Positions 1-64,000 are shown, numbered from the stretch's first letter. The stretch: DNA of 64,000 bases from an uncultured Candidatus Saccharibacteria bacterium (GCA_964589975.1 CAZPVH010000001.1:23214-87213); one strand, 5' to 3'. The notes: generated by a model from the letters alone, not told the origin. Translations and numbers: made by a program.

Positions 1-118
1 AGCGAGTGAGATGTAAGATAATTTACTCACAGAAGCGACAACTTTTTTCAAAACATTTTTTGAAAAAAATTTTTGGTCGAAAGCTGTCGTGCGATTTTAT
101 AAACTAATCACTAATTCA

Positions 119-205
119 ATGGCTAAGAAAAAAGCTAAGAAGGCTGCAAAGAAGAAGACAGCTAAGAAGTCAGCAAAGAAGAAGTCAGCAAAGCGACGAC
201 GATAG
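119..205 (+). CDS. 28-aa Lys/Ala-rich basic micro-protein (MAKKKAKKAAKKKTAKKSAKKKSAKRRR); histone-H1/ribosomal-tail-like
   Basis: ATG at 119, TAG at 203. Followed by a clean hairpin+T-tract terminator. Below the ORF-track size cutoff; read by hand. Confidence 0.35.
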   Translation: MAKKKAKKAAKKKTAKKSAKKKSAKRRR

Positions 206-222
206 TCAGAAGAACTGCCTTG

Positions 223-258
223 TAACAAAGATCCCGCTCTCGCGGGGTTTTTGTTTTT
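223..258 (+). terminator. rho-independent terminator (cccgctctcgcgggg + T-run)
   Basis: GC stem-loop followed by TTTTTGTTTTTG. Confidence 0.6.
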
Positions 259-275
259 GTGGTAATCTAGTTCCC

Positions 276-2813
276 ATGTCTATATTATCCAGCCTGAAAT
301 CGGTCTTTGGCGACGAGAACTCGTCATTCCTGAAGGGGTCAGAGAAAATAGTGGAAAAAATCAATGCTTTAGAGCAAGAGCTTTCGGCTGTCGCTACTAT
401 TGATCTGCCTAAAAAAACCCTGGAGCTTAAAGCTCGCTTGGCGGCCGGCGAGAGCCTCGATGATATTTTACCGAACGCTTTTGCTCTGGTCCGCGAGTCG
501 GCTAAAAGGACTTTGGGTCAGCGGCACTTTGATGTGCAGATGATCGGTGGATACGCCATGCATAAAGGCTACATCGCCGAGATGCGAACCGGTGAAGGAA
601 AGACTCTGGTTGCAACGCTCGCAACGTACCTGAACGCGCTCGAAGGAAAGGGCGCTCATGTTGTGACCGTAAACGACTTCTTGGCTCGTCGCGACGCTAC
701 GTGGATGGGCGAAATCTATGCCGCTCTCGGCCTCTCGGTCGGTGTCATTAACTCTCAGAATGTCTCATATATATATGACAAGACTGTTCAGGGCGAAAAG
801 GACGAGGAGCGGGATGCTATTGGCTCATTCAAGGTGGTTTATGAATTCTTAAAACCGGTCACGAGGAAAGAAGCTTACGCCGCGGACATCACATACGGTA
901 CGAATCATGAATTTGGCTTTGATTACCTTCGAGACAACCTGGCGCAGAACGCGAACGGTATTGTCCAGCGCGGGCATCACTTTGCCGTGGTGGATGAGAT
1001 CGACTCTATCCTCATCGATGAAGCTCGAACGCCGCTCATCATTTCTTCAGCCGCTGAAGATTCAAGCGACTTGTATCTAAAATTTGCCGGGATTGCTAAA
1101 ACCCTGCAGCCTGAAACTCATTATGGAATTGACGAGAAGCTTCGCGCCATCACTTTAAACGACGCTGGTATCGAGCTCGCCGAAAAGCTTCTCGGTATCG
1201 ACAATATCTATACCGAAAAAGGCATAAAATATGTTCATCACCTTGAGACGGCTATTCGAGCCGAGGCGCTCTTCAAGCTTGATAAGGAATATGTAATTCA
1301 GAACGGCGAAGTTATTATCGTCGATCAGTCGACAGGCCGCATGATGCCCGGTCGTCGCTTCAACCAGGGCCTTCACCAGGCGCTTGAGGCCAAAGAAGGC
1401 GTCGAGATCAAGCAGGAAACTAAAACGGTTGCTTCGATTACTTACCAAAACTACTTTAGGTTCTATAAAAAGCTAAGTGGTATGACCGGCACAGCCAAGA
1501 CTTCGCAAGAGGAGTTCTACACCGTATATGGCCTGGATGTCATGACCATTCCGACGAATGTTCCTGTGGCGCGTATCGATGAGCAAGACCTCATCTTCCA
1601 GACCGAGAACGGAAAATTCAAGGCTATTGCCGAAAAGATCAAGGAAGTAAACAAAACCGGCCAGCCTATTCTTATCGGTACTATCTCGATCGAACGAAAC
1701 GAGCTTCTTTCGGCGTATCTTCAGAAAGAAGGCATCTCCCACACTATCCTTAATGCCAAAAAACACGAATCAGAGGGAGAGATTGTCGCTCAGGCAGGCC
1801 GCAAAGGCGCGGTGACTATCGCGACGAACATGGCTGGCCGCGGAATCGATATCAAGCTCGGCGGCGACCCGGCAACCCCCGAAGAGCGCGAAGAAGTTAG
1901 GCGCCTCGGCGGACTCTTCGTCCTCGGAACCGAGCGTCATGAGTCGCGACGTATCGACAACCAGCTCCGCGGCCGTTCCGGACGCCAAGGCGATCCGGGC
2001 CGAACACAGTTCTACGTATCGCTTGATGACGACCTGATGCGTATCTTCGGCGGTGATCGCATGAAAGCCATGATGGGCAAGTTCGGATTGCCGGAAGATC
2101 AGCCTCTTGCAAATAAATTTGTTTCGAACGCCATTGAAAGCGCTCAGAAAAAGATTGAAGGCTTCAATTTCGACTCCCGAAAGCATACTTTGGAGTATGA
2201 CAATGTCTTGAACACCCAAAGAAAGGCGATATACGACCGTCGCCGCAAGATGCTCATGGCAGATGATGCCGAAATCCGGTCGTTCCTGGAGACCCTGTAC
2301 CCTGATCAGCAAAAGCTTAGTGAAATAATCGAAAATAAGATTACGGAAGTTGGCGCGGAAAACTTCTGGAACACGGCGCGCAGAATAATTCTTCATGTGA
2401 CGGATGTTTTATGGGTAGAGCATTTGGAAACTATGGATTATGTACGCTCTTCGGTTAACCTTCGGGCTTACGGACAGCGCGAACCGCTTATTGAGTACAA
2501 GAAAGAAGGCCTCAACTTCTTTAATCAGATGGAAACGATATTTCGCGAGCAGGTTTTGTCCCTCATTGAGACCATAAAAGCGGCAGAAGCGGCCGCTCCG
2601 GTACAGCCAGAATCGGAGAAGGAATATGTAACTTCAGGAGGCGGCGTAGAGGGCGATGCGGCCAAGACTCCGATTCAGAAATCAGAAACAGATGATATAG
2701 GCCGGAACGATTGGGTAATCATCGAAAAGGGAGGAGAAACTCAGGAAATGAAATATAAAAAGGCCGAAAGCTTTCTCGCAGACGGGTGGACGATAAAAGA
2801 AGTTAAGAGATAG
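276..2813 (+). CDS. secA: preprotein translocase ATPase SecA
   Basis: 845-aa ORF with DEAD-like motor and SecA-specific motifs (MIGGYAMHKGYIAEMRTGEGKTLVATL, GRQGDPG, C-terminal region). Confidence 0.97.
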   Translation: MSILSSLKSVFGDENSSFLKGSEKIVEKINALEQELSAVATIDLPKKTLELKARLAAGESLDDILPNAFALVRESAKRTLGQRHFDVQMIGGYAMHKGYIAEMRTGEGKTLVATLATYLNALEGKGAHVVTVNDFLARRDATWMGEIYAALGLSVGVINSQNVSYIYDKTVQGEKDEERDAIGSFKVVYEFLKPVTRKEAYAADITYGTNHEFGFDYLRDNLAQNANGIVQRGHHFAVVDEIDSILIDEARTPLIISSAAEDSSDLYLKFAGIAKTLQPETHYGIDEKLRAITLNDAGIELAEKLLGIDNIYTEKGIKYVHHLETAIRAEALFKLDKEYVIQNGEVIIVDQSTGRMMPGRRFNQGLHQALEAKEGVEIKQETKTVASITYQNYFRFYKKLSGMTGTAKTSQEEFYTVYGLDVMTIPTNVPVARIDEQDLIFQTENGKFKAIAEKIKEVNKTGQPILIGTISIERNELLSAYLQKEGISHTILNAKKHESEGEIVAQAGRKGAVTIATNMAGRGIDIKLGGDPATPEEREEVRRLGGLFVLGTERHESRRIDNQLRGRSGRQGDPGRTQFYVSLDDDLMRIFGGDRMKAMMGKFGLPEDQPLANKFVSNAIESAQKKIEGFNFDSRKHTLEYDNVLNTQRKAIYDRRRKMLMADDAEIRSFLETLYPDQQKLSEIIENKITEVGAENFWNTARRIILHVTDVLWVEHLETMDYVRSSVNLRAYGQREPLIEYKKEGLNFFNQMETIFREQVLSLIETIKAAEAAAPVQPESEKEYVTSGGGVEGDAAKTPIQKSETDDIGRNDWVIIEKGGETQEMKYKKAESFLADGWTIKEVKR

Positions 2814-2843
2814 CCTAATGCAATCGTGCTATCATTATCCTAT

Positions 2844-3782
2844 ATGAAAATGGAAGGAATGGGGGCGCAGACGCCGCAGAATCACGGCCAAGAAATGGCC
2901 GATCTTGATGTGCTCGAGCGTGAAGCCCAGGATGATGTTACGGAGGAAGGCGTTCTCACTGATACTCTAGAGGGAGCTGATGCCATGGAGCAGGTTATGA
3001 AGGCCGCTGAAGGACAGCTCTACGGCGATACGGAAGAGGGCACGAATGCAATGGATGCAGTGATGACGGAAAGCAAAGCAGCTGATGTGGCACGGATCAA
3101 TGAGATCAGGGTAGAACTCGGTCTTCCAGAGACTGAAGCGTCACTTGCGCCGAGAAGCGTCTTTGATGTAGCTTCTCGCGAAATGGCTGGATCAGCAAAC
3201 ACGGGCGTGGCAGAGTCTCTGGAAACCCCATCGGCTGAACCGGCAGAAATCGGGAATGAGGCGGCTGTAGAAACGGCACTCAAGCCAGTCATTGAGAAAA
3301 CGGACAGAGCAACAACCGACCTCGAGCAGTCCCAAGAAGGAGAACTCAAATATGCATTGGGTGGCTCTGTCGTCTATGACCGCATGCCGGCGACGAATCC
3401 CCTCGACACGAAGATCATCCTCGTCCTTAACCCGGCCAACGGTCGGTGGACGCTTCCTGAGTTTCCCGTATCTCCGGACGCGGGCGATGAAATGGCGCAG
3501 ACGAAAGCGATGATCGAAGACTTGACCGATATCAAGCTCGACATGAAAGAAAAGGTGGATGAGCTGGTCGAGGAAGACCAGAGCGGCAATACTCTCGAAT
3601 ACAACTATTATTCGGCCAAGGCCGATTCTACGGAGCCCCTCGCGGATGAGGAGATCACTCGCTGGTATACGATTCGAGATCTGCAGGAGGGAAGCGTTGA
3701 TCTTTACAAGCATGTCATGCCAGTCATCGGGAAGGCCATGGAAAAGATTATCGAGCGGGAAAATCAGGAATCAGAGAAATAA
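2844..3782 (+). CDS. highly acidic hypothetical protein (D/E-rich N-terminal half)
   Basis: Long ORF directly after secA; ends at a terminator. The track ORF begins at GTG 2826; first ATG is at 2844. Exact start uncertain. Confidence 0.55.
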   Translation: MKMEGMGAQTPQNHGQEMADLDVLEREAQDDVTEEGVLTDTLEGADAMEQVMKAAEGQLYGDTEEGTNAMDAVMTESKAADVARINEIRVELGLPETEASLAPRSVFDVASREMAGSANTGVAESLETPSAEPAEIGNEAAVETALKPVIEKTDRATTDLEQSQEGELKYALGGSVVYDRMPATNPLDTKIILVLNPANGRWTLPEFPVSPDAGDEMAQTKAMIEDLTDIKLDMKEKVDELVEEDQSGNTLEYNYYSAKADSTEPLADEEITRWYTIRDLQEGSVDLYKHVMPVIGKAMEKIIERENQESEK

Positions 3783-3794
3783 TCATCTACCAAA

Positions 3795-3825
3795 AAGGAA
3801 AGGCCCCGCAATGTGCGGGGCCTTT
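3795..3825. terminator. bidirectional terminator (ggccccgcaatgtgcggggcc + T-run)
   Basis: Perfect GC hairpin between convergent genes. Confidence 0.7.
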
Positions 3826-5088
3826 TCATTTGCCTCCTTCAAAGATGAACGTTCTGGCGGTCTCGAGCGAGCGCATCTTGTCGAGTTCATCTTGTATGGT
3901 CTCGAACTGAAGTTCGTCGAGAAGTCCATACATTTGGGCGTCAGTTAGTACTGATCCTGTATAAACCAGACAATTGCACATGCTGTTAACATCACCCCAC
4001 GGCGAGGGTGTTTGCATGTCCTTCTCGTCACGAAGCGCTTGTTTTACCTTTTTAAACCACGGGCGCGACAGCAAACGTTTATCATTCAAGACCCCGTGCT
4101 TCAGGATTTCCAAGACCTTTTCGGGGTGTTGAGTATCCACATGAAATCCAAAATGTCCGCCGTCCGGGCTCTCGAAGCTGGTCGTGAAGCCCGAATATGC
4201 CAGAGATTTCCTATGCCTGATGTCTCGAAGTAGAGGGGAGTCAGTCATGCCATGGGTAAAAATTGAACGCATCATCCATTCTTTCACCATTCTTTCCGGT
4301 GTCTCCATCCCAGCCTTCGTTGGAAAAAGTAGCTCGACAGCCGAAGAGGCTTGCTTGGTGGGTAGGATTTTTTCGGTGCCAGCCTCCCACTTCATTTGCT
4401 TTACCACAACTGCCGTTTTCCTTACGGAAACATCTGCGTGGTATGGCAAGTCACGGAATCTTGGCTTAAGCATCCGTATCACTTCCATTTCTGAAAGCGA
4501 GGTAGACATCAAGAAGATCATGCGTGACGTACTGTAGCCCTTTCGCCTTGCGAGGAGCAGGTCCTCATGAGTCATTCCGTTTAGACTCTCGAGGTTTCCG
4601 ATGACCGGATACTGCAAAGGATGATCCTTCCAGACTTCTTGCATAATGCTTTGGAACATCAAGCGTCGCGGCTTTCCAAGTCCTTCGCTAATTTCTTCGC
4701 GAATGATCTTGCGTTCAGACTCGACGTCTTTTGCCCGCAGAAGCGGGGAAGCCACCAGATCTGTCACGACATCTACTGCTAGGGTGAGGTGACTGGTCGG
4801 GACATGAGCGTTGAATTCGGTAGTGTAGTATCCCGTGGATGCACCAATATTTCCACCAGTGTTGTCGATGAGTGTCCGAAGGTTCTTATTCCTCCCGGGG
4901 TATTTTTTCGTCCCACGAAATGGAACATGCTCGAACCAGTGGTACAGTCCGGGTTTGCCGATGAACGTATCGTCAATACTTCCAGTGAGTACCGCTAGTC
5001 GGATAGCACTGTTGTGTATCCCGTCGGGCGTTTTGTTGTAGTAAACTGGAACACCGTTTATCTCGGCGATCTGTTTAAAGTCATTCAT
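3826..5088 (-). CDS. M16-family (pitrilysin/insulinase-like) zinc peptidase
   Basis: 420 aa. Inverted zinc motif HWFEH (HxxEH) near the N-terminus; size typical of M16. Confidence 0.8.
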   Translation of the reverse strand: MNDFKQIAEINGVPVYYNKTPDGIHNSAIRLAVLTGSIDDTFIGKPGLYHWFEHVPFRGTKKYPGRNKNLRTLIDNTGGNIGASTGYYTTEFNAHVPTSHLTLAVDVVTDLVASPLLRAKDVESERKIIREEISEGLGKPRRLMFQSIMQEVWKDHPLQYPVIGNLESLNGMTHEDLLLARRKGYSTSRMIFLMSTSLSEMEVIRMLKPRFRDLPYHADVSVRKTAVVVKQMKWEAGTEKILPTKQASSAVELLFPTKAGMETPERMVKEWMMRSIFTHGMTDSPLLRDIRHRKSLAYSGFTTSFESPDGGHFGFHVDTQHPEKVLEILKHGVLNDKRLLSRPWFKKVKQALRDEKDMQTPSPWGDVNSMCNCLVYTGSVLTDAQMYGLLDELQFETIQDELDKMRSLETARTFIFEGGK

Positions 5089-5118
5089 CTATGTAGGGTT
5101 GTTAGTGAGCTTTCGCGC

Positions 5119-5147
5119 ATATTAAAATAAATTTGCTCATATGTCAA
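5119..5147 (-). promoter_or_regulatory. sigma70 promoter TTGACA-N17-TAATAT for the M16 peptidase gene
   Basis: Minus strand: cTTGACAtatgagcaaatttatttTAATAT, about 30 nt upstream of the ATG. Confidence 0.6.
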
Positions 5148-5156
5148 AGAAATGAA

Positions 5157-5190
5157 AAAGGCCCCCGACGAATCGAGGGCCTTTTAGAGG
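5157..5190 (-). terminator. terminator of the small high-GC ORF
   Basis: Minus strand: ggccctcgattcgtcgggggcc then TTTTTCATTT. Confidence 0.6.
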
Positions 5191-5200
5191 AGCACGCTCC

Positions 5201-5380
5201 TCAGTTGCCGATGCGCAGGTGACGTCCCTGGGCGAGGTGCTCGCTGATCGGCATTTCGCCGACGCCATCTTCCAGGATGACGAGGGACCTGCGGCCGATG
5301 TAGCGCTTTTCACCTGCGTTGGTGATGTCGCGGGCGGCGATGTCGAAGGAGCGGAGGGACTTCTTGGCGGTAGCTTTCAT
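5201..5380 (-). CDS. 59-aa hypothetical protein (MKATAKKSLRSFDIAARDITNAGEKRYIGRRSLVILEDGVGEMPISEHLAQGRHLRIGN), high-GC3
   Basis: ORF lies between a perfect TTGACA-N16-TATAAT promoter and a terminator. Third codon positions are about 85% G/C, indicating real coding in a foreign (high-GC) codon style. Below the track cutoff. Confidence 0.55.
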   Translation of the reverse strand: MKATAKKSLRSFDIAARDITNAGEKRYIGRRSLVILEDGVGEMPISEHLAQGRHLRIGN

Positions 5381-5406
5381 GTTCGTTGGTCTTTGATTTT
5401 GCTTAT

Positions 5407-5434
5407 ATTATACACATCCTAGTAGTTTTGTCAA
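5407..5434 (-). promoter_or_regulatory. consensus sigma70 promoter TTGACA-N16-TATAAT
   Basis: Minus strand: cTTGACAaaactactaggatgtgTATAAT; 26-nt leader to the ATG at 5380. Confidence 0.65.
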
Positions 5435-5565
5435 GTTTCTATAAATTCTCCTACGTCGGACGCAGAAGCACAAAAAGATTCTCGGTAGCGATAGTTTTCT
5501 AAAAGGCTGAAAAAACATTGAAAAATATGGCCTTTATAGGCTTGACGGAGGGGTAGTTTTATGGC

Positions 5566-5594
5566 TTGACAAAAAGTTCTGGACATGCTATTAT
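5566..5594 (+). promoter_or_regulatory. sigma70 promoter TTGACA-N17-TATTAT
   Basis: cTTGACAaaaagttctggacatgcTATTAT upstream of the glucosaminidase-like gene. Confidence 0.55.
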
Positions 5595-5713
5595 ACCCTT
5601 GTAATCCCGAAAGGGGTTTTTTGTTTCCCCGAGCACTGCCCACGGGCAAGACTCTCAAAAGTCTCCTCGGACGAAATTTCTACCACGGAGTTGTCGGAGC
5701 GAAACCGTCAAAT

Positions 5714-6319
5714 ATGAACAAGTTTAAAAATAGACTTCATTCATTTATCTTGTTGCCACTACTTCTTACCAATATTCAGGCTCCGGAATTCTTCAATAAA
5801 CCGTTGATTTCGGACCAGATGGTAGAGAACCTTGGCATGAACTTTCAAAATCTAAGTAATGACGCAGTAGTGATCAGCCTCGACCCTAGGGCCGAGAAGA
5901 TCGACGCTTACTTCGCTCAGTGGGATCTCCCTATGAGTGGATACGGTGACGAGCTTGTGGCGGTCGCTGACGAATATGACCTTCCTTACAATCTCTTGCC
6001 GGCGCTTGCCATGCTTGAGACTACTGGAGGCAAGAACGTCTGTAAGAGCGAGACTGGCAAGAACAATTTCTTCGGATATGGTTCATGCAAGATCCCGTTC
6101 GCTACTCCCGAGGACTCTTTCCGAGCCGTTGCCAAGACCATCTCTGGTAACAGCGAAAAGACAGCCCACCTTTATAAAGGTAAGACTGTTGAAGAGATCC
6201 TCGAAGTATATAACCCGCCTGAGGTAGAAGGTATCATGCCTGGCTACCACAAGAAAGCTATTCGCGTCATGACTGAGATCGACAATATGGAAGTTCCCGC
6301 TACTCTGGCGCAAGCTTAA
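5714..6319 (+). CDS. secreted glucosaminidase-domain (FlgJ/LytD-like) peptidoglycan hydrolase
   Basis: Signal peptide MNKFKNRLHSFILLPLLLTNIQA. Motif ALAMLETTGG...NNFFGYG resembles Glucosaminidase PF01832 (AQAALESGWG...NNLFGIK). The track ORF start at 5585 precedes the promoter; true start taken as ATG 5714. Confidence 0.6.
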   Translation: MNKFKNRLHSFILLPLLLTNIQAPEFFNKPLISDQMVENLGMNFQNLSNDAVVISLDPRAEKIDAYFAQWDLPMSGYGDELVAVADEYDLPYNLLPALAMLETTGGKNVCKSETGKNNFFGYGSCKIPFATPEDSFRAVAKTISGNSEKTAHLYKGKTVEEILEVYNPPEVEGIMPGYHKKAIRVMTEIDNMEVPATLAQA

Positions 6320-6328
6320 TGAAACAGA

Positions 6329-6358
6329 AAGACCCCTCACATTGTGTAGGGGTCTTTT
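6329..6358. terminator. bidirectional terminator (agacccctcacattgtgtaggggtct + T-run)
   Basis: Hairpin between convergent genes. Confidence 0.65.
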
Positions 6359-6855
6359 TGTTTTGCCGGGGTGATGGCATCAAAGAGCTGGCCTTGCTTT
6401 TCCTTGAGCTTACGCACGGCACTAGGAGTCAGTCTCTTTGGAAAGAGTTTCTTCATCTGAGCACGGTCACGCAGAAGCTGTACGAAGAGTTCGAACACAG
6501 GCTTGTATCGACTATCCAAAGGACTTCTCGTTGTGCGTCTTTGAAACACTTCCATGGCCGTTTCCACGAACAATACGTCATCAGACTTAGGTGGAAAAAG
6601 TTCAGGACAAACTTCTGTCTTCTGAGCCTTCTTCTTTGCCAAGAATTTCCGACGATGTTCGTCGTATGCCGAAGGGAAATGGTTTTCTCCAATAGCAAGG
6701 ACGCAGCGTACAAGCTCTCTCATTTTACCGTGGCTGAACGGGTCTTCAGGCTTATGACTTATTTGAGCGTGGTAGTGTCTCACTAGCACCGCATCCTTTA
6801 CTGGGTCGAAAGGAATGGTGTTCGAGAGCGTGTCTGATGGCTCTTGTTTCCTCAT
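6337..6855 (-). CDS. hypothetical protein, 172 aa
   Basis: Long ORF with its own TTGACC-N16-TAAGAT promoter and a downstream terminator; no recognisable family. Confidence 0.6.
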   Translation of the reverse strand: MRKQEPSDTLSNTIPFDPVKDAVLVRHYHAQISHKPEDPFSHGKMRELVRCVLAIGENHFPSAYDEHRRKFLAKKKAQKTEVCPELFPPKSDDVLFVETAMEVFQRRTTRSPLDSRYKPVFELFVQLLRDRAQMKKLFPKRLTPSAVRKLKEKQGQLFDAITPAKQKDPYTM

Positions 6856-6870
6856 GTGTCTTTTTCTTTT

Positions 6871-6898
6871 ATCTTAATCTTTTTTTGGTATAGGTCAA
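6871..6898 (-). promoter_or_regulatory. sigma70 promoter TTGACC-N16-TAAGAT
   Basis: Minus strand: aTTGACCtataccaaaaaaagatTAAGAT, 15 nt before the ATG at 6855. Confidence 0.5.
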
Positions 6899-6907
6899 TA
6901 AAGAGAG

Positions 6908-6936
6908 AAGCCCGCCGTGAGGCGGGCTTCCATGTG
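6908..6936 (-). terminator. terminator (gcccgccgtgaggcgggc)
   Basis: GC hairpin; T-run on the minus strand. Lies downstream of dnaE and the 108-aa ORF. Confidence 0.6.
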
Positions 6937-6941
6937 TTCAG

Positions 6942-7268
6942 TTAGGCTGGCTTCCAAGCGACGACAAACTTTGTTCGGTTTCGGCCTGCTTTTAAGGTCC
7001 GGAAAGTTCTGTCGGACGGATTGAAGAAGAGTGTTTGCTCAAGTTCGTACACTCTGGAATTCAATATCGCATAACGGTTACGTTGCCAGCGGGTCATCTG
7101 TCGTGCCTTGCACTGTACTCTCATAAAACAATCGGGGGGTCCGTTTTTGACATCAGTCCATTCATTGAGGGGCCTTACCGGGCCTGTTTTTCTAGGTCTA
7201 GGTGAACCAGTGCCGGGGCCACGAGAGTCTGCGCCGAAAAATCTGTGTTCGTTGTCTGGGAAGGGCAT
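6942..7268 (-). CDS. hypothetical protein, 108 aa (possibly co-transcribed downstream of dnaE)
   Basis: ORF between the dnaE stop and a terminator; no family recognised; could be non-coding. Confidence 0.3.
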   Translation of the reverse strand: MPFPDNEHRFFGADSRGPGTGSPRPRKTGPVRPLNEWTDVKNGPPDCFMRVQCKARQMTRWQRNRYAILNSRVYELEQTLFFNPSDRTFRTLKAGRNRTKFVVAWKPA

Positions 7269-7310
7269 GTGCTGTGGTTTTCAACCACTCTATCTCAAAC
7301 TAGATTCCTG

Positions 7311-10300
7311 TCAAATTTCTTTGACGTTGTCGATTATGATAGTGCGTTCGCCTTCGCGGATGTTTACTTTGCCTTTGATGGCAACAGTCTTGTCAGGCTG
7401 GAGCATGGCGACATATGTCTTCCAGGTTTCTGGAAAAGCGACAGCCTCGATTGTGCCCGAGAGGTCTTCGAGCTTAATAAAAGCCATCTGCTGATTTTTC
7501 TTCGTTACCAGAGTCTTTGTCGTTTGGATGATGACGGCGACAGCAACGACTTCGTCATTTCTACCGGACGTTCTAATTTTCAATAGATTCATTCCGCCCT
7601 TGTCGATTTTTTCTCGGACCTTATCAAGCGGATGTCCGGAAACGTAGAGCCCGAGGAGCTCTTTCTCCCAAGCTAGCATTACATCTTTTTCTGCTGGGGC
7701 AGAATCGGTGAGCGCGAGCTTTGATTTCGGCGCCAAGTCGCCACCAAAGAGACTTCCCTGATCTTTGTCTTGTTTTGAAAAAGATTTATTGAACTCAAGC
7801 AAGCCTTCAATGTTCGCAAGTAGATTTCCGCGTTCGCCGAAAGCGTCCATAGCGCCGGATTTAATCAGGGCTTCCAAGGATTTGCGGTTCAGGTTCTTGT
7901 GAGTGACACGCTCCAGAAAGTCCGGGAGGCTCTGGAACTTGCCGCGCTCTTTGCGCTCGGCGATGATCGCGTCGGAAATGTCTGTGCCGAGGTTCTTGAT
8001 CGTGTAGAAGCCGAAGCGGATTGCGTCTTTTTGTCCGGCCTCTTCAGCCTTGATCACGGTGAATCCGCCGAAACATTCGTTCAGATCTGGCGGCAGGACT
8101 TTTACGCCCATGCGCTCGCATTCGTGGATGATTTCGGAAACTTTTTCTACATCGCCGGACTCGGCGGTCAGGATGGCTGTCATGTATGGAACAGGGAAGT
8201 TCGCTTTCATGTAGCCGGTCTGGTAAGCAACGCGGCCGTAGCTTGCGGCGTGCGCTTTGTTGAATCCGTACGCCGCGAAAGGCTCAATAAGTAGCCAGAG
8301 CGCATCAGCTTTTTCTTTTGAGAGGCCGTTTTTTATAAAACCTGAAACTAGTTTTTCTTTCTCGGCGGCCATGACCTCAGGAATTTTTTTACCCATGGCC
8401 TTTCGGAGTTTGTCGGCTTCGAGCCAGCTGTAGCCCCCAAGATGAATGGCAATCAAGAGAACGTCATCTTGGTAAGTGATGACGCCATATGATTGAGAAA
8501 GAATTTCTTTCATCCTAGGATCGAGATATTTTATGAGGTGTGGATTTTGCTTGCGACGAATATATTCAGGAATAATCTCCATTGGGCCCGGACGATAGAG
8601 AGCCACCATGGCGTTTATGTCATCAATGATTGTTGGGCGTAGTTCCTTTAGATATCTTGTCATGCCAGAGCCATTTAGCTGGAAAAGACCTATGGTTTCT
8701 CCGCGGGCCAGCATCTCATAAGTTTTTTTGTCGTCCATTGGGATGTTTTCAATATCGACAATGACGCCTTCGATTTTTTCCACCAGTTTCACCGCGTCGG
8801 CAAGGATAGCCAAGTTTCTAATTCCCAGGAAGTCGAACTTGATGAGCCCGGCCGATTCGACGGCGTGCATGTCGTACTGCGTGATTATTTTTCCTCCCTT
8901 CGGATCGAGCTGGATCGGCGCGTAGTCGTCTACGCGTGTTGGTGAGATAACGACACCCGCAGCGTGGACGGAGATGTGGCGGGCGCAGCCTTCGATTTTT
9001 TTTGCCAAGTCGATGATTTCTTTTGTCGCTTTGTCTGTGTCGTATTGCTCTTTGAGTTCTGGAACCATCTTGAGGGCTTTGTCTATGGTCATGGCGAAGC
9101 CCTGCTTACCGAGGGGAATTAGTTTAGAAATTTTGTCGCCAACACCGTAGGGATAACCTAGAGCTCTGGCGACATCGCGGACGGATCCGCGGGCCATCAT
9201 GGTTCCAAATGTTCCGATTTGGGCGACAGCATCTTTGCCATATTTCTCTCGCGCATAATCAATCACTTCATCACGCCGATTATCGGCAAAGTCCATGTCG
9301 ATATCTGGCGCTGACGGACGCTCCGGGTTTAGGAATCGCTCGAAGGGGAGTTTGAAATGTAGTGGGTCAACATTCGTGATACCGAGGAGATATGTACATA
9401 TAGAGCCGGCGACCGATCCTCGGATGTTCGTCAATATTTTATTCTCTGAAGCGAAGCGGATCAGGTCTGCCACAATGAGTAGATAAATAGAGAAGCCTTT
9501 GTTCTTGATGATTTCAAGTTCGTACTCGATGCGTTTTTCGATCTCCTCACGACTCTCACCGTAGCGTCGTGGAATGCCCGCATAAACATATTTCCTGAGT
9601 TGTGACTCGGCGTCTTCGCCCGCCTCGAGTTCGAATTTTGGAAAAACCCATTTGCCGAGCTCAAGCTCGATGTTTACCATGTCAGCGACCTTCAAAGTAT
9701 TCTCTAGTGCTTCGGGTGTGTCAGAGAAAAACTTCAAAGCATTTTCTGGGTTAATGAAAGAGTAATCTCCGCCCATCTTCATGCCAGAGCCTTGGGTGTT
9801 GATGGCAAGTAGGGTGTTGTGTGCGTCTTTGTCGTCTTCATGGAGGTAATGAGAGTCCCATGTGGCGACGATCGGAATATTAAATTCTGCCGAGAGTTTT
9901 TTTACTCCAGCCTTTAAGACTTCGTACCCCTCCACTTCAGCGTGGCCCATGAGCTCTAAGAAAAAATTTTCTTTACCGAAGATGCTTTGGTATTTTTCGA
10001 TGATAGATTTTTGTTTGAGAGGATCGTTGGCACGGATAGCGTGAGCAAGCTCTCCGGCAGGACATCCAGAAAGACAAATAACACCTTCAGAGTATTGCCT
10101 CAGGAGCTCCTCATCCATTCGTGGTTTGTAGTAGTAGCCTTCGATGAACGACATGGAAACGAGCTTCATCAGGTTTTTATATCCCGCAATATTTTTTGCA
10201 AGAAGTGTTAGATGGTAACGCTTGGAGTCGATGTTTGATTCTTTGTCATGACGCGTACGCTCTGCGATGTAGGCTTCGACGCCGATGATCGGCTTGATGC

Positions 10301-10478
10301 CAGCACTTTGGCATTCCTGATAGAACTCGATAGCTCCGTACATGGCGCCGTGATCGGTGAGAGCCATGGCAGACATGCCATGCTTTTTCGCCATAGCAAC
10401 AAGGTCGTCAATTTTCGACATCCCATCGAGTAGGGAATAGTGCGAATGCGTATGTAGATGGACGAATTTGGGCGCCAT
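7311..10478 (-). CDS. dnaE: DNA polymerase III alpha subunit DnaE (compact, 1055 aa)
   Basis: N-terminal PHP domain (HLHTHSHYSLLDG), polymerase core, and C-terminal OB fold. Shorter than E. coli DnaE. Confidence 0.97.
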   Translation of the reverse strand: MAPKFVHLHTHSHYSLLDGMSKIDDLVAMAKKHGMSAMALTDHGAMYGAIEFYQECQSAGIKPIIGVEAYIAERTRHDKESNIDSKRYHLTLLAKNIAGYKNLMKLVSMSFIEGYYYKPRMDEELLRQYSEGVICLSGCPAGELAHAIRANDPLKQKSIIEKYQSIFGKENFFLELMGHAEVEGYEVLKAGVKKLSAEFNIPIVATWDSHYLHEDDKDAHNTLLAINTQGSGMKMGGDYSFINPENALKFFSDTPEALENTLKVADMVNIELELGKWVFPKFELEAGEDAESQLRKYVYAGIPRRYGESREEIEKRIEYELEIIKNKGFSIYLLIVADLIRFASENKILTNIRGSVAGSICTYLLGITNVDPLHFKLPFERFLNPERPSAPDIDMDFADNRRDEVIDYAREKYGKDAVAQIGTFGTMMARGSVRDVARALGYPYGVGDKISKLIPLGKQGFAMTIDKALKMVPELKEQYDTDKATKEIIDLAKKIEGCARHISVHAAGVVISPTRVDDYAPIQLDPKGGKIITQYDMHAVESAGLIKFDFLGIRNLAILADAVKLVEKIEGVIVDIENIPMDDKKTYEMLARGETIGLFQLNGSGMTRYLKELRPTIIDDINAMVALYRPGPMEIIPEYIRRKQNPHLIKYLDPRMKEILSQSYGVITYQDDVLLIAIHLGGYSWLEADKLRKAMGKKIPEVMAAEKEKLVSGFIKNGLSKEKADALWLLIEPFAAYGFNKAHAASYGRVAYQTGYMKANFPVPYMTAILTAESGDVEKVSEIIHECERMGVKVLPPDLNECFGGFTVIKAEEAGQKDAIRFGFYTIKNLGTDISDAIIAERKERGKFQSLPDFLERVTHKNLNRKSLEALIKSGAMDAFGERGNLLANIEGLLEFNKSFSKQDKDQGSLFGGDLAPKSKLALTDSAPAEKDVMLAWEKELLGLYVSGHPLDKVREKIDKGGMNLLKIRTSGRNDEVVAVAVIIQTTKTLVTKKNQQMAFIKLEDLSGTIEAVAFPETWKTYVAMLQPDKTVAIKGKVNIREGERTIIIDNVKEI

Positions 10479-10524
10479 AAAGTGGGTACATTATAGCAGG
10501 GCGGGCCGTGTTACTATAGCCTTG

Positions 10525-11136
10525 ATGGAAACGAAATTTATTGTTGGAATTGATGAGGTTGGGCGTGGTCCGGTGGCAGGGCCGGTATATGTTTGCGCGT
10601 TTATAGCCGAGGCCTCAGCAATCGAAGGGATTGTCTCCGGTATAAAAGCGCCGCTTCGGGACTCGAAGAAGCTAACGCACAACATGAAAGAAAAATGGTT
10701 TGAATATCTCCAGGACTTGGCCGCCCAAAAGAAAATAAGATATGTGCTTTCTAAAACTTCGGCAAAAGAGATTGACGATCTCGGGATCGCATCTTGTATT
10801 AGAGCTTGTGTTGATAATTGCTTAGAAAAAATGGAAATTGATTTAGAAAATACAAAAGTATTCCTCGACGGTGGACTTCACGCTCACAAAAAATTCATTC
10901 AAGAAACCGTTATCAAAGGGGATGAAAATATTCCGGTAATCTCGCTTGCCTCGATCATAGCTAAAGTCTCGCGCGATAGGGAAATGACAGAACTGGCTGA
11001 GCTCAATCCGGAATATGCGTGGGAAAATAATATGGGCTACGGGACAAAGGCTCACATGGATGCTATTCGTATCCACGGGACCACACCGCTTCATAGAATC
11101 TCATTTTTAAGGAATATGACTGAAAAAGGGCAGTAG
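10525..11136 (+). CDS. rnhB: ribonuclease HII
   Basis: FIVGIDEVGRGPVAGPV motif. Start set at ATG 10525 (the track ORF overlaps dnaE). A -10-like TACTAT lies 7 nt upstream, suggesting a near-leaderless start. Confidence 0.93.
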   Translation: METKFIVGIDEVGRGPVAGPVYVCAFIAEASAIEGIVSGIKAPLRDSKKLTHNMKEKWFEYLQDLAAQKKIRYVLSKTSAKEIDDLGIASCIRACVDNCLEKMEIDLENTKVFLDGGLHAHKKFIQETVIKGDENIPVISLASIIAKVSRDREMTELAELNPEYAWENNMGYGTKAHMDAIRIHGTTPLHRISFLRNMTEKGQ

Positions 11137-11181
11137 GGTGGAAAACCCCTAAAAACCCTTTAAATACATGGCCTTTTAAGC

Positions 11182-11210
11182 TTGACTCAGAGGGTATTAT
11201 GTGATATGAT
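11182..11210 (+). promoter_or_regulatory. sigma70 promoter TTGACT-N17-TATGAT
   Basis: cTTGACTcagagggtattatgtgaTATGAT, about 45 nt upstream of the ATG at 11261. Confidence 0.55.
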
Positions 11211-11260
11211 GTAGCCAAGTGACCTTTGAGTAAAAAAACCAACAAACCTACCATAGAACG

Positions 11261-12253
11261 ATGAGAACCATCTTCACCCTCCTCGCCTTCGTGGCGACGT
11301 TCGGGCTTTGCGCCCAAAGCATTTCAGGCGACTGGAATGAATCTCACTACATCATGGGTACGCAAGGCAAGATCGAATACGACGAGTCCATCACGATCAA
11401 GCAGATCGTGAACGTCGGTAACGACTTGCCGCTCCAGCGGCGCGTCCGTTATCGGCATGGCGCCGGTGACTGGCAGTCGTTTCCTGGAGTTCCGGACACG
11501 GTCATCACCCAGAACTACACGTTCCATCGGGTGCTGAACGGCTTGTCATGGAGTCCCTACGACAACTACACTTGGGACATCGACATCCGGTACGTAAACA
11601 CTGGCGGCCAGGTGATCGAGGCGCTCCACAGCGAATGGAACAATATCGTAACCCGAGACAGTTCCAACGCAAGCATTGTGGCGTTTCCCGGTCCATACTC
11701 GAACGAATTGTATCTCCAATACGCCGTGTCCATACATAAAGACATGGGTCCCGGGATTGATACGGATGTGAACCTGCGGGCCGTTGGCCAATCATCCGGT
11801 ATGGTCTACAACGTCGAAGTCGACGTTCCGGATGCCGGACAGGAGTTCCAGACGGTTACCTTGTCTTTCACGCCTTGGTATACTGAGGACATCTGCGTGG
11901 AGATTTGGGTCGAGAGATCTGATCTCATATTCTACGACTACACCGACATCGTTGTCGGTTACGTAGATGTTTGGGTGCCCTGCACGATGTGGGACGGCAA
12001 CTCGACCGCTACCGGCGAGAAGCCTTCCATGCCTGACCTTCTGCCGTTCCCGAGCCCGACTTACGGATCCATCACGGTCCAAGAGCTTGATACGAACGAA
12101 CAGACGCTCGATGTGTACAGCCTGAACGGACAGTTGGTTGAACGTTTGCAGACCTATGGTTTGACAACAGTGACGCACGACTTCAGTAATCTGGCAGCCG
12201 GTGTTTACACCCTGCGCCAGAACGAACGTGCTGTGCGTTTCCAGAAGCTCTGA
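11261..12253 (+). CDS. secreted protein with a Por/T9SS-type C-terminal sorting domain (high-GC3 gene)
   Basis: Signal peptide ...FGLCA|QSIS. C-terminal ~70 aa (LDVYSLNGQLVERLQ...LAAGVYTLRQ...RFQKL) resembles the TIGR04183 Por secretion tail. GC and GC3 are clearly above neighbouring genes. Confidence 0.6.
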   Translation: MRTIFTLLAFVATFGLCAQSISGDWNESHYIMGTQGKIEYDESITIKQIVNVGNDLPLQRRVRYRHGAGDWQSFPGVPDTVITQNYTFHRVLNGLSWSPYDNYTWDIDIRYVNTGGQVIEALHSEWNNIVTRDSSNASIVAFPGPYSNELYLQYAVSIHKDMGPGIDTDVNLRAVGQSSGMVYNVEVDVPDAGQEFQTVTLSFTPWYTEDICVEIWVERSDLIFYDYTDIVVGYVDVWVPCTMWDGNSTATGEKPSMPDLLPFPSPTYGSITVQELDTNEQTLDVYSLNGQLVERLQTYGLTTVTHDFSNLAAGVYTLRQNERAVRFQKL

Positions 12254-12273
12254 TCTCCGCCAAGCGGAGTGAC

Positions 12274-12304
12274 GAAAGGCCCCCGAGTCTCGGGGGCCTT
12301 TTTC
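12274..12304 (+). terminator. terminator (ggcccccgagtctcgggggcc + T-run)
   Basis: Perfect hairpin and TTTTTCTTTT. Confidence 0.7.
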
Positions 12305-12337
12305 TTTTGGCTGCGCTCCCGTGTTACAATTCCTCTC

Positions 12338-13585
12338 ATGACAAATAATCCATTCCAAAATTATCTCGAGAACCTATCTCGAGCGGCCGAAGCGCTTGGT
12401 CTTAGCGCTGCCGAATTAGAACATTTGAAAGTTCCGGATCAGATCATCGAGAAAGATCTTTTGATCGAAACAGAAAAAGGCACGGAAACTTTTCCCGCAT
12501 ATCGCGTCCAGTGGAACAACGCTCGCGGGCCTTACAAGGGCGGCATCCGATTCCACCCGGCGGCGGACCTTGATGAAGTCAAATCTCTTGCCGCGCTCAT
12601 GGCGGTCAAATGCGCTGTGGTCGGGATTCCACTCGGTGGCGCCAAGGGGGGAGTAACTATTGATCCGAAAAAATACAGCGCTAAAGACCTTGAGAAAGTC
12701 TCACGCGCTTGGGCTCAGGCCATGGCACCGTTTATTGGCGTCAACAAAGATATTCCAGCGCCGGATGTATATACGAACGGCCAGACCATGGCGCACATCC
12801 TGGACGAATATGAGAAAACTGTCGGCCATGAAGAATTTGGCGTGATTACGGGAAAGCCACTTGAGCTTGGCGGATCACTCGGCCGAAATATTGCGACTGC
12901 TCAGGGTGGTGTGTACGTTCTTGAAGAATTGGTTAGAGACCTTGGCCTCAAGCTTGAAGACCTGCGCATTGCCGTTCAGGGATTCGGCAATGCTGGCTAT
13001 ACCGCCGCGTCGATACTCCACAAGATGGGGGCGAAAGTTGTCGGCGTCTCGGACTCTTCCGGCGGCCAGTATTCTGAAAATGGCCTTGATCCCGAAGAGT
13101 TGAATCGATGGAAAGAAGAAACAAAAAAAGGCCTAGCTGAATTTTCAAAAGATGGTTTGCGAGCCGTTACAAACGCGGAACTCTTAGAGCTTCCATGCGA
13201 TGTTCTGATTCCCGCCGCCATGGATAACCAGCTGACATCCGATAATTCTCAAAATGTGAAAGCAAAGATCGTGCTTGAGCTCGCGAATGGTCCGACAACC
13301 CCGGAAGCTGATAAAAAATTTATGGAAAAAGGCATAATCCTGGTACCAGATGTTTTGGCGAATGCCGGCGGCGTGACAGTTTCTTATTTTGAATGGGTGC
13401 AGAACCGTTCTGGTGACAAGTGGAGCGAAGCCTTGGTTCTTGAAAAGCTAAAAGCGATCATGGTTGAGAGCTATCGGGCAGTTCGAATGTTATCTCTCGA
13501 GAAAAAGATTGATATGAGGCTTGCGGCCTTTTCTGTTGGGGTCAAGAGAATAATTGATGCGATGAAATTGCGCGGCCGAATCTAA
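12338..13585 (+). CDS. gdhA: NAD(P)-dependent glutamate dehydrogenase
   Basis: GDH family motifs (GGAKGGV, QGFGNAGY...). Start set at ATG 12338. TACAAT -10 lies 7 nt upstream, suggesting a leaderless start. Confidence 0.92.
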   Translation: MTNNPFQNYLENLSRAAEALGLSAAELEHLKVPDQIIEKDLLIETEKGTETFPAYRVQWNNARGPYKGGIRFHPAADLDEVKSLAALMAVKCAVVGIPLGGAKGGVTIDPKKYSAKDLEKVSRAWAQAMAPFIGVNKDIPAPDVYTNGQTMAHILDEYEKTVGHEEFGVITGKPLELGGSLGRNIATAQGGVYVLEELVRDLGLKLEDLRIAVQGFGNAGYTAASILHKMGAKVVGVSDSSGGQYSENGLDPEELNRWKEETKKGLAEFSKDGLRAVTNAELLELPCDVLIPAAMDNQLTSDNSQNVKAKIVLELANGPTTPEADKKFMEKGIILVPDVLANAGGVTVSYFEWVQNRSGDKWSEALVLEKLKAIMVESYRAVRMLSLEKKIDMRLAAFSVGVKRIIDAMKLRGRI

Positions 13586-13615
13586 AAATTAAGATTTAAG
13601 AATTAAGGAAACGGG

Positions 13616-14725
13616 ATGAAAAATTATATCGTCTCGAAAAAGAAAAGCTTGGAAGAATTTCTTCGGCGCAATCATCACTTCGCGCTCCCGGCTATTCTCA
13701 TCGGCGGATTCCTTTTGGACGCCCTAACGCTTGGTCAGGCTGATCGAATATTTGACAATGTCGTTCTCATTATCCACCTACTCATCGTCGCGACGACGAT
13801 CGCCCTCCTTTTCTCCGCTGAAAGTCGTCTGGGACGGAAGCTTCGGGTTCGCGAGCGTGTTTCAACCATCACGGCCCTCATGCTCTTTTCCTTCGGCGGT
13901 CTTTTTTCTGGCTTTGCGGTCTTCTATGCTAAATCTGGGTCACTTATCTCAAGCTGGCCGTTCATTCTACTTCTCTTGGCGCTAATGGTTGGCACTGAGA
14001 TTCGCAAGAAATATTTTGAAAATTTGCTCCTGCAGATTGGTATCTTTTATATTGCCCTCTTTTCATATCTAATCTTCTCAGTGCCAGTATTGGTCAGAGA
14101 TATTGGCGCTGGAATTTATATGCTCTCCGGTGCCGCGAGTTTACTCGTCGTATCTATTTACCTCTACATTTTGTTTAAGCTGAATCCAGAAACTCTTCGA
14201 ATAAACAGGAAGAAAATAATCACGCGCGTTTTTTCTATTTTTATAATTTTTAATGTTTTATACTTCCTAAATATAATTCCTCCAATACCACTATCGCTAA
14301 AATTTCGCGCAGTCTACCATGATTTCCAGCGCATCCAGGCCATAGAGTATCGCGGCTCTTACGAGGTGCCGGAGGAATGGAGGTTTTGGGAAAAAAGAAG
14401 CCGGGTTTTTCATCGCGCTCCTGGCGAGGCCGTTTACGTTTTCAGTGAAGTTTACGCGCCGGTGAATCTTACGACAGATATTTATCACGAGTGGCAGTAT
14501 TTCGATACGGAAAAGACGCGCTGGGTTACAGCAGATCGGATCAGGATTCCAATCACAGGCGGACGCGCAGATGGCTTTCGCGGTTATTCCAAGAAGGCGA
14601 ATGTTTGGCCGGGTTCTTGGCGGGTAAAAGTCACGACGCAGCGCGGGCAGACGCTTGGACAGATAACTTTTCGTATCAAAGATCTTTTAGAGCCACTACA
14701 AACAAAGGAAGAGGTTTTTCGATAA
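13616..14725 (+). CDS. polytopic membrane protein with a C-terminal soluble beta-rich domain
   Basis: About 6 predicted TM helices, then a roughly 130-aa hydrophilic C-terminal domain. Confidence 0.7.
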   Translation: MKNYIVSKKKSLEEFLRRNHHFALPAILIGGFLLDALTLGQADRIFDNVVLIIHLLIVATTIALLFSAESRLGRKLRVRERVSTITALMLFSFGGLFSGFAVFYAKSGSLISSWPFILLLLALMVGTEIRKKYFENLLLQIGIFYIALFSYLIFSVPVLVRDIGAGIYMLSGAASLLVVSIYLYILFKLNPETLRINRKKIITRVFSIFIIFNVLYFLNIIPPIPLSLKFRAVYHDFQRIQAIEYRGSYEVPEEWRFWEKRSRVFHRAPGEAVYVFSEVYAPVNLTTDIYHEWQYFDTEKTRWVTADRIRIPITGGRADGFRGYSKKANVWPGSWRVKVTTQRGQTLGQITFRIKDLLEPLQTKEEVFR

Positions 14726-14754
14726 GTTTTACACAGAATAAATAGCAAGGTCTA

Positions 14755-16293
14755 TTGTATGTTGCTAAAATGTATCTAATGAAAAATCCTAAAAAAGGGG
14801 CGACAAAAAGGCTTGCCTATGGTGGAGTAGTTTTATTATTTATACTGGGTATGGCCGCGCTTGCAGCGTCGAGCTTTGGCCGAGATGCCTCACAACAGGC
14901 TGCAATTAGGATAAGTACAGATTCCCGCGAAACGCTCTGTACAGCGACTACCCCTCAATATTGCGGACGTATTGTTATTAGGAAAATTGTCAGCCCCTCT
15001 AGTTATCAGGACTTCTATTTCACACATAATGTCCCCGGCGTTACTTCTCCGTTAACTCTCGATGATGACGCAACTCTTTCAAGTCCTTCGGTACTAAGCA
15101 ATAGCTCTGTCCTCTTAACTCCGTTCAACGGGGTATTTTCTGTAGCAGAGATTACTGATCCTAATTACGAAACCTCTATTACTTGCACTGATCCATCTGG
15201 CGGTACAACGTCGAGCGGCTCTTCCGTGTCTATCAATATCTTGAATGGAGAGACGGTTCAGTGTGTGTTTACGAATACGAGAGTTATTGGGCAGGTGCCG
15301 ACCGGTACGGGTCCGACTACGAACCCGACGGATCCAGGAACACCTGGTACCGTCCTTACGAGCCCGAGCCCGGACAAAGTAAAAGCATGTCAATCAAATA
15401 CATGGACGCAGAGGGCAGACCTGCCTGGCATTCGAGCACAAAGTGCAGGCTTTTCGGTCGGTAGCAAAGGATATATTGGCACTGGATTTGCGTCTAGTCA
15501 GCTTACCGAATCATTTTTCCAGTATGATCCTGTCACGAACACCTGGACCCAAAAAGCGAATTTCGGAGGCGGTATTCGACACTCGGCAGTAGGTTTCTCG
15601 ATCGGCAGCATGGGTTATCTCGGTTTAGGCAAGAATGGATATGCAACAGTCCAGGATATGTGGGAGTATGATCCTGCTACCAATGTCTGGACCCAAAAGG
15701 CTGACTTTCCTCCAGGAGGACCGAGAACAGGGGCAACAGGTTTCTCTATTGGTACGAAAGGCTATGTAGGTCTCGGTAGGAATGCTTATTCAGCAACGCA
15801 GGATATGTGGGAGTATGATCCTGCTACAAATGTCTGGACGATCAAAGGATTCTTCGGTGGAGGGCCACGAATAGATCCCGTGTCCTTTTCAATCGGAAGC
15901 AAGGCTTATGTCGGTACAGGACTCGATGGAGCAACATTTAAGGATGATTTCTGGGAGTATGACCCTACCCAAGGAAGTCTCGGTACATGGACTCAAAAGG
16001 CTGATTTTGCTGGAGGAAATAGGGCTGAAGCCGCTGGATTCTCTATAGGCACCAAGGGATATGTCGGAATAGGGCGTGTAGCATATGACACCTCTGTATC
16101 TGTCAATGATTTTTGGGAGTATGATCCGGCTACCAATACCTGGACTCAAAAGGCGAATTTTGGAGGCACAGCCCGAAGTGCGGCGGTCGGTTTCTCAATC
16201 GGTTTGAGGGGCTATATGGGTACGGGTATTCCGACCGGTGTTGTAACTGCGGATGGTGGAATGTACAGAGATTTCTGGGAATATTGTCCGTAA
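14755..16293 (+). CDS. cell-surface protein: N-terminal anchor, prealbumin/CnaB-like domain, seven-bladed Kelch-type beta-propeller
   Basis: Seven repeats of about 49 aa (W.YDP.TN.WTQKA.F.GG.R....GFSIG.KGY.G.G). Start may be downstream (ATG 14770 or 14779). Confidence 0.8.
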   Translation: MYVAKMYLMKNPKKGATKRLAYGGVVLLFILGMAALAASSFGRDASQQAAIRISTDSRETLCTATTPQYCGRIVIRKIVSPSSYQDFYFTHNVPGVTSPLTLDDDATLSSPSVLSNSSVLLTPFNGVFSVAEITDPNYETSITCTDPSGGTTSSGSSVSINILNGETVQCVFTNTRVIGQVPTGTGPTTNPTDPGTPGTVLTSPSPDKVKACQSNTWTQRADLPGIRAQSAGFSVGSKGYIGTGFASSQLTESFFQYDPVTNTWTQKANFGGGIRHSAVGFSIGSMGYLGLGKNGYATVQDMWEYDPATNVWTQKADFPPGGPRTGATGFSIGTKGYVGLGRNAYSATQDMWEYDPATNVWTIKGFFGGGPRIDPVSFSIGSKAYVGTGLDGATFKDDFWEYDPTQGSLGTWTQKADFAGGNRAEAAGFSIGTKGYVGIGRVAYDTSVSVNDFWEYDPATNTWTQKANFGGTARSAAVGFSIGLRGYMGTGIPTGVVTADGGMYRDFWEYCP

Positions 16294-16302
16294 TTAAAAC
16301 AT

Positions 16303-16653
16303 ATGCAAAATATAAAAATAATAATTTTGGGAGTGCTAGTTCTGGTGGGAGTTGGATACGCCGCGTTTACAAAATTTCACAACACCGAAAAAGACGCTCC
16401 GAATCCGTATGAGAATTCTGAGATTATAGTAAATACTTTCGAGGAAGATACTGGCTGGGGCTATGACGTCATGATCGATGGCAACCTCTATGTCCATCAG
16501 CCGAACATTCCTGCTCTGGGTGGGAACAAAGGCTTCAAGACCGAAGCGGATGCTCGCGCGACAGGGAATCTCGCCACCCAAAAGATTCGTGACGGCATCA
16601 TTCCGCCGACCCTTACAGTTGAAGAACTGAAGCAAATCGGAGTTGTTCAGTAG
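16303..16653 (+). CDS. small membrane-anchored protein, DUF4907-like
   Basis: N-terminal TM, then GWGYDVMIDGNLYVHQPNIPALGGNKGF...ELK, resembling the Bacteroidetes DUF4907 family. Called from memory, not searched. Confidence 0.55.
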   Translation: MQNIKIIILGVLVLVGVGYAAFTKFHNTEKDAPNPYENSEIIVNTFEEDTGWGYDVMIDGNLYVHQPNIPALGGNKGFKTEADARATGNLATQKIRDGIIPPTLTVEELKQIGVVQ

Positions 16654-16763
16654 TCTTGATTGTTCCTTCAGACTTTACGCGGTATTATAGAGTTGCGAGT
16701 AAGTTTTTACTATCGTCGAGATGGTGAGAGGATTCGTTTTAATAAGAATTAGCGAAAAATAAA

Positions 16764-17042
16764 ATGTATAACGATCGAAATGACAGCGGAGGACAAGGTG
16801 GAGGGGGAGGATACCGAGGTGGTGGCGGAGGCGGAGGATATTCGTCAGCGCCTCGCCAGATGTTTACAGGAAATTGGACTTGTGGAACTTGCGGACAGCC
16901 AATAACAGAGCTCCCATTCGAACCAGATCCAGCGCGGCTTGGAACTCTCAAGTGCCGAGACTGCCACAAGAAATCTCGCCAGGACCGACCAGATTTCCGA
17001 AGCGGCGGCGGACAGGGCGGAGGAGGGTACCGACGTTTCTAA
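16764..17042 (+). CDS. Gly/Arg-rich (RGG/YGG) protein with central C-x2-C-x19-C-x2-C zinc ribbon
   Basis: GGGGGYRGGGGGGGY ... WTCGTCGQ...CRDCHKK ... GGGQGGGGYRR; own terminator downstream. Confidence 0.6.
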   Translation: MYNDRNDSGGQGGGGGYRGGGGGGGYSSAPRQMFTGNWTCGTCGQPITELPFEPDPARLGTLKCRDCHKKSRQDRPDFRSGGGQGGGGYRRF

Positions 17043-17057
17043 TATTCATTAAAAAGA

Positions 17058-17086
17058 AAAACTCCCGCAAGGGAGTTTTTCTTTTA
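17058..17086. terminator. bidirectional terminator (aactcccgcaagggagtt + T-runs)
   Basis: Hairpin with A-run upstream and T-run downstream. Confidence 0.65.
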
Positions 17087-17851
17087 GACAATTAGGAAGA
17101 AAAATAGCAGAGCAAGCAGTATTCGGTAAACGCCGAAAGGAATAAAATTGTTATTTTTTACATAACGCAAAAGGAATTTTATGGAAATGATGGCGACAAC
17201 GAAAGCTGCTACAAAGCCGACGGAGAGAAGTGGCAGATTCCCGTTGGAAAAAATTCCAGGATTGTTATAGATATCAAGCGCGCTGGCGCCGGCGATGGTC
17301 GGTACAGCGAGCAGGAAAGAGAATTCTACGACAGTCCTGCGTGGAATGCCCATCAGTAGACCTCCGATAATGGTTGCAGCAGAACGAGATACTCCTGGGA
17401 TGACTGCTAAAACCTGGAAGAGGCCGATAAAAAATGCTTGTGAGTAAGTGACTTCATAAATTTCTTCTTCGGGTACGTCCGGTCCGCGATATATGAGTTC
17501 AAATAGTATGAGCAGGAGACCGCCGATAAGCATCGCCCAGATAACAATGTTTTCCGAGCCGAGTAGATCGTTTTTTATTATCTTGTACAGCCCAAGGCCA
17601 ATAATGGCAGTAGGTAGGGTGCCAATAATAATCTTTTTTAAGTCAGCGGCTTTAAAGAATGAGTTAAAATAAAGTACAATGACGGCCGCGATCGCCCCAA
17701 GTTGGATAATAATCTCAAAACTTTTTAGAAAGTCGGTTTCAGGCAAGCCCAGAACTTGGCTGGTCAAGATTAAGTGTCCGGTCGAAGAGATCGGCAAAAA
17801 TTCGGTGAATCCTTCAACTATGCCAAGAATTATTGCGTCTAAGAATTCCAT
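17084..17851 (-). CDS. uppP: undecaprenyl-diphosphatase UppP/BacA
   Basis: Signature EGFTEFLPISSTGHL; polytopic; 255 aa. Confidence 0.95.
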   Translation of the reverse strand: MEFLDAIILGIVEGFTEFLPISSTGHLILTSQVLGLPETDFLKSFEIIIQLGAIAAVIVLYFNSFFKAADLKKIIIGTLPTAIIGLGLYKIIKNDLLGSENIVIWAMLIGGLLLILFELIYRGPDVPEEEIYEVTYSQAFFIGLFQVLAVIPGVSRSAATIIGGLLMGIPRRTVVEFSFLLAVPTIAGASALDIYNNPGIFSNGNLPLLSVGFVAAFVVAIISIKFLLRYVKNNNFIPFGVYRILLALLFFFLIV

Positions 17852-17948
17852 ACAAATTAGAGTATATCATGTGGATAAAGAATACTGAGCTAGAGAATAA
17901 GGTGGTATTATTTGAATAATTCATTAGAAGTTAATCTATATTTTTTAT

Positions 17949-19823
17949 ATGGCTAAAAAACAAGCTCTACAACCGATTCACAGGCACGTCATGGGAATGG
18001 CGCTCGTTGCTATTTTAGCAACAGTATTTGGTTTGGTTGTTTATCCTAAAATGGCGATTCTTGCAGAATTGCCAACAAAACCGCAGAGCTTGTCGCTGCA
18101 GTCAGACTCTGAAGATGTAAGGGCTACCTGGGTAGCTCCAGCTCTCAGCGGAGACACTCCAGTCATTGGATATAACATATATTATTATCCGACTTCTAAG
18201 CCCGGAGACGCTACTACAGATTCAGTGGACGATAGGACGCTAGAGTATTCTATAGCGTTATCGAATCTTGAGCCTAATACAGAGTATACGTTTGAGGTTA
18301 GGGCGTCGAATTCTGGTGGCGAAGGCGATCCAAATACTGCTGTATTTAGTACTCCATCCGTGGCAATACCTACTGCCCCTGTAGATTGCTCTGCTACGCC
18401 AGGTGACACAGAGGTTAGTATAGTTTGCTCCAACCCAACAGATTTGGCTGGCGGGTCCTTGGTCTCATACCTCATATATTACGGAACAAAGGAGTATGTC
18501 AGAATAGAAGTGCCTTCTACAAAAAACCTTTCATATTCTGTAACATCTCTTAATAATGGCGTGGAATATAATTTCTATGTTACTGTGATAAATTCAAATG
18601 ACATAGAGGGGGAGGCTTCGACCATATTCACGGCCACCCCAGTTGCTGCTGGAGGGGGTGGAGATCCTCTAGAGATTTCAACAGAACCAACAGTTACGAC
18701 TACTTCAACTACTGCAACCATACATTGGACAACCAACAGAGAGGCTTCATCCATAGTCTATTATGGTCCGACAGAGAATATTAAGGGTATTAGTCCAGAG
18801 CAGAACACCACCCCAAGGGTCCAGAATCACCAGACTCAGATCACAGGGCTTGTTAGTTGTATGAAGTATTGGTTTAAGTCAGAGTCCTATGATGCGGATG
18901 GTAATTCTGTCCAGAGTCTCGGTGGAGAATTTAAGACAGCTGGGTGTAAAGGTGATTCATCCATCGTTGTGTCAGATGTAAAGACCGTTACTCCAGTTGC
19001 TGGTGCGACTGCTTCGGCAAAGATTGGTGGCAAGGGTATTGAAGTTGTGGCGCCAGCCGGGATAAAAGATGGTTTTGATGTTGCGATTGAAGCTTTAAAA
19101 CTTGAACGAAACAAGGTTGCGGGCGAGATAAATTCACCGACTGGTAAGAGTTGGGTCGGAGATAATGCGTACTCTTTGAAGGCGCTCGAAGATGAAGTCA
19201 CTGAAGTTGATGGCAGTTTTGATCAGTCAGTAAGTGTGTCTATCGACTATACTGACGCAGATCTGAACGGCTTTGATCCCAATACGCTAAAAATATATCA
19301 CTATGAAGATGGCTCAGGTTGGATGTCTCTTACAAACTGTTCGAATAGTTATAATGGTGTAACAGGGACAGGAACAGTTACGTGTGATACAACATCATTC
19401 TCAATCTTCGGTTTGTTTGGTGAGGCGCCAAGCTCAGGAAGCTCGTCTACTGGCGGTTACAAAGATTCTACAGCCGTAATAAACACAAATCCGGTTGGCG
19501 CAACTACTCCAACCACGGATCCTGTAAATTCTGCTGACGATCTTCCTTCTTATAGCTTCCAAAAGGATTTGGCTTTAACCATGGAAGATCCTGATGTTAA
19601 GATGCTGCAGAAATTCCTAAACAGTATCGGCTTTAGTCTTGCGCCAAGTGGATTTGGCTCCGCGGGATCAGAGACAACATATTTCGGACCGAGAACTCAC
19701 GCAGCTCTAATAAAATTCCAAGAAGCTTATAGGGCGGATATTCTTGCGCCGCAGGGACTTATGCATGGCACAGGATTCTTTGGTCAGAGTACGCGCGCTT
19801 TCGTAAACTCTATGCTCAAATAA
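17949..19823 (+). CDS. membrane-anchored surface protein with fibronectin-III domains and a C-terminal peptidoglycan-binding (PG_binding_1) domain
   Basis: N-terminal TM, FN3-like repeats, and a C-terminal DPDVKMLQKFLNSIGF...GPRTHAALIKFQ PG-binding-like module. Confidence 0.75.
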   Translation: MAKKQALQPIHRHVMGMALVAILATVFGLVVYPKMAILAELPTKPQSLSLQSDSEDVRATWVAPALSGDTPVIGYNIYYYPTSKPGDATTDSVDDRTLEYSIALSNLEPNTEYTFEVRASNSGGEGDPNTAVFSTPSVAIPTAPVDCSATPGDTEVSIVCSNPTDLAGGSLVSYLIYYGTKEYVRIEVPSTKNLSYSVTSLNNGVEYNFYVTVINSNDIEGEASTIFTATPVAAGGGGDPLEISTEPTVTTTSTTATIHWTTNREASSIVYYGPTENIKGISPEQNTTPRVQNHQTQITGLVSCMKYWFKSESYDADGNSVQSLGGEFKTAGCKGDSSIVVSDVKTVTPVAGATASAKIGGKGIEVVAPAGIKDGFDVAIEALKLERNKVAGEINSPTGKSWVGDNAYSLKALEDEVTEVDGSFDQSVSVSIDYTDADLNGFDPNTLKIYHYEDGSGWMSLTNCSNSYNGVTGTGTVTCDTTSFSIFGLFGEAPSSGSSSTGGYKDSTAVINTNPVGATTPTTDPVNSADDLPSYSFQKDLALTMEDPDVKMLQKFLNSIGFSLAPSGFGSAGSETTYFGPRTHAALIKFQEAYRADILAPQGLMHGTGFFGQSTRAFVNSMLK

Positions 19824-19892
19824 ATAGACTATTGCGTTTCCAGCATCGACCCCGTGGTAGTACAATAGAAGAAAACCAAAAGATCTTTCCAA

Positions 19893-20699
19893 ATGAGAGC
19901 TCTGGTGTCGGTGTTTATGCTGGCCGTACTAACAAGTCCGGTCGGCGCGCAGAAGTTGCAGCTCGAAACTATTTTACGGCAGCCGCCGAAAGACTCCGTG
20001 CAGGTGGTGTGCGAAGTTTCCGCGCATCTCAAATTGACGCATGTGAAGCCCTCGACCATCTACAAGATGCAAACAAAGACAATGTCTTTGGTGCCAGACG
20101 AGAAGCCGAAAGACTATCGCTGTTTGCCAAAGGGTCGCATGGGTTTGCTTGTCAACACCAAAGCCGATCCTTATGCCGTTCTGCAGCCGCATATCTTTTT
20201 CGAGATCGCGGGGTTACCGACGCATTTGTCGACAAAGATGGCTGTCGGGGTGATGGACAGGAACATGGGTTTTGCCTGTGGAGTGTTCACCGGCCAGTAC
20301 ATGAGGAGGGTTGATGACTATGGCGATGTTACCTATCGCGCCAAGCAATTTGAAGCGGGATGGCATCGCGGTCTCTACCTCTTTGCCGATCAGCCTGGAT
20401 TCGTTTTCTTTTTCTCGTATGCGAGAGAGAAGACTTTCCATTATTTCGACACGTCGATCGGATGCAAAGCCGGAGAAATGTTGCGATTAGGGCCAGCGCT
20501 TTCTGGTCTGGGTGTCCAGGCGGAATTCGAGTCTTATCTCGGAGCCGGCGGGGGCCTGTCGTACCGATTGCCTAGTGGTAAATTTTCCGGCAGTATCTCG
20601 TATCTGGTTCCAGGCCTCGCTGAGATCAATCGCGAACGAGCCATTGGTCTCATTGTCGAAAACGGACTTCTGGTCCGTCTCCGAGCTCTTTGCTTCTAG
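19893..20699 (+). CDS. secreted protein, possible beta-barrel/OMP-like (high-GC3 gene)
   Basis: Signal peptide ...SPVGA|QKLQ; C-terminus ...LRALCF (terminal Phe); GC-rich with C-ending codons. Confidence 0.55.
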   Translation: MRALVSVFMLAVLTSPVGAQKLQLETILRQPPKDSVQVVCEVSAHLKLTHVKPSTIYKMQTKTMSLVPDEKPKDYRCLPKGRMGLLVNTKADPYAVLQPHIFFEIAGLPTHLSTKMAVGVMDRNMGFACGVFTGQYMRRVDDYGDVTYRAKQFEAGWHRGLYLFADQPGFVFFFSYAREKTFHYFDTSIGCKAGEMLRLGPALSGLGVQAEFESYLGAGGGLSYRLPSGKFSGSISYLVPGLAEINRERAIGLIVENGLLVRLRALCF

Positions 20700-20701
20700 C
20701 A

Positions 20702-20740
20702 TTGCTGAAGCCCCCGCGCCGTGGCGCGGGGGCTTTTTCG
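20702..20740 (+). terminator. terminator (gcccccgcgccgtggcgcgggggc + T-run)
   Basis: Long GC hairpin. Confidence 0.7.
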
Positions 20741-20773
20741 TTATTAATCCGCGTGGTATACTCTCCTACCTAT

Positions 20774-22192
20774 ATGGAAAATCTATTTGAAAAGAGCGCA
20801 AAAATTGTTGCCACTATTGGTCCGGCCTCGGCTAAGTTGGAAATATTGGAGAAAATGTTCAAAGCGGGCCTAAATGTCATACGGATGAATTTTAGCCACG
20901 GAGATCACGCCTCACATCTTTCCAATCTTTTGCTGGCTAAAAAAGCAGCAAAGAAAGCTGGTGTTCGAATGGCCATCCTCCAAGACCTGTCGGGTCCCAA
21001 GATTCGCATTGGAGATTTTACCGAGGGAAAGGCGGTGCTTCGCGCTGGGGCGACATTTACGCTAACGACCAAAAAAGTTCCGGGTGATAGCAGTATCGCT
21101 TACATAAATTATGCAACTCTCCCAAAAGAAGTTGAGAGGGGGTCGACGATTATGATTTATGACGGGAAGCTTCGGCTCACAGTTTTAAAGACGACGGCAA
21201 CAGATGTCATTTGCCGAGTTATTGTTGGCGGGGAGATTGGGGGTAGAAAAGGGGTGAATATCCCCGGAGCAAACCTTTCTATTCGTTCGTTGACTGAAAA
21301 GGACCGAGCGGATGTAGTGTTCGGAATAGAGCAAAAAGTTGAATTTGTCGCGCTCTCGTTTGTTCGTCGGGCAAGCGATATCTTGGAACTTCGAGAAATT
21401 CTAAGGAAAGGCAAATCAAAAGCCATGATCGTGGCAAAGATTGAAACCGTTGAAGCCGTGGAAAATATTGATGAAATCCTGGCTGTTACCGACGCAGTGA
21501 TGGTGGCCAGAGGTGACCTCGCCGTCGAAGTTGGTCCAGAGAACGTGCCGATGATCCAGAAATCCGTCATCCAAAAAGCGAACAAGCTTGGCAAGCCGGT
21601 GATTACTGCAACGCAGATGCTAGATTCTATGGAGCATTCGCCAGTGCCGACGCGTGCTGAAGTTTCCGATGTCGCAAATGCTATTTTTGATGGTACCGAT
21701 GCCATCATGCTTTCCGGCGAGACGGCGACGGGGGAGTATCCTCTTGAAACTATTGAGACAATGGCTCGAATTGCTGTGGCCGCAGAGCATTCGCGCCAAA
21801 AACGCCAGTTTGTCGATATCACAAGCTCCGATGATGTAATTGATGCGGTAACGCTCTCTGTCGTTAGGGTTCTCGAGGACATAAAGGGCAAAGCCGTGAT
21901 TGCTCTCACAGAGTCCGGTCTGACTGCCAGAATGATCTCTCGTTTCCGCGCGCCGTTCCCGGTTATCGCTATCAGTCCGTCAGAAATATCTTGCAATCAG
22001 CTTCTGTTGTCGTATGGCGTTTTCCCGATCAAGATGACGCTGTCGAAAAACATCGACGCTTTTACCGGACAAGTGGCGAAATTTGTCCGCGAGCAAAAGA
22101 TTGCCAAAAAGGGAGACAAAATAGTTCTCTCGGCCGGTATGCCATTTGGCAAAGTCGGCTCGACGAATACGCTGTTCGTTCTCAATATTTAA
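20774..22192 (+). CDS. pyk: pyruvate kinase
   Basis: KIVATIGPAS...NVIRMNFSHG and other PK motifs. Start at ATG 20774. Extended -10 TGgTATACT lies 11 nt upstream. Confidence 0.95.
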   Translation: MENLFEKSAKIVATIGPASAKLEILEKMFKAGLNVIRMNFSHGDHASHLSNLLLAKKAAKKAGVRMAILQDLSGPKIRIGDFTEGKAVLRAGATFTLTTKKVPGDSSIAYINYATLPKEVERGSTIMIYDGKLRLTVLKTTATDVICRVIVGGEIGGRKGVNIPGANLSIRSLTEKDRADVVFGIEQKVEFVALSFVRRASDILELREILRKGKSKAMIVAKIETVEAVENIDEILAVTDAVMVARGDLAVEVGPENVPMIQKSVIQKANKLGKPVITATQMLDSMEHSPVPTRAEVSDVANAIFDGTDAIMLSGETATGEYPLETIETMARIAVAAEHSRQKRQFVDITSSDDVIDAVTLSVVRVLEDIKGKAVIALTESGLTARMISRFRAPFPVIAISPSEISCNQLLLSYGVFPIKMTLSKNIDAFTGQVAKFVREQKIAKKGDKIVLSAGMPFGKVGSTNTLFVLNI

Positions 22193-22214
22193 TCTGTGTT
22201 AAAATTATCTGCAC

Positions 22215-23168
22215 ATGAGTGAATCTGTAATTTCCATAAAAAATCTTTCGAAATCTTTTAAAGACGTCAAAGTCTTGGAAGATATCAATCTAGAGGTGGA
22301 AAAGGGTACAATGCTGGCGCTTCTCGGGCCAAATGGCGCCGGCAAGACTACGACAGTGAGGATTCTTTCGACCCTTCTTTCTCCTGACGCTGGAGAGGTT
22401 CGTGTTGCCGGGTATGATGTGGTGAAAGACGGCAATTCTGTGCGCGGAGCCATTGGCCTTACAGGACAATATGCGGCGGTGGACGAGCTACTTACGGGCG
22501 AAGAGAATCTCATCATGATGGGACGTCTCTACCATCTATCAAAAGATGATGCCAAACGTCGTGCCGCAGACCTCTTGGCTGAATTTGATCTTGTGGAGGC
22601 GAAAGATCGCGCGGCTAAAAACTATTCCGGCGGTATGCGCCGCCGCCTCGACTTGGCACTCTCCCTCATAGCAACGCCTGAGATACTTTTCCTCGATGAA
22701 CCAACGACAGGACTTGATCCCAGGAGCCGCCTGCGGATCTGGGAGATCATTGAGCGATTGATGGCAAATGGTACAACGATACTTCTCACGACACAATATC
22801 TCGAAGAAGCTGATAAGCTAGCTGATACGGTTGCAGTCTTAGATCATGGGAGGATCATTGCCCTTGGTACTCCTGATGAGCTAAAAGCTCGCGCGGGACG
22901 GGAGAGGCTTGAGATAATCGTCGACAAGGGAAGCGATTTTAACGCGGCCCTCAGCGTCATGGACGGTCCGGCCCAAAGCGCCGACCCGGATGACCGACGA
23001 ATTAGTATGGAAACAGGGGGCAAGGTTACTGATCTTAAACTAGTGCTTGATCGATTGTCAGAGAAGGGAATTGAAGTTGAGTCGCTGTCGCTCCACAAGC
23101 CAACACTTGATGATGTCTTTATGAAATTGACGGGAAAACCTCGAGAAGAAAAAAAGATCGAAGAATAA
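22215..23168 (+). CDS. ABC transporter ATP-binding protein (ABC-2/DrrA-like)
   Basis: Walker A GPNGAGKTT, signature LSGGMRRRL, Walker B ILFLDEPTTGLD. Confidence 0.9.
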   Translation: MSESVISIKNLSKSFKDVKVLEDINLEVEKGTMLALLGPNGAGKTTTVRILSTLLSPDAGEVRVAGYDVVKDGNSVRGAIGLTGQYAAVDELLTGEENLIMMGRLYHLSKDDAKRRAADLLAEFDLVEAKDRAAKNYSGGMRRRLDLALSLIATPEILFLDEPTTGLDPRSRLRIWEIIERLMANGTTILLTTQYLEEADKLADTVAVLDHGRIIALGTPDELKARAGRERLEIIVDKGSDFNAALSVMDGPAQSADPDDRRISMETGGKVTDLKLVLDRLSEKGIEVESLSLHKPTLDDVFMKLTGKPREEKKIEE

Positions 23169-23238
23169 TATACGTGTCCTGCTTAAGTTTCAGTAAATGA
23201 AATTAAGGTCGGATATGTTAGAGGAATAATAAATTGAC

Positions 23239-24081
23239 ATGGATAAAATAAATAAAAACTTAGGCAGGATGGAAACTTCTATTTCAAAAATTGAAAAAGC
23301 AAAAGGCGGAAAGCTCTACTGGGCAGTTTCGGATACGCTAGTTCTGGTAAAGCGAAGCATTATGCATATTTTCAAGCATATGGACCAGATCCTCTCTATC
23401 ATCCTGTCGCCCATAATGTTCATGCTCTTGTTTCGTTACGTTTTCGGCGGCGCCATTGATACTGGCGGAACGACATACGTGAATTTTCTAGTTGCCGGCA
23501 TTTTGGTACAAACTCTCGCGTTTGGCGCGAACACCACAGCCATTGCTGTTGCCTCTGATCTCAAAAAGGGAATTGTGGAGAGGCTAAAGACCATGCCGAT
23601 TACGAGCGCCGGGCTTATGATCGGACACGTGACGGCCGACCTGGTCCGGAATTTTCTTTCTTCTATCGTTATGGTTGGTATTGCGCTCTTGGTCGGTTTC
23701 AGGCCAGTTGCTAGCTTCGGTGAATGGATAATTATCCTCGCAATTCTCATGCTTTTCACTTTCGCTTTCTCCTGGCTTTCGGCCATCATGGGACTCCTCG
23801 CCAAATCTGTCGAAGCGGTGCAGTGGATGGGTTTCGTTCTGGTTTTCCCACTTACATTTGCTTCGAGCGCTTTCGTGCCCACGGACGGCATGCCGTCAGG
23901 ACTCAAGTTTTTTGCCGAGAATCAGCCGGTGACGCACGTGATAGAGGCGACTCGCGCGCTCATGAACGGCACGCCGGTAGGGAATCACGCCACGCTCTCC
24001 ATCATCTGGTGCGCTGGGTTCACTATCATCGCTATTCCGCTTGCCGCGTATCTTCTCCGGAAGCATAAAGGGATAAAATAA
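23239..24081 (+). CDS. ABC-2 family transporter permease
   Basis: 6-TM protein immediately downstream of the ATPase. Confidence 0.8.
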   Translation: MDKINKNLGRMETSISKIEKAKGGKLYWAVSDTLVLVKRSIMHIFKHMDQILSIILSPIMFMLLFRYVFGGAIDTGGTTYVNFLVAGILVQTLAFGANTTAIAVASDLKKGIVERLKTMPITSAGLMIGHVTADLVRNFLSSIVMVGIALLVGFRPVASFGEWIIILAILMLFTFAFSWLSAIMGLLAKSVEAVQWMGFVLVFPLTFASSAFVPTDGMPSGLKFFAENQPVTHVIEATRALMNGTPVGNHATLSIIWCAGFTIIAIPLAAYLLRKHKGIK

Positions 24082-24094
24082 TTTGGGTTAAGGA

Positions 24095-24130
24095 AAAGCC
24101 CCGGCGCTCACGCGCCGGGGCTTTTGTTTG
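24095..24130 (+). terminator. terminator (gccccggcgctcacgcgccggggc + T-run)
   Basis: Hairpin; the T-run overlaps the next promoter's -35. Confidence 0.7.
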
Positions 24131-24155
24131 ACAAAGAGGTAGCCAAGAGTAATAT
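24128..24155 (+). promoter_or_regulatory. sigma70 promoter TTGACA-N16-TAATAT
   Basis: tTTGACAaagaggtagccaagagTAATAT; ATG 24174 lies about 12 nt after the predicted TSS. Confidence 0.6.
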
Positions 24156-24173
24156 TCAAACAAATTCAGATAC

Positions 24174-24584
24174 ATGGACAAACAGACAGCCCTTGCCAGA
24201 ATTGATGAGATATTCAAGCTGGCATTCGAGCAAAACAAAGAACTTTACGCTGCTTGGAAAGATTGGAACGAAAGTTCTTCATCTGATGAAGTGAAGTACC
24301 GGGTCCTCGTGCAGCTCGTTCATCCGGCCGACGGTATAGCAATCGGTATGCCGCTTGCCTATTCACCTAAGGTCAGCCTATGGAGAGCCTGTGATGTTAT
24401 CCAAAAGGTGATCGCTGCAGACAAGCTGATTGCTGATTGGAAGTTTGTGGAGTTCCTCTTGAAGGATGACAAAGACTCCAGATTTTTTCTGAACGACTAT
24501 TTCAGGACATCGCCAAAAGAAAAGATGCTCGACGGGATACCAAGCCTCCAGAACAGATTGCTTGGCCAAGTCAAAGCATCTTGA
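24174..24584 (+). CDS. hypothetical protein, 136 aa
   Basis: ORF with its own promoter and terminator; no family recognised. Confidence 0.6.
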   Translation: MDKQTALARIDEIFKLAFEQNKELYAAWKDWNESSSSDEVKYRVLVQLVHPADGIAIGMPLAYSPKVSLWRACDVIQKVIAADKLIADWKFVEFLLKDDKDSRFFLNDYFRTSPKEKMLDGIPSLQNRLLGQVKAS

Positions 24585-24595
24585 TGCAGAGATCA

Positions 24596-24630
24596 TGAAA
24601 AGCCCTGAAATCTCGGGGCTTTTTTGCTAT
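24596..24630 (+). terminator. terminator (agccctgaaatctcggggct + T-run)
   Basis: Hairpin + TTTTTTG. Confidence 0.65.
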
Positions 24631-24675
24631 GCATCTCGACAAGAAAATTCACTCATGTCGTTTTGATATCCACAG

Positions 24676-24705
24676 TTGCATAGTGAACGTTCGTTCACGT
24701 ATACT
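24676..24705 (+). promoter_or_regulatory. SOS promoter TTGCAT-N18-TATACT with a LexA (Cheo) box GAACGTTCGTTC at 24685-24696 in the spacer
   Basis: gTTGCATagtGAACgttcGTTCacgTATACT directly upstream of the micro-ORF and lexA. Confidence 0.6.
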
Positions 24706-24744
24706 CCATGCAGGTCGATTAATCAAATAAAACTTTTTAAATAT

Positions 24745-24933
24745 ATGACACGTTCACAATACATCCGAACCATCGAAGGCGAGATCAAGAGATTGAACCG
24801 CCGGATCGATCAGAAGATTCTCCGAGGCGAGAATTACTTCTTTGACTCCATCCGCCACAAGTTTCTCTTGAAGCAGCTAAAGAAGCACCAGGGAGACGGC
24901 ATCCTTACCAAGCTTTTCCCAGCCTTCTTCTAA
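24745..24933 (+). CDS. 62-aa basic coiled-coil protein under the LexA box
   Basis: ATG 24745, after the predicted TSS; ends 6 nt before lexA. No TM segment and no recognised family. Candidate SOS-induced small protein. Confidence 0.45.
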   Translation: MTRSQYIRTIEGEIKRLNRRIDQKILRGENYFFDSIRHKFLLKQLKKHQGDGILTKLFPAFF

Positions 24934-24939
24934 ATTTAT

Positions 24940-25506
24940 ATGGATAACAATTACAAAGAAAAATTAAGCGATTTCTATCATGCCAAAAAGCGCATGCCTT
25001 CTTATTCGGAGATGATGAAGCTCTTTGGCTTCAAGTCGAAAAACGCCGTCTTTCGTTTGGTTGAGAAATTTGTGGACGCGGGGATTGTGGCAAAGGATAA
25101 ACTTGGCCGCCTCATTCCGGAAAAGCTCCTTGGCGAGGTGCCGCTTCTCGGCGCGGTCAAAGCTGGCTTCCCGTCTCCTAACGAGGAAGATCTTTCCGAG
25201 ACTATCAGCCTCGACGACTATTTGATTGAAAAGAAAGAGGCGACGTACATGCTCGAAGTCGATGGAGACTCTATGATCGACGCGCATATAGAGAAAGGCG
25301 ATATGGTTATTGCCGAACGTCGAACCACCGCTAAAGATGGTGAGATAGTCATTGCGGAAGTTGATGGAGAATTTACCATGAAATATTTCAGATCAAGCGG
25401 CGGGCGCGTTTGGCTCGAGCCGGCGAACAAGAATTACCCGAACATCTATCCGGAAGGCGACCTCAGGATCTGCGCCGTAGTCAAAGGGGTTATCAGAAAG
25501 TATTAA
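24940..25506 (+). CDS. lexA: LexA repressor (S24 peptidase)
   Basis: N-terminal wHTH; cleavage-site-like VKAG|F; catalytic VDGDSM Ser and Lys (MKYF...). Confidence 0.92.
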   Translation: MDNNYKEKLSDFYHAKKRMPSYSEMMKLFGFKSKNAVFRLVEKFVDAGIVAKDKLGRLIPEKLLGEVPLLGAVKAGFPSPNEEDLSETISLDDYLIEKKEATYMLEVDGDSMIDAHIEKGDMVIAERRTTAKDGEIVIAEVDGEFTMKYFRSSGGRVWLEPANKNYPNIYPEGDLRICAVVKGVIRKY

Positions 25507-25511
25507 ATCTT

Positions 25512-26774
25512 ATGCCGATATCAATAAGAAAATTTCCTCGGGCGATTGTTCATGTCGACGGGGATTCTTTCTTTGTCTCATGTGAGCTCGCGAGTCGGCC
25601 GGATTTAGTTGGCAAACCAGTAGTGACTGGCGAAGAGCGCGGGATTGCGACTGCCATGAGTCCCGAGGCGAAAAGGCTCGGAGTTACTCGCGGCATGCCG
25701 GTTCACCAGATCCGGCGCGAATTCCCATCTGTCGTGATCCTTCCTTCGGATTATGAAAGCTACGCCATGTATTCTCGCCGAATGAAAGATATAGTTCTTC
25801 GCTATACCCCCGAAGTTGAAGAGTACTCGATCGATGAATGCTTTGCCGATATTTCCGGGCTTCGACGGAGTCTTAATATGTCTTATGAAGAGATTGCCGC
25901 CGCGATAAAGATTGACCTTCAAGCGGAGCTCGGCATGACTTTTTCCGTAGGCTTATCAGTCACGAAAGTCTTAGCAAAGGTAGCTTCCAAATGGGACAAA
26001 CCGGACGGTCTAACTTTTATTCCTGGATACAAGATAGAAGAGTTTTTACAAAAACTTCCTGCAAAAGATGTTTGGGGCATCGGGCCTAATACATATTTAT
26101 ATCTTGAGAAGCTTGGGATTAAAACAGCTCTTGATTTAGCAAAGAAAGATTTGGAGTTTGTTAGAACATATTTTACAAAACCCTTAGAGGAAATTTGGCG
26201 AGAGCTTCGCGGTGAACACATACTCCAACTCTCCGTCGGCAAGAAGACTGAATACCGGTCCATCATGAAGACTCGAACATTCACACCGGCGTCATCTGAG
26301 ATATCTGTCATTCTGGCGGAGATATCTCGAAACATTGAATCTGCATGCGCTCGCCTCCGTCTACATGATCTTTATGCCAAAGAAGCAATTTTTTATATCA
26401 AAAGCCAGGATTTTCGTCATCATGGATTAGAAATCAAATTCCCAATCCCGATCGCGACACCAGACAGAATGATTCGCTTGGTTGAAGAAAATTTTCATAA
26501 AGTTTATGAAAAAGGAAAAACATATAGAGCCACGGGAATTATTTTGAAACAAATCACGCCAGGACGAGCGGTAAGTCCGGATCTATTCGGCGAGTTCGTG
26601 AGAGGGGAAGAGGTAAGAAAGATTTATGATGAGATTGATGCGCTTTCCAAAAAATTCGGTCAATCGATCGTGACGCTCGGATCAAGCATGATGGGAAAAA
26701 ACTCCACTACAATCCATCAGAGGAAGCTTGTTAACAGAATATTGCCGCTACCACTTCTCGGGAAGGTCCACTAA
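25512..26774 (+). CDS. dinB: Y-family DNA polymerase IV (DinB)
   Basis: HVDGDSFFVSCE active-site motif. Start set at ATG 25512, immediately after the lexA stop. Confidence 0.9.
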   Translation: MPISIRKFPRAIVHVDGDSFFVSCELASRPDLVGKPVVTGEERGIATAMSPEAKRLGVTRGMPVHQIRREFPSVVILPSDYESYAMYSRRMKDIVLRYTPEVEEYSIDECFADISGLRRSLNMSYEEIAAAIKIDLQAELGMTFSVGLSVTKVLAKVASKWDKPDGLTFIPGYKIEEFLQKLPAKDVWGIGPNTYLYLEKLGIKTALDLAKKDLEFVRTYFTKPLEEIWRELRGEHILQLSVGKKTEYRSIMKTRTFTPASSEISVILAEISRNIESACARLRLHDLYAKEAIFYIKSQDFRHHGLEIKFPIPIATPDRMIRLVEENFHKVYEKGKTYRATGIILKQITPGRAVSPDLFGEFVRGEEVRKIYDEIDALSKKFGQSIVTLGSSMMGKNSTTIHQRKLVNRILPLPLLGKVH

Positions 26775-26822
26775 AAAGAAGAAGCCCTGCAAGCAAGGCT
26801 TCTCTTCTGATTCGCACCGCGC

Positions 26823-27659
26823 TTAGGTCTTCACGACCAGTTCCTTCTTCTTGTCCTTCGGGGTCCTTTTTGCGGTTATGATCTGAAAGCTAATCCCCGC
26901 AGGAGATTCACTCATGACTGGAACTCCGCTGTATTCAGGGTCAATCAATGTCCCAACCCCGGGCAGGAGGCTTACTGCCCCAGCCAGGTTTCCTTTGACG
27001 TTCATGTCGAACACGCGAATTGGCATATGGTTCTCGCGGCAGAGGGTAAAAGAGGTCAGGTCCATCACGCCAAGATTTTTGTCATAAACCTCGCCGAAGC
27101 TGACATGTTCGTAGCGCAAGGTGTTTTTGTCCTGCTCTGGATCCGCCGTATACACTCCGCCAACCCGGGTTCCCTTGAGAACTATATCGGCTTTGATTTC
27201 GACCGCCCGTAGCGCGGCTGCGGTGTCGGTCGTGAAATAAGGATTGCCGGTACCCATTCCGAAGATTATGACACGGCCTTTCTCCAGATGCCTGACGGCG
27301 CGCCGGAAGATGAATGGTTCGGCAATCTGCTCCATCTTCAGCGCCGACAGGAGACGCGTGGCCTGTCCTCGGGTTTCAAGAGCGCTTTGCAGCGCCAAGC
27401 TGTTGATCATCGTCGCCAGCATGCCCATGTGGTCGCCCTGAACACGGTCAATGCCGTTTGACTCGGCTTGCTTGCCTCGGTAAATGTTACCGCCGCCGAC
27501 TATGATCGCGAGCTGTATACCTTGTTTGCTTACCGCTATGATCTCTTCGGCGTAAGCGCTAATGACGGAATCGTCGATCCCATACTCTTTTTCGCCCATG
27601 AGGCTTTCGCCGGATAGTTTCAAAAGAACTCGTTTCGCTGGCTGGGTGGTTTCGGCCAT
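26823..27659 (-). CDS. pyrH: UMP kinase PyrH (with an ~40-aa basic C-terminal extension)
   Basis: [15 protein letters not shown] motifs; 278 aa. Confidence 0.92.
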
Positions 27660-27913
27660 GATTTTGGGGTTTTTGGTTTTTTGAAAGGAAGAGGGTGCAA
27701 ACTTGTCGAGGTGCCTCTAAAGTATCAGTGTACCACGCCGGCTTTTATCACCGCAAACCGAGTGTATGATGAGGTCATGATATATAAAAAATTTGTTGTT
27801 GGTTGTCGTTTGACATAATCATTTTTATAGCCACAAACACCCTTTTAATAAGTCAGTATGGAGAGAGGATATTCGGATTTTACAAACAGAGAGCTGGATA
27901 TTAGGGAAAGAAA

Positions 27914-27938
27914 AAATCCCCTGATTGGGGATTTTTTC
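27914..27938. terminator. bidirectional terminator (aaaatcccctgattggggatttt)
   Basis: Hairpin flanked by A-run and T-run. Confidence 0.65.
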
Positions 27939-27946
27939 TTTCTGGC

Positions 27947-28078
27947 TTAGGCAGCCGGAGTCGCTTCGGGGGCCATAGGGGTTTCTTCTTCAGGTTTCAT
28001 TTCTGTACCTTCAGCAGCGCCTTCCTGGGCCTCTTCCATTCCTTCCTTTTTTGTTTCTTCTGTTGTTGAATCTGTCAT
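27947..28078 (-). CDS. 43-aa acidic micro-protein (MTDSTTEETKKEGMEEAQEGAAEGTEMKPEEETPMAPEATPAA)
   Basis: ATG 28078 to TAA 27947; terminator immediately downstream; below the track cutoff. Confidence 0.4.
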   Translation of the reverse strand: MTDSTTEETKKEGMEEAQEGAAEGTEMKPEEETPMAPEATPAA

Positions 28079-28145
28079 ATGGTTGAAATTACTGATAATG
28101 ATGATTATATCACAGATTTCCTTACTTTTCTAACGAGTATATTCT

Positions 28146-28295
28146 CTAGTTTTCGTCGTCCTCTCTTACTTCATCGGCCTTTTCTTCTAGGGCGTCCGCT
28201 TTATCTTCCATGGCATCCGCGGCTTCTTCTTGGGCGTCTTCAATCCGATCTTCGGCTTCGTTAATTCGCGCGTCTTGTTCGCTTGTATCTGCCAT
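28146..28295 (-). CDS. 49-aa acidic coiled-coil micro-protein (MADTSEQDARINEAEDRIEDAQEEAADAMEDKADALEEKADEVREDDEN)
   Basis: ATG 28295 to TAG 28146, in tandem with the 43-aa ORF; below the track cutoff. Confidence 0.4.
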   Translation of the reverse strand: MADTSEQDARINEAEDRIEDAQEEAADAMEDKADALEEKADEVREDDEN

Positions 28296-28352
28296 AAAAT
28301 TTGAAATTAAACTGATAACCCTAAACTCATATTAACATAGTATAATGGCGGG

Positions 28353-28988
28353 ATGGAAATAATCGCCTTATCATGCTCGCCGTCCCGCGGCAGAAATTCT
28401 GACCAGATGCTGGACCACTTTATTTTGGGAGCGAAAGAGATCTCGGGAATACAGATCGAAAAAATTTACCTCAGTGATATTCCGATTGATTATTATTCTT
28501 ATGAAAATAGTCGCGGTACAGGTGTACACGAGGAAAAATTCGCCGCTCTATCGGAGAGGATTAAAAAAGCCGAAGGACTTGTGATTGCCACACCAACATA
28601 TAATTTTTCGGTGCCAGCTCATCTCAAGAATTTTATCGACCGTATACGTTTCATCGCGCTAGACTTGAATCATAAGAACGGTCTCGGGCAGCCGGTAGGG
28701 AAGCTTGGCCACTTGCGAACCTATTTCCTTGTTTCGGGAGGCACGCCGACCTGGGCGGAAAAAATTCTATTCTTCGCCTTTCCGGCCTTTTGGCTTCGCG
28801 GGGTATTTCTGTATTTTGGAGCGAAAGTCATGGGTGCTATATACACCGGAAATGTCAGATCATTCGAGGATAAATCTCTTCATGAGAAATGTCGCAAAGC
28901 TGGAAAGAAATATGCTCAAAAAGTTTTGACTGGTCACAGCCATGGATTCCTCGAAGACATCTTCTGGCGTCCGCCACAGGTTAAATAA
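28353..28988 (+). CDS. NAD(P)H-dependent FMN reductase-like flavoprotein
   Basis: LVIATPTYNFSVPAHLKNFIDR matches the FMN_red motif. TATAAT -10 lies 12 nt upstream of the ATG. Confidence 0.7.
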   Translation: MEIIALSCSPSRGRNSDQMLDHFILGAKEISGIQIEKIYLSDIPIDYYSYENSRGTGVHEEKFAALSERIKKAEGLVIATPTYNFSVPAHLKNFIDRIRFIALDLNHKNGLGQPVGKLGHLRTYFLVSGGTPTWAEKILFFAFPAFWLRGVFLYFGAKVMGAIYTGNVRSFEDKSLHEKCRKAGKKYAQKVLTGHSHGFLEDIFWRPPQVK

Positions 28989-28990
28989 AA

Positions 28991-29404
28991 TTACCCGAAT
29001 CTCTCGTTATATTTTTCTTTACTGAGTTCTATGAGCCTATTTAGTCTGCCGTCCATGCCGCTGCCATTTAATAGGTGTCGCAAGAATAGACTGTCATCAT
29101 AATTTGAACTGTTTTGAGGCAGGACGTAAATATTATTCATTTCTGTATCGTCACCAAAAACTATCTTGATGCCTTCGTCCTTCATTCTCTCGATGATCTT
29201 GTCTACTGGCGTGGCAAGTCCCGGGTAGCCCTCGAATTTTTCTTCTTCGGCTTTTATCTCGGCATACAAGGCCGGCTCAATCCCAGGAAAAGGGAAACCA
29301 TCAGCCGACTCTTTTAGCTCTGAAGCAAGCATTACGAATTCACGCTTATTTGCCCATTCCTTCTTTTCTTCTTTCTTCGGTAACCCCGGACCTTTTTCAT
29401 TCAT
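28991..29404 (-). CDS. hypothetical protein, 137 aa
   Basis: Clean ORF; no family recognised. Confidence 0.6.
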   Translation of the reverse strand: MNEKGPGLPKKEEKKEWANKREFVMLASELKESADGFPFPGIEPALYAEIKAEEEKFEGYPGLATPVDKIIERMKDEGIKIVFGDDTEMNNIYVLPQNSSNYDDSLFLRHLLNGSGMDGRLNRLIELSKEKYNERFG

Positions 29405-29427
29405 GTGACAAATTATACCAAAGAAAA

Positions 29428-29456
29428 AGGCCCGCCGTACGGCGGGCCAAAGTCTT
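29428..29456 (-). terminator. terminator (ggcccgccgtacggcgggcc)
   Basis: GC hairpin after the HAD gene stop. Confidence 0.65.
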
Positions 29457-29458
29457 CT

Positions 29459-30103
29459 TCAGAGACCGGCTATGAACTCGGGGGTAACTTCAGCGAGAGA
29501 CGTTACCAGGTGCTGGGTTGGATATTTCAGTGTCTTGTCCCTCACAAGTCCGATACATCTCATTCCGGCTCGTCTTGCGGCTTCCATGCCGCTTATGCCA
29601 TCCTCGAAGACCAGGCATTGGCTAGGCGGGACGCGAATTTCGCTGGCCGCACACAAGAAGATCTCAGGATCAGGTTTGCCCCTCTCAACCATGTCGCCGC
29701 AGATAATTGTCTGAAAATGATCGCGCAGGTAGAGCTTGTAGAGTACGCACCTAACGTACTCGGTAACTGAGGCCGATCCTACGGCCAGTGGTCCCTCAAA
29801 GAACAGCCTGTTGATAAGTGCGGTCGCCCCAGGAACCTCTTCCACTGAATCGTGCGCGAGCGCAGTCATGCGTTGCCACTTTTCGTCCATGAGCGCGTCC
29901 ATGTCGAATGTCTGACCAGTTGGCGTCAGGAGATCGGTCATGAAGTCACGGGTTCGCACACCGGAGTATCTGATGGTTATCTCTTGCGGCGTCAATGCAA
30001 CACCGAAGCGCGACAGAAGCTCTGATTCAACTCGCGAGTGCAGTTTCTGAGTGTCGGAAACGACTCCGTCGAGATCAAAAATATATCCTCGTATTCTGGT
30101 CAT
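29459..30103 (-). CDS. HAD-IA hydrolase (beta-phosphoglucomutase/phosphatase-like)
   Basis: N-terminal DxD motif YIFDLDGVVSDT plus other HAD motifs. Confidence 0.85.
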   Translation of the reverse strand: MTRIRGYIFDLDGVVSDTQKLHSRVESELLSRFGVALTPQEITIRYSGVRTRDFMTDLLTPTGQTFDMDALMDEKWQRMTALAHDSVEEVPGATALINRLFFEGPLAVGSASVTEYVRCVLYKLYLRDHFQTIICGDMVERGKPDPEIFLCAASEIRVPPSQCLVFEDGISGMEAARRAGMRCIGLVRDKTLKYPTQHLVTSLAEVTPEFIAGL

Positions 30104-30165
30104 GTTGCGATTGGTTTTTAAAGATACTATCTATATCCATAAAAAAGTAAAGGAAATTAAAAAGC

Positions 30166-30192
30166 CCTCCGGGAGTGGGGTCCGGAGGGCTT
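30166..30192 (-). terminator. intrinsic terminator on the minus strand (gccctccgga-ccccactc-ccggagggc + TTTTT)
   Basis: Perfect 9-bp stem; T-run on the minus strand. Confidence 0.65.
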
Positions 30193-30362
30193 TCAGTGCC
30201 AGGCGCTTTACCAGCTCAATTTCTTGCCGCAGGCGCATCTTATATTTTCATGGGTCACCCGCCTCTTTTCGGGCGGATGGGGGCATGGCGGATTCTGAGA
30301 AGGAACAGGTCGGATTCGGTGAATCCGGAGGGGGAATAGCTTTATGGGCATTTGTTTGGTTT
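30193..30362 (-). ncRNA. candidate ~170-200-nt small RNA / antisense RNA (unclassified)
   Basis: Bounded by the consensus promoter at 30369-30396 and the terminator at 30166-30192 on the minus strand. Internal hairpins (cggattcaccgaatccg; ccgcccgaaaagaggcgg). Only a Pro-rich 47-codon ORF inside. Confidence 0.4.
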
Positions 30363-30368
30363 TTTGCG

Positions 30369-30396
30369 ATATTACATTATTTTATGGATATGTCAA
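30369..30396 (-). promoter_or_regulatory. consensus sigma70 promoter TTGACA-N16-TAATAT
   Basis: Minus strand: tTTGACAtatccataaaataatgTAATAT. Confidence 0.6.
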
Positions 30397-30403
30397 ATAA
30401 ATG

Positions 30404-30432
30404 AAAAGCCCGCCATACGGCGGGCGTTCATT
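30404..30432 (-). terminator. terminator (gcccgccgtatggcgggc + T-run on minus strand)
   Basis: Directly after the stop of the Cys-rich protein gene. Confidence 0.65.
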
Positions 30433-30772
30433 TCCGGGTTAGGTCTGCCAGCTTCTCTTTATCAAGTCGCGCTAATACGTTAGGAGATAGACCAGGGATA
30501 CAGGAGATACAGTATCCGAGCTGTGTTTCCATGTCCATTACCAGGTAAGCGTGATTGGTAAGCTCTGCACACGGTCCATCGCATGTGGAACATGACTCGT
30601 GATCGATATTGTCGAACCAGCTGCCGTCACCTGCTACGGTCTCACATGTGTCACAGCAGCCACTCGTATAGCAGTCTTTGCAGTGGGTATCTGGACCACA
30701 AGTTTCTCCAAGTTTGGTCTTTTGGTACCAAACATAACCATCTTCGTTAGCCATGGGGGATCGTTTTTCCAT
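30428..30772 (-). CDS. cysteine-rich small protein (11 Cys in 114 aa)
   Basis: CGPDTHCKDCYTSGCCDTCE...CSTCDGPC...YCISC; no signal peptide; likely metal-binding. Confidence 0.6.
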   Translation of the reverse strand: MEKRSPMANEDGYVWYQKTKLGETCGPDTHCKDCYTSGCCDTCETVAGDGSWFDNIDHESCSTCDGPCAELTNHAYLVMDMETQLGYCISCIPGLSPNVLARLDKEKLADLTRK

Positions 30773-30853
30773 ATCTTACCCTAATAATCTAAATTAGAAA
30801 GGGTTATTGACTTGTATGCCTTTTTATGTTAAACAATACCAAAAGAAAACCAA

Positions 30854-31390
30854 ATGCAGAAGCTCACTTACAGACATCTTCAGGTCGGCAAGGTGTATAA
30901 CAGGGTCTATACGGGACCGAACGAAGCCTACGCTGCAATCAACGGCAAGGAGACGTTTCGTGTCATCTCAGTCGAGCCGAATCTCGTCTGCCAGATCCTC
31001 TTCGATCAGTTCGGCAGCCCGATGGAGAAAGAGATCACCGGCGGTCACATTACGTTCCCCGTGCCAGAAAAAGCCTTCGAGGAGTTCGACATCTTTACAG
31101 CGCCTGACCGGAACGACTGGTTCATCAAGTCGGCCATCATGACGGTCGCCGATGCCTTGGAGCAGGGGTTCATCACGATGGATATGGCCAAGCAGTCCGC
31201 GCTTCACGTGACTTGCTATAACTGGGGCGATGCGTTCTACATGTCGTGCCAAGTTGACGAAAGTCGTCGCCCGAAGCAGAACCCGTACTTGCAAACTGTC
31301 TTCTTCGTCTGGAAGAGCCACAAGGAAATGGAGGACGATCTCTTGGAGAACAAGGTGGCAACACGTGTTAAATCCAAGGCAGAGTCTTAG
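30854..31390 (+). CDS. hypothetical protein, 178 aa (GC-rich gene)
   Basis: ORF with C-ending codon bias; terminator downstream. Confidence 0.6.
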   Translation: MQKLTYRHLQVGKVYNRVYTGPNEAYAAINGKETFRVISVEPNLVCQILFDQFGSPMEKEITGGHITFPVPEKAFEEFDIFTAPDRNDWFIKSAIMTVADALEQGFITMDMAKQSALHVTCYNWGDAFYMSCQVDESRRPKQNPYLQTVFFVWKSHKEMEDDLLENKVATRVKSKAES

Positions 31391-31412
31391 CTCATCCACA
31401 CAAACACAACGA

Positions 31413-31445
31413 AAGTAAAAAGCCCGCCTTCCGGCGGGCTTTTCT
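31413..31445. terminator. bidirectional terminator (gcccgccttccggcgggc)
   Basis: GC hairpin between convergent genes. Confidence 0.7.
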
Positions 31446-31446
31446 C

Positions 31447-31947
31447 TTATCCGTTAAAGGCTTTATCAAGATCGGCAATGATGATTTTCTTCATGCCGAG
31501 CATGGCTTCCGTAGCGCGTTTTTCAGCGGGGGAGTTGCCACCGAGCCATTTGCTCATTGGCGGAACAATCTGCCAAGAGTAACCCCATTTGTCCTTGCAC
31601 CAGCCGCACTGGCTCTCCATACCATCCTTTGTTATAGCATTCCAGAAGTGGTCTATTTCTTCCTGAGTAGCGCAGTCAACTAGGAAAGACACCGATTCAT
31701 TTGGCTTGAAAATTGGTCCGCCGTCGAGTGCCATAAATGTTTGTCCTTCGAGCTCGAATACTCCGGTCAAAACTTTTCCTTCCATGCCGGCCATCGGTCC
31801 TTCGGTTATGCCTCCGGGGTAGCGTTTGATCGTAACAATTTTTGACTCGGATTTCTTTGCAGGGTTTCCGTTAAATAAATTTACATAAAAATTCATCGCT
31901 TCTTCTGTGTCTTTATCGAACCACATGAATGGGGTTATTTTTTGCAT
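31447..31947 (-). CDS. VOC-family protein, PhnB / 3-demethylubiquinone-9 3-methyltransferase-like
   Basis: MQKITPFMWFDKDTEEAMNFYVNLF... matches the PhnB-like VOC N-terminal signature. Confidence 0.75.
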   Translation of the reverse strand: MQKITPFMWFDKDTEEAMNFYVNLFNGNPAKKSESKIVTIKRYPGGITEGPMAGMEGKVLTGVFELEGQTFMALDGGPIFKPNESVSFLVDCATQEEIDHFWNAITKDGMESQCGWCKDKWGYSWQIVPPMSKWLGGNSPAEKRATEAMLGMKKIIIADLDKAFNG

Positions 31948-31969
31948 AAATATTTTAATTATTAAATTA

Positions 31970-32800
31970 CTAATTTATTTCACACTGCGTGACCTGACCT
32001 GTCTCGTAGCCTCTGTCAAAGGCCGCCAGCCTCTGCGCCGAGGATCCGTGCGTCCATGATTCCTGATCTACGCGCCCGGTAGTCTTCTGCTGGATCCTGT
32101 CGTCGCCGACAGCCGCGGCGGCATCCATGGCTTCGTTGATTTCTCCCGGCTCAAAAACCCCCAAGTCCCGGATCGAATACGCCCAGAGTCCGGCGAAGCA
32201 GTCGGCTTGGAGTTCAACTTTTATCGAATCGGCATTCGACTGGCTTCCGTCCAGTATTCCTAACTCATTCTGCACATGGTGGCCGACTTCGTGGGCAATG
32301 ACGTACGCTTCAGCGACATCGCCGCCTTCGGCTCCGAGCTTGATTTCAAGCTCTTCAAAAAATGTTTCGTCGAGATAAATATTATTATCGGCCGGACAGT
32401 AGTGCGGACCAACGTAGCTCATTGCGCCGCCGCAGCCGGACTCTGTACCGCCGCGAAAGAGCACCAGGCTCGGTTCGGTATAAGAAAGACTATTTCTTGC
32501 GAACACGTCCGACCACATGTCGTTTGCGGATCCGAGTACTGTGGAAGCGAAGACTTCGTATGAGTCGAGTCCCTCAAAGTCCGAAGTATCGTAAGAATCC
32601 GTTGGGGCGAGCTGTGACTGTTCAAGCGTGGTCAGCACATCAGTCAAATCTCCGCCGCCTAATATATTGAGAAGAAGGATTATGGCGATACCGGCAATGC
32701 CAAGACCGCCTCCGATCATTTGCGGACTGCCTCTTCGGTCAAAAACTTTTCCACGGCTTCCAATTTTATCCCACATTGCCATAGCCTCATTATGGCACAA
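31970..32800 (-). CDS. YpfJ-family putative neutral zinc metallopeptidase
   Basis: HEVGHHVQ zinc motif; N-terminal TM. The track start is TTG; true start likely ATG a few codons in (about 32782). Confidence 0.75.
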   Translation of the reverse strand: MCHNEAMAMWDKIGSRGKVFDRRGSPQMIGGGLGIAGIAIILLLNILGGGDLTDVLTTLEQSQLAPTDSYDTSDFEGLDSYEVFASTVLGSANDMWSDVFARNSLSYTEPSLVLFRGGTESGCGGAMSYVGPHYCPADNNIYLDETFFEELEIKLGAEGGDVAEAYVIAHEVGHHVQNELGILDGSQSNADSIKVELQADCFAGLWAYSIRDLGVFEPGEINEAMDAAAAVGDDRIQQKTTGRVDQESWTHGSSAQRLAAFDRGYETGQVTQCEIN

Positions 32801-32811
32801 AAGGAGTTAGT

Positions 32812-33273
32812 CTAGAATTGGCTGACTGTTTGGAATTCCTGCTCTGGCGGAACGTATTCAGGACTTCCTTCCTCGAATTCTTTTCTTTGAACAAGATACT
32901 TGGATTCTGACTTTACGACTTTGTAATATCGTCCAAATCCGGCGTAGTAGCAAATGATCATAGTTGAATCCTTGTAGACATCCTTGTCTGCTTCGGGGTA
33001 CTCGTTACAACCACCTTCGATAGTTTCAATTTCTTTTGTTCGCGTCTCGCCACCAGGATATGTTGCCGTGAGGCTAATGGTGGAGTGGGGGATGAAATTT
33101 TTTTCTACGGGTTCTGAATAGTCCCAGGTAAAAATTGGCTCGCCTCGCGGTACAGATTCTTCCGTCGCGGTAGGATTTTCATTTGCTGGACTTGTCGTAT
33201 TCAAATTCGCTTTGACGATAATCGCTCCGACGATGATGACGATAATAATGATGAGGTAATGTTGTTTTTTCAT
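32812..33273 (-). CDS. membrane-anchored hypothetical protein, 153 aa
   Basis: N-terminal hydrophobic anchor (IIIIVIIVGAIIV). Confidence 0.6.
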   Translation of the reverse strand: MKKQHYLIIIIVIIVGAIIVKANLNTTSPANENPTATEESVPRGEPIFTWDYSEPVEKNFIPHSTISLTATYPGGETRTKEIETIEGGCNEYPEADKDVYKDSTMIICYYAGFGRYYKVVKSESKYLVQRKEFEEGSPEYVPPEQEFQTVSQF

Positions 33274-33326
33274 TTTATCAGTATAGCTACCGTAGCGGGG
33301 AAGTCCAAATTTGCTAAAATGTCCCT

Positions 33327-33563
33327 ATGAATATGCCGCATAAATTACCTTCTGATTTGCAGAAAGCCATAATTTCTAATAAGTCAGCATTTGCTATCTG
33401 GGAAGACATTACGCCACTCGCTCGGAACGAGTGGATTTGCTGGGTCACGTCAGGGAAGAAAGAAGAGACTAGGGGGATTCGTATAAAGAAAGCCGTTTCA
33501 AAGCTTTCAGGCGGTATGCGTCGCCCGTGCTGCTGGGCCGGATGTCCGCACAGGTCTAAATAA
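33327..33563 (+). CDS. YdeI/OmpD-associated (OmdA) family protein
   Basis: PSDLQKAIISNKSAFAIWEDITPLARNEWICWVTSGKKEETRGIRIKKAV matches the PF13376 pattern. Confidence 0.7.
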   Translation: MNMPHKLPSDLQKAIISNKSAFAIWEDITPLARNEWICWVTSGKKEETRGIRIKKAVSKLSGGMRRPCCWAGCPHRSK

Positions 33564-33567
33564 AAAC

Positions 33568-33600
33568 CACCCGACCGAAACCGGGCGGTTTTCATCGGGT
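33568..33600. terminator. terminator (ccacccgaccgaaaccgggcggtt + T-run)
   Basis: Hairpin + TTTTCATC. Confidence 0.6.
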
Positions 33601-33608
33601 GGTGTTGA

Positions 33609-33839
33609 TCAGTTCAGAACTTCAAGCTCAGTCGGTTCGTATGTCTGCTCCGTGCCATCCGCATGTCGGACGTCGTAGCAGAGGCCGTGCGAGTCGTGGT
33701 GAGTGACCACGGTACCTTCCACGCCCCATTGACAATTGGTTCTGGCGCCCTCTATGTATTGACTTGCGGCAGTGGGGTCTTCCTGGGTTGTTTTCACCTT
33801 TGTTCCAGGAGCGATCGGGGGATAGGGTTTCTGTTCCAT
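33609..33839 (-). CDS. small beta-rich hypothetical protein, 76 aa (SH3-like, DUF1918-like)
   Basis: G.KV...G.EGTVV....G..Y.V.H.DG pattern. An alternative overlapping frame (33628-33861) was rejected. Confidence 0.45.
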   Translation of the reverse strand: MEQKPYPPIAPGTKVKTTQEDPTAASQYIEGARTNCQWGVEGTVVTHHDSHGLCYDVRHADGTEQTYEPTELEVLN

Positions 33840-33857
33840 GTTTGGTTTTGGTTTGGG

Positions 33858-34181
33858 TCAACGTTTGAGTACTTCGACATAGTCTGCGATTCCTTGTTCC
33901 CAGCGAGGATTAAACTCGGGCTGGTCAAAAGTTGCTCTGTAGCGCGGATGAAGATCTTCGCCAGTATTATGGTACGCATCCTTTTCATCGAGAACAACTA
34001 CTTCTGGAGATCCGAAACCGGCTTCACGAGCGAGTCTGTAAGCTTCAACGGCGCTCGGAATTTTCTTCATGCCCATAAGGAGACCGACAACGTTTGGAGC
34101 CTTCATGCCGTTACATCCAGCGACGATCTTCAGTTTGACCTTGTCGTCCTGGGTTATGGTAACAATACCTTGTGTTGCCAT
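33858..34181 (-). CDS. hypothetical protein, 107 aa
   Basis: ORF with TTGACT-N17-TATAAA promoter upstream. Confidence 0.55.
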   Translation of the reverse strand: MATQGIVTITQDDKVKLKIVAGCNGMKAPNVVGLLMGMKKIPSAVEAYRLAREAGFGSPEVVVLDEKDAYHNTGEDLHPRYRATFDQPEFNPRWEQGIADYVEVLKR

Positions 34182-34223
34182 GCGTTTTTGTTTTAGTAAG
34201 TGAGCTGAAAAGAACTTGGTATT

Positions 34224-34252
34224 TTATACCTCAATTATAGTTTTTAGTCAAG
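34224..34252 (-). promoter_or_regulatory. sigma70 promoter TTGACT-N17-TATAAA
   Basis: Minus strand: cTTGACTaaaaactataattgaggTATAAA. Confidence 0.5.
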
Positions 34253-34278
34253 CTCAATCCTGACCTAGAATAATTTTT

Positions 34279-34707
34279 CTAATTCTCTGGAGAAAATTCA
34301 ATTATCCACTCGATGCCGAATTTGTCTCGAAACATTCCAGCATATGTGCCCCAAGGACTCTGGTCCATGGACATCTCGACTGTTCCGTCCACAGAAAGAC
34401 CAGCGAATATTCTATCAGCCTCTTCTTTGCTTTCCGCTTTTATTAAGATCTTGCTTCTGTTTTCGTTTTCATTAACTTTTCCCATAATCTCGGGAACATC
34501 ATTTGCGATCAAAATATTGCTTTTGCCAATAGGCAATGCAATATACATTATTTTATTTTCCTCCTGTTCTGCGACAGGGAACTCAGCACTTGCAATATCT
34601 TTAAAACGCACAATTTTTGTAAATTCAGTACCGAAGACCGATTTATAAAATGTAAATGCCTCGAAGGCGTTCCCGTTAAAGTTAATCCAAGGATTAATTG
34701 TTGTCAT
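34279..34707 (-). CDS. VOC-family protein, PhnB-like (second copy)
   Basis: MTTINPWINFNGNAFEAFTFYKSVFG... signature. Confidence 0.75.
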   Translation of the reverse strand: MTTINPWINFNGNAFEAFTFYKSVFGTEFTKIVRFKDIASAEFPVAEQEENKIMYIALPIGKSNILIANDVPEIMGKVNENENRSKILIKAESKEEADRIFAGLSVDGTVEMSMDQSPWGTYAGMFRDKFGIEWIIEFSPEN

Positions 34708-34722
34708 GGGTTATATAGTTGA

Positions 34723-35103
34723 TTAAGCTTCCACGATCGGCTTGAAACCTCCGACAGCAAACCTTTTCATATCAACCGGCATATCCTTTGGATCAAAATT
34801 TTTCATGCTCGGATCATTCATAACTTTTTTATTTACTTCGTCCCGGTGGGCGCGGGATTTGTAGACTATCCATGAGAAAATAACAGTTTCGTCAGCCTTA
34901 AGTCCCGCAAGCTTCATGAATCCTTTCTGTGGCATTCCTTTTTTAATTTTTAGGTCATCTCCAACGCATTCAAAATACTCCAAGGCGCCGTTCTTTTTCC
35001 ACATCTTGGCTCCCCATACTGCCATCTTTTTATAAGCCGCCAAATCTTTCTTCTTTATTGGTATTACAAAACCATCTACATATTTTGTGCCTTTCGTGTT
35101 CAT
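34723..35103 (-). CDS. DUF1428-family protein
   Basis: YVDGFVIPIKKKDLAAYKKMA...VIFSWIVYKSRAHRDEVNKKVM matches DUF1428. Confidence 0.7.
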   Translation of the reverse strand: MNTKGTKYVDGFVIPIKKKDLAAYKKMAVWGAKMWKKNGALEYFECVGDDLKIKKGMPQKGFMKLAGLKADETVIFSWIVYKSRAHRDEVNKKVMNDPSMKNFDPKDMPVDMKRFAVGGFKPIVEA

Positions 35104-35135
35104 GAGCCAATTATATCAAAAACTGAAACTATGTG

Positions 35136-35207
35136 CTCCCCGGGTAGGGATCGAACCTACGACCTTAGAGTTAACAGCTCTCTGCTCTACCGCTGAGCTA
35201 CCGGGGA
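35136..35207 (-). tRNA. tRNA-Asn (anticodon GUU)
   Basis: Reverse complement folds as a cloverleaf: acceptor UCCCCGG/CCGGGGA, U8, D-arm GCUC..GAGC, anticodon loop CUGUUAA, T-arm GUAGG-UUCGAUC-CCUAC, discriminator G. U1:A72 as in E. coli tRNA-Asn. CCA not encoded. Confidence 0.9.
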
Positions 35208-35285
35208 ATACAGGGGGAATATTAGCAAATAAAGCCCAAAAAGCCAATAAGGAGACACTAGATCTTTTTGGTATAATTCCTCCAC

Positions 35286-35687
35286 ATGGGCAAACTTTTG
35301 GTCACAATTGTCGAGAAACTCAAAAGGGTATTTCAGTGCAAGACGTATCATGTCGAGACTGCTTTCGTGGCCGTCCTTTTGGCTGTTGGGGTAATTCTCT
35401 CCGACGGAGGATATATTGAATGGCTTGGCGCGTTTGCGGTCCTACTTACCTTCGGACACGCCTCGGTTGCCGACAGGCTTGCCGAGGTCCAGGCTGAGAA
35501 ACCAGTCGATCAGGTAGAAGTTTCCTGCTTTTATAAATTGAAGCGTTATTACTACGGTAAAGAGATTCTCTGGCTCGCTTATTTTGTACTTCTTCATGCT
35601 TGGTCGGCGCTTATTGGCGTCTTTGTCTTTATGCTTTACGTCCCGTGGCGCAGGCTTTGGCGAAAGTATCATTCGAGAAAGAAATAG
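35286..35687 (+). CDS. small membrane protein, 133 aa
   Basis: 3-4 TM helices. Confidence 0.55.
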   Translation: MGKLLVTIVEKLKRVFQCKTYHVETAFVAVLLAVGVILSDGGYIEWLGAFAVLLTFGHASVADRLAEVQAEKPVDQVEVSCFYKLKRYYYGKEILWLAYFVLLHAWSALIGVFVFMLYVPWRRLWRKYHSRKK

Positions 35688-35693
35688 GATTGT

Positions 35694-36011
35694 ATGAACT
35701 TACTGGAATCTATAGAAAAAATTCCGGACATGATCATGCCTGACCTTCAGGCATACAGTAGCAGTCTTTATTTTATCTGGAGGGAGGTGTGTCATATTGT
35801 CGGGTCTGTGGCGCTGATAGTCGTTTCGTATGTTCTTTCTGTCTGGATCGGACACGATGTAAAGCCGATCATTTTTGTGGCGCTGCTCGTTTGGATGACG
35901 TATCAGGAATTTGTCCTTCATCCTAGGAAATACGGCCAAAAGCTTTCAAAGGGGATAATAGACTGGCTAGCCTGGGTGGCTCCATTCGCAATATATTTGG
36001 CAATGGTATAA
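35694..36011 (+). CDS. small membrane protein, 105 aa
   Basis: 3 TM helices. Confidence 0.55.
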   Translation: MNLLESIEKIPDMIMPDLQAYSSSLYFIWREVCHIVGSVALIVVSYVLSVWIGHDVKPIIFVALLVWMTYQEFVLHPRKYGQKLSKGIIDWLAWVAPFAIYLAMV

Positions 36012-36050
36012 TAGATCAAACGCAATTATTAATTTAAAAAACTAATATTC

Positions 36051-36191
36051 ATGTCACTCATTACTGTCGCAGAAATCGTATTTTTCTTGGTGTACGGCAT
36101 AAGCCGTTTTTATCCATTCAAGCATTCAGATAAAGTGAGCGCGATCGCGGCTATTGTTGTCGGCGTACTTCTTCTTATCGGATATTACTAA
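36051..36191 (+). CDS. 46-aa membrane micro-protein (MSLITVAEIVFFLVYGISRFYPFKHSDKVSAIAAIVVGVLLLIGYY)
   Basis: Two hydrophobic helices; below the track cutoff; read by hand. Confidence 0.35.
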   Translation: MSLITVAEIVFFLVYGISRFYPFKHSDKVSAIAAIVVGVLLLIGYY

Positions 36192-36228
36192 TACAGGATT
36201 TACATTATTAAATAGCAAAAATATTCAT

Positions 36229-36597
36229 ATGTCTAAAGGCTGGAAGATCACTTTTTATATTTCAACAATCCTATTATCACTCAGCATGCTCTGGGGCGGT
36301 TTCTTGGACGCATCGAAGAATGAGTTGGCTGTTGCCGGCATTGTGTCCCTTGGTTACCCTGTATACTTCGCCGTTATTATTGGCGTTGCAAAGATCCTGG
36401 GTGTCGTCGGCATTTGGCAGAATAAAGTAAAGTGGCTGAAGAGCTGGGCGTATGCAGGATTCGTCTTTGATACTCTGGGCGCTACCATTTCAACTCACGC
36501 GGCTGGCTTCCCGATCATGCTCGCCTTTCCTGCGATCTTGAGTCTCATAATCGTTCTCATTTCCTTTGCTTCAGCGCGAAAGCTTGGCCGGGTCTAG
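36229..36597 (+). CDS. DoxX-like membrane protein
   Basis: 4 TM helices. Start set at ATG 36229 (MSKGWKITFYIS...). Confidence 0.5.
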   Translation: MSKGWKITFYISTILLSLSMLWGGFLDASKNELAVAGIVSLGYPVYFAVIIGVAKILGVVGIWQNKVKWLKSWAYAGFVFDTLGATISTHAAGFPIMLAFPAILSLIIVLISFASARKLGRV

Positions 36598-36606
36598 TTT
36601 TATTTT

Positions 36607-36885
36607 ATGGAATTTCAGGCCCACATTGCAGCCGTAAAGCCTCTAACCGCACTCATAGTTTTTGTCATCTATGTTCTTGTAGACGGAATGTATGCGTACT
36701 ATACACTTGAGGTTACGAAGCGGCGCCCTTACTCTGCCGCAAGCATTGCAGCGCTGATGCATTTTTTGCTTGCGTATGGCGTTATTAACTATACCGAAAA
36801 CTACGGATATATAATTCCGCTTGCTTTGGGCTCATGGGTAGGGACTTTTATCGTCGTCAGAAGAGAGCAAGCCCTAAAAAATTAA
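36607..36885 (+). CDS. small membrane protein, 92 aa
   Basis: 2-3 TM helices; abuts ddl. Confidence 0.5.
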   Translation: MEFQAHIAAVKPLTALIVFVIYVLVDGMYAYYTLEVTKRRPYSAASIAALMHFLLAYGVINYTENYGYIIPLALGSWVGTFIVVRREQALKN

Positions 36886-37740
36886 ATGACCGCTGTTGCT
36901 ATTATTACTGGCGGAGAATCTGCCGAACGGGATGTATCTATCAAATCTGCAGAAAATGTGCGGCTAAATATTGATTTTGCCGATGTGCAAATATTTACTT
37001 TTCCTGCAGAACGAGAAAAGTTTATTGCTGGTTACAAAGAGTTTGATATTGTCATCCCGATGATTCACGGTGTTGGCGGGGAAGACGGAGAGCTTCAAAC
37101 TCTTCTAGGGTCTTTGAATTTGCCGTATATATTTTCTGAACCAGACGCTCATGCAAAGGGGATAGATAAAAAGAGGACAAAAGAAATTGCGGCGGATGTC
37201 GGCATAAAATCTCCAAAAGAAACTAACGCCTTTCCACTGTTTGCAAAACCTCGCTTTGGCGGCTCTTCTGTTGCGTCAAAAGTTTGTAATTCGAAAGAAG
37301 AATTAGAGAAATTGATGCTCGAAAATCCTGGAACTGAGTTTATGCAAGAAGAAATAATCCGGGGTAAGGAAATGACGGTTGGAATCGTTGAATTTAGGGG
37401 GGAAGTAATAGCATTGCCGATCATAGAAATAATTCCAAAAAGTGGATTTTTCGATTTTGAGAACAAATATAATCCAGAAAAGCTCGCCGAGGAAATTTGT
37501 CCGGCAGAAATTGATGCGGGGCTTGAAGCGGAACTAAAAAGCCAGGCGCTTCTCATCCATCAAAAAATTGGTGTTAGGCACATCTCCAGATCTGATTTTA
37601 TTGTAGCGCCTTCGGGTGATATTTATTTCCTGGAAATTAATACTATTCCCGGCATGACGGAAACCTCACTCGTTCCAAAGATGTTAAAAACCGCAGGAAT
37701 CAATCTATCAACATTACTCAAGGAATGGTGTAAAATGTAG
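36886..37740 (+). CDS. ddl: D-alanine--D-alanine ligase (compact, 284 aa)
   Basis: ATP-grasp fold; EINTIPGMTETSLVPKM C-terminal motif. Confidence 0.9.
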   Translation: MTAVAIITGGESAERDVSIKSAENVRLNIDFADVQIFTFPAEREKFIAGYKEFDIVIPMIHGVGGEDGELQTLLGSLNLPYIFSEPDAHAKGIDKKRTKEIAADVGIKSPKETNAFPLFAKPRFGGSSVASKVCNSKEELEKLMLENPGTEFMQEEIIRGKEMTVGIVEFRGEVIALPIIEIIPKSGFFDFENKYNPEKLAEEICPAEIDAGLEAELKSQALLIHQKIGVRHISRSDFIVAPSGDIYFLEINTIPGMTETSLVPKMLKTAGINLSTLLKEWCKM

Positions 37741-37742
37741 TC

Positions 37743-37955
37743 ATGAGAAAATTTTGGACAATTTTAATAATACTCGTCGTCGTGTTCTTTTTCCCGAAGC
37801 CGTTTCAATCGAGTCCGGGGTTTACAACGCCTGAGTATGCGCAGAACTTTGAGGCGAATAAAAAGCATTGCGCCGGCTTTGAGATACTTACGAACGCGGA
37901 GCAAATGGCCGCAGATGCTCCGGGCAAGAGCCTGTGTTTCGGCTGGCTTTACTAA
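37743..37955 (+). CDS. small secreted/membrane protein, 70 aa
   Basis: N-terminal hydrophobic segment. Confidence 0.45.
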   Translation: MRKFWTILIILVVVFFFPKPFQSSPGFTTPEYAQNFEANKKHCAGFEILTNAEQMAADAPGKSLCFGWLY

Positions 37956-37970
37956 TTAATCAAAATTCTT

Positions 37971-38486
37971 ATGAACGAAGAACATAAAAGCATGTCGCCG
38001 CTTACCGCTCTTATCCTCGGGCTTTCCGGTATCATCATTGCAGCCATAATTGTGGGTGGAGTTGTGGCGAACAAGGGACTTGAGAAGATCGATGACCCAG
38101 AGGCGTTCGTCGAGAATCTGGAAAATCAGTATGAGGGAATTGGCGGCAATGGTCCGAGTATTGATGAGGCAAAAGATTTCGTGAACACGAACTGGTCTGA
38201 TTTGGCTTCAGGGATTCCAAATTGCGAAGATGGAGCAGAAGTATGTCCGAGTATCATGGTAGGCGTTAGCGCAAAGTATAATGACAGGACTGGCAGAATG
38301 TTTAACTACATTACCGCCGAGGTTGTTGGTTTTGGAGATGATTCATATGCGGGATATGGCCGAGAAGCGTCTGTTAAAAGGGTTGGTGATTCGTGGGTCT
38401 ACACTTCCGAAGGGTCATATGCTTACACCAGCTTCAAGCTGTGCCGCAACATGCAGAGATATCCGGAAGGTGCTTCTTGCCCTTAA
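37971..38486 (+). CDS. membrane-anchored hypothetical protein, 171 aa
   Basis: N-terminal TM, then a hydrophilic domain with 4 Cys. Confidence 0.6.
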   Translation: MNEEHKSMSPLTALILGLSGIIIAAIIVGGVVANKGLEKIDDPEAFVENLENQYEGIGGNGPSIDEAKDFVNTNWSDLASGIPNCEDGAEVCPSIMVGVSAKYNDRTGRMFNYITAEVVGFGDDSYAGYGREASVKRVGDSWVYTSEGSYAYTSFKLCRNMQRYPEGASCP

Positions 38487-38566
38487 TATAAGGTCTAAAT
38501 AAGGGCTGGCGGGCGGATTCGGGGGTGTGATAAAATAGAATATTAGAAGTTTAATTCAATAATCCT

Positions 38567-38968
38567 ATGAATATAAACATCAAGGCCAGAAATATAGACC
38601 TAACCTCCGAGATAAAGGATTACGTAAACGAAAAGTTTGATTCTCTCCATAAATTCCTTCCGCGCACGAGCGACGGCGTATTGTTCGTGGAGATCGGCAA
38701 AGATTCTAATCATCATCAAAACGGGGAAGAATTGTTCAAATGCGAGCTTCGATTTAGCATGAACGGCAAAGATATTTTTGTTGAAGATTCAAGCGCCGAA
38801 TTATTTGCTGCGGTTGATTTGGTTCGCGATGAAGCCATTCGCGAGATAAAAGAAAAGAAAGAAAAATCTCAGACGCTTTTCGTCCGCGGCGCCAGGAAAA
38901 TTAAAAAAAGAATCAAAGGCATGAAGCCGTGGTGGCCATTTAGCGGTAAAGAAGTAAAAGAAGAATAA
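38567..38968 (+). CDS. hpf: ribosome hibernation promoting factor / RaiA family
   Basis: MNINIKARNIDLTSEIKDYVNEKFDSLHKF matches the sigma-54 modulation/RaiA fold. Confidence 0.85.
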   Translation: MNINIKARNIDLTSEIKDYVNEKFDSLHKFLPRTSDGVLFVEIGKDSNHHQNGEELFKCELRFSMNGKDIFVEDSSAELFAAVDLVRDEAIREIKEKKEKSQTLFVRGARKIKKRIKGMKPWWPFSGKEVKEE

Positions 38969-38971
38969 AAG

Positions 38972-39005
38972 CAAAAGCCCTGGCATACGCCGGGGCTTTG
39001 CAATG
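38972..39005. terminator. bidirectional terminator (aagccctggcatacgccggggctt)
   Basis: Hairpin between convergent genes. Confidence 0.6.
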
Positions 39006-39899
39006 CTAGGTCTTGTAAATTTCTTCCAAGACTTCATGATAGAACACAATAAGTCCGACCAAAAGCGATGTCTGCTGGCAGGCGCCATCAACGTTGTGGC
39101 ACGAAAACCCTTCGTCCAAGATATTGCCCATGGCGTAATGATCGGCCGCTAAATTGCAGGCATTACTTGGAACATCCAGAAAGAATCCGACATTTCCAAT
39201 CTCTACCCGGCATGATGGGTCGCTGCGGGTGGGCATGATGTGGCTGTAGGTAGCCTTCATGGCTTTTAGCGCTTTCGGGAAGTCGGTCTGTCTGTAGCCC
39301 GGTATGGCGTCGTACTTTTTCTTTAGCGTCATGCATGCCTCCGAAAACCAGGTACTCATTTCTCCGCCTATCGGCGCGCTACCCTTGATATGGGTTACGA
39401 CATCGATCAGGAGGTCCTGGGATTCTGCGAATTTCTTTTCGTCAAGAAAAACGCAGTACAGATACCACAAGAGAAGCGAAAGAGATTCGATAGTTCGGCC
39501 TATCGAAACCGGAGGATCTAATCGGGCTTTCTTTGTGCCATAGCATTCGAAGCATTTCCTGCCTTCTATGACGTCGTCCTGACCGGTTCCGCCGCAATTA
39601 GGACACGGATCATTGGAATAAATCCAGTAGGGCGGAATGGCGAAAGCTATCCTCAGGAATCCGTCCTTGAATCCGCGGTTTATGGAGGTTCCCTCGAATC
39701 CCCAATTTTTCTCGAATGAATTCTCGAAAGGAAGATCTCCTCGCCGGTGCTTGGCTTTTATTATGAGACCCTCTTTTACTCCAACTCTTTTAGTTGCCTC
39801 AAGCAGGTCTTCTCGGATATGGACAACGATTGTCGGTACGGGCTTTCTTTCGTATGTCAGGTAATAAGCCTGACGCAACAGGTGTTCTTTCAGGCTCAT
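39006..39899 (-). CDS. hypothetical protein with DnaJ-type zinc-finger repeats (CPNCGGTG / CFECYGTK)
   Basis: 297 aa; two CxxCxGxG-type repeats 17 residues apart; no other recognised domain. Confidence 0.6.
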   Translation of the reverse strand: MSLKEHLLRQAYYLTYERKPVPTIVVHIREDLLEATKRVGVKEGLIIKAKHRRGDLPFENSFEKNWGFEGTSINRGFKDGFLRIAFAIPPYWIYSNDPCPNCGGTGQDDVIEGRKCFECYGTKKARLDPPVSIGRTIESLSLLLWYLYCVFLDEKKFAESQDLLIDVVTHIKGSAPIGGEMSTWFSEACMTLKKKYDAIPGYRQTDFPKALKAMKATYSHIMPTRSDPSCRVEIGNVGFFLDVPSNACNLAADHYAMGNILDEGFSCHNVDGACQQTSLLVGLIVFYHEVLEEIYKT

Positions 39900-39974
39900 G
39901 TGAATGTTCGGTTAGGTTTAGGGAGATTTTACAGGAAATAGGAAAAAGCGAAAGGCCCGCAGAGAGGACCTTTC

Positions 39975-40784
39975 TTAGACGTCTATTTCGGTTTTTCCTT
40001 CCGGAATAATTTTCTTGATGACAAATTTGTCGTTTTCAAAAGAGGCGAGTGTAACTTTGTTGCGTTTACCATTGTCAAAATAGAAAACCCCGGGCCAGCC
40101 GAAGTAGGCGCGGTATTTGCGCCATTTTGTAAGATCAGAATCGGTTGCGAGAAGTTCTCCGTCAGCTTTATTAACTTTTCCGCAATGTGTCGCCAAAGTT
40201 TCGTCCTGTTCCACAAGTTCTATCTCTTTAGACATATAGCGGGGAAGTGTTTCGAGCAGGAGTTCGCCGCCCATGTCGGTTAATCGTTCCTTGAGCTCCG
40301 GCGTCGTTACCTCATTATCAATCGGAAGTTCTTTTACGGCGACAATTGGTCCGGCATCGAGTTTGAAAACGAGTTTCTGGATAGCGACCCCAGTTTTATC
40401 ATCCCCATTCAGGATGGCTTGTTCTACGGGAGAAGCACCACGGTATTTGGGCAGAAGAGAATAATGGATGTTCAGCATGCCAAGCGGAAAGGCGTCGATG
40501 ACTGATTGAGGCAGAATTTTGCCGTATGCAACGACGATTCCGATATCGGCATCGATTGGCAAAATGCTACTTACTTTTTCCGGCTGGAGAATAGGAAGAC
40601 CGAGCTTTTCCGCCAATACTTTCACAGGGGACGGGGTCATGACATGCTTTCGGCCGACAGGCGCGTCAGGGTTCGTGACCACGGCAGAAATATTGTAACC
40701 GGCGTCAAAAAGTTTCTGCAGAATAGATGCAGAAACAGGCGGTGTGCCGAAAAAAATAATTTTAGAGTTCGGTGTTGGTGTCAT
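39975..40784 (-). CDS. fmt: methionyl-tRNA formyltransferase
   Basis: Formyltransferase motifs (IHYSLLPKYRGASP); overlaps the def 3' end by 23 nt. Confidence 0.9.
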   Translation of the reverse strand: MTPTPNSKIIFFGTPPVSASILQKLFDAGYNISAVVTNPDAPVGRKHVMTPSPVKVLAEKLGLPILQPEKVSSILPIDADIGIVVAYGKILPQSVIDAFPLGMLNIHYSLLPKYRGASPVEQAILNGDDKTGVAIQKLVFKLDAGPIVAVKELPIDNEVTTPELKERLTDMGGELLLETLPRYMSKEIELVEQDETLATHCGKVNKADGELLATDSDLTKWRKYRAYFGWPGVFYFDNGKRNKVTLASFENDKFVIKKIIPEGKTEIDV

Positions 40785-41274
40785 CGTCTTTTGCTTTTCT
40801 TACGTTTGTGGCTTTGTCAGTAAAGAGTATTCCGTCCAAGTGATCGATCTCGTGCTGGAAAATGCGCGAGAGGAGCCCTGTCGCTTTTTTTGTTGCTGGA
40901 TTTCCATTGACATCGAGGTAATCTATGGAAACAGTCGCATGGCGTTTGACCATGCCGTATAGATTCGGGATTGAAAGACAGCCTTCTTCAGCTATGACAA
41001 GCTTTCGTGATTTCTTTACTATGACAGGATTGATGAAATACTCGTCTGCTGGAGCTGGCTTGCCTTCCTTTTTCCAAATCTTACCTGACACCACGAAAAC
41101 TCGTTCGTTGATCGCGATCTGGGGAGCCGAAAGGCCAACGCCGTCATCGCGGGTGGCCATGGATTTAGAAAGTTCCTCGAGTAGTTTCTGGAACTTGTCA
41201 GAAGTTACTTCTTTGGCAGAAACATCCTTGGAGACTTTTCTTAGCGCGGGATGCGGGATGGTAACGATCTCCAT
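40762..41274 (-). CDS. def: peptide deformylase
   Basis: GVGLSAPQI, EGCLSIP, QHEIDHL motifs. Confidence 0.94.
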   Translation of the reverse strand: MEIVTIPHPALRKVSKDVSAKEVTSDKFQKLLEELSKSMATRDDGVGLSAPQIAINERVFVVSGKIWKKEGKPAPADEYFINPVIVKKSRKLVIAEEGCLSIPNLYGMVKRHATVSIDYLDVNGNPATKKATGLLSRIFQHEIDHLDGILFTDKATNVRKAKDDDTNTEL

Positions 41275-41279
41275 GTGAC

Positions 41280-42587
41280 TTATTTTAATTTCTTAAGATA
41301 GTCGGCGAGCTTGTCGATAGAAACAGTTTTTTGAGAACGGTTTTCCATATCACGAACGATTACGGAATTTTCCAGAGCCTCTTTCTGGCCGAAGATAATT
41401 GTATAGGGAAGGCCGAGTTTCTCTGCAACAGCAAGCTGTGAACCCAAACTATCCTTCGCCAAAGCGTGCGTGACGGGAATCTTCGCTTCACGGAGAGTCT
41501 CGATGATGTTCATGCTCTTCATTTTGGCCTCGGAGCCGAGCTGGATGAAGTAAACCTTTTCTTTGCGCTTGATCTTCGGTAGAAATCTCTTGTCGGTCGC
41601 CTCCAGGATCCTGTCGACGCCGAGACCGAAGCCGACGCCAGGGATGTTTTTCTTGTAGCCCATGGACTTGGCCAGGTAGTCGTAGCGTCCGCCGCCTCCA
41701 AGAGCAATCTCACGGGTTTCTTCGGCCGCGCCGTCAGTTCCCGCAACTTTCTTCTCGCCGAAGAATTCGAAAACTGTGTGGGCGTAATAGTCGAGTCCCC
41801 GGACCAATGTGTGGTCAAGCTCGTAGTCAATATTCATTTCGTTTAGGTATTCCAAAACCTCCTTGAAGTGTTTCTTTGAAACGGCATTCAAGTAACTGAC
41901 GGACTGTGGCGCGCCGGCATTTATCTCAGCAATCTTTTCGTCTTTTGAATCGAGGATTCGCATCGGGTTAGACTTTAGGCGTTCGCGGTCAGTCGGACCC
42001 ATTTTGTTGATGAATTTTCGGTAATATGCGACAAGCTCCTTTAGGTAGTCCTTTCGACTTTCAGTGTCGCCGATGGAGTTAATTTTTACTCGGACATTCT
42101 TTATACCTGCCTCGCCAAGGATGATGAGAGCGATCTTGATCGTCATGGCATCAACAATGCTCTTTGTGCTGCCGAGGTTTTCGATTCCGAATTGATAGTG
42201 GTCTCTATAGCGCCCCTTTTGCGGTTTGTCGTGGCGATACATCTGTTCAAAGAAGTAGAGCTTTACCGGCTGTGGCCTGGATTGCATACCGTGCTCAATG
42301 TACGCGCGCATAACGCCAGCGGTATCTTCGGGCCGAAGCGCCAAGCGATCACCGCCCTTTGTTCTAAGACAGTAGATTTCCTTATCGACAATGTCAGTGC
42401 CTTCGCCGACTCCTTTTAGAAAGACTTCCTCGTGCTCTAGCACTGGTGTTTGGATAGGGGTGTAGCCGTAGTATTCGCAAACTTCCTGAGCCTTCTCAAA
42501 GAATCCCTGGTAGTTATAAAAAGTCTCGCCCTCCAGGTCCCGCATTCCGCGGGGAGCCTGCAAAAAATCTTTCTTTTCTTCTGACAT
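41280..42587 (-). CDS. hisS: histidyl-tRNA synthetase
   Basis: Class II aaRS motifs (RGMRDL, GGGRYD) and an anticodon-binding domain. Confidence 0.95.
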   Translation of the reverse strand: MSEEKKDFLQAPRGMRDLEGETFYNYQGFFEKAQEVCEYYGYTPIQTPVLEHEEVFLKGVGEGTDIVDKEIYCLRTKGGDRLALRPEDTAGVMRAYIEHGMQSRPQPVKLYFFEQMYRHDKPQKGRYRDHYQFGIENLGSTKSIVDAMTIKIALIILGEAGIKNVRVKINSIGDTESRKDYLKELVAYYRKFINKMGPTDRERLKSNPMRILDSKDEKIAEINAGAPQSVSYLNAVSKKHFKEVLEYLNEMNIDYELDHTLVRGLDYYAHTVFEFFGEKKVAGTDGAAEETREIALGGGGRYDYLAKSMGYKKNIPGVGFGLGVDRILEATDKRFLPKIKRKEKVYFIQLGSEAKMKSMNIIETLREAKIPVTHALAKDSLGSQLAVAEKLGLPYTIIFGQKEALENSVIVRDMENRSQKTVSIDKLADYLKKLK

Positions 42588-42627
42588 AATTAATTATTAT
42601 TTTAATACTCCAATAATCCGAGCGCCA

Positions 42628-43233
42628 CTACTCGCTGTAATGGTACTCTCCAGGATTAATGTCTAGGGTGTCTACAGGAAGGAGGCGAATCAGGGCCTTG
42701 CCGACAATGTTCTTTCTAGGAAGCACTCCCCATGTTCGTGAATCAGAACTCGCTATGCGGTTATCACCCATAACAAAGTATTCATCATCTTTTAATTCAA
42801 CAGACATGGTGTCGTGACTCTCTCTTTCCATATCGAGATATGGCTGATCCAGGATGAAGTCTTCTCCATCTGCCTTAGTGATCGTGATGGCGCCCTGCTT
42901 AATGGATATCGTCTCGTTAGGCATGCCTATGACCCTTTTTATGAAAAACTTAGACGGATCAAGAGGGTATTTGAAAATAACGACATCGCCGCGAGCTGGC
43001 TCTTCGAATCTGTATGAAATCTGGTCGACGATTAGATACTGATTGTCTTTGAAGGTCGGAAACATTGAAGACCCAGAAACTATAAAAGGCTGAGCTACCA
43101 GCATGCGGATAGGGAGGACAACTATGATGGCGATAAAGATGAAACGGAGGAGTTCCCAGAAGCCGTCTTTGCTTGCCGGCTTAGCCGGAAGCTCATTTGT
43201 GGGTTCTCTGTATTGATTTTCTTGGTCTATCAT
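42628..43233 (-). CDS. lepB: signal peptidase I
   Basis: S26 motifs SGSSMFPT and GDNRIASSDSR. Confidence 0.9.
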   Translation of the reverse strand: MIDQENQYREPTNELPAKPASKDGFWELLRFIFIAIIVVLPIRMLVAQPFIVSGSSMFPTFKDNQYLIVDQISYRFEEPARGDVVIFKYPLDPSKFFIKRVIGMPNETISIKQGAITITKADGEDFILDQPYLDMERESHDTMSVELKDDEYFVMGDNRIASSDSRTWGVLPRKNIVGKALIRLLPVDTLDINPGEYHYSE

Positions 43234-43258
43234 GGCGATATTATATCACGAAAAAGAC

Positions 43259-43367
43259 GCTCCGCAAAACCTAAATTTTCCTCACCCTGCGGGCCGTAAA
43301 CGCCCTCACGCTCCTAAACGTCGCTTCGGGAAGGTCCTCGGGATTCGGAAAATTTAGGTTTCGACTC
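43259..43367. repeat. imperfect inverted repeat (cgcaaaacctaaattttcc ... ggaaaatttaggtttcgactccgcaag) enclosing a ~55-nt GC-rich loop
   Basis: 15-nt perfect complementary arms plus a CTCCGCAA direct repeat, in the lepB/pth divergent intergenic region. Confidence 0.5.
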
Positions 43368-43408
43368 CGCAAGAAGGAAAAACGATAGGTGGGTGTATTT
43401 TTCAAAGG

Positions 43409-43439
43409 CTGGTCACTAGAAGCTATAAGCTGGTATACT
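43409..43439 (+). promoter_or_regulatory. pth promoter with extended -10 TGgTATACT; near-leaderless
   Basis: -10 ends 6 nt before ATG 43446; weak -35 (TGGTCA). Confidence 0.45.
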
Positions 43440-43445
43440 TTTCAT

Positions 43446-44042
43446 ATGCACTTAATCATAGGACTTGGGAATCCGGGAGAAAAATATTTGAAGTCGCGTC
43501 ACAACGCGGGCTTCATCGCGCTCCGCGCTGTCGTCGGCGACACTTGGACTAGCGAAAGTCACGAGAAATCTCTCATCTCTCACGAAACTTTTTTGGATCG
43601 CGAGCTTCTATACGCCATGCCGCAGACTTTTATGAATAACTCTGGGCTTGCCGTGAAGACGCTTCAGAAAAAACACGGAGTCTCACCTGAGAATATCATC
43701 GTAATTCATGACGACATTGATCTGCCATTTAGCACTATGAAAATCCAATTTGGACGCGGCTCCGGCGGGCACAATGGTGTGCAGTCGATTATTGATCATA
43801 TTGGCACAAATGAATTCATTCGGATCAAGATCGGCATTGCGCCAAAGGATGCTGATGGCAAAGCTATTAAGCCAAGGCCCGGAATTTTCCAGAGCCAGAA
43901 AGCGGCGGTTTCAAAATACGTTCTCAAAGATTTTTCAAAAAGCGAGCTTGATGTGATGAAAGAAATGAAGGAAAAGATTCATACAACAATTACAACCATT
44001 GTGAAAGATGGCAGGCAAGTGGCGATGAATAAGTTTAATTAA
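43446..44042 (+). CDS. pth: peptidyl-tRNA hydrolase
   Basis: MHLIIGLGNPG...HNAG motif. Start set at the internal ATG 43446. Confidence 0.93.
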   Translation: MHLIIGLGNPGEKYLKSRHNAGFIALRAVVGDTWTSESHEKSLISHETFLDRELLYAMPQTFMNNSGLAVKTLQKKHGVSPENIIVIHDDIDLPFSTMKIQFGRGSGGHNGVQSIIDHIGTNEFIRIKIGIAPKDADGKAIKPRPGIFQSQKAAVSKYVLKDFSKSELDVMKEMKEKIHTTITTIVKDGRQVAMNKFN

Positions 44043-44054
44043 TCCCATGCGAAA

Positions 44055-44083
44055 GCCCCCGACGTGAGTCGGGGGCTTTGATC
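44055..44083. terminator. bidirectional terminator (gcccccgacgtgagtcgggggc)
   Basis: Perfect hairpin with flanking A/T runs. Confidence 0.7.
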
Positions 44084-44795
44084 ATGCATGTACTGCTTCG
44101 GCCATGGCTTTCACCAGTACGGGATCAAGTGACGTAAAAGAAGAACTCATACCGGTGGCTACGATAAAGCAGTCGGCATACGGCTTGAACAGTTCCACAT
44201 TGTCCGGCGTCATGCCGCTCGCGATGGCGAGCGGATGAGTAGGGCCGATCGCATCGCGTATCGTAGCGATCTTTGGCAATGGCGGCATCAGGCCGGTCTT
44301 GTCACCGCTTGTGGTGATGATGTCGATGTGGTCCTTGGCGAGCCTAGCGCCACCAAAGAGATCTTTGATCTGCACCTGATGCTTGAAGGCATATCCACCG
44401 AAGTGGAGACCGTTCCACCCCAAAGTCTTGCGATCATTACGGAAATCTTCCGCAACAAACGAAACACTTGGTTCCCCGTTTTCTGTTTCATAAATGAAGC
44501 CCTGGTCGGTCCAGAGGCCTGGGCATCCGCGGGGCATGCACCCTAGGGCAGAATCGATATTGAGACCAAGCATGTTGATACCCAACCAATGCTTTTTCTT
44601 GGTGTCCATGCGTTGGCGCACCGCTTCATAAACGGACAAAAGATGTCCGTGGCTATGATGATGATTGATCAGGAACACACCGTCAGCGCCATTTTCAAAG
44701 GCGACTTCGGTGTTGTGGTATGCCTGGTCAATGCTTTCTACGTGGACTACCGCGATCAGACTGTGTTTCTGTGGGAATATGTCTTTGTACGCCAT
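44082..44795 (-). CDS. BtpA/SgcQ-family TIM-barrel protein
   Basis: LIAVVHV...GADGVFLINHHH ... LGINMLGLNID ... TTSGDKTG...AIASGMTPDNV pattern typical of PF03437. Confidence 0.55.
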   Translation of the reverse strand: MAYKDIFPQKHSLIAVVHVESIDQAYHNTEVAFENGADGVFLINHHHSHGHLLSVYEAVRQRMDTKKKHWLGINMLGLNIDSALGCMPRGCPGLWTDQGFIYETENGEPSVSFVAEDFRNDRKTLGWNGLHFGGYAFKHQVQIKDLFGGARLAKDHIDIITTSGDKTGLMPPLPKIATIRDAIGPTHPLAIASGMTPDNVELFKPYADCFIVATGMSSSFTSLDPVLVKAMAEAVHA

Positions 44796-44913
44796 GGTCT
44801 TTTGTTTAGGTCCTGTTTTTGGGCTACATTATGTCATTTCTCTTAAAAAAGCCAGAGCCTTGAAAAAACGCGTGATAAGCGTAATATGTGGGCGAACCAA
44901 CCCGCACCCCCAC

Positions 44914-45765
44914 ATGATGCATAAACCCTACATCGGTATTACCGATTTCATGACGGCCCAGCAAGTCGACGACACTCTACATTGGATGAATGTGAATCGG
45001 GTCGAGTCCCCGATACCCAGGGCGCTCGGAGTCGGAGTGATGATGAGCTACAAGACCCTGAACGGGATCAAGACCCAATGGTCCGAAGCTTTCCCGAAGA
45101 AGCAAGATGTTGCGAGTATTTTCATCAAACATCCGAAGGCTTACAATGTGCTGCACTACGCTGACATGGAAGGCATCGATCTTCTCACAAACCTCGAACA
45201 GGCTCGTTTTTTCGGCGGTAGCAATTTGCATGCTATGCAGCTCGACATGGTCTGGCCTGATAGCCGAGAAGTGTATCGCTTCAAGCAATCGAACAGGGAT
45301 ATCGATCTCATCCTGCAGATTGGAACGAAGGCGTTCGAGTTGGTCGGTAACGATCCTGAGAAATTTCTCATGAAGCTCGACGAGTATGGTGAAAGCCTTG
45401 AAGCTGTGCTGCTTGATAAAAGCATGGGCAAGGGGCTCGGCATGGACGCGCAAGCGCTGCTTCCGTTCGTCCGGGCAATCACTGATCGTTTTGGTAACAA
45501 TATCCGCATCGTGGTGGCCGGCGGACTCGGACCAAACAGCATTGATCTGGTAGAGCCAATCGCGCGCGAATTCCCGCTCATCTCGATTGATGCGCAAGGA
45601 AGACTGCGTCCGAGCGGGAATGCGCTGGATCCGATCGATTGGTCTATGGCATCTGAATATGTCTGGAAAGCAGAGAAGTTGTTCAGCCGTTGTGTCGATG
45701 AATATCGCATTCAGGCCGACCTGGGTCGCAAGCAAGATCTTTCATGGGAGAAAGCCACCTACTAA
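44914..45765 (+). CDS. TrpF-like (phosphoribosylanthranilate isomerase fold) TIM-barrel protein
   Basis: Alignable blocks: KPYIGITDF, HAMQLDMVWPD, LLDKSMGKGLGMD, VVAGGLGPNSI...ISIDAQGRLRPSGN. Start set at ATG 44914 (the track ORF overlaps the divergent gene). Confidence 0.5.
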   Translation: MMHKPYIGITDFMTAQQVDDTLHWMNVNRVESPIPRALGVGVMMSYKTLNGIKTQWSEAFPKKQDVASIFIKHPKAYNVLHYADMEGIDLLTNLEQARFFGGSNLHAMQLDMVWPDSREVYRFKQSNRDIDLILQIGTKAFELVGNDPEKFLMKLDEYGESLEAVLLDKSMGKGLGMDAQALLPFVRAITDRFGNNIRIVVAGGLGPNSIDLVEPIAREFPLISIDAQGRLRPSGNALDPIDWSMASEYVWKAEKLFSRCVDEYRIQADLGRKQDLSWEKATY

Positions 45766-45782
45766 GAAGTCTCCAAAAGCAG

Positions 45783-45812
45783 AAGGCCCCGACAAGTCGG
45801 GGCCTTTACTTT
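45783..45812 (+). terminator. terminator (ggccccgacaagtcggggcc + T-run)
   Basis: Perfect hairpin. Confidence 0.7.
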
Positions 45813-45856
45813 TTTGTTGTACAGAGTAGTATTGGTAAAAACAATACCCGGAGATC

Positions 45857-46102
45857 ATGGTAACAGCAAAGTTTGCGCTCAAAGTAGTACGAGGAGTCAT
45901 TGTCAGCAGTTACAAGGAGATCCTCCTAGTCATCGTTGTACTGACAAGCATTTGGACGCTAGGAGCTTGGATGGTAGTAGGAGATTTCATGCGAGCCCTA
46001 CGGATTGGATTCATTTGCGGAAGCTCGCTGACGTTTGCCGCAGCCGTGGTCGGGTGGATAATTGGGATGGTAAGGTTCAGCAGGAAACATCCAGGACACT
46101 GA
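45857..46102 (+). CDS. small membrane protein, 81 aa
   Basis: 2 TM helices. Confidence 0.5.
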   Translation: MVTAKFALKVVRGVIVSSYKEILLVIVVLTSIWTLGAWMVVGDFMRALRIGFICGSSLTFAAAVVGWIIGMVRFSRKHPGH

Positions 46103-46112
46103 TTCTAAAGCA

Positions 46113-46147
46113 AAAGGCGCACCGCTAGGTGCGCCTTCGCTGTTTTT
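46113..46147. terminator. bidirectional terminator (ggcgcaccgctaggtgcgcc + T-run)
   Basis: Hairpin between convergent genes. Confidence 0.65.
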
Positions 46148-46148
46148 A

Positions 46149-47216
46149 TTATTTGTTTTCTACGAATGCGAGCGTCATCTTCTGATCTTTTGGTTCGAAG
46201 ATATTGATCTGGAAGTTGTATGACTTCCCGAGCTCGAGAGATTCTCGGAGCTTTTCTTCTGTGCCAAATGATGAGTTGTGAACGAGTCCGGCAACGCCGT
46301 CCTTGATAGAAACCAAGGCGCCGTGCTTGTTGAACTTGATAACAACGCCAGAGACGATGTCGCCCTTCTTCAATTTGCCATCAAACTCATGCCAGGGATT
46401 TTCCTTGAAAGCCTTGAGGGAGAGGGAAATCTTACCGTCCTTGATCTCGATGATTCGAGCCTTGACCTTGTCGCCAACCTTGAAGAGTTTTCGAGGGTCT
46501 TCGATGAGTCCCCAGTCGATCTCAGAGATGTGGACGAGTCCTTCGAGGCCGTCTTCAATCTTGAGGAAGATGCCGAAGTCTACGACGCCAGCAACTTCGC
46601 ACTCCAGGTCATCGCCAACAGTGTACTTCTCGACAACTTCTTTGCGCTCTTCCTGGTTTGTCGCTTTCTCGGAGAAGACAAGTTTGTCTTCCTGAGGATT
46701 GATACCGATGATGATGACTGCAAGTTTCTCACCGACGAATTTTCGGAGCTCGGTTAGAATCTTGTCCTTGTCAGAACCTTCAACTCGTGGATAGTGCTCA
46801 GGTTTGAGCTGAGAAGCCGGAAGGAATCCCTGTATGCCTCGCCATTCAATGATAAGTCCACCCTTGTTCGCTTCTTTAACTGGAAGGTCTAAGACTTCTT
46901 GCTTCTTCATGTATTCCTCGGCCTCCTTCCAGACCAGAGCCTGGCGAGCCTCCTTTAGAGAGAGCTCAGAGTAGCCTTCGGCATTCTGCACTTCGACGAC
47001 CTTTGCTTTGATTGTGTCGCCGATTCTAATATTTTTGATGATGTCGCGGGCGTTCAGGTATTCCTTTCCGTAAATAATGCCCGAGCCGAAAAGTCCGAGG
47101 TCGATAAAGACAGCCGCCTTTCGGATGTCCAAAACCTGGCCTTCGACAATAGAACCCGCGTGTATATTGAACGCCGATTCTTCCAATGTCTTTTTTAATT
47201 CTTCTGTCATTTCCAT
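46149..47216 (-). CDS. rpsA: 30S ribosomal protein S1 (4 S1 domains, 355 aa)
   Basis: Four tandem S1 OB-fold repeats. Confidence 0.93.
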   Translation of the reverse strand: MEMTEELKKTLEESAFNIHAGSIVEGQVLDIRKAAVFIDLGLFGSGIIYGKEYLNARDIIKNIRIGDTIKAKVVEVQNAEGYSELSLKEARQALVWKEAEEYMKKQEVLDLPVKEANKGGLIIEWRGIQGFLPASQLKPEHYPRVEGSDKDKILTELRKFVGEKLAVIIIGINPQEDKLVFSEKATNQEERKEVVEKYTVGDDLECEVAGVVDFGIFLKIEDGLEGLVHISEIDWGLIEDPRKLFKVGDKVKARIIEIKDGKISLSLKAFKENPWHEFDGKLKKGDIVSGVVIKFNKHGALVSIKDGVAGLVHNSSFGTEEKLRESLELGKSYNFQINIFEPKDQKMTLAFVENK

Positions 47217-47330
47217 AAAAATATCCGCTTTTAAAGCGGATTCATAAACTGTTTCTAGGGTTTAGTCGCTCGTGCCACATGGCCGGTTGCTTCTAAGGTT
47301 AGCCTAAAAATCCAACTTGCTAATGAACGC

Positions 47331-47358
47331 ATATTACTATAAAGACAGTTTTTTGCAA
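47331..47358 (-). promoter_or_regulatory. rpsA promoter TTGCAA-N16-TAATAT with a ~115-nt leader containing a hairpin (ccgctttaaaagcgg) just upstream of the start
   Basis: Minus strand: tTTGCAAaaaactgtctttatagTAATAT. Confidence 0.5.
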
Positions 47359-47445
47359 CCATCGCGATAATCCACATATATATAGAACGAATCTCTTCAC
47401 AACTTGATATAATTAATGCGTTATATTTAACCCTATTTTTTCTAT

Positions 47446-47811
47446 ATGAAAAATACACCAGATTATTATTCGAGGGCGACCCAAAGTGTCTTTATTGTTG
47501 CTGGGATTCTTATGCTAGTAACTTTCCCGTATTTCTTTAAGCAGTTTGAGTTTGGGACATTCGCCATTTTGGCCGTGATCGTATTGGTTGCTATCGGCGC
47601 AGGCTGGGCTACCGGCAGTAACCTGATGACCAGGAAGCTAAATGTTTTAATCGCCATCGCTGGCTGCGCGATAGCCTCATTCAAAGCCGTTAGTCTTTTC
47701 TTTAATGGCGTTGAAGAGCCACTCGCCATATTCTCTTTCTGGGTTCTCCAGCTCCTGTCACTTCTATTTTTCTTTGCAATCTACTTCAGCATAAAGGCGA
47801 GCCGACGATAA
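47446..47811 (+). CDS. membrane protein, 121 aa (4 TM)
   Basis: Hydrophobic ORF immediately upstream of the T4CP-like ATPase. Confidence 0.55.
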   Translation: MKNTPDYYSRATQSVFIVAGILMLVTFPYFFKQFEFGTFAILAVIVLVAIGAGWATGSNLMTRKLNVLIAIAGCAIASFKAVSLFFNGVEEPLAIFSFWVLQLLSLLFFFAIYFSIKASRR

Positions 47812-47828
47812 GGTGCTAGAATATATGC

Positions 47829-49880
47829 ATGGCGGCAGACACGGTAACATACTTCGCTGAAACTGATTTTCGCGGAGAAAAAAGATCATTCGGAATCAAG
47901 AACGAGGACAGATCTCGGCATGTTTATGTTATTGGAAAGACCGGTATGGGTAAGTCGACACTCCTCGAGAACTTGGCCGCCCAGGATATTCAAAACGGCG
48001 AGGGTATGTGCTTCATCGATCCTCACGGCTCGGCAATCGACACACTGCTAGAATATATTCCCGAGGAGCGCATAAAAGATGTCGTCTATTTCGCGCCGTT
48101 TGACTCTGACTTTCCGATTTCATTTAACGTTATGGAAGACGTGGGCGCTGATCAGCGCCACCTAGTTGTGTCGGGGCTCATGTCTGCCTTTAAAAAAATC
48201 TGGGTCGACGCCTGGTCGGCCAGAATGGAACACATTTTGAATAATACAATTCTCGCGCTTTTGGAGTACCCGGGCTCGACCTTGCTTGGCGTGAACCGGA
48301 TGTACGCGGACAAGGGCTTCCGCGAAGAAGTCGTTTCAAAAGTCACCGACCCTGGAGTTAAAAGCTTTTGGAACGAAGAGTTCGCCAAATGGGATGAAAG
48401 ATTCATGCGCGAAGCGACGGCTGCTATTCAAAACAAGATCGGCCAATTTACTTCTAATCCTCTCATTCGAAACATTGTCGGCCAAGGACATTCGAGTTTC
48501 GATATCCGAAAGCTGATGGACGAAAAGAAGATATTCTTAGTGAACCTTTCAAAAGGACGCATCGGCGAACAGAATGCCGGACTTCTTGGCGCCATGATCG
48601 TAACGAAAATCTACTTGGCGGCTATGTCCCGCGCTGACGTTACCAAGTCCGCTATGTCGCAATTACCTCCGTTTTTCCTTTTTGTCGACGAATTCCAAAA
48701 CTTTGCAAACGACTCCTTCTCCGATATTTTGGCGGAGGCGCGAAAGTATAAATTAAATCTAACAATCGCGCACCAATACATTGAACAGATGGAAGAATCT
48801 GTTCGCGATGCTGTATTCGGCAACGTCGGTACAACCATTTCTTTTCGCGTTGGACCACTCGATGCGGAGGTCCTTGAGAAGATTTTCTTGCCGACATTTA
48901 CAGCTGAAGACATTGTCAATCTGGGTAAATACCAGATCTATCTGACGCTGATGATTGATGGAGTTGGGTCAAAGCCGTTCTCGGCAACCAACATGGCGCC
49001 GCTAAAGAAGAAGACAGTCACTTATAGAAATGAGGTTATTGAATTTTCTCGCGCGACGTATGCTCATAACCGCGGTGAGGTTCAAGGCGGAATCGAAGCT
49101 TGGCATGCAAATAATTATGAAACCGGAAAGGATAAAAAGGAACGCGAAAAGAAAGAAGCGTATCTAGCCGAGAAGGCTCAAAAAGAAAAATTACTTTATG
49201 GTGATAATCCGCCTCCTCCCGGGCCAGCCAAGATTCAAATCCCAGATGATATTGTTAAGAAGATTTCTGAAAAGCGCCCTCCGGGATCTACTGAGTACGG
49301 CAGCCGACCGCGCGAAGAAAAGCCGGTCGCTTCACCAAGCCGCGACAATCGACCTTTCCAGAAAGCGCTGACTGAAATTAGGTCTACGCCTCAAAACATA
49401 CCAAAACCTAATGTTTCTCTTGACGGGTCTAGTGGTCGCGTGAGTCAGGGGGGAGGCGCTGTTCAGCAGCACAATAATTTGAATAGGCCACGGGTAGATG
49501 TTCCTCGCCCCGCAAGTAATCAGCCGGCCCAGAATCAGCCATTTAGAAAGCTTGATCCGAAAATCGCTACCGACAAGAATAAAAGCCTTTTGAAGGATGT
49601 ACTTTCGCGCGCGCTTGAAAAGATGCCAGCCGCACAAAAAATCGCGCAAGCGGAAAATACTTCTGAAAATAAATCGACTTCTTCGATTGACATTGTCGCT
49701 CCCATAAATCAGCCAGAAATTACTCCAATCAAAAAAGATGCTCCGGCGCAGCTTAACGCCAATGCTCCTACAAATCTCGATTTTTCAAAACGAGAAGAGG
49801 ACAAGAGAACTGAAGAGTCAGATAAGCCGAAAAAACCTAGAGAAATTCCTGAAGATGTTCTAAAACAAATATTGGAATAA
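47829..49880 (+). CDS. VirD4/TraG/TraD-like type IV coupling-protein-family ATPase (FtsK/HerA superfamily), soluble, with a ~280-aa disordered C-terminal tail
   Basis: Walker A VIGKTGMGKSTL, Walker B FLFVDEFQNF, T4CP-like all-alpha region. No N-terminal TM. C-terminus Pro/Lys/Glu-rich. Confidence 0.7.
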   Translation: MAADTVTYFAETDFRGEKRSFGIKNEDRSRHVYVIGKTGMGKSTLLENLAAQDIQNGEGMCFIDPHGSAIDTLLEYIPEERIKDVVYFAPFDSDFPISFNVMEDVGADQRHLVVSGLMSAFKKIWVDAWSARMEHILNNTILALLEYPGSTLLGVNRMYADKGFREEVVSKVTDPGVKSFWNEEFAKWDERFMREATAAIQNKIGQFTSNPLIRNIVGQGHSSFDIRKLMDEKKIFLVNLSKGRIGEQNAGLLGAMIVTKIYLAAMSRADVTKSAMSQLPPFFLFVDEFQNFANDSFSDILAEARKYKLNLTIAHQYIEQMEESVRDAVFGNVGTTISFRVGPLDAEVLEKIFLPTFTAEDIVNLGKYQIYLTLMIDGVGSKPFSATNMAPLKKKTVTYRNEVIEFSRATYAHNRGEVQGGIEAWHANNYETGKDKKEREKKEAYLAEKAQKEKLLYGDNPPPPGPAKIQIPDDIVKKISEKRPPGSTEYGSRPREEKPVASPSRDNRPFQKALTEIRSTPQNIPKPNVSLDGSSGRVSQGGGAVQQHNNLNRPRVDVPRPASNQPAQNQPFRKLDPKIATDKNKSLLKDVLSRALEKMPAAQKIAQAENTSENKSTSSIDIVAPINQPEITPIKKDAPAQLNANAPTNLDFSKREEDKRTEESDKPKKPREIPEDVLKQILE

Positions 49881-49903
49881 TTATAATTAAATAAAAGTTT
49901 TAT

Positions 49904-51331
49904 ATGTTTGATAGAAACATTATCTTCAAAGCTTTATTAATAGGTGGGTTTTTGGTGTTACCGATAATTACTCGAGCTGAAGTTTTAGTCACAGAGCTTG
50001 CTTGGATGGGTACGACAGTTTCTGCAAATGACGAATGGATTGAGATATATAACAGTGGTGGAGAGTCGGTAAGTCTTACCGGTTGGACACTCACGGCTTC
50101 AGACGGAACTCCAAGCATTACATTGTCTGGCTCAATCGGCGCGGGAGAATACAAACTACTGGAACGTACAGACGATACAACATATCCGGGGATTACGGCC
50201 CATCAGATATTTACTGGAGCACTCGCAAATGAAGGAGAGAATCTCTCGCTCAAAGATAACGGAGCAGTGGTCCAATCAATGCCATTTTCTAGCGGATGGC
50301 CAGCAGGTGATTCGGTCACAAAGAAAACGATGCAATGGACGGGCTCTGCTTGGGTAACCGCTGATGAAACTGCGGGAAGCGCTACAACTGCTACATCAAG
50401 TGAGGAAGAAGAGGAGAATCAAGAAGAAGAGACAGGCGGAGAAGAAGAGGAGAATAATGAAGAGGAAGATGAGGAAGAGGTTGTAACTATAGCAACCGGA
50501 AGTCATACTGCACCAAAGCGAACGGTCTATGATGATATGGTTTTCGAACTTGATTTCCCGACGCGAGCTGTGGCAGGTAGCCCTGTGCGTTTTAGCGCTC
50601 AAGCTCTTGATTTTGATCGCACGAAACTCAGAAAAGGGAAATATATTTTCAACATGGGCGATGGAACTGTCCGAACTTTCAGTAAGGACTGGAACGGTAA
50701 GAGTGTCGGTTTCTTTTATCATGCGTATGATCACCCCGGTACGTATCAGATCTCGATAAAATACTACATGACAGTTTTCGAGGATTTACCGCCAGAAGTA
50801 GAAGATACTTGGACAATCGAAGTTTTGGCGCCGAGTATTTCTATTTCAAGAATCATGAATGATGGTTCAGTCGAGATGAAGAATATGTCGACTGGGGCTG
50901 TAGATATTTCTAAATGGGTTCTTTCTGATAATTCGGGTAGGAAATTCGAAATCCCCGACGGCTCGGTGATATTGGGAGGCAAGACCGTCGTCTTTGATTC
51001 CAGCACGACGCATTTCGTGGCGGGCGGGATTATTAGCCTCTCAACACCAACCGCCGCTCACGTGGCTTCTTCCATGGCGCTAAGGCCGGTTTCTTCTTAC
51101 AAGCCGACCAGCGTAAAATCCAAAACAGAACAGAAGGAAACCACGGGTGAAGTATTGGGAGTTAGTTCAGCTAGCCCTGCCGAAGATACCGCTATTGCAG
51201 AAGTAAAAGAAAAACCCGGCGCTTTAGTCTGGGTTCTTCTCTTTATAATTCTGGTCTTGGCATCCGTCATTGCCGTTCTTCTCTTGAAAAGGGAAGAACA
51301 CAAAGAAGAATATCTTCTAATCGACGAATAA
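49904..51331 (+). CDS. lamin-tail-domain (LTD) surface protein with an acidic E-rich linker and a C-terminal TM anchor
   Basis: Signal peptide; LTD 1 ITELAWMGT..NDEWIEIYNSG..VSLTGWTL; poly-Glu linker; LTD 2 with KWVLSDNSG; C-terminal TM + basic tail. Confidence 0.75.
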   Translation: MFDRNIIFKALLIGGFLVLPIITRAEVLVTELAWMGTTVSANDEWIEIYNSGGESVSLTGWTLTASDGTPSITLSGSIGAGEYKLLERTDDTTYPGITAHQIFTGALANEGENLSLKDNGAVVQSMPFSSGWPAGDSVTKKTMQWTGSAWVTADETAGSATTATSSEEEEENQEEETGGEEEENNEEEDEEEVVTIATGSHTAPKRTVYDDMVFELDFPTRAVAGSPVRFSAQALDFDRTKLRKGKYIFNMGDGTVRTFSKDWNGKSVGFFYHAYDHPGTYQISIKYYMTVFEDLPPEVEDTWTIEVLAPSISISRIMNDGSVEMKNMSTGAVDISKWVLSDNSGRKFEIPDGSVILGGKTVVFDSSTTHFVAGGIISLSTPTAAHVASSMALRPVSSYKPTSVKSKTEQKETTGEVLGVSSASPAEDTAIAEVKEKPGALVWVLLFIILVLASVIAVLLLKREEHKEEYLLIDE

Positions 51332-51332
51332 T

Positions 51333-52583
51333 TTAGTTATTGCTTTTTATGGCAGAAGCTTCGGTCTTTGTGGAATTCGCTTTGGCCAGATCCAGTTCTT
51401 TAAGATGTATATGAGTCTCAATCTCGGAGGCAATGCGGTTTACTTCCTGGGCAAGGGAGAGGGATTCGCGCCACTCTTCTTCGTTGTAAAGTCTAGTAGC
51501 TTCTTTTAGTAGGTCTTCGGCGAGCTTTAGTCTTGATTCAATATTGAATTCCTGGATTACAACTTGGTCTTCTGTGGTAGCGACAGTAGCTTTGTCTAGG
51601 GAAATACTTGATGGAGAGATGCCCACTGGCGCAGACATTTCTGTTTTGATGTTTACAGTATTACTTTCGACTGGCAAATTAATTTCCGCGTCGGTTTCGA
51701 TTTTGGCATCCAAAACGGTCTGACGCTCTTCGATCATACGGATCTTTTCTCGGGCAGAGTCTATACGAGACTTAACCAAGTCCTTTATATCGTCGTTTAT
51801 TTCATTGATAGTTTCTTTGGCATTCTTTTTTATTTCGCTCTGAAGGTCCTCCGCCTTAGCCATCATGGTTGCAACTACGGCGTCAGTTTCAGCCTCGCCT
51901 GATACGTCAGCTATGGTTTCATTCTCCTCGTTTTCAACAGCCTTGATTCCATCCTCAACTTTGGCTATTAGATTCTCAGCGCCGTTATTTTCACCTTCGT
52001 CACCAGATTTTTCCAAGATTTCTTTGTGAGCTTCCATGACAGGGGCTAGCTTTGCTGTTGTCTCAAGCACTAGTTCGACTTCGCCGTCCTCGCGCAACGC
52101 CGCGATGCCTTCTTCAAGCTCTTCAATGTGCTCTTCGATTTGGGCAATAACGATTTTCTGATTATCTGCAGAAAGCTTGTTTGTCTTGGCAAGTGTCTGC
52201 GCTTCCTCAAGACGTCGCTCGACTTTCTTTGACTGGACGGCAACTTTAGCTTCCGGAGATCGGGCGAACCCTTCTTCAATAGCTTCGTTTACATTAACCT
52301 TTATGCTGTAAAGAGTTTCGCCGGGAAGAGAATTTTGCGCGGCATAAGAAACACCGGACCCTCCAGCAACAACGGCGATTATAAGAAGGAAGGCCGCCGC
52401 TTTCACGAAAGAGCGGACTTCGAATATTGAAATATAATTTTTCTCTCTAAGCGCTGGCATCTTGCCGCGGATCGGATTATAAGCAATGAATTCAAGAATT
52501 TTTGCACGCAAAGTATTCTTCTCGTTTTCCGAGAGTCGTTCTAGTTTGGCGCGCTTTATGAAATTTTTTATTTCTTTATTCAT
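51333..52583 (-). CDS. membrane-anchored anti-sigma factor-like protein (DUF5667-like coiled-coil ectodomain)
   Basis: Immediately downstream (4-nt gap) of the ECF sigma; N-terminal cytoplasmic segment, one TM, long helical acidic C-terminal domain. Confidence 0.5.
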   Translation of the reverse strand: MNKEIKNFIKRAKLERLSENEKNTLRAKILEFIAYNPIRGKMPALREKNYISIFEVRSFVKAAAFLLIIAVVAGGSGVSYAAQNSLPGETLYSIKVNVNEAIEEGFARSPEAKVAVQSKKVERRLEEAQTLAKTNKLSADNQKIVIAQIEEHIEELEEGIAALREDGEVELVLETTAKLAPVMEAHKEILEKSGDEGENNGAENLIAKVEDGIKAVENEENETIADVSGEAETDAVVATMMAKAEDLQSEIKKNAKETINEINDDIKDLVKSRIDSAREKIRMIEERQTVLDAKIETDAEINLPVESNTVNIKTEMSAPVGISPSSISLDKATVATTEDQVVIQEFNIESRLKLAEDLLKEATRLYNEEEWRESLSLAQEVNRIASEIETHIHLKELDLAKANSTKTEASAIKSNN

Positions 52584-52587
52584 TTTA

Positions 52588-53103
52588 TTAGTAGTATTCT
52601 CGCATTACTTTCTTCAATTTGTCGATCGACCGGTGAATCTTTACGGATACGTTATTCGGGGTCATTCCTGTGGCTTCGCTGATTTCCTTGATCGAGAGCT
52701 CGTTGACGTACCTCATGGTGAGCATCTCTCGGGCCTCTTCGTCTAGCTCATCTAATTTTCCGATCACGAATTTCTTGTCGAACTCAAGCTCTGTCACCTC
52801 TATCTCATCTTCTCCACTAAACTCTACTCCGGTTTCAGTGATGGCGTCCAAGGAGTAGGTCTTTTTCTTCCGCCGGTAATCGATTATGAGGTTTTTGGCG
52901 ACTTTGTATAAAAAGGCTTTGATGTTGTCTATGTCCTTGCCGTCTGACAAATATCCCCATGTTTTCATGAAAGTGTCTTGAACCATATCGACTGCAACCT
53001 CTCGGTTCGAAGTCTGGAAATGGCAATAGCGAAGAATTGCATCCGAATGGTCTTCGTAGCTCTTCATGAAAATATCCTTAATTTCTATATGATCTTTCGC
53101 CAT
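52588..53103 (-). CDS. ECF-type sigma-70 family RNA polymerase sigma factor
   Basis: Region 2 (DMVQDTFMKTWGY) and region 4 HTH (LSIKEISEATGMTPNNVSVKIHR). Confidence 0.85.
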   Translation of the reverse strand: MAKDHIEIKDIFMKSYEDHSDAILRYCHFQTSNREVAVDMVQDTFMKTWGYLSDGKDIDNIKAFLYKVAKNLIIDYRRKKKTYSLDAITETGVEFSGEDEIEVTELEFDKKFVIGKLDELDEEAREMLTMRYVNELSIKEISEATGMTPNNVSVKIHRSIDKLKKVMREYY

Positions 53104-53156
53104 ATATGACGTTTCGGGGCCCTAATTATTACAAATTAGATACTAACATATTAACG

Positions 53157-53183
53157 CTAAAACCCCTTATTTTCAGGGGTTTT
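53157..53183. terminator. hairpin/terminator (aaaacccct-tattttc-aggggtttt)
   Basis: Palindrome with A/T runs on both sides. The arm ttttcaggggttttt recurs as a direct repeat at 53288-53309. Confidence 0.45.
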
Positions 53184-53358
53184 AGCAATACGTATCGCTA
53201 TTTTTTGAACCTCCATCCTTCCAGGCGGTAATCCTTGCAGAAATAGCAAAGTGTCCAGAATGCCGGGGTGATTACCAAGATTTCCATGTTTTCAGGGGTT
53301 TTTGTTTCGGTTCGGCTTTTATGACGACACAAATTTGCCAATCTTACAATCCTTAATT

Positions 53359-53922
53359 TCAGATCTTTTGTAGGATGAGCGAGATCTTTTTGAAATCTTC
53401 TATCAGGGTGTCCCTCATTGAGCCGTTATACAAAGCAGCAGCGGGATGGTAAAGAGGGAAGAAGTACTCGGTTTCAAACCCTTTGATTTTTTTGTGCAAA
53501 AGTTTGCCATGAACGAGCGAGATTTTCTCTGTTGGAAAAAATCTCTGCATGGCGTGGCGGCCGAGAAAAATAATAATTTTTGGCTCGATGAAATTTAACT
53601 CTTCCATTAGCCAGGGCAGGCAAGCTTCGATCTCGTCCGGCTCGGGGTCCCGATTATTTGGCGGGCGATACTTCACAACGTTCGTGATATAGATTTCTTC
53701 TCGCTTCATCTTTATGGTCTCGAGCATTTCAGCCAAGAATTTTCCCGAGCGTCCGACGAAAGGTCGGCCCTGGATGTCTTCGTCTTTTCCCGGAGCTTCG
53801 CCAATGAAAACAATTTGTGAAGCGGGGTTTCCATCTCCAAAGACAGGCTGAGTCGCCAAAGGCTTCAACTTACAATCATTTTGTTTATGCCATTTTTGGT
53901 GGAGTTCCAGGAGTTTTTGCAT
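53359..53922 (-). CDS. udg: family-4 uracil-DNA glycosylase
   Basis: GEAPGKDEDIQGRPFVGRSGKFL motif. Confidence 0.88.
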   Translation of the reverse strand: MQKLLELHQKWHKQNDCKLKPLATQPVFGDGNPASQIVFIGEAPGKDEDIQGRPFVGRSGKFLAEMLETIKMKREEIYITNVVKYRPPNNRDPEPDEIEACLPWLMEELNFIEPKIIIFLGRHAMQRFFPTEKISLVHGKLLHKKIKGFETEYFFPLYHPAAALYNGSMRDTLIEDFKKISLILQKI

Positions 53923-53959
53923 GTAGCAATTCTAATACAGTTCTGCTAATATTTCACGC

Positions 53960-54241
53960 ATGGGTCACGTTAGAGATAATAAATTTTATTATGTTTACGT
54001 GCTCAGGAGTTTGAAAGATGTTAAGTGGTATATCGGATATACGAGTAACCTACGGGAACGCTTCGTCGAACATGGTAAAAATATCCGAGGTTGGACGAAA
54101 GGAAAAGGGCCATTTGAAATTATTTATTATGAAGCATCTATCGACGACGAGGATGCACGGTCGAGGGAATTATATATAAAAACTGGGATGGGGCGCAGAT
54201 ATCTAAACAATAGATTAAAGCGCTTTCTATCTCTAACGTGA
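53960..54241 (+). CDS. GIY-YIG nuclease-family small protein
   Basis: FYYVYVLRSLKDVKWYIGYTSNLRERFVEH. TAATAT -10 lies 7 nt upstream (leaderless-like). Confidence 0.75.
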   Translation: MGHVRDNKFYYVYVLRSLKDVKWYIGYTSNLRERFVEHGKNIRGWTKGKGPFEIIYYEASIDDEDARSRELYIKTGMGRRYLNNRLKRFLSLT

Positions 54242-54474
54242 TGGGAATCAAAGATTTTTTTATGAAGAAAATGCTCGGGAGCCAGCTCAAGAAGTCTGGT
54301 TTGCCTGAAGCGCAGCAGGAGAAGGTGATGAACGCTATGATGGCGAACCCAGAACTCTTTCAGAAGATCGCAAAAGAGATAAAAGAGCTTGAAAAGGGAG
54401 GCAAGAATCAAATGTTTGCTTCCATGGAAGTTATGAAGAAATACCAAAGTGAACTTCAGAAAATAATGCAGTGA
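54241..54474 (+). CDS. Met-rich (14% Met) helical small protein, 77 aa
   Basis: Stop/start overlap (gTGATGg) with the GIY-YIG gene suggests translational coupling; terminator follows. Confidence 0.55.
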   Translation: MGIKDFFMKKMLGSQLKKSGLPEAQQEKVMNAMMANPELFQKIAKEIKELEKGGKNQMFASMEVMKKYQSELQKIMQ

Positions 54475-54805
54475 GAATGAAAGAAAATCCCTCCACAAAA
54501 GGGATTTTCTTTTTGGGTTGGGTAAATAGTGTATCAGCTTGACAAATAAGCATTTTTTTACCACTAGATAAATACGAGAGCATTTCGTTCAGGGCTTGTT
54601 CAAAAGTTTGACCTTCGAATCTGAATTCCTGGCTTTTGGATTCAGGCCAAAGTTCGATCCCGTTTGCGCCGTTGATCAAGAATAGTCCAGCGGAGGTTAT
54701 CTCAATCGAGATAAAATTCATTGCGACTTTGCTCTTAGATCGAAGAGTCTTTTGTAGCTTCCACAGGAGAACTCGAGCCTCTTCTTGATTCGTAACCTTT
54801 TTCAT
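54431..54805 (-). CDS. hypothetical protein, 124 aa (uncertain; its 3' end overlaps a convergent gene and a terminator)
   Basis: ORF present, but the C-terminal 40 codons run through the terminator hairpin and antisense to the Met-rich gene. Confidence 0.3.
   Translation of the reverse strand: MKKVTNQEEARVLLWKLQKTLRSKSKVAMNFISIEITSAGLFLINGANGIELWPESKSQEFRFEGQTFEQALNEMLSYLSSGKKMLICQADTLFTQPKKKIPFVEGFSFILTALFSEVHFGISS
54483..54516 (+). terminator. terminator (aaaatccctccacaaaagggatttt + T-run)
   Basis: Hairpin. Confidence 0.65.
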
Positions 54806-54878
54806 CAGCGGTGTTTTTCTTCACTCTACTCAAGTAGAAACAATTGTCAAACCGTCGATTTTCGGCTATATTTCATCC

Positions 54879-55973
54879 ATGCAAATTGGAATCGTGGGTT
54901 TACCAAATGTCGGGAAGAGCACTCTTTTCAACGCACTTACAAAAAAGGGCGTTTTGGCGGCAAATTACCCGTTTGCGACCATCGATCCGTCTGTCGGTAT
55001 TGTGCCGGTTCCGGATGAAAGGCTCGAGAAGCTTTCAGCTTTTTCTGAATCCAAGAAGACCATTCCAGCCGTGATCGAATTCGTCGACATTGCCGGACTC
55101 GTCGAAGGCGCGTCGAAGGGCGAAGGTCTCGGGAACAAATTCCTAACCCACATTCGTGAAGTGGACGCAATATTACAGATGGTGCGAATTTTTCCACTTG
55201 AAACTTCCGGAACCGAAATTATTCACGTGTATGGCAACATTGATCCACTTCGAGATATTAAAGTTATAAACATGGAGCTAATCCTCGCCGATCTCGAGTC
55301 TGTCGATAAAAGAATTGGAAATATCTCGCGTGATGCGAAGCGTGGTGAAAAAACAGCTGTTGCCGAAGATGCTGTGCTTCAGAAAGTAAAAAAAGTTCTC
55401 GAAGAAGAAAAGATGGCGAACACTCTCGAGCTAACTGAAGCCGAAGAGAAAATTTTGAAGAGCATGAATCTCCTGACATCAAAGAAAATGATTTTTGGAC
55501 TCAATAAAAAGTCAGGCGTGCAAAATCTCGACGCCACAGATCCAGCAAAATTCGCTGAGCTTACGAAACATATCGAAGACTCAGGCTATGAATATGTCTT
55601 GATTGACGCAAAGACCGAAGATGAGCTTCGCGACATGACAGTCGATGAGAAAAAAGAATTTCGTGAGGGAAGTGATGACGGAATAAATGAACTCATTTTG
55701 AAAAGCTATAAACTCCTAGGGCTTATGACATATCTTACGACCGGCCCCGAAGAATCTCGAGCTTGGACAGTGAAAATTGGTTCAACTGCACCACAAGCTG
55801 GCGCTGCAATTCACACAGACTTCCTGACGAAATTCATTCGCGCGCAGGTGATAAATTGGCAGGATTTACTCGATGCCGGTTCGATTGGAAACGCTCGAAG
55901 CAAAGGACTCCTTCGGACAGAAGGCAAGGAATATGTCGTCAAAGATGGGGATGTGATCGAGTTCATGGTGTAA
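54879..55973 (+). CDS. ychF: ribosome-binding ATPase YchF (Obg family)
   Basis: G1 GLPNVGKST and a C-terminal TGS domain. Confidence 0.95.
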   Translation: MQIGIVGLPNVGKSTLFNALTKKGVLAANYPFATIDPSVGIVPVPDERLEKLSAFSESKKTIPAVIEFVDIAGLVEGASKGEGLGNKFLTHIREVDAILQMVRIFPLETSGTEIIHVYGNIDPLRDIKVINMELILADLESVDKRIGNISRDAKRGEKTAVAEDAVLQKVKKVLEEEKMANTLELTEAEEKILKSMNLLTSKKMIFGLNKKSGVQNLDATDPAKFAELTKHIEDSGYEYVLIDAKTEDELRDMTVDEKKEFREGSDDGINELILKSYKLLGLMTYLTTGPEESRAWTVKIGSTAPQAGAAIHTDFLTKFIRAQVINWQDLLDAGSIGNARSKGLLRTEGKEYVVKDGDVIEFMV

Positions 55974-55984
55974 ATATTTAATTG

Positions 55985-56015
55985 AAAAGCCCCCGACACG
56001 TGTCGGGGGCTTTGG
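55985..56015. terminator. bidirectional terminator (gcccccgacacgtgtcgggggc)
   Basis: Perfect hairpin. Confidence 0.7.
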
Positions 56016-56026
56016 CTTACAGCTTG

Positions 56027-56419
56027 TCATATGGTCGACTCGTTATCTGCGTCAGCAGGTCTGGCAATCAGCTTCTTGCCGGGTGTGATCGAAGTCGAGT
56101 AACCCTGCTCGGACTTGTACATCTGGATGGGGTCGTCTACAACGAAGAGGCTGATCTCGGTACCGACCGGAAGAGGATCTCCTTCGAAGAAGATCGGACC
56201 AACCTTGTCCATGAAGTCGTCGTAGTAATAGGCTTGGCTGGGCCAGCCACCGATCGCCATATAGAAGTTCGTATCGAGCGGATTCTTCTTCAGCGTGTAT
56301 GTTTTTTCGCTGAAGTAAGGCTTCATGGTCGAAGTTTTGGACTCCATGACCGAAACGGACTCATGACTTCCGCAGCTTGCGAGGAGTGCTATGCATGCAG
56401 TGAAAAGGACTGTTCTCAT
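56027..56419 (-). CDS. lipoprotein (lipobox LLASC), high-GC3 gene
   Basis: Signal peptide with L-A-S-C lipobox; GC-rich codon usage. Confidence 0.6.
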   Translation of the reverse strand: MRTVLFTACIALLASCGSHESVSVMESKTSTMKPYFSEKTYTLKKNPLDTNFYMAIGGWPSQAYYYDDFMDKVGPIFFEGDPLPVGTEISLFVVDDPIQMYKSEQGYSTSITPGKKLIARPADADNESTI

Positions 56420-56470
56420 GTGTGTTTGTTTTGCCCTCTATTTTGCATATCAAAACTCATTTGTCAAAGA

Positions 56471-56500
56471 AAAGACCCCCAGCCATGCCGGGGGTCTTCT
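56471..56500 (-). terminator. terminator (gacccccggcatggctgggggtc)
   Basis: Hairpin; followed on the minus strand by TTGACA. Confidence 0.6.
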
Positions 56501-56512
56501 AAAGTTCTGTGG

Positions 56513-57052
56513 CTACTTCTCCCGCTCAACGAGCTGGATGGTGTATGTGTCCTTGTCATGCATCGGATCATAGAGGAATCTGTGCCCCTCGAGTCCCGTC
56601 ATGTTCGTCATGAGACGCGTTCGGTTCATCGCCGGCGACTTTGTCCCGTCTTTGTCCGAGATGAAGGCCATGTCGCACATCGAGCAGTAATGGAACGTTG
56701 AGTCTGGCGCAATGGCGAAGCCGAGCGTATCCGAAGTCTGGGCATCCGGATCCTTGAAGTAGAGGTCGTAATCATAAACGCCTTTGCTCACGAATTTCGG
56801 TCGCGCGAAGATCTGGCAGCGGAAAGGGAAGCAGGCGTAGAGCGTGTCCCCAGTTTGCGGATCGCGGAGTCCGAAGAAGTTCGGATGTCCGGCGCTCTGC
56901 TTTTTCAGCCTAAGTTCCTTCCAGCCGTTCGTGGTGTCTGCGCCGAGCGTCTGGGGCTTCGGCAGGTCCGGGTTGGTTTGAGCGTTTGCCACAAGAGGGA
57001 AAAGAGAGGCGAGCCCAACGACGAGAGCGATTTCTGCTAACAGGTTTTTCAT
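56513..57052 (-). CDS. secreted protein, 179 aa, high-GC3 gene
   Basis: Signal peptide ...LVANA|QTNP; 4 Cys; GC-rich. Confidence 0.6.
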   Translation of the reverse strand: MKNLLAEIALVVGLASLFPLVANAQTNPDLPKPQTLGADTTNGWKELRLKKQSAGHPNFFGLRDPQTGDTLYACFPFRCQIFARPKFVSKGVYDYDLYFKDPDAQTSDTLGFAIAPDSTFHYCSMCDMAFISDKDGTKSPAMNRTRLMTNMTGLEGHRFLYDPMHDKDTYTIQLVEREK

Positions 57053-57070
57053 GTGAACTGGTTTACTCTG

Positions 57071-57098
57071 ATTATACGTATGAAAGTCTTTTTGTCAA
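57071..57098 (-). promoter_or_regulatory. consensus sigma70 promoter TTGACA-N16-TATAAT
   Basis: Minus strand: tTTGACAaaaagactttcatacgTATAAT. Confidence 0.6.
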
Positions 57099-57099
57099 A

Positions 57100-57127
57100 T
57101 ATAAAAGGCCCCCGCGAAGCGGGGGCC
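57100..57127 (-). terminator. terminator (ggcccccgcgaagcgggggcc)
   Basis: Perfect hairpin. Confidence 0.65.
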
Positions 57128-57323
57128 CATAGTACTTGAGTAGAACTTATTGATCACCCAACCTGAGACCGATCATTGCGAGAACATATATTGCGATGTT
57201 CCGCAGATTCTTCAGGCCATACTTCCTGACTCGTTTCCAATCCCAATCAAGTATCGGGACCGGCTGCCAGACTTGCCTCCTTCTCACGGCCATATCCGAC
57301 GAGTGTTTGGTGTTCTGGTCAGA

Positions 57324-57731
57324 TCAGAGTTCGTCCGGCTTCTTCGACTTCATGCGGACGTTGTCTTGGCCGCTTTGATCTTCGAAGATGAGGCTCTCGT
57401 CTCCGTAGGGGAGCGCTTGGCAGTCGCGCGCTTCGCGTTCCGCCTCTTCGCATACCTCGGGCGAATCGCTCCATGTGTCGAGCTCCTTGTCGCCATCGGT
57501 GTCGACGGCATAGGTGAATGCGGGGCGTTCTTCGACGACTCCATTCTCAAAGCGGATGGTGTCGATCCAATGCACGTATTCCTGACCGGTCTGGTTGAAG
57601 AGATAGGTCGGAGCGCATGCCGTCTGATGACGGTGCTCGATGGTGATGTCGCCTTGGGCTTTGCTGCTCAAGAGCGCTGCGGCCAGGGCGGTAACGCACA
57701 GGGCGCGAAGCATGATGCTGTTGGTTTTCAT
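57324..57731 (-). CDS. secreted protein, 135 aa, high-GC3 gene
   Basis: Signal peptide ...LLSSKA|QGDI; acidic; 4 Cys. Confidence 0.6.
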   Translation of the reverse strand: MKTNSIMLRALCVTALAAALLSSKAQGDITIEHRHQTACAPTYLFNQTGQEYVHWIDTIRFENGVVEERPAFTYAVDTDGDKELDTWSDSPEVCEEAEREARDCQALPYGDESLIFEDQSGQDNVRMKSKKPDEL

Positions 57732-57752
57732 TGTCCTAATGGTTTTGCTCGT

Positions 57753-57780
57753 ATTATAGCATATATACGTTATTTGTCAA
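57753..57780 (-). promoter_or_regulatory. consensus sigma70 promoter TTGACA-N16-TATAAT
   Basis: Minus strand: cTTGACAaataacgtatatatgcTATAAT. Confidence 0.6.
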
Positions 57781-57912
57781 GGATAAGAATGGTTGAAAAT
57801 TCCTTTATCCGCAAACCTATTTTTTGTTGGTTCTATGAACATGCGCCATCGGCGCGATCAAAAATAGGTGTGCGGGCTTTGAGAAAAAGCCTATTTTTGG
57901 TAAAATCCTGCC

Positions 57913-58536
57913 ATGGTTATCCAACATTTTGGCAAGCAGTTTTTTAAGATTTCCCAGGGAGATTTTACCGTAGCTGTAAATCCGGTTTCAAAGGATTCCG
58001 GAGATTTCAATAAGGCTAAATTCGGTTCCAATGCCGTGCTCATTACCACAAATCATCCTGACTACAATGGCATCGATAACGCGACTTTTGGTGAGAATTC
58101 GCCGTTCGTGATTGACGGTCCCGGCGAATATGAAGTCGGCGACATGTACGTTCAGGGATTTGAATCTAAAGCCGAGATCGACAAGAAAGAATATATAAAT
58201 TCAATTTATCTCATCACCCTCGAAGAGATCAAAATTGTTTTCATCGGCGCGCTCACAAGTCGCGACTCTATTCCAAAGAGCTTCGTCGAAGCTGTTGATG
58301 AGCCGGATCTCTTCTTTGTGCCCATCGGTGGAAAGTCGACGATCGACGCTGAAACCGCGCACAAGCTCGCAAACTCTTTCAATGCAAAGGTTGTTGTGCC
58401 GATGGATTATGATGCCGCATCGCTCAAGTCTTTCCTCAAAGAATCCGGAGCCGAAGGCGTGAAGCCGGTCGACAAGCTGACGATCAAGAAAAAAGATTTT
58501 CTTGGCAAAGCAGGAGAGGTTGTTATTTTAGAATAA
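57913..58536 (+). CDS. metallo-beta-lactamase-fold hydrolase-like protein (UPF0173/Lactamase_B_3-like), possibly a degenerate metal site
   Basis: Overall pattern of UPF0173 proteins. The HxHxDH motif is reduced to NHPDYNG. TAAAAT -10 lies 6 nt upstream of the ATG. Confidence 0.5.
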   Translation: MVIQHFGKQFFKISQGDFTVAVNPVSKDSGDFNKAKFGSNAVLITTNHPDYNGIDNATFGENSPFVIDGPGEYEVGDMYVQGFESKAEIDKKEYINSIYLITLEEIKIVFIGALTSRDSIPKSFVEAVDEPDLFFVPIGGKSTIDAETAHKLANSFNAKVVVPMDYDAASLKSFLKESGAEGVKPVDKLTIKKKDFLGKAGEVVILE

Positions 58537-58540
58537 GCGT

Positions 58541-58819
58541 ATGGGGCTTCTCGAAGATGCTAGATCAAAGTCGGCGTCAGAAAAGAATAAGATTGCGCTC
58601 ATCACTGCGGCGGTCCTGACGGCGCTAATCGTTGGGATCTGGTACTTGGCTCTCAGGGATGTGCCCGAAGACACAGCGGTCAAAGAAAATTCGACCGCAG
58701 AGAGTCTTAAGCCGCTCTTTTTAATCTTCAAGGGGGCAAAAGAAGAGATGACCGAGATAAGGAAAGATGTGAAGAATTATAAAGAAGAGTCCAAAGAAAA
58801 GAAGCCACTAACCGAATAA
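58541..58819 (+). CDS. small membrane protein, 92 aa
   Basis: One TM helix; directly upstream of gyrA. Confidence 0.5.
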
Positions 58820-58824
58820 AATAT

Positions 58825-61290
58825 ATGGCAAAAGAAAAAGAAAAAATAATCGAAAGTGTCGGAGGAAGCGACAAGATCATCGGGGCAAATATCGTTTCCG
58901 AGATGAAAGACTCGTACCTGGCGTACGCCATGTCGGTTATCACTAGCCGAGCTCTTCCTGACGTTCGCGACGGCCTAAAGCCGGTGCATCGCCGTATTCT
59001 TTATACTATGCACAAGATGGGCATTACCTCACAGGCTAAATTCGTGAAGTCCGCCAGAATCGTCGGAGAAGTTCTCGGTAAATATCACCCGCATGGAGAC
59101 TCTTCTGTTTATGACGCCATGGTTAACACTGCTCAAGAATTTTCTTTCCGCTATCCTTTGGTCCTTGGTCAAGGAAACTTTGGCTCGATCGACGGCGACT
59201 CAGCCGCGGCCATGCGATATACCGAGGCCAAAATGTCAAAAATTTCTTCTGAGCTTCTTGCTGATATAGAGAAAAACACTGTCGACTTCCGTCCAAATTA
59301 TGATGATACCTTGAAAGAGCCGACCGTGCTCCCATCTGCCGTTCCGGCGCTACTTTTGAATGGAACTCTTGGAATTGCCGTCGGTATGGCAACAAACATT
59401 CCTCCGCACAATCTACGCGAAGTCGTCGACGCAACGATCCATCTCATCGATAATCCGAAAGCAACAACAGAAGAACTGACAGAGTTTATCCAGGCCCCAG
59501 ATTTTCCAACTGGCGGAATTGTGTATAACAAAAAAGATCTTTTGACCGCCTATTCCACAGGTCGTGGTGGTGTTGTTACGCGCGGAGAAGCGGAAATAGT
59601 AGAGACGAAGCTTGGTCAGTCTCAGATCATCATCAAGTCACTGCCATTTCGTGTCGTGAAGTCGAATCTGGTTGAGCAGATTGCTGATTTGGTTCGAGAG
59701 AAAAAAATCATCGGTCTCAAGGACCTGAGAGACGAGTCAACAGACGACACTCGTGTCGTTATTGAGCTCAAGAGTTCGGCGCATCCGCAGAAAATATTGA
59801 ACTACCTCTACAAGCATACTCAGCTAGAGCAGAATTTTAACTTCAACATGGTCGCTCTTGTCGACGGCGTACCACAAACTCTTGCTCTAAAAGATTTCCT
59901 TTCAGAATTTATCGGTCACCGCGAGATTGTTGTTAGGCGCCGAACGCAGTTTGACCTCGACAAGGCTTTGGCCCGCGAGCACATCTTGCTTGGTCTCAAA
60001 ATTGCCCTTGATCATATTGATGAAATCATCAAGGTTATCCGCGCATCAAAGGATGTTGCTGAAGCGAAAGTAAACCTCATGAAGAAGTGGAAATTCTCTG
60101 ATCTCCAAGCGCAGGCAATCCTTGAAATGCGCCTCCAAAAGCTTGCCGGACTCGAGAGAAAGGCTATCGAAGAAGAGCTCAAAGAGAAGCAGGCTTTGAT
60201 TGCGCATCTCCGAGATCTCCTTTCCAGCGCGAAAAAGATCCTGAAGGTCATCAGTAATGAACTCAAAGAAATTCGAGAGAAGCACGGTGATGATCGTCGA
60301 ACTAAATTCGTGAAAGGCGGCGTCCGCGAAATTTCTGAAGAAGATCTGATTCCTGAGTCGGAATCAGTCCTCGTGTTTACGGCCGGAGGTTACGTCAAGC
60401 GAACTGATCCGAATGAATACCGCGCCCAAAAGCGTGGCGGTGTTGGAGTCGTTGATCTCGAGACCAAAGAAGAAGACGTGGTGACGCACCTTCTCACGAC
60501 TTCGACTCATAGCGACCTCTTGTTCTTCACCAATCGCGGCAAGGCATATCAGCTAAAGATGTACGACATACCTGAAGGTCGCCGCGCAACCAAGGGCAAG
60601 TCTGTTATGAACTTCCTTCAGCTCTCGGCTGATGAGAAAGTGACGTCCATCGTTCCGATGGAGAAAGATATGAAGGCCAATAGTCCGTTTCTTCTATTAG
60701 TTACCAGGAAGGGTGTGGCGAAAAAGATGGAAGCCGAATCATTCAAGGATGTCCGCCGTTCCGGGCTTATCGCTATCAAGCTAGACGACGGCGACGAGCT
60801 TCTTTCTGCGAATTTCCTCGACAAATCTGATGAGATTATCATGGCGACCAAGATGGGCCAATCAATCCGCTTCAAAGAAGCAGATGTTCGCGCCATGGGC
60901 CGCGCGGCTGGCGGCGTCAGAGGCATCAAGCTTGTGAAAGCGAGCGATAATGTAGTCGGCGTGTCTGTCGTCAATAAAAAAATGACCGATGCGTCATTCT
61001 TGGTCATTTCTGAAAATGGTCTTGGTAAAAGGAGCGAAATGGATGAATACAAAACTCAGGGCCGAGGCGGTTCAGGAATTAAAACTTTCAAGATCACGCC
61101 AAAGACCGGGAATGTTGTGGCAGCCGGCGTAGTGACGCCGGAGATGACAGAACTCATTGCCATGTCGAAGAAAGGCCAAGTCATCCGTGTTTCAATATCT
61201 GATGTGCCGGTCCAGTCTCGTTCGACTCAGGGCGTAAAGATCATGCGTCCGCGCGAAGGCGACACCCTGGCTTCGATTACATTCTTATAA
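58825..61290 (+). CDS. gyrA: DNA gyrase subunit A
   Basis: [26 protein letters not shown], active-site Tyr region, and C-terminal beta-pinwheel repeats. Confidence 0.97.
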
Positions 61291-61299
61291 AATAAAACA

Positions 61300-61326
61300 G
61301 AAAGCCCCGATACTTCGGGGCTTTCT
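61300..61326. terminator. bidirectional terminator (gccccgatacttcggggc)
   Basis: Hairpin + T-run. Confidence 0.65.
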
Positions 61327-61330
61327 CGTA

Positions 61331-61477
61331 TTACGCGGAGGCGCCTGGCCTTGGCGCGCCAAAGATCATGATAGCGATAACACCAATTCCCGTAACCGCC
61401 AGGGAAAAGAGTCGTCCGACTATCAGCAAGATGATCGTCACTTGGATCGCTTCCAAAACCGGTTCGGGAATGTTCAT
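61331..61477 (-). CDS. 48-aa hydrophobic micro-protein (MNIPEPVLEAIQVTIILLIVGRLFSLAVTGIGVIAIMIFGAPRPGASA)
   Basis: ORF convergent with gyrA; one long hydrophobic segment; below the track cutoff. Confidence 0.3.
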   Translation of the reverse strand: MNIPEPVLEAIQVTIILLIVGRLFSLAVTGIGVIAIMIFGAPRPGASA

Positions 61478-61479
61478 GG

Positions 61480-61507
61480 TTGCAGGTTCTGGCAAGAATA
61501 GTAACAT
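61480..61507 (+). promoter_or_regulatory. uvrC promoter TTGCAG-N16-TAACAT; -10 ends 8 nt before the ATG (leaderless-like); contains the degenerate palindrome TAACATGTTT
   Basis: gTTGCAGgttctggcaagaatagTAACATgtttcaatATG. Confidence 0.45.
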
Positions 61508-61515
61508 GTTTCAAT

Positions 61516-62778
61516 ATGGAGCGTAAGAGTATAAGCAATTTGCCGGGCGGTCCGGGCGTGTATCTTTTCAAGAAGGGCGCCAAGATCCTATACATCGGCA
61601 GAGCCACTAGTCTAAAAAGCCGCGTTGCGAGCTATTTTCGAAATGACTTGTTGGAGACTCGCGGCACGCGGCTTGTCGATATGGTCACGCTTTCCGAGAA
61701 AGTTGATTTCTTTGAAACCGATTCGGTTTTGGAGGCCATTATTCTGGAGGCGAACCTTATAAAGAAGCATCAGCCGCATTACAATACGCTGGAGAAAGAC
61801 GACAAGAGCTTTAACTATGTTGTCGTGACCAAAGAAGAGTTCCCGAAAGTGATTGTCATTCGCGAACGAGAACTCGAGAACGCACTGGCTGGAGTAGATT
61901 CTTTTGGCCTACCAGCCCATGCTCTCAAGGCCAAAGCTATCTTCGGCCCGTTTCCGCAAGGCGGTACTATCCGGGAAGGCTTACGTATCATTCGAAAGAT
62001 TTTTCCATTCCACGATGACAGCTCGTACAAGAAAGACCAGGTGGAATTTTACAGGCAGATCGGCCTGACGCCGGACTTGTCTCAAGAAACTGTCAGACAG
62101 AATTACAAGAAAAATATCCGAAATATTATTCTGTTTTTCCAAGGCAAAAAAGAGCGAGTCATAAAGAATCTAGAAAAAGATATGAAATACTTTGCGAATC
62201 GCAAGGAGTTCGAGATGGCCGGTCTGATGCGAAATCGGATCTTTGCTCTGAAGCACATTCACGACGTTTCGCTAATCAAAAGGGAGGAACTTATGTCTAA
62301 AGCCGGGAGTTTTCGGATTGAGGCCTATGACGTCTCGCATATCTCCGGCACAAGCATGGCGGGTGTCATGACGGTGGTGGTAGACGGCCGGCCGGACAAG
62401 AATGAGTATAGGAAATTCCGCATTCGCGGGTTCGACAGCTCAAACGATGTCGGCGCGCTTGAGGAAATGATGAAGCGACGGCTCGGACACCCCGAGTGGT
62501 TGTTTCCGAACCTGGTTGTCGTCGATGGCTCGACAGCGCAAAAGCGCCGCGTTGAAACTTTGTTCAATCAGCTCGGCGTCCAGATTCCGGTTGTGGCCCT
62601 GGTAAAGAATGAAAGACATAAACCGAAAGCAATACTCGGCCCAAAAGAGCTGTCGACTAAATACGAAAAAGAAATAGTTTTAGCCAACGCGGAGGCGCAC
62701 CGGTTCAGTGTGGCTTATCACCAGTACCTTCGCGGTAAAATGTCAGGAATACCCCGGGCTAAGAAAAAATTATTTTAA
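61516..62778 (+). CDS. uvrC: excinuclease ABC subunit C (short form lacking the C-terminal HhH2)
   Basis: N-terminal GIY-YIG (GVYLFKKGAKILYIGRATSLKSRV), central region, RNase H-like endonuclease domain; 420 aa. Confidence 0.9.
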   Translation: MERKSISNLPGGPGVYLFKKGAKILYIGRATSLKSRVASYFRNDLLETRGTRLVDMVTLSEKVDFFETDSVLEAIILEANLIKKHQPHYNTLEKDDKSFNYVVVTKEEFPKVIVIRERELENALAGVDSFGLPAHALKAKAIFGPFPQGGTIREGLRIIRKIFPFHDDSSYKKDQVEFYRQIGLTPDLSQETVRQNYKKNIRNIILFFQGKKERVIKNLEKDMKYFANRKEFEMAGLMRNRIFALKHIHDVSLIKREELMSKAGSFRIEAYDVSHISGTSMAGVMTVVVDGRPDKNEYRKFRIRGFDSSNDVGALEEMMKRRLGHPEWLFPNLVVVDGSTAQKRRVETLFNQLGVQIPVVALVKNERHKPKAILGPKELSTKYEKEIVLANAEAHRFSVAYHQYLRGKMSGIPRAKKKLF

Positions 62779-62781
62779 AAA

Positions 62782-62815
62782 GAAAAGGGCCCGCTTGCGC
62801 GGACCCTCATTACCG
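62782..62815. terminator. bidirectional terminator (gggcccgcttgcgcggaccc)
   Basis: Near-perfect hairpin flanked by A/T runs. Confidence 0.55.
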
Positions 62816-62820
62816 GAAAG

Positions 62821-63099
62821 TCAGTTTGAAACCCGGTACTTTCTCTTCCTCATTCTGAGCAAGACCACGAGGAATGCGAGCATTCCTGTTGCCCAGAGCA
62901 CTTGGCCCATACTCAGAAATGGGGAAACGTTTTTCGTCACCCGACCAATGGCTCCCCAGCCATCATCGGATCCGATCGCCAACACCACAGCACCTGCGCT
63001 ATCCGGCCAGACCATTGCTAGTGTGCAGAGTATTCCTGTCCCCAGGGCTACTTTGCTGACCAGTCCGCGCTTGTCCAACGACACTCTCTTTCTCATCAC
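62821..63099 (-). CDS. small membrane protein, 92 aa (2 TM)
   Basis: Hydrophobic ORF convergent with uvrC. Confidence 0.45.
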   Translation of the reverse strand: MMRKRVSLDKRGLVSKVALGTGILCTLAMVWPDSAGAVVLAIGSDDGWGAIGRVTKNVSPFLSMGQVLWATGMLAFLVVLLRMRKRKYRVSN

Positions 63100-63226
63100 T
63101 ACTACTTTTTTGGGTTTTATTTGACTTTCCTTCGAAAAGAACGACTTACATTGTAATCAAAATTATATTTTTGTCAAAATCTGTGAAATGTTGAAAACCG
63201 CGCGGGCGCCGGTGGTAAAATGCATT

Positions 63227-64000
63227 CATGCATATAGATGACAAGATTCGCGTCGGCGTTCTCCGCGGCGGACTCGGACCTGAATATAATATATCTTTGG
63301 AAACCGGATCGTATGTCCTGACGCATTTGCCGCGTGAAAAATATCGCCCAGTCGATATATTGATTGACCGCGATGGTATTTGGCATCAGAATGGAGTAGC
63401 AATGAAACCGGACGCTCTGCTTGATCATGTGGACATTATTTTCAATGCGCTACATGGTATTGACGGAGAAGACGGCAGGATCCAGAAATTTTTGGAAGAA
63501 AAAGGGGTTCCCTTTATTGGATCAGACTCGCTTTCATCGGCTCTAACCGGATTTAAGCATGTGGCGAAAGATAGATTGAAAGCAATTGGCTACCAAACAC
63601 CAAAATATGCCGTTTTAAAGGGGCTCTTTATCCAGGCTAATGAAGCTGAACGTCTAAATCATATTCGCAGAAAGGCCATGGAAGTGTTCAAGAAAATGCC
63701 AGGACCTTGGATTGTTAAGCCAATTCTCGGTTCTGCCTCGACACACACGTATCTCGTAACAACTTTTGCCGAACTCGTTTCAATTCTTCAGCATATTTCT
63801 GAGTCGTTCAGTGAAATTTTGGTAGAGGAGTATGTTGAAGGAAAAGAAGTGGCATCGGCCATACTCGAAGGTTATCGAGGAGAGGATCATTACGTTATGC
63901 CGGTTCATGAAGTCGCGCGAAAGAATATTTCGGAAAACGAAGGACCAAAGTCTCTGGGTCTGCACAGGGTTTATGTTGTTGGTAATACTCTGGAGCACAA
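63227..64000 (+). CDS. second D-Ala-D-Ala ligase-like ATP-grasp enzyme (3'-truncated by the window edge)
   Basis: IRVGVLRGGLGPEYNISLETG, DIIFNALHGIDGEDGRIQ, WIVKPILGSAS, VEEYVEGKEV. The reading frame is open to the end of the window. Confidence 0.75.

Follow-up and report, generated by a model that had tools for sequence, protein, structure and literature searches.

A soluble, TM-less VirD4/TrwB-class ATPase with a disordered tail is a conserved chromosomal gene partially linked to an LTD surface protein

Introduction

What does a coupling-protein-like ATPase do when it has no membrane anchor and lies among housekeeping genes? We addressed this question for a 683-aa protein encoded in a 64-kb stretch of DNA, all of which was analysed and is called the window here. 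A sequence-only reading of this DNA had described a soluble VirD4/TraG-like ATPase between a 4-TM protein and an LTD surface protein, followed by an ECF sigma/anti-sigma pair, and had suggested that the ATPase and LTD proteins may serve DNA uptake or export.

Results

Gene content of the locus

All five ORFs of the sequence-only reading were found where it had placed them. The features of the locus are as follows.

47446-47811, + strand: 4-TM protein, 121-aa ORF with four predicted TM helices
47829-49880, + strand: ATPase, 683-aa ORF, VirD4/TrwB-class
47829-49118, + strand: ATPase core (residues 1-430), a T4CP-type nucleotide-binding domain with an all-helical insertion (~107-231)
47934-47960, + strand: Walker A of the ATPase, GKTGMGKST (residues 36-44)
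48672-48698, + strand: Walker B of the ATPase, FFLFVDEFQ (residues 282-290)
49119-49841, + strand: low-complexity tail of the ATPase, ~240 aa, K/P/E-rich and mostly disordered, from composition, pLDDT and tail alignments
49842-49877, + strand: conserved C-terminal peptide of the ATPase, EIPEDVLKQILE (residues 672-683)
49904-51331, + strand: LTD surface protein, 475 aa, predicted type-I membrane topology
51287-51328, + strand: cytoplasmic tail of the LTD protein, KREEHKEEYLLIDE, from topology
51333-52583, - strand: anti-sigma-like protein, DUF5667-type, single-pass, 416-aa ORF
52588-53103, - strand: ECF sigma factor, 171-aa ORF, Sigma70_r2 and r4_2
53108-53133, - strand: ECF-type promoter motif TGTAAT-N16-CGTC, upstream of the sigma gene
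53323-53348: second copy of the ECF-type promoter motif

The ATPase gene is separated from the 4-TM gene by 17 nt and from the LTD gene by 23 nt, and with this 23-nt gap the ATPase and LTD genes are probably co-transcribed. The window is otherwise a housekeeping region (SecA, DnaE, HisRS, GyrA and others), and the G+C content of the locus (0.43-0.46) lies inside the window's own range (0.42-0.52). A scan of ~50 ORFs in the window turned up no T4SS, relaxase or competence gene, which bears out the earlier remark that it holds no other conjugation genes. The comparison set consisted of 84 related loci, with neighbours taken within +/-8 kb of the ATPase homologue; no T4SS or relaxase gene was recognised there either, and no second T4CP-like ATPase was found in these neighbourhoods. 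The description of the ATPase as stand-alone holds for the window and these neighbourhoods.

Family identity of the ATPase

The 683-aa protein belongs to the VirD4/TrwB class of P-loop ATPases, within the HerA-FtsK superfamily. It passed the Pfam gathering cut-offs of three T4CP families, TraG-D_C (28.3 against 22), TrwB_AAD_bind (26.6 against 20.5) and T4SS-DNA_transf (26.5 against 20.1), and of DUF87 (27.4 against 23.2), all four narrowly, and scored far under the cut-offs of the NCBIfam TraD (50.8 against 366) and CD1115 (39.1 against 250) models. In the 43-homologue alignment, the Walker residues K42, D287 and E288 were invariant, and the profile built from these 43 sequences matched TrwB as the sole PDB sequence (E 6.6e-5). 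The protein has no predicted TM segment, the best 19-residue Kyte-Doolittle window (1.29) being under TM-like hydrophobicity, and its N-terminus begins ~25 residues ahead of the P-loop. The T4CP type, the Walker motifs and the solubility proposed earlier all stood.

Two other assignments were rejected. The protein has neither the ~400-aa N-terminal domain ahead of a C-terminal ATPase that marks VirB4 nor a match to the VirB4/CagE models. The N-terminal barrel of HerA and the alpha/beta/gamma motor of FtsK are likewise missing. In the HMM classification that had been proposed as a check, T4CP versus FtsK, HerA or TraD, the Pfam T4CP families thus passed narrowly and the NCBIfam TraD model did not pass. 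The PADLOC defence model mad8 scored 60.7 bits, above every T4CP Pfam model.

In the AlphaFold model, eight predicted helices (residues 107-231) lie between strands 85-88 and 235-239, and the model aligns to the whole of TrwB-deltaN70, the all-alpha insertion included. The C-terminal domain of VirB4 has an insertion comparable to the all-alpha domain of T4CPs, and fold comparison alone does not separate T4CP, the VirB4 C-terminal domain and DptH for this protein.

The C-terminal tail of the ATPase

The tail had been described as long, disordered and rich in Pro, Lys and Glu, which its composition (K 12.3%, P 11.9%, E 8.7%) and the low model confidence over much of its length support, with predicted pLDDT <50 at residues 482-575 and 598-669. 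Its length, put at ~280 aa, was measured as ~250 aa (residues 431-683). The tail contains an E/K-rich helix (residues 433-457) and a semi-conserved helix, NKSLLKDVLSRAL (residues 582-597), and it ends in a peptide with the family consensus E(V/I)PEDVL(R/K)xILE. This terminal motif was kept in 115 of the 119 close homologues, and more distant homologues have variant or alternative terminal motifs. No correlation was found between the tail motifs and LTD adjacency.

Conservation and ancestry of the ATPase

Homologues of the ATPase formed more than 8000 clusters at 90% identity, the best 120 all being at least 69% identical, and at least 587 species-level genomes contained a relative. These relatives came from MAGs of Paceibacterota, Parcubacteria and Patescibacteria. 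The ATPase domain is extremely conserved and tops its neighbourhood (65-90% identity versus 44-79% for HisRS); in L004 and L007, the two loci with the entire neighbourhood preserved, the ATPase was the most conserved gene.

The recurrent neighbour families in the 84 loci are envelope or housekeeping families. The commonest arrangement is Mur ligase, RsmI-like methylase, DUF4015 and the ATPase, followed by GT4 glycosyltransferases, and in 66/84 loci the ATPase gene is preceded by a DUF4015-like gene (with an N-terminal TM) or followed by an LTD gene. This housekeeping synteny is common to the relatives, and the ATPase is a vertically inherited chromosomal core gene in a Paceibacteria/Parcubacteria-type lineage. 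The neighbours differ by class, SecDF and DUF1290 being those of the long-form lineages, and the synteny may therefore reflect inheritance rather than function.

Relatives in mobile elements exist, one beside an integrase and Replic_Relax (L090) and others on Bacillus plasmids. An origin of the present gene as a mobile-element remnant was rejected; it lies on a housekeeping chromosome, in a window with no T4SS or relaxase gene, and is the best conserved of its neighbourhood.

More distant relatives carry an N-terminal TM and a DUF8128 module. The ATPase core shares 30% identity (E 7e-36) with the ATPase half of a 913-aa Bacillus subtilis protein encoded on plasmid NZ_OX419568.1, whose gene adjoins TcpC-, TcpE- and AAA_10/VirB4-like genes and an annotated replication-relaxation family gene. 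The N-terminal domain of this plasmid protein is common to the long Patescibacteria forms (E 1e-22), which are annotated with PF26449 DUF8128, and no DUF8128 homologue was encoded in the window or the flanks of 86 related loci. Because the distant relatives have the TM and DUF8128, and the Bacillus one lies in a conjugation module, the present lineage appears to be a domesticated T4CP, N-terminally truncated by loss of both.

The LTD surface protein

The LTD protein consists of a signal peptide, an LTD domain, a poly-Glu linker, a PKD domain, a second LTD domain, a C-terminal TM (~residues 441-463) and a 12-aa cytoplasmic tail. The two LTD domains and the linker had been recognised before; the PKD domain, the TM and the tail are additions. 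Pfam LTD (PF00932) matched two stretches with 80.5 bits (cut-off 34.3), and PKD matched with 23.4 bits. A motif in the cytoplasmic tail, (E/D)(Y/F)xL(I/L/V)(D/E) or a variant, was found in about the 45 closest orthologues and persisted while the ectodomain fell to 35% identity; several ATPase-adjacent LTD proteins in more distant loci lack it. Elsewhere, similar LTD domains occur in fusion with ComEA-type HhH modules, a PLD nuclease and an OB fold; a link to nucleic acid is plausible from these domain associations, and the LTD protein also matches the N-terminus of the ExeM nuclease weakly.

The association of the two genes that had been proposed was confirmed in part. In relatives, the LTD gene lies at +1 on the same strand in 30/84 loci, representing all sampled ATPase sub-clusters and differing wider contexts, and at least 20 LTD orthologues are on contigs that also carry ATPase homologues. 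The remaining 54/84 loci have no adjoining LTD gene but conserve the ATPase to the same degree, and the core function of the ATPase therefore cannot be defined by LTD. The association had also been said to be reported for ultra-small bacteria; in our literature search, no paper connected LTD proteins to coupling ATPases in these organisms.

The 4-TM protein and the ECF sigma/anti-sigma pair

The 4-TM protein, with TM segments near residues 13, 34, 67 and 94, had no Pfam or NCBIfam match. Its gene precedes the ATPase gene as first described, but only the closest loci (L001, L002, L004/5 and L007) have a homologue in that position; the protein is a possible clade-specific membrane partner of the ATPase.

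The ECF sigma factor contains sigma-70 regions 2 and 4 only (Pfam r2 and r4_2) and scored 84.6 bits against TIGR02937 (cut-off 42.9). The convergent gene beyond the LTD gene encodes an anti-sigma-like protein for which the DUF5667 label is borne out by the orthologues in L004/L005, so annotated in precomputed data, and less so by the protein itself, which scored below the Pfam cut-off (22.8 against 27 bits). The anti-sigma and sigma genes are paired in ~10 loci, and the pair adjoins the ATPase locus in the nearest clades only. Because the promoter motif stops 4 nt ahead of the sigma start codon, the sigma transcript is probably leaderless. All nine loci in which a sigma homologue was confidently recognised have TGTAA[GT]-N15-17-CGTC ahead of the sigma gene, and the motif was absent upstream of the 4-TM, ATPase and LTD genes. 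The pair appears to be a separate, self-regulated unit.

Discussion

A proposed domesticated coupling protein acting in trans

We consider it most likely, with a probability of about 0.4, that the ATPase is a domesticated T4CP recruited to the membrane and acting in trans with a chromosomal T4SS-like machinery. It would belong to one lineage with the DUF8128-bearing T4CP-like proteins found in conjugation modules of monoderms and would have become a chromosomal core gene after losing the N-terminal TM and DUF8128 module. The protein may assemble as an ATP-driven ring, probably a membrane-recruited hexameric motor handling nucleic acid, which partner proteins would bring to the cytoplasmic membrane face through short peptides in place of an anchor of its own. 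Candidate contacts are its C-terminal peptide at the end of the ~250-aa flexible tether, in the present clade the 4-TM protein encoded upstream and, possibly, the conserved acidic tail that the putatively co-transcribed LTD-PKD-LTD protein is predicted to have in the cytoplasm. It would most likely supply in trans the coupling or motor ATPase that a relaxase-less chromosomal T4SS-like machinery lacks, with nucleic acid or protein as cargo, and the LTD protein would be a lineage-specific surface accessory, possibly nucleic-acid-binding. This reading is favoured by the T4CP family matches, the relation to the Bacillus conjugation-module protein, the core-gene conservation in a housekeeping context, the published orphan T4CP homologues, the Southlakia T4SS cluster without a recognisable coupling protein, the recognised T4CP classes without a TM domain, the conserved terminal motif of the ATPase and the recurrent DUF4015-like and LTD neighbours.

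Several observations count against this reading. The window is devoid of T4SS genes, and the 84 related loci had no recognisable one close to the ATPase. According to the available part of PMC12102498, the T4CP homologue of Southlakia is non-essential, and T4CP homologues occur in more genomes than VirB4. The lack of correlation between tail motif and LTD adjacency, the non-discriminating fold comparison and the mad8 score also weigh against it.

The ATPase and the LTD protein could instead take up or export DNA as a self-contained module, powered independently of any T4SS, in which LTD-PKD-LTD would bind extracellular nucleic acid and its cytoplasmic tail would recruit the soluble ATPase. The short gap, the recurrence of the pair across sub-clusters, contexts and shared contigs, the conserved LTD tail motif, the LTD fusions and the ExeM match favour such a module. 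We regard it as quite unlikely: most loci have no adjacent LTD gene while ATPase conservation is unchanged, the pair encodes no channel protein and the 4-TM gene is clade-specific, several adjacent LTD proteins lack the tail motif, the tail motifs of the ATPase are uncorrelated with LTD adjacency, and we found no support in the literature.

Exaptation for a housekeeping role outside secretion, such as an FtsK-like part in segregating or resolving chromosomes at division, or a part in building the envelope or surface polysaccharides, is a rather doubtful alternative. Conservation above an aminoacyl-tRNA synthetase and translation-related neighbours argues for it, as do the Mur ligase and glycosyltransferase neighbourhood and the arrangement of a motor, a long flexible linker and a terminal peptide, which may resemble an inverted FtsK layout. 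Against it, the ATPase has no linked partner known from division or segregation, and the neighbourhood varies by class. PMC12102498 bears on both sides: its authors allow for exaptation and count T4CP homologues in 96% of Patescibacteria genomes, a larger share than has VirB4, whereas the Southlakia homologue is reported as non-essential. That the ATPase belongs to an anti-phage defence system (DptH/MADS-type), or is left over from an integrated conjugative element, is already disfavoured and very improbable. The mad8 score and the mobile-element relatives point that way, but genes for a methyltransferase, a nuclease, an integrase, a relaxase or any other defence or mobile-element function are absent from the window, G+C is within the window's range, the housekeeping synteny is shared with relatives, and the ATPase is conserved far beyond expectation for such cargo.

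Comparison with known systems

Like TrwB of plasmid R388 and VirD4, the ATPase has a nucleotide-binding domain with an all-helical insertion and conserved Walker A and B motifs (Foldseek TM 0.60-0.64 over ~420 columns, with identity of only 14-16%). Unlike them, it has no N-terminal TM domain and no nearby relaxase or mating-pair genes, and it is chromosomal, vertically inherited and outside any conjugative element. T4CPs without a TM domain that pair with small membrane proteins, and those with Glu/Asp-rich C-terminal domains, are recognised classes (PMC7434980). TraJ/TraI of pIP501 resembles the present locus in a soluble T4CP right after a small multi-TM gene and in an acidic C-terminal extension, a likeness of layout; TraJ/TraI lies in conjugation operons, whereas the 4-TM gene here is kept only in the closest relatives. 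The DUF8128 T4CP-like proteins (long Patescibacteria paralogues and the 913-aa Bacillus protein) have a homologous core (30-55% identity) with a variable and often acidic tail behind it, but also an N-terminal (TM plus) ~350-aa DUF8128 domain that the ATPase lacks, and the Bacillus protein, unlike the ATPase, lies within a conjugation module. For the DptH/DndH C-terminal ATPase and MADS mad8, the defence partners and island context are absent here, where the ATPase is conserved as a core gene.

Southlakia has an essential T4SS cluster without a recognisable coupling protein (PMC10633639). In the available part of PMC12102498, its T4SS is essential and its T4CP homologue, which may not be an orthologue of the present ATPase, is non-essential. 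The same part (Quinonero-Coronel et al. 2025) gives 5,713 VirD4-type homologues in 2,918 of 3,035 Patescibacteria genomes (96%), only 148 of them near virB4, and VirB4 in 2,417 genomes, fewer than the 2,918 with T4CP homologues; its authors state that exaptation of orphan T4CP homologues cannot be ruled out. Near-universal orphan T4CP homologues in Patescibacteria are thus known already from that source, and the ATPase, with T4CP HMM matches, Patescibacteria relatives and no virB4 in the 64-kb window, is one of them, alike also in chromosomal location and the lack of a relaxase. Whereas PMC12102498, in the part available, counts homologues, the present analysis describes a TM-less and DUF8128-less architecture with a disordered tail and terminal motif, conservation above that of housekeeping genes and a recurrent LTD partner gene.

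Organization of the ATPase locus

All five ORFs proposed by the sequence-only reading were found where it had placed them:

47446-47811, plus strand: ORF for a 121-aa four-TM (4-TM) protein
47829-49880, plus strand: ORF for the 683-aa ATPase
49904-51331, plus strand: ORF for a 475-aa LTD protein
51333-52583, minus strand: ORF for a 416-aa anti-sigma-like protein, convergent with the LTD gene
52588-53103, minus strand: ORF for a 171-aa ECF sigma factor

Because the gaps among the three plus-strand genes (4-TM, ATPase and LTD) are 17 and 23 nt, these genes are likely co-transcribed. The other ORFs of the window, about 50, are housekeeping in character (among them SecA, DnaE, RNase HII, glutamate dehydrogenase, BacA, pyruvate kinase, ABC transporter, UmuDC, Ddl, Fmt, Def, HisRS, LepB, Pth, S1 protein, UDG, YchF, GyrA and UvrC). 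No T4SS, relaxase or competence gene was found among them, and the earlier statement that the window holds no other T4SS or conjugation genes was upheld. The G+C content of the locus (0.43-0.46) falls inside the window range of 0.42-0.52. Close relatives share the gene order fmt-def-hisS-lepB-pth-S1-(small TM)-ATPase-LTD-antisigma-sigma-UDG-ychF-gyrA, and relatives came from MAGs of Paceibacterota, Parcubacteria and "Patescibacteria group". One related locus (L042) is labeled Crocinitomicaceae and is probably a mis-binned contig.

Other features of the window were also recorded. The ~1.9-kb stretch at 55974-57912, from ychF to a metallo-beta-lactamase-fold gene, has a higher G+C content (0.515) and contains three ORFs on the minus strand whose N-termini resemble those of lipoproteins or signal peptides; the one that was scanned (56513-57052) had no Pfam match. 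It looks like a lineage-specific insertion because the same flanking genes are about 120 nt apart in a related locus (L004). A 330-aa protein (11261-12253) carries a Por_Secre_tail domain (type IX secretion C-terminal sorting), a Bacteroidota-type signal in an otherwise Patescibacteria-looking chromosome. Overlapping umuD-like (Peptidase_S24) and umuC-like (IMS) translesion polymerase genes are present in this reduced genome at 24940-26774, and between UDG and ychF, at 53960-54241, a 93-aa protein has a stand-alone GIY-YIG nuclease domain (51.9 bits).

The ATPase belongs to the T4CP family

The proposal of a soluble ATPase resembling type IV coupling proteins (T4CPs) held in that no TM-like segment was found in the protein and in that it cleared the Pfam gathering scores of TraG-D_C, TrwB_AAD_bind, T4SS-DNA_transf and DUF87, each narrowly; it did not extend to the NCBIfam conjugative TraD and CD1115 models, for which scores were far under the cut-offs. 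A PDB sequence search returned TrwB chains as the only matches at E < 0.01, with DotL next (0.023). An AlphaFold model built from a 43-sequence alignment had pLDDT mostly of 80-97 over residues 1-460 and showed a RecA-like core interrupted by an all-helical insertion (about residues 107-231). Foldseek aligned this model with the whole of TrwB-deltaN70 (TM-score 0.60-0.64), and DotL, Cag-beta and HerA scored lower. This comparison places the ATPase in the VirB4/VirD4/DptH branch, within which the fold cannot pick a member. The choice of T4CP within the branch comes from sequence profiles: T4CP families span the whole ATPase core, VirB4 models align with the P-loop only, and TrwB was the sole PDB match of the family profile.

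Relatives with the DUF8128 domain point to conjugative ancestry

Clustered at 50% identity, the relatives recovered by an exhaustive search with the ATPase formed 22,407 clusters at E <= 1e-3, of which 6,091 reached E <= 1e-30. About a third of the best 150 clusters contained an N-terminal TM and a ~350-aa domain, which corresponds to PF26449 (DUF8128) in precomputed annotation only; a profile of this domain matched neither a PDB entry nor any family of the local Pfam copy, and our literature search found no paper mentioning DUF8128. A split membrane anchor, with the DUF8128 N-domain encoded as a separate gene, was rejected: an HMM search of the six-frame translated window and of the flanks in 86 related loci found no match.

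Two Patescibacteria lineages each possess two long paralogues (TM + DUF8128 + T4CP-like ATPase) near secDF, and one long paralogue adjoins a weak T4SS_pilin match. The paralogues lie a few kb apart (8001-10826 and 18701 onwards in L087/L088; 5558-8116 and 10001-13237 in L089) and adjoin secDF, DUF1290 and a Sigma70_r4/HARE-HTH gene.

A 913-aa DUF8128-like + T4CP-like protein is encoded within 5948-15223 of the Bacillus subtilis plasmid NZ_OX419568.1 (L092). It shares its N-domain with the long Patescibacteria forms (E 1e-22), and its ATPase half has 30% identity to the window ATPase (E 7e-36); its tail is acidic, and no TM is predicted. Located 3' of this gene are a gene annotated as replication-relaxation family protein and TcpC, TcpE and AAA_10 (VirB4-like) genes, which jointly form a conjugation module. 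Another relative adjoins an integrase and a Replic_Relax gene. These relatives argue that the window ATPase is a T4CP by descent that has lost its N-terminal module.

NZ_OX419568.1 is typed as non-mobilizable in PLSDB despite its conjugation-like module. The 913-aa protein is not the pLS20 T4CP, which is the product of gene 48 (786 aa, 2 TM segments), and NZ_OX419568.1 belongs to another plasmid family. The closest match to the window ATPase in any plasmid record was a 395-aa, core-only homologue (41% identity) at 8992-10179 of the Sulfitobacter mediterraneus plasmid NZ_CP081110.1 (L091), where it sits isolated amid transposase and recombinase genes of an alphaproteobacterial plasmid.

The ATPase core is strongly conserved

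The ATPase search gave >8000 90%-identity clusters, the top 120 of which all had core (residues 1-430) identities of 69% or more, and relatives were present in at least 587 species-level genomes. In both loci that keep the whole neighborhood (L004 and L007), the ATPase core was the best-conserved gene.

Identity to the window proteins in L004 and L007
ATPase core: L004 73%, L007 90%
S1 protein: L004 69%, L007 89%
YchF: L004 67%, L007 86%
UDG: L004 62%, L007 80%
HisRS: L004 44%, L007 79%
Def: L004 38%, L007 65%
Pth: L004 35%, L007 72%
LTD protein: L004 36%, L007 49%

Across the eleven loci compared, identity ranged from 65 to 90% for the ATPase core and from 24 to 49% for the LTD protein. This conservation pattern is unlike that of mobile-element cargo or defence islands; the protein is a domesticated, TM-less T4CP-family ATPase encoded by a chromosomal core gene.

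The disordered tail ends in a conserved peptide

The last ~250 residues of the ATPase are Lys/Pro/Glu-rich and mostly predicted to be disordered. Both the sequence and the length of the tail vary among homologues, but the terminal sequence is E(V/I)PEDVL(R/K)xILE in 115 of 119 close homologues; more distant short forms end in a looser (I/V)(T/S)PxxLxxxL or in a different terminal motif, PGQxIxF. This disordered tail with its terminal motif follows the motor domain, and such an order of motor, flexible tether and terminal peptide suggests recruitment by a partner. Acidic T4CP tails bind partner proteins, as in the binding of TraM by TraD. Glu/Asp-rich C-terminal domains are known among T4CPs (PMC7434980). 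The ATPase tail motifs showed no significant association with LTD adjacency, and no FtsZ gene for C-terminal-peptide comparison was found in the fetched loci.

The LTD protein is a recurrent neighbor

Neighbors of the ATPase gene in 84 related loci
DUF4015 protein with N-terminal TM, within four genes upstream (-1 or -2 in 40): 46/84 loci
GT4 glycosyltransferase genes, downstream: 44/84 loci
LTD-PKD-LTD orthologue, +1 on the same strand: 30/84 loci
Anti-sigma/sigma pair, adjacent: about 10/84 loci

LTD-adjacent loci occurred in every ATPase sub-cluster, with differing wider contexts, and an independent protein search gave at least 20 LTD orthologues on contigs of the same length as those of ATPase homologues (including the consecutive locus tags QG580_382/383). 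The suggested ATPase-LTD co-occurrence is therefore real and recurrent, yet it is missing in 64% of loci, making the LTD gene a non-universal partner. The 4-TM gene and the sigma/anti-sigma pair are clade-specific neighbors; a small multi-TM gene was rejected as a family trait, being upstream of the ATPase in the nearest clade only. In most Paceibacteria-type loci (L006-L086), the ATPase is flanked by a putative glycoside hydrolase of the DUF4015 type (297.7 bits in L052) and a GT4 run, with a Mur ligase and an RsmI-like methylase further upstream, an envelope or polysaccharide neighborhood.

The LTD protein consists of a signal peptide, LTD, poly-Glu, PKD, LTD, a C-terminal TM and a short cytoplasmic tail, KREEHKEEYLLIDE (residues 462-475, 51287-51328), which ends in EEYLLIDE. 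Roughly 45 closest orthologues (35-100% identity) keep the C-terminal TM and an acidic cytoplasmic tail, which ends in (E/D)(Y/F)xL(I/L/V)(D/E)-COOH or the variant AEYDLDDILRGS (P0274-P0316 included) and is better conserved than the diverging ectodomain. More distant LTD proteins, some of them ATPase-adjacent, have short basic tails. The variant AEYDLDDILRGS resembles the ...PEDVLRxILE ending of the ATPase itself.

Elsewhere, LTD domains that share 44-55% identity with the first LTD are fused to a ComEA-type helix-hairpin-helix, PLD nuclease, OB fold or dockerins. These fusion partners fit, and do not prove, a possible role of the LTD protein in binding nucleic acid or a surface outside the cell. 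The sequence-only reading had called an LTD association reported for ultra-small bacteria; our literature search turned up no paper that connects LTD proteins of these bacteria with T4CPs or DNA uptake.

The sigma/anti-sigma pair is probably autoregulated

In 9/9 loci where a sigma homologue was confidently identified, TGTAA[GT]-N15-17-CGTC was found upstream of the sigma gene. Two copies are present there in the window:

53108-53133, minus strand: proximal ECF-type promoter motif, ending 4 nt before the sigma ATG
53323-53348, minus strand: second copy, upstream of the sigma gene

The position of the proximal motif suggests a leaderless sigma mRNA. The motif was absent upstream of the 4-TM, ATPase and LTD genes, which speaks against ECF sigma control of the operon through it, and its one remaining match in the window, at 16617, has no downstream gene. 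Because the motif precedes the sigma gene and not the other three, the pair appears to be an autoregulated neighbor rather than a demonstrable regulator of the ATPase operon. In one related locus (L033), the pair is found upstream and in the same orientation, and read-through into the ATPase genes is conceivable.

Possible functions and relation to known systems

We consider service in trans to a relaxase-less chromosomal T4SS-like apparatus the most likely role of the ATPase (probability about 0.4). The protein would assemble into a ring, be brought to the membrane by peptide-mediated contacts and act as a coupling or motor ATPase. An essential T4SS cluster without recognizable coupling or relaxase proteins has been described in Southlakia (Wang et al. 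2023; PMC10633639). Exaptation of the ATPase for an unrelated housekeeping task is a less likely but live rival. Quinonero-Coronel et al. 2025 (PMC12102498) report that the Southlakia VirD4-type homologue was not essential and regard exaptation as conceivable. Somewhat less likely still, but also a live rival, is a T4SS-independent, LTD-linked nucleic-acid module. A defence system or mobile-element remnant is highly improbable. The defence reading draws on the PADLOC mad8 match (60.7 bits) and the DptH similarity of the ATPase; context and conservation speak against it, and since the conservation is unlike that of such cargo, we discount the mad8 match as shared ATPase-fold ancestry.

The sequence-only interpretation, a stand-alone ATPase serving DNA uptake or export with surface LTD proteins, was partly supported, and its underlying observation was confirmed. 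In an improbable further reading, the ATPase would be a conjugation coupling protein turned core Patescibacteria protein and freed from any need for a T4SS. It would dock via short acidic C-terminal peptides on the cytoplasmic tails of single-pass surface receptors (e.g., LTD-PKD-LTD) and power or gate the acquisition of nucleic acid from the host, with the resembling C-terminal peptide of the ATPase serving as a tether or autoinhibitor. The ATPase peptide and a surface LTD protein with a conserved cytoplasmic tail offer concrete, testable interaction hypotheses.

Patescibacteria make up a large share of bacterial diversity and rely on hosts for building blocks. They have an essential T4SS-like machine without a linked coupling protein, and orphan T4CP homologues in nearly every genome. 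One such homologue is soluble, conserved above its aminoacyl-tRNA synthetase and translation-related neighbors, and has a putative terminal docking peptide. Quinonero-Coronel et al. 2025 (PMC12102498) counted 5,713 VirD4-type homologues, spread over 2,918 of 3,035 Patescibacteria genomes, with only 148 of them close to virB4; VirB4 was present in 2,417 genomes. T4CP reviews recognize a TMD-less class partnered with small membrane proteins (PMC7434980). The window ATPase gene is a member of the published orphan Patescibacteria T4CP homologues; its truncated architecture, level of conservation and terminal peptides, together with the LTD tail motif, are previously undescribed details. The locus alone adds detail to a published observation and does not represent a new kind of system.
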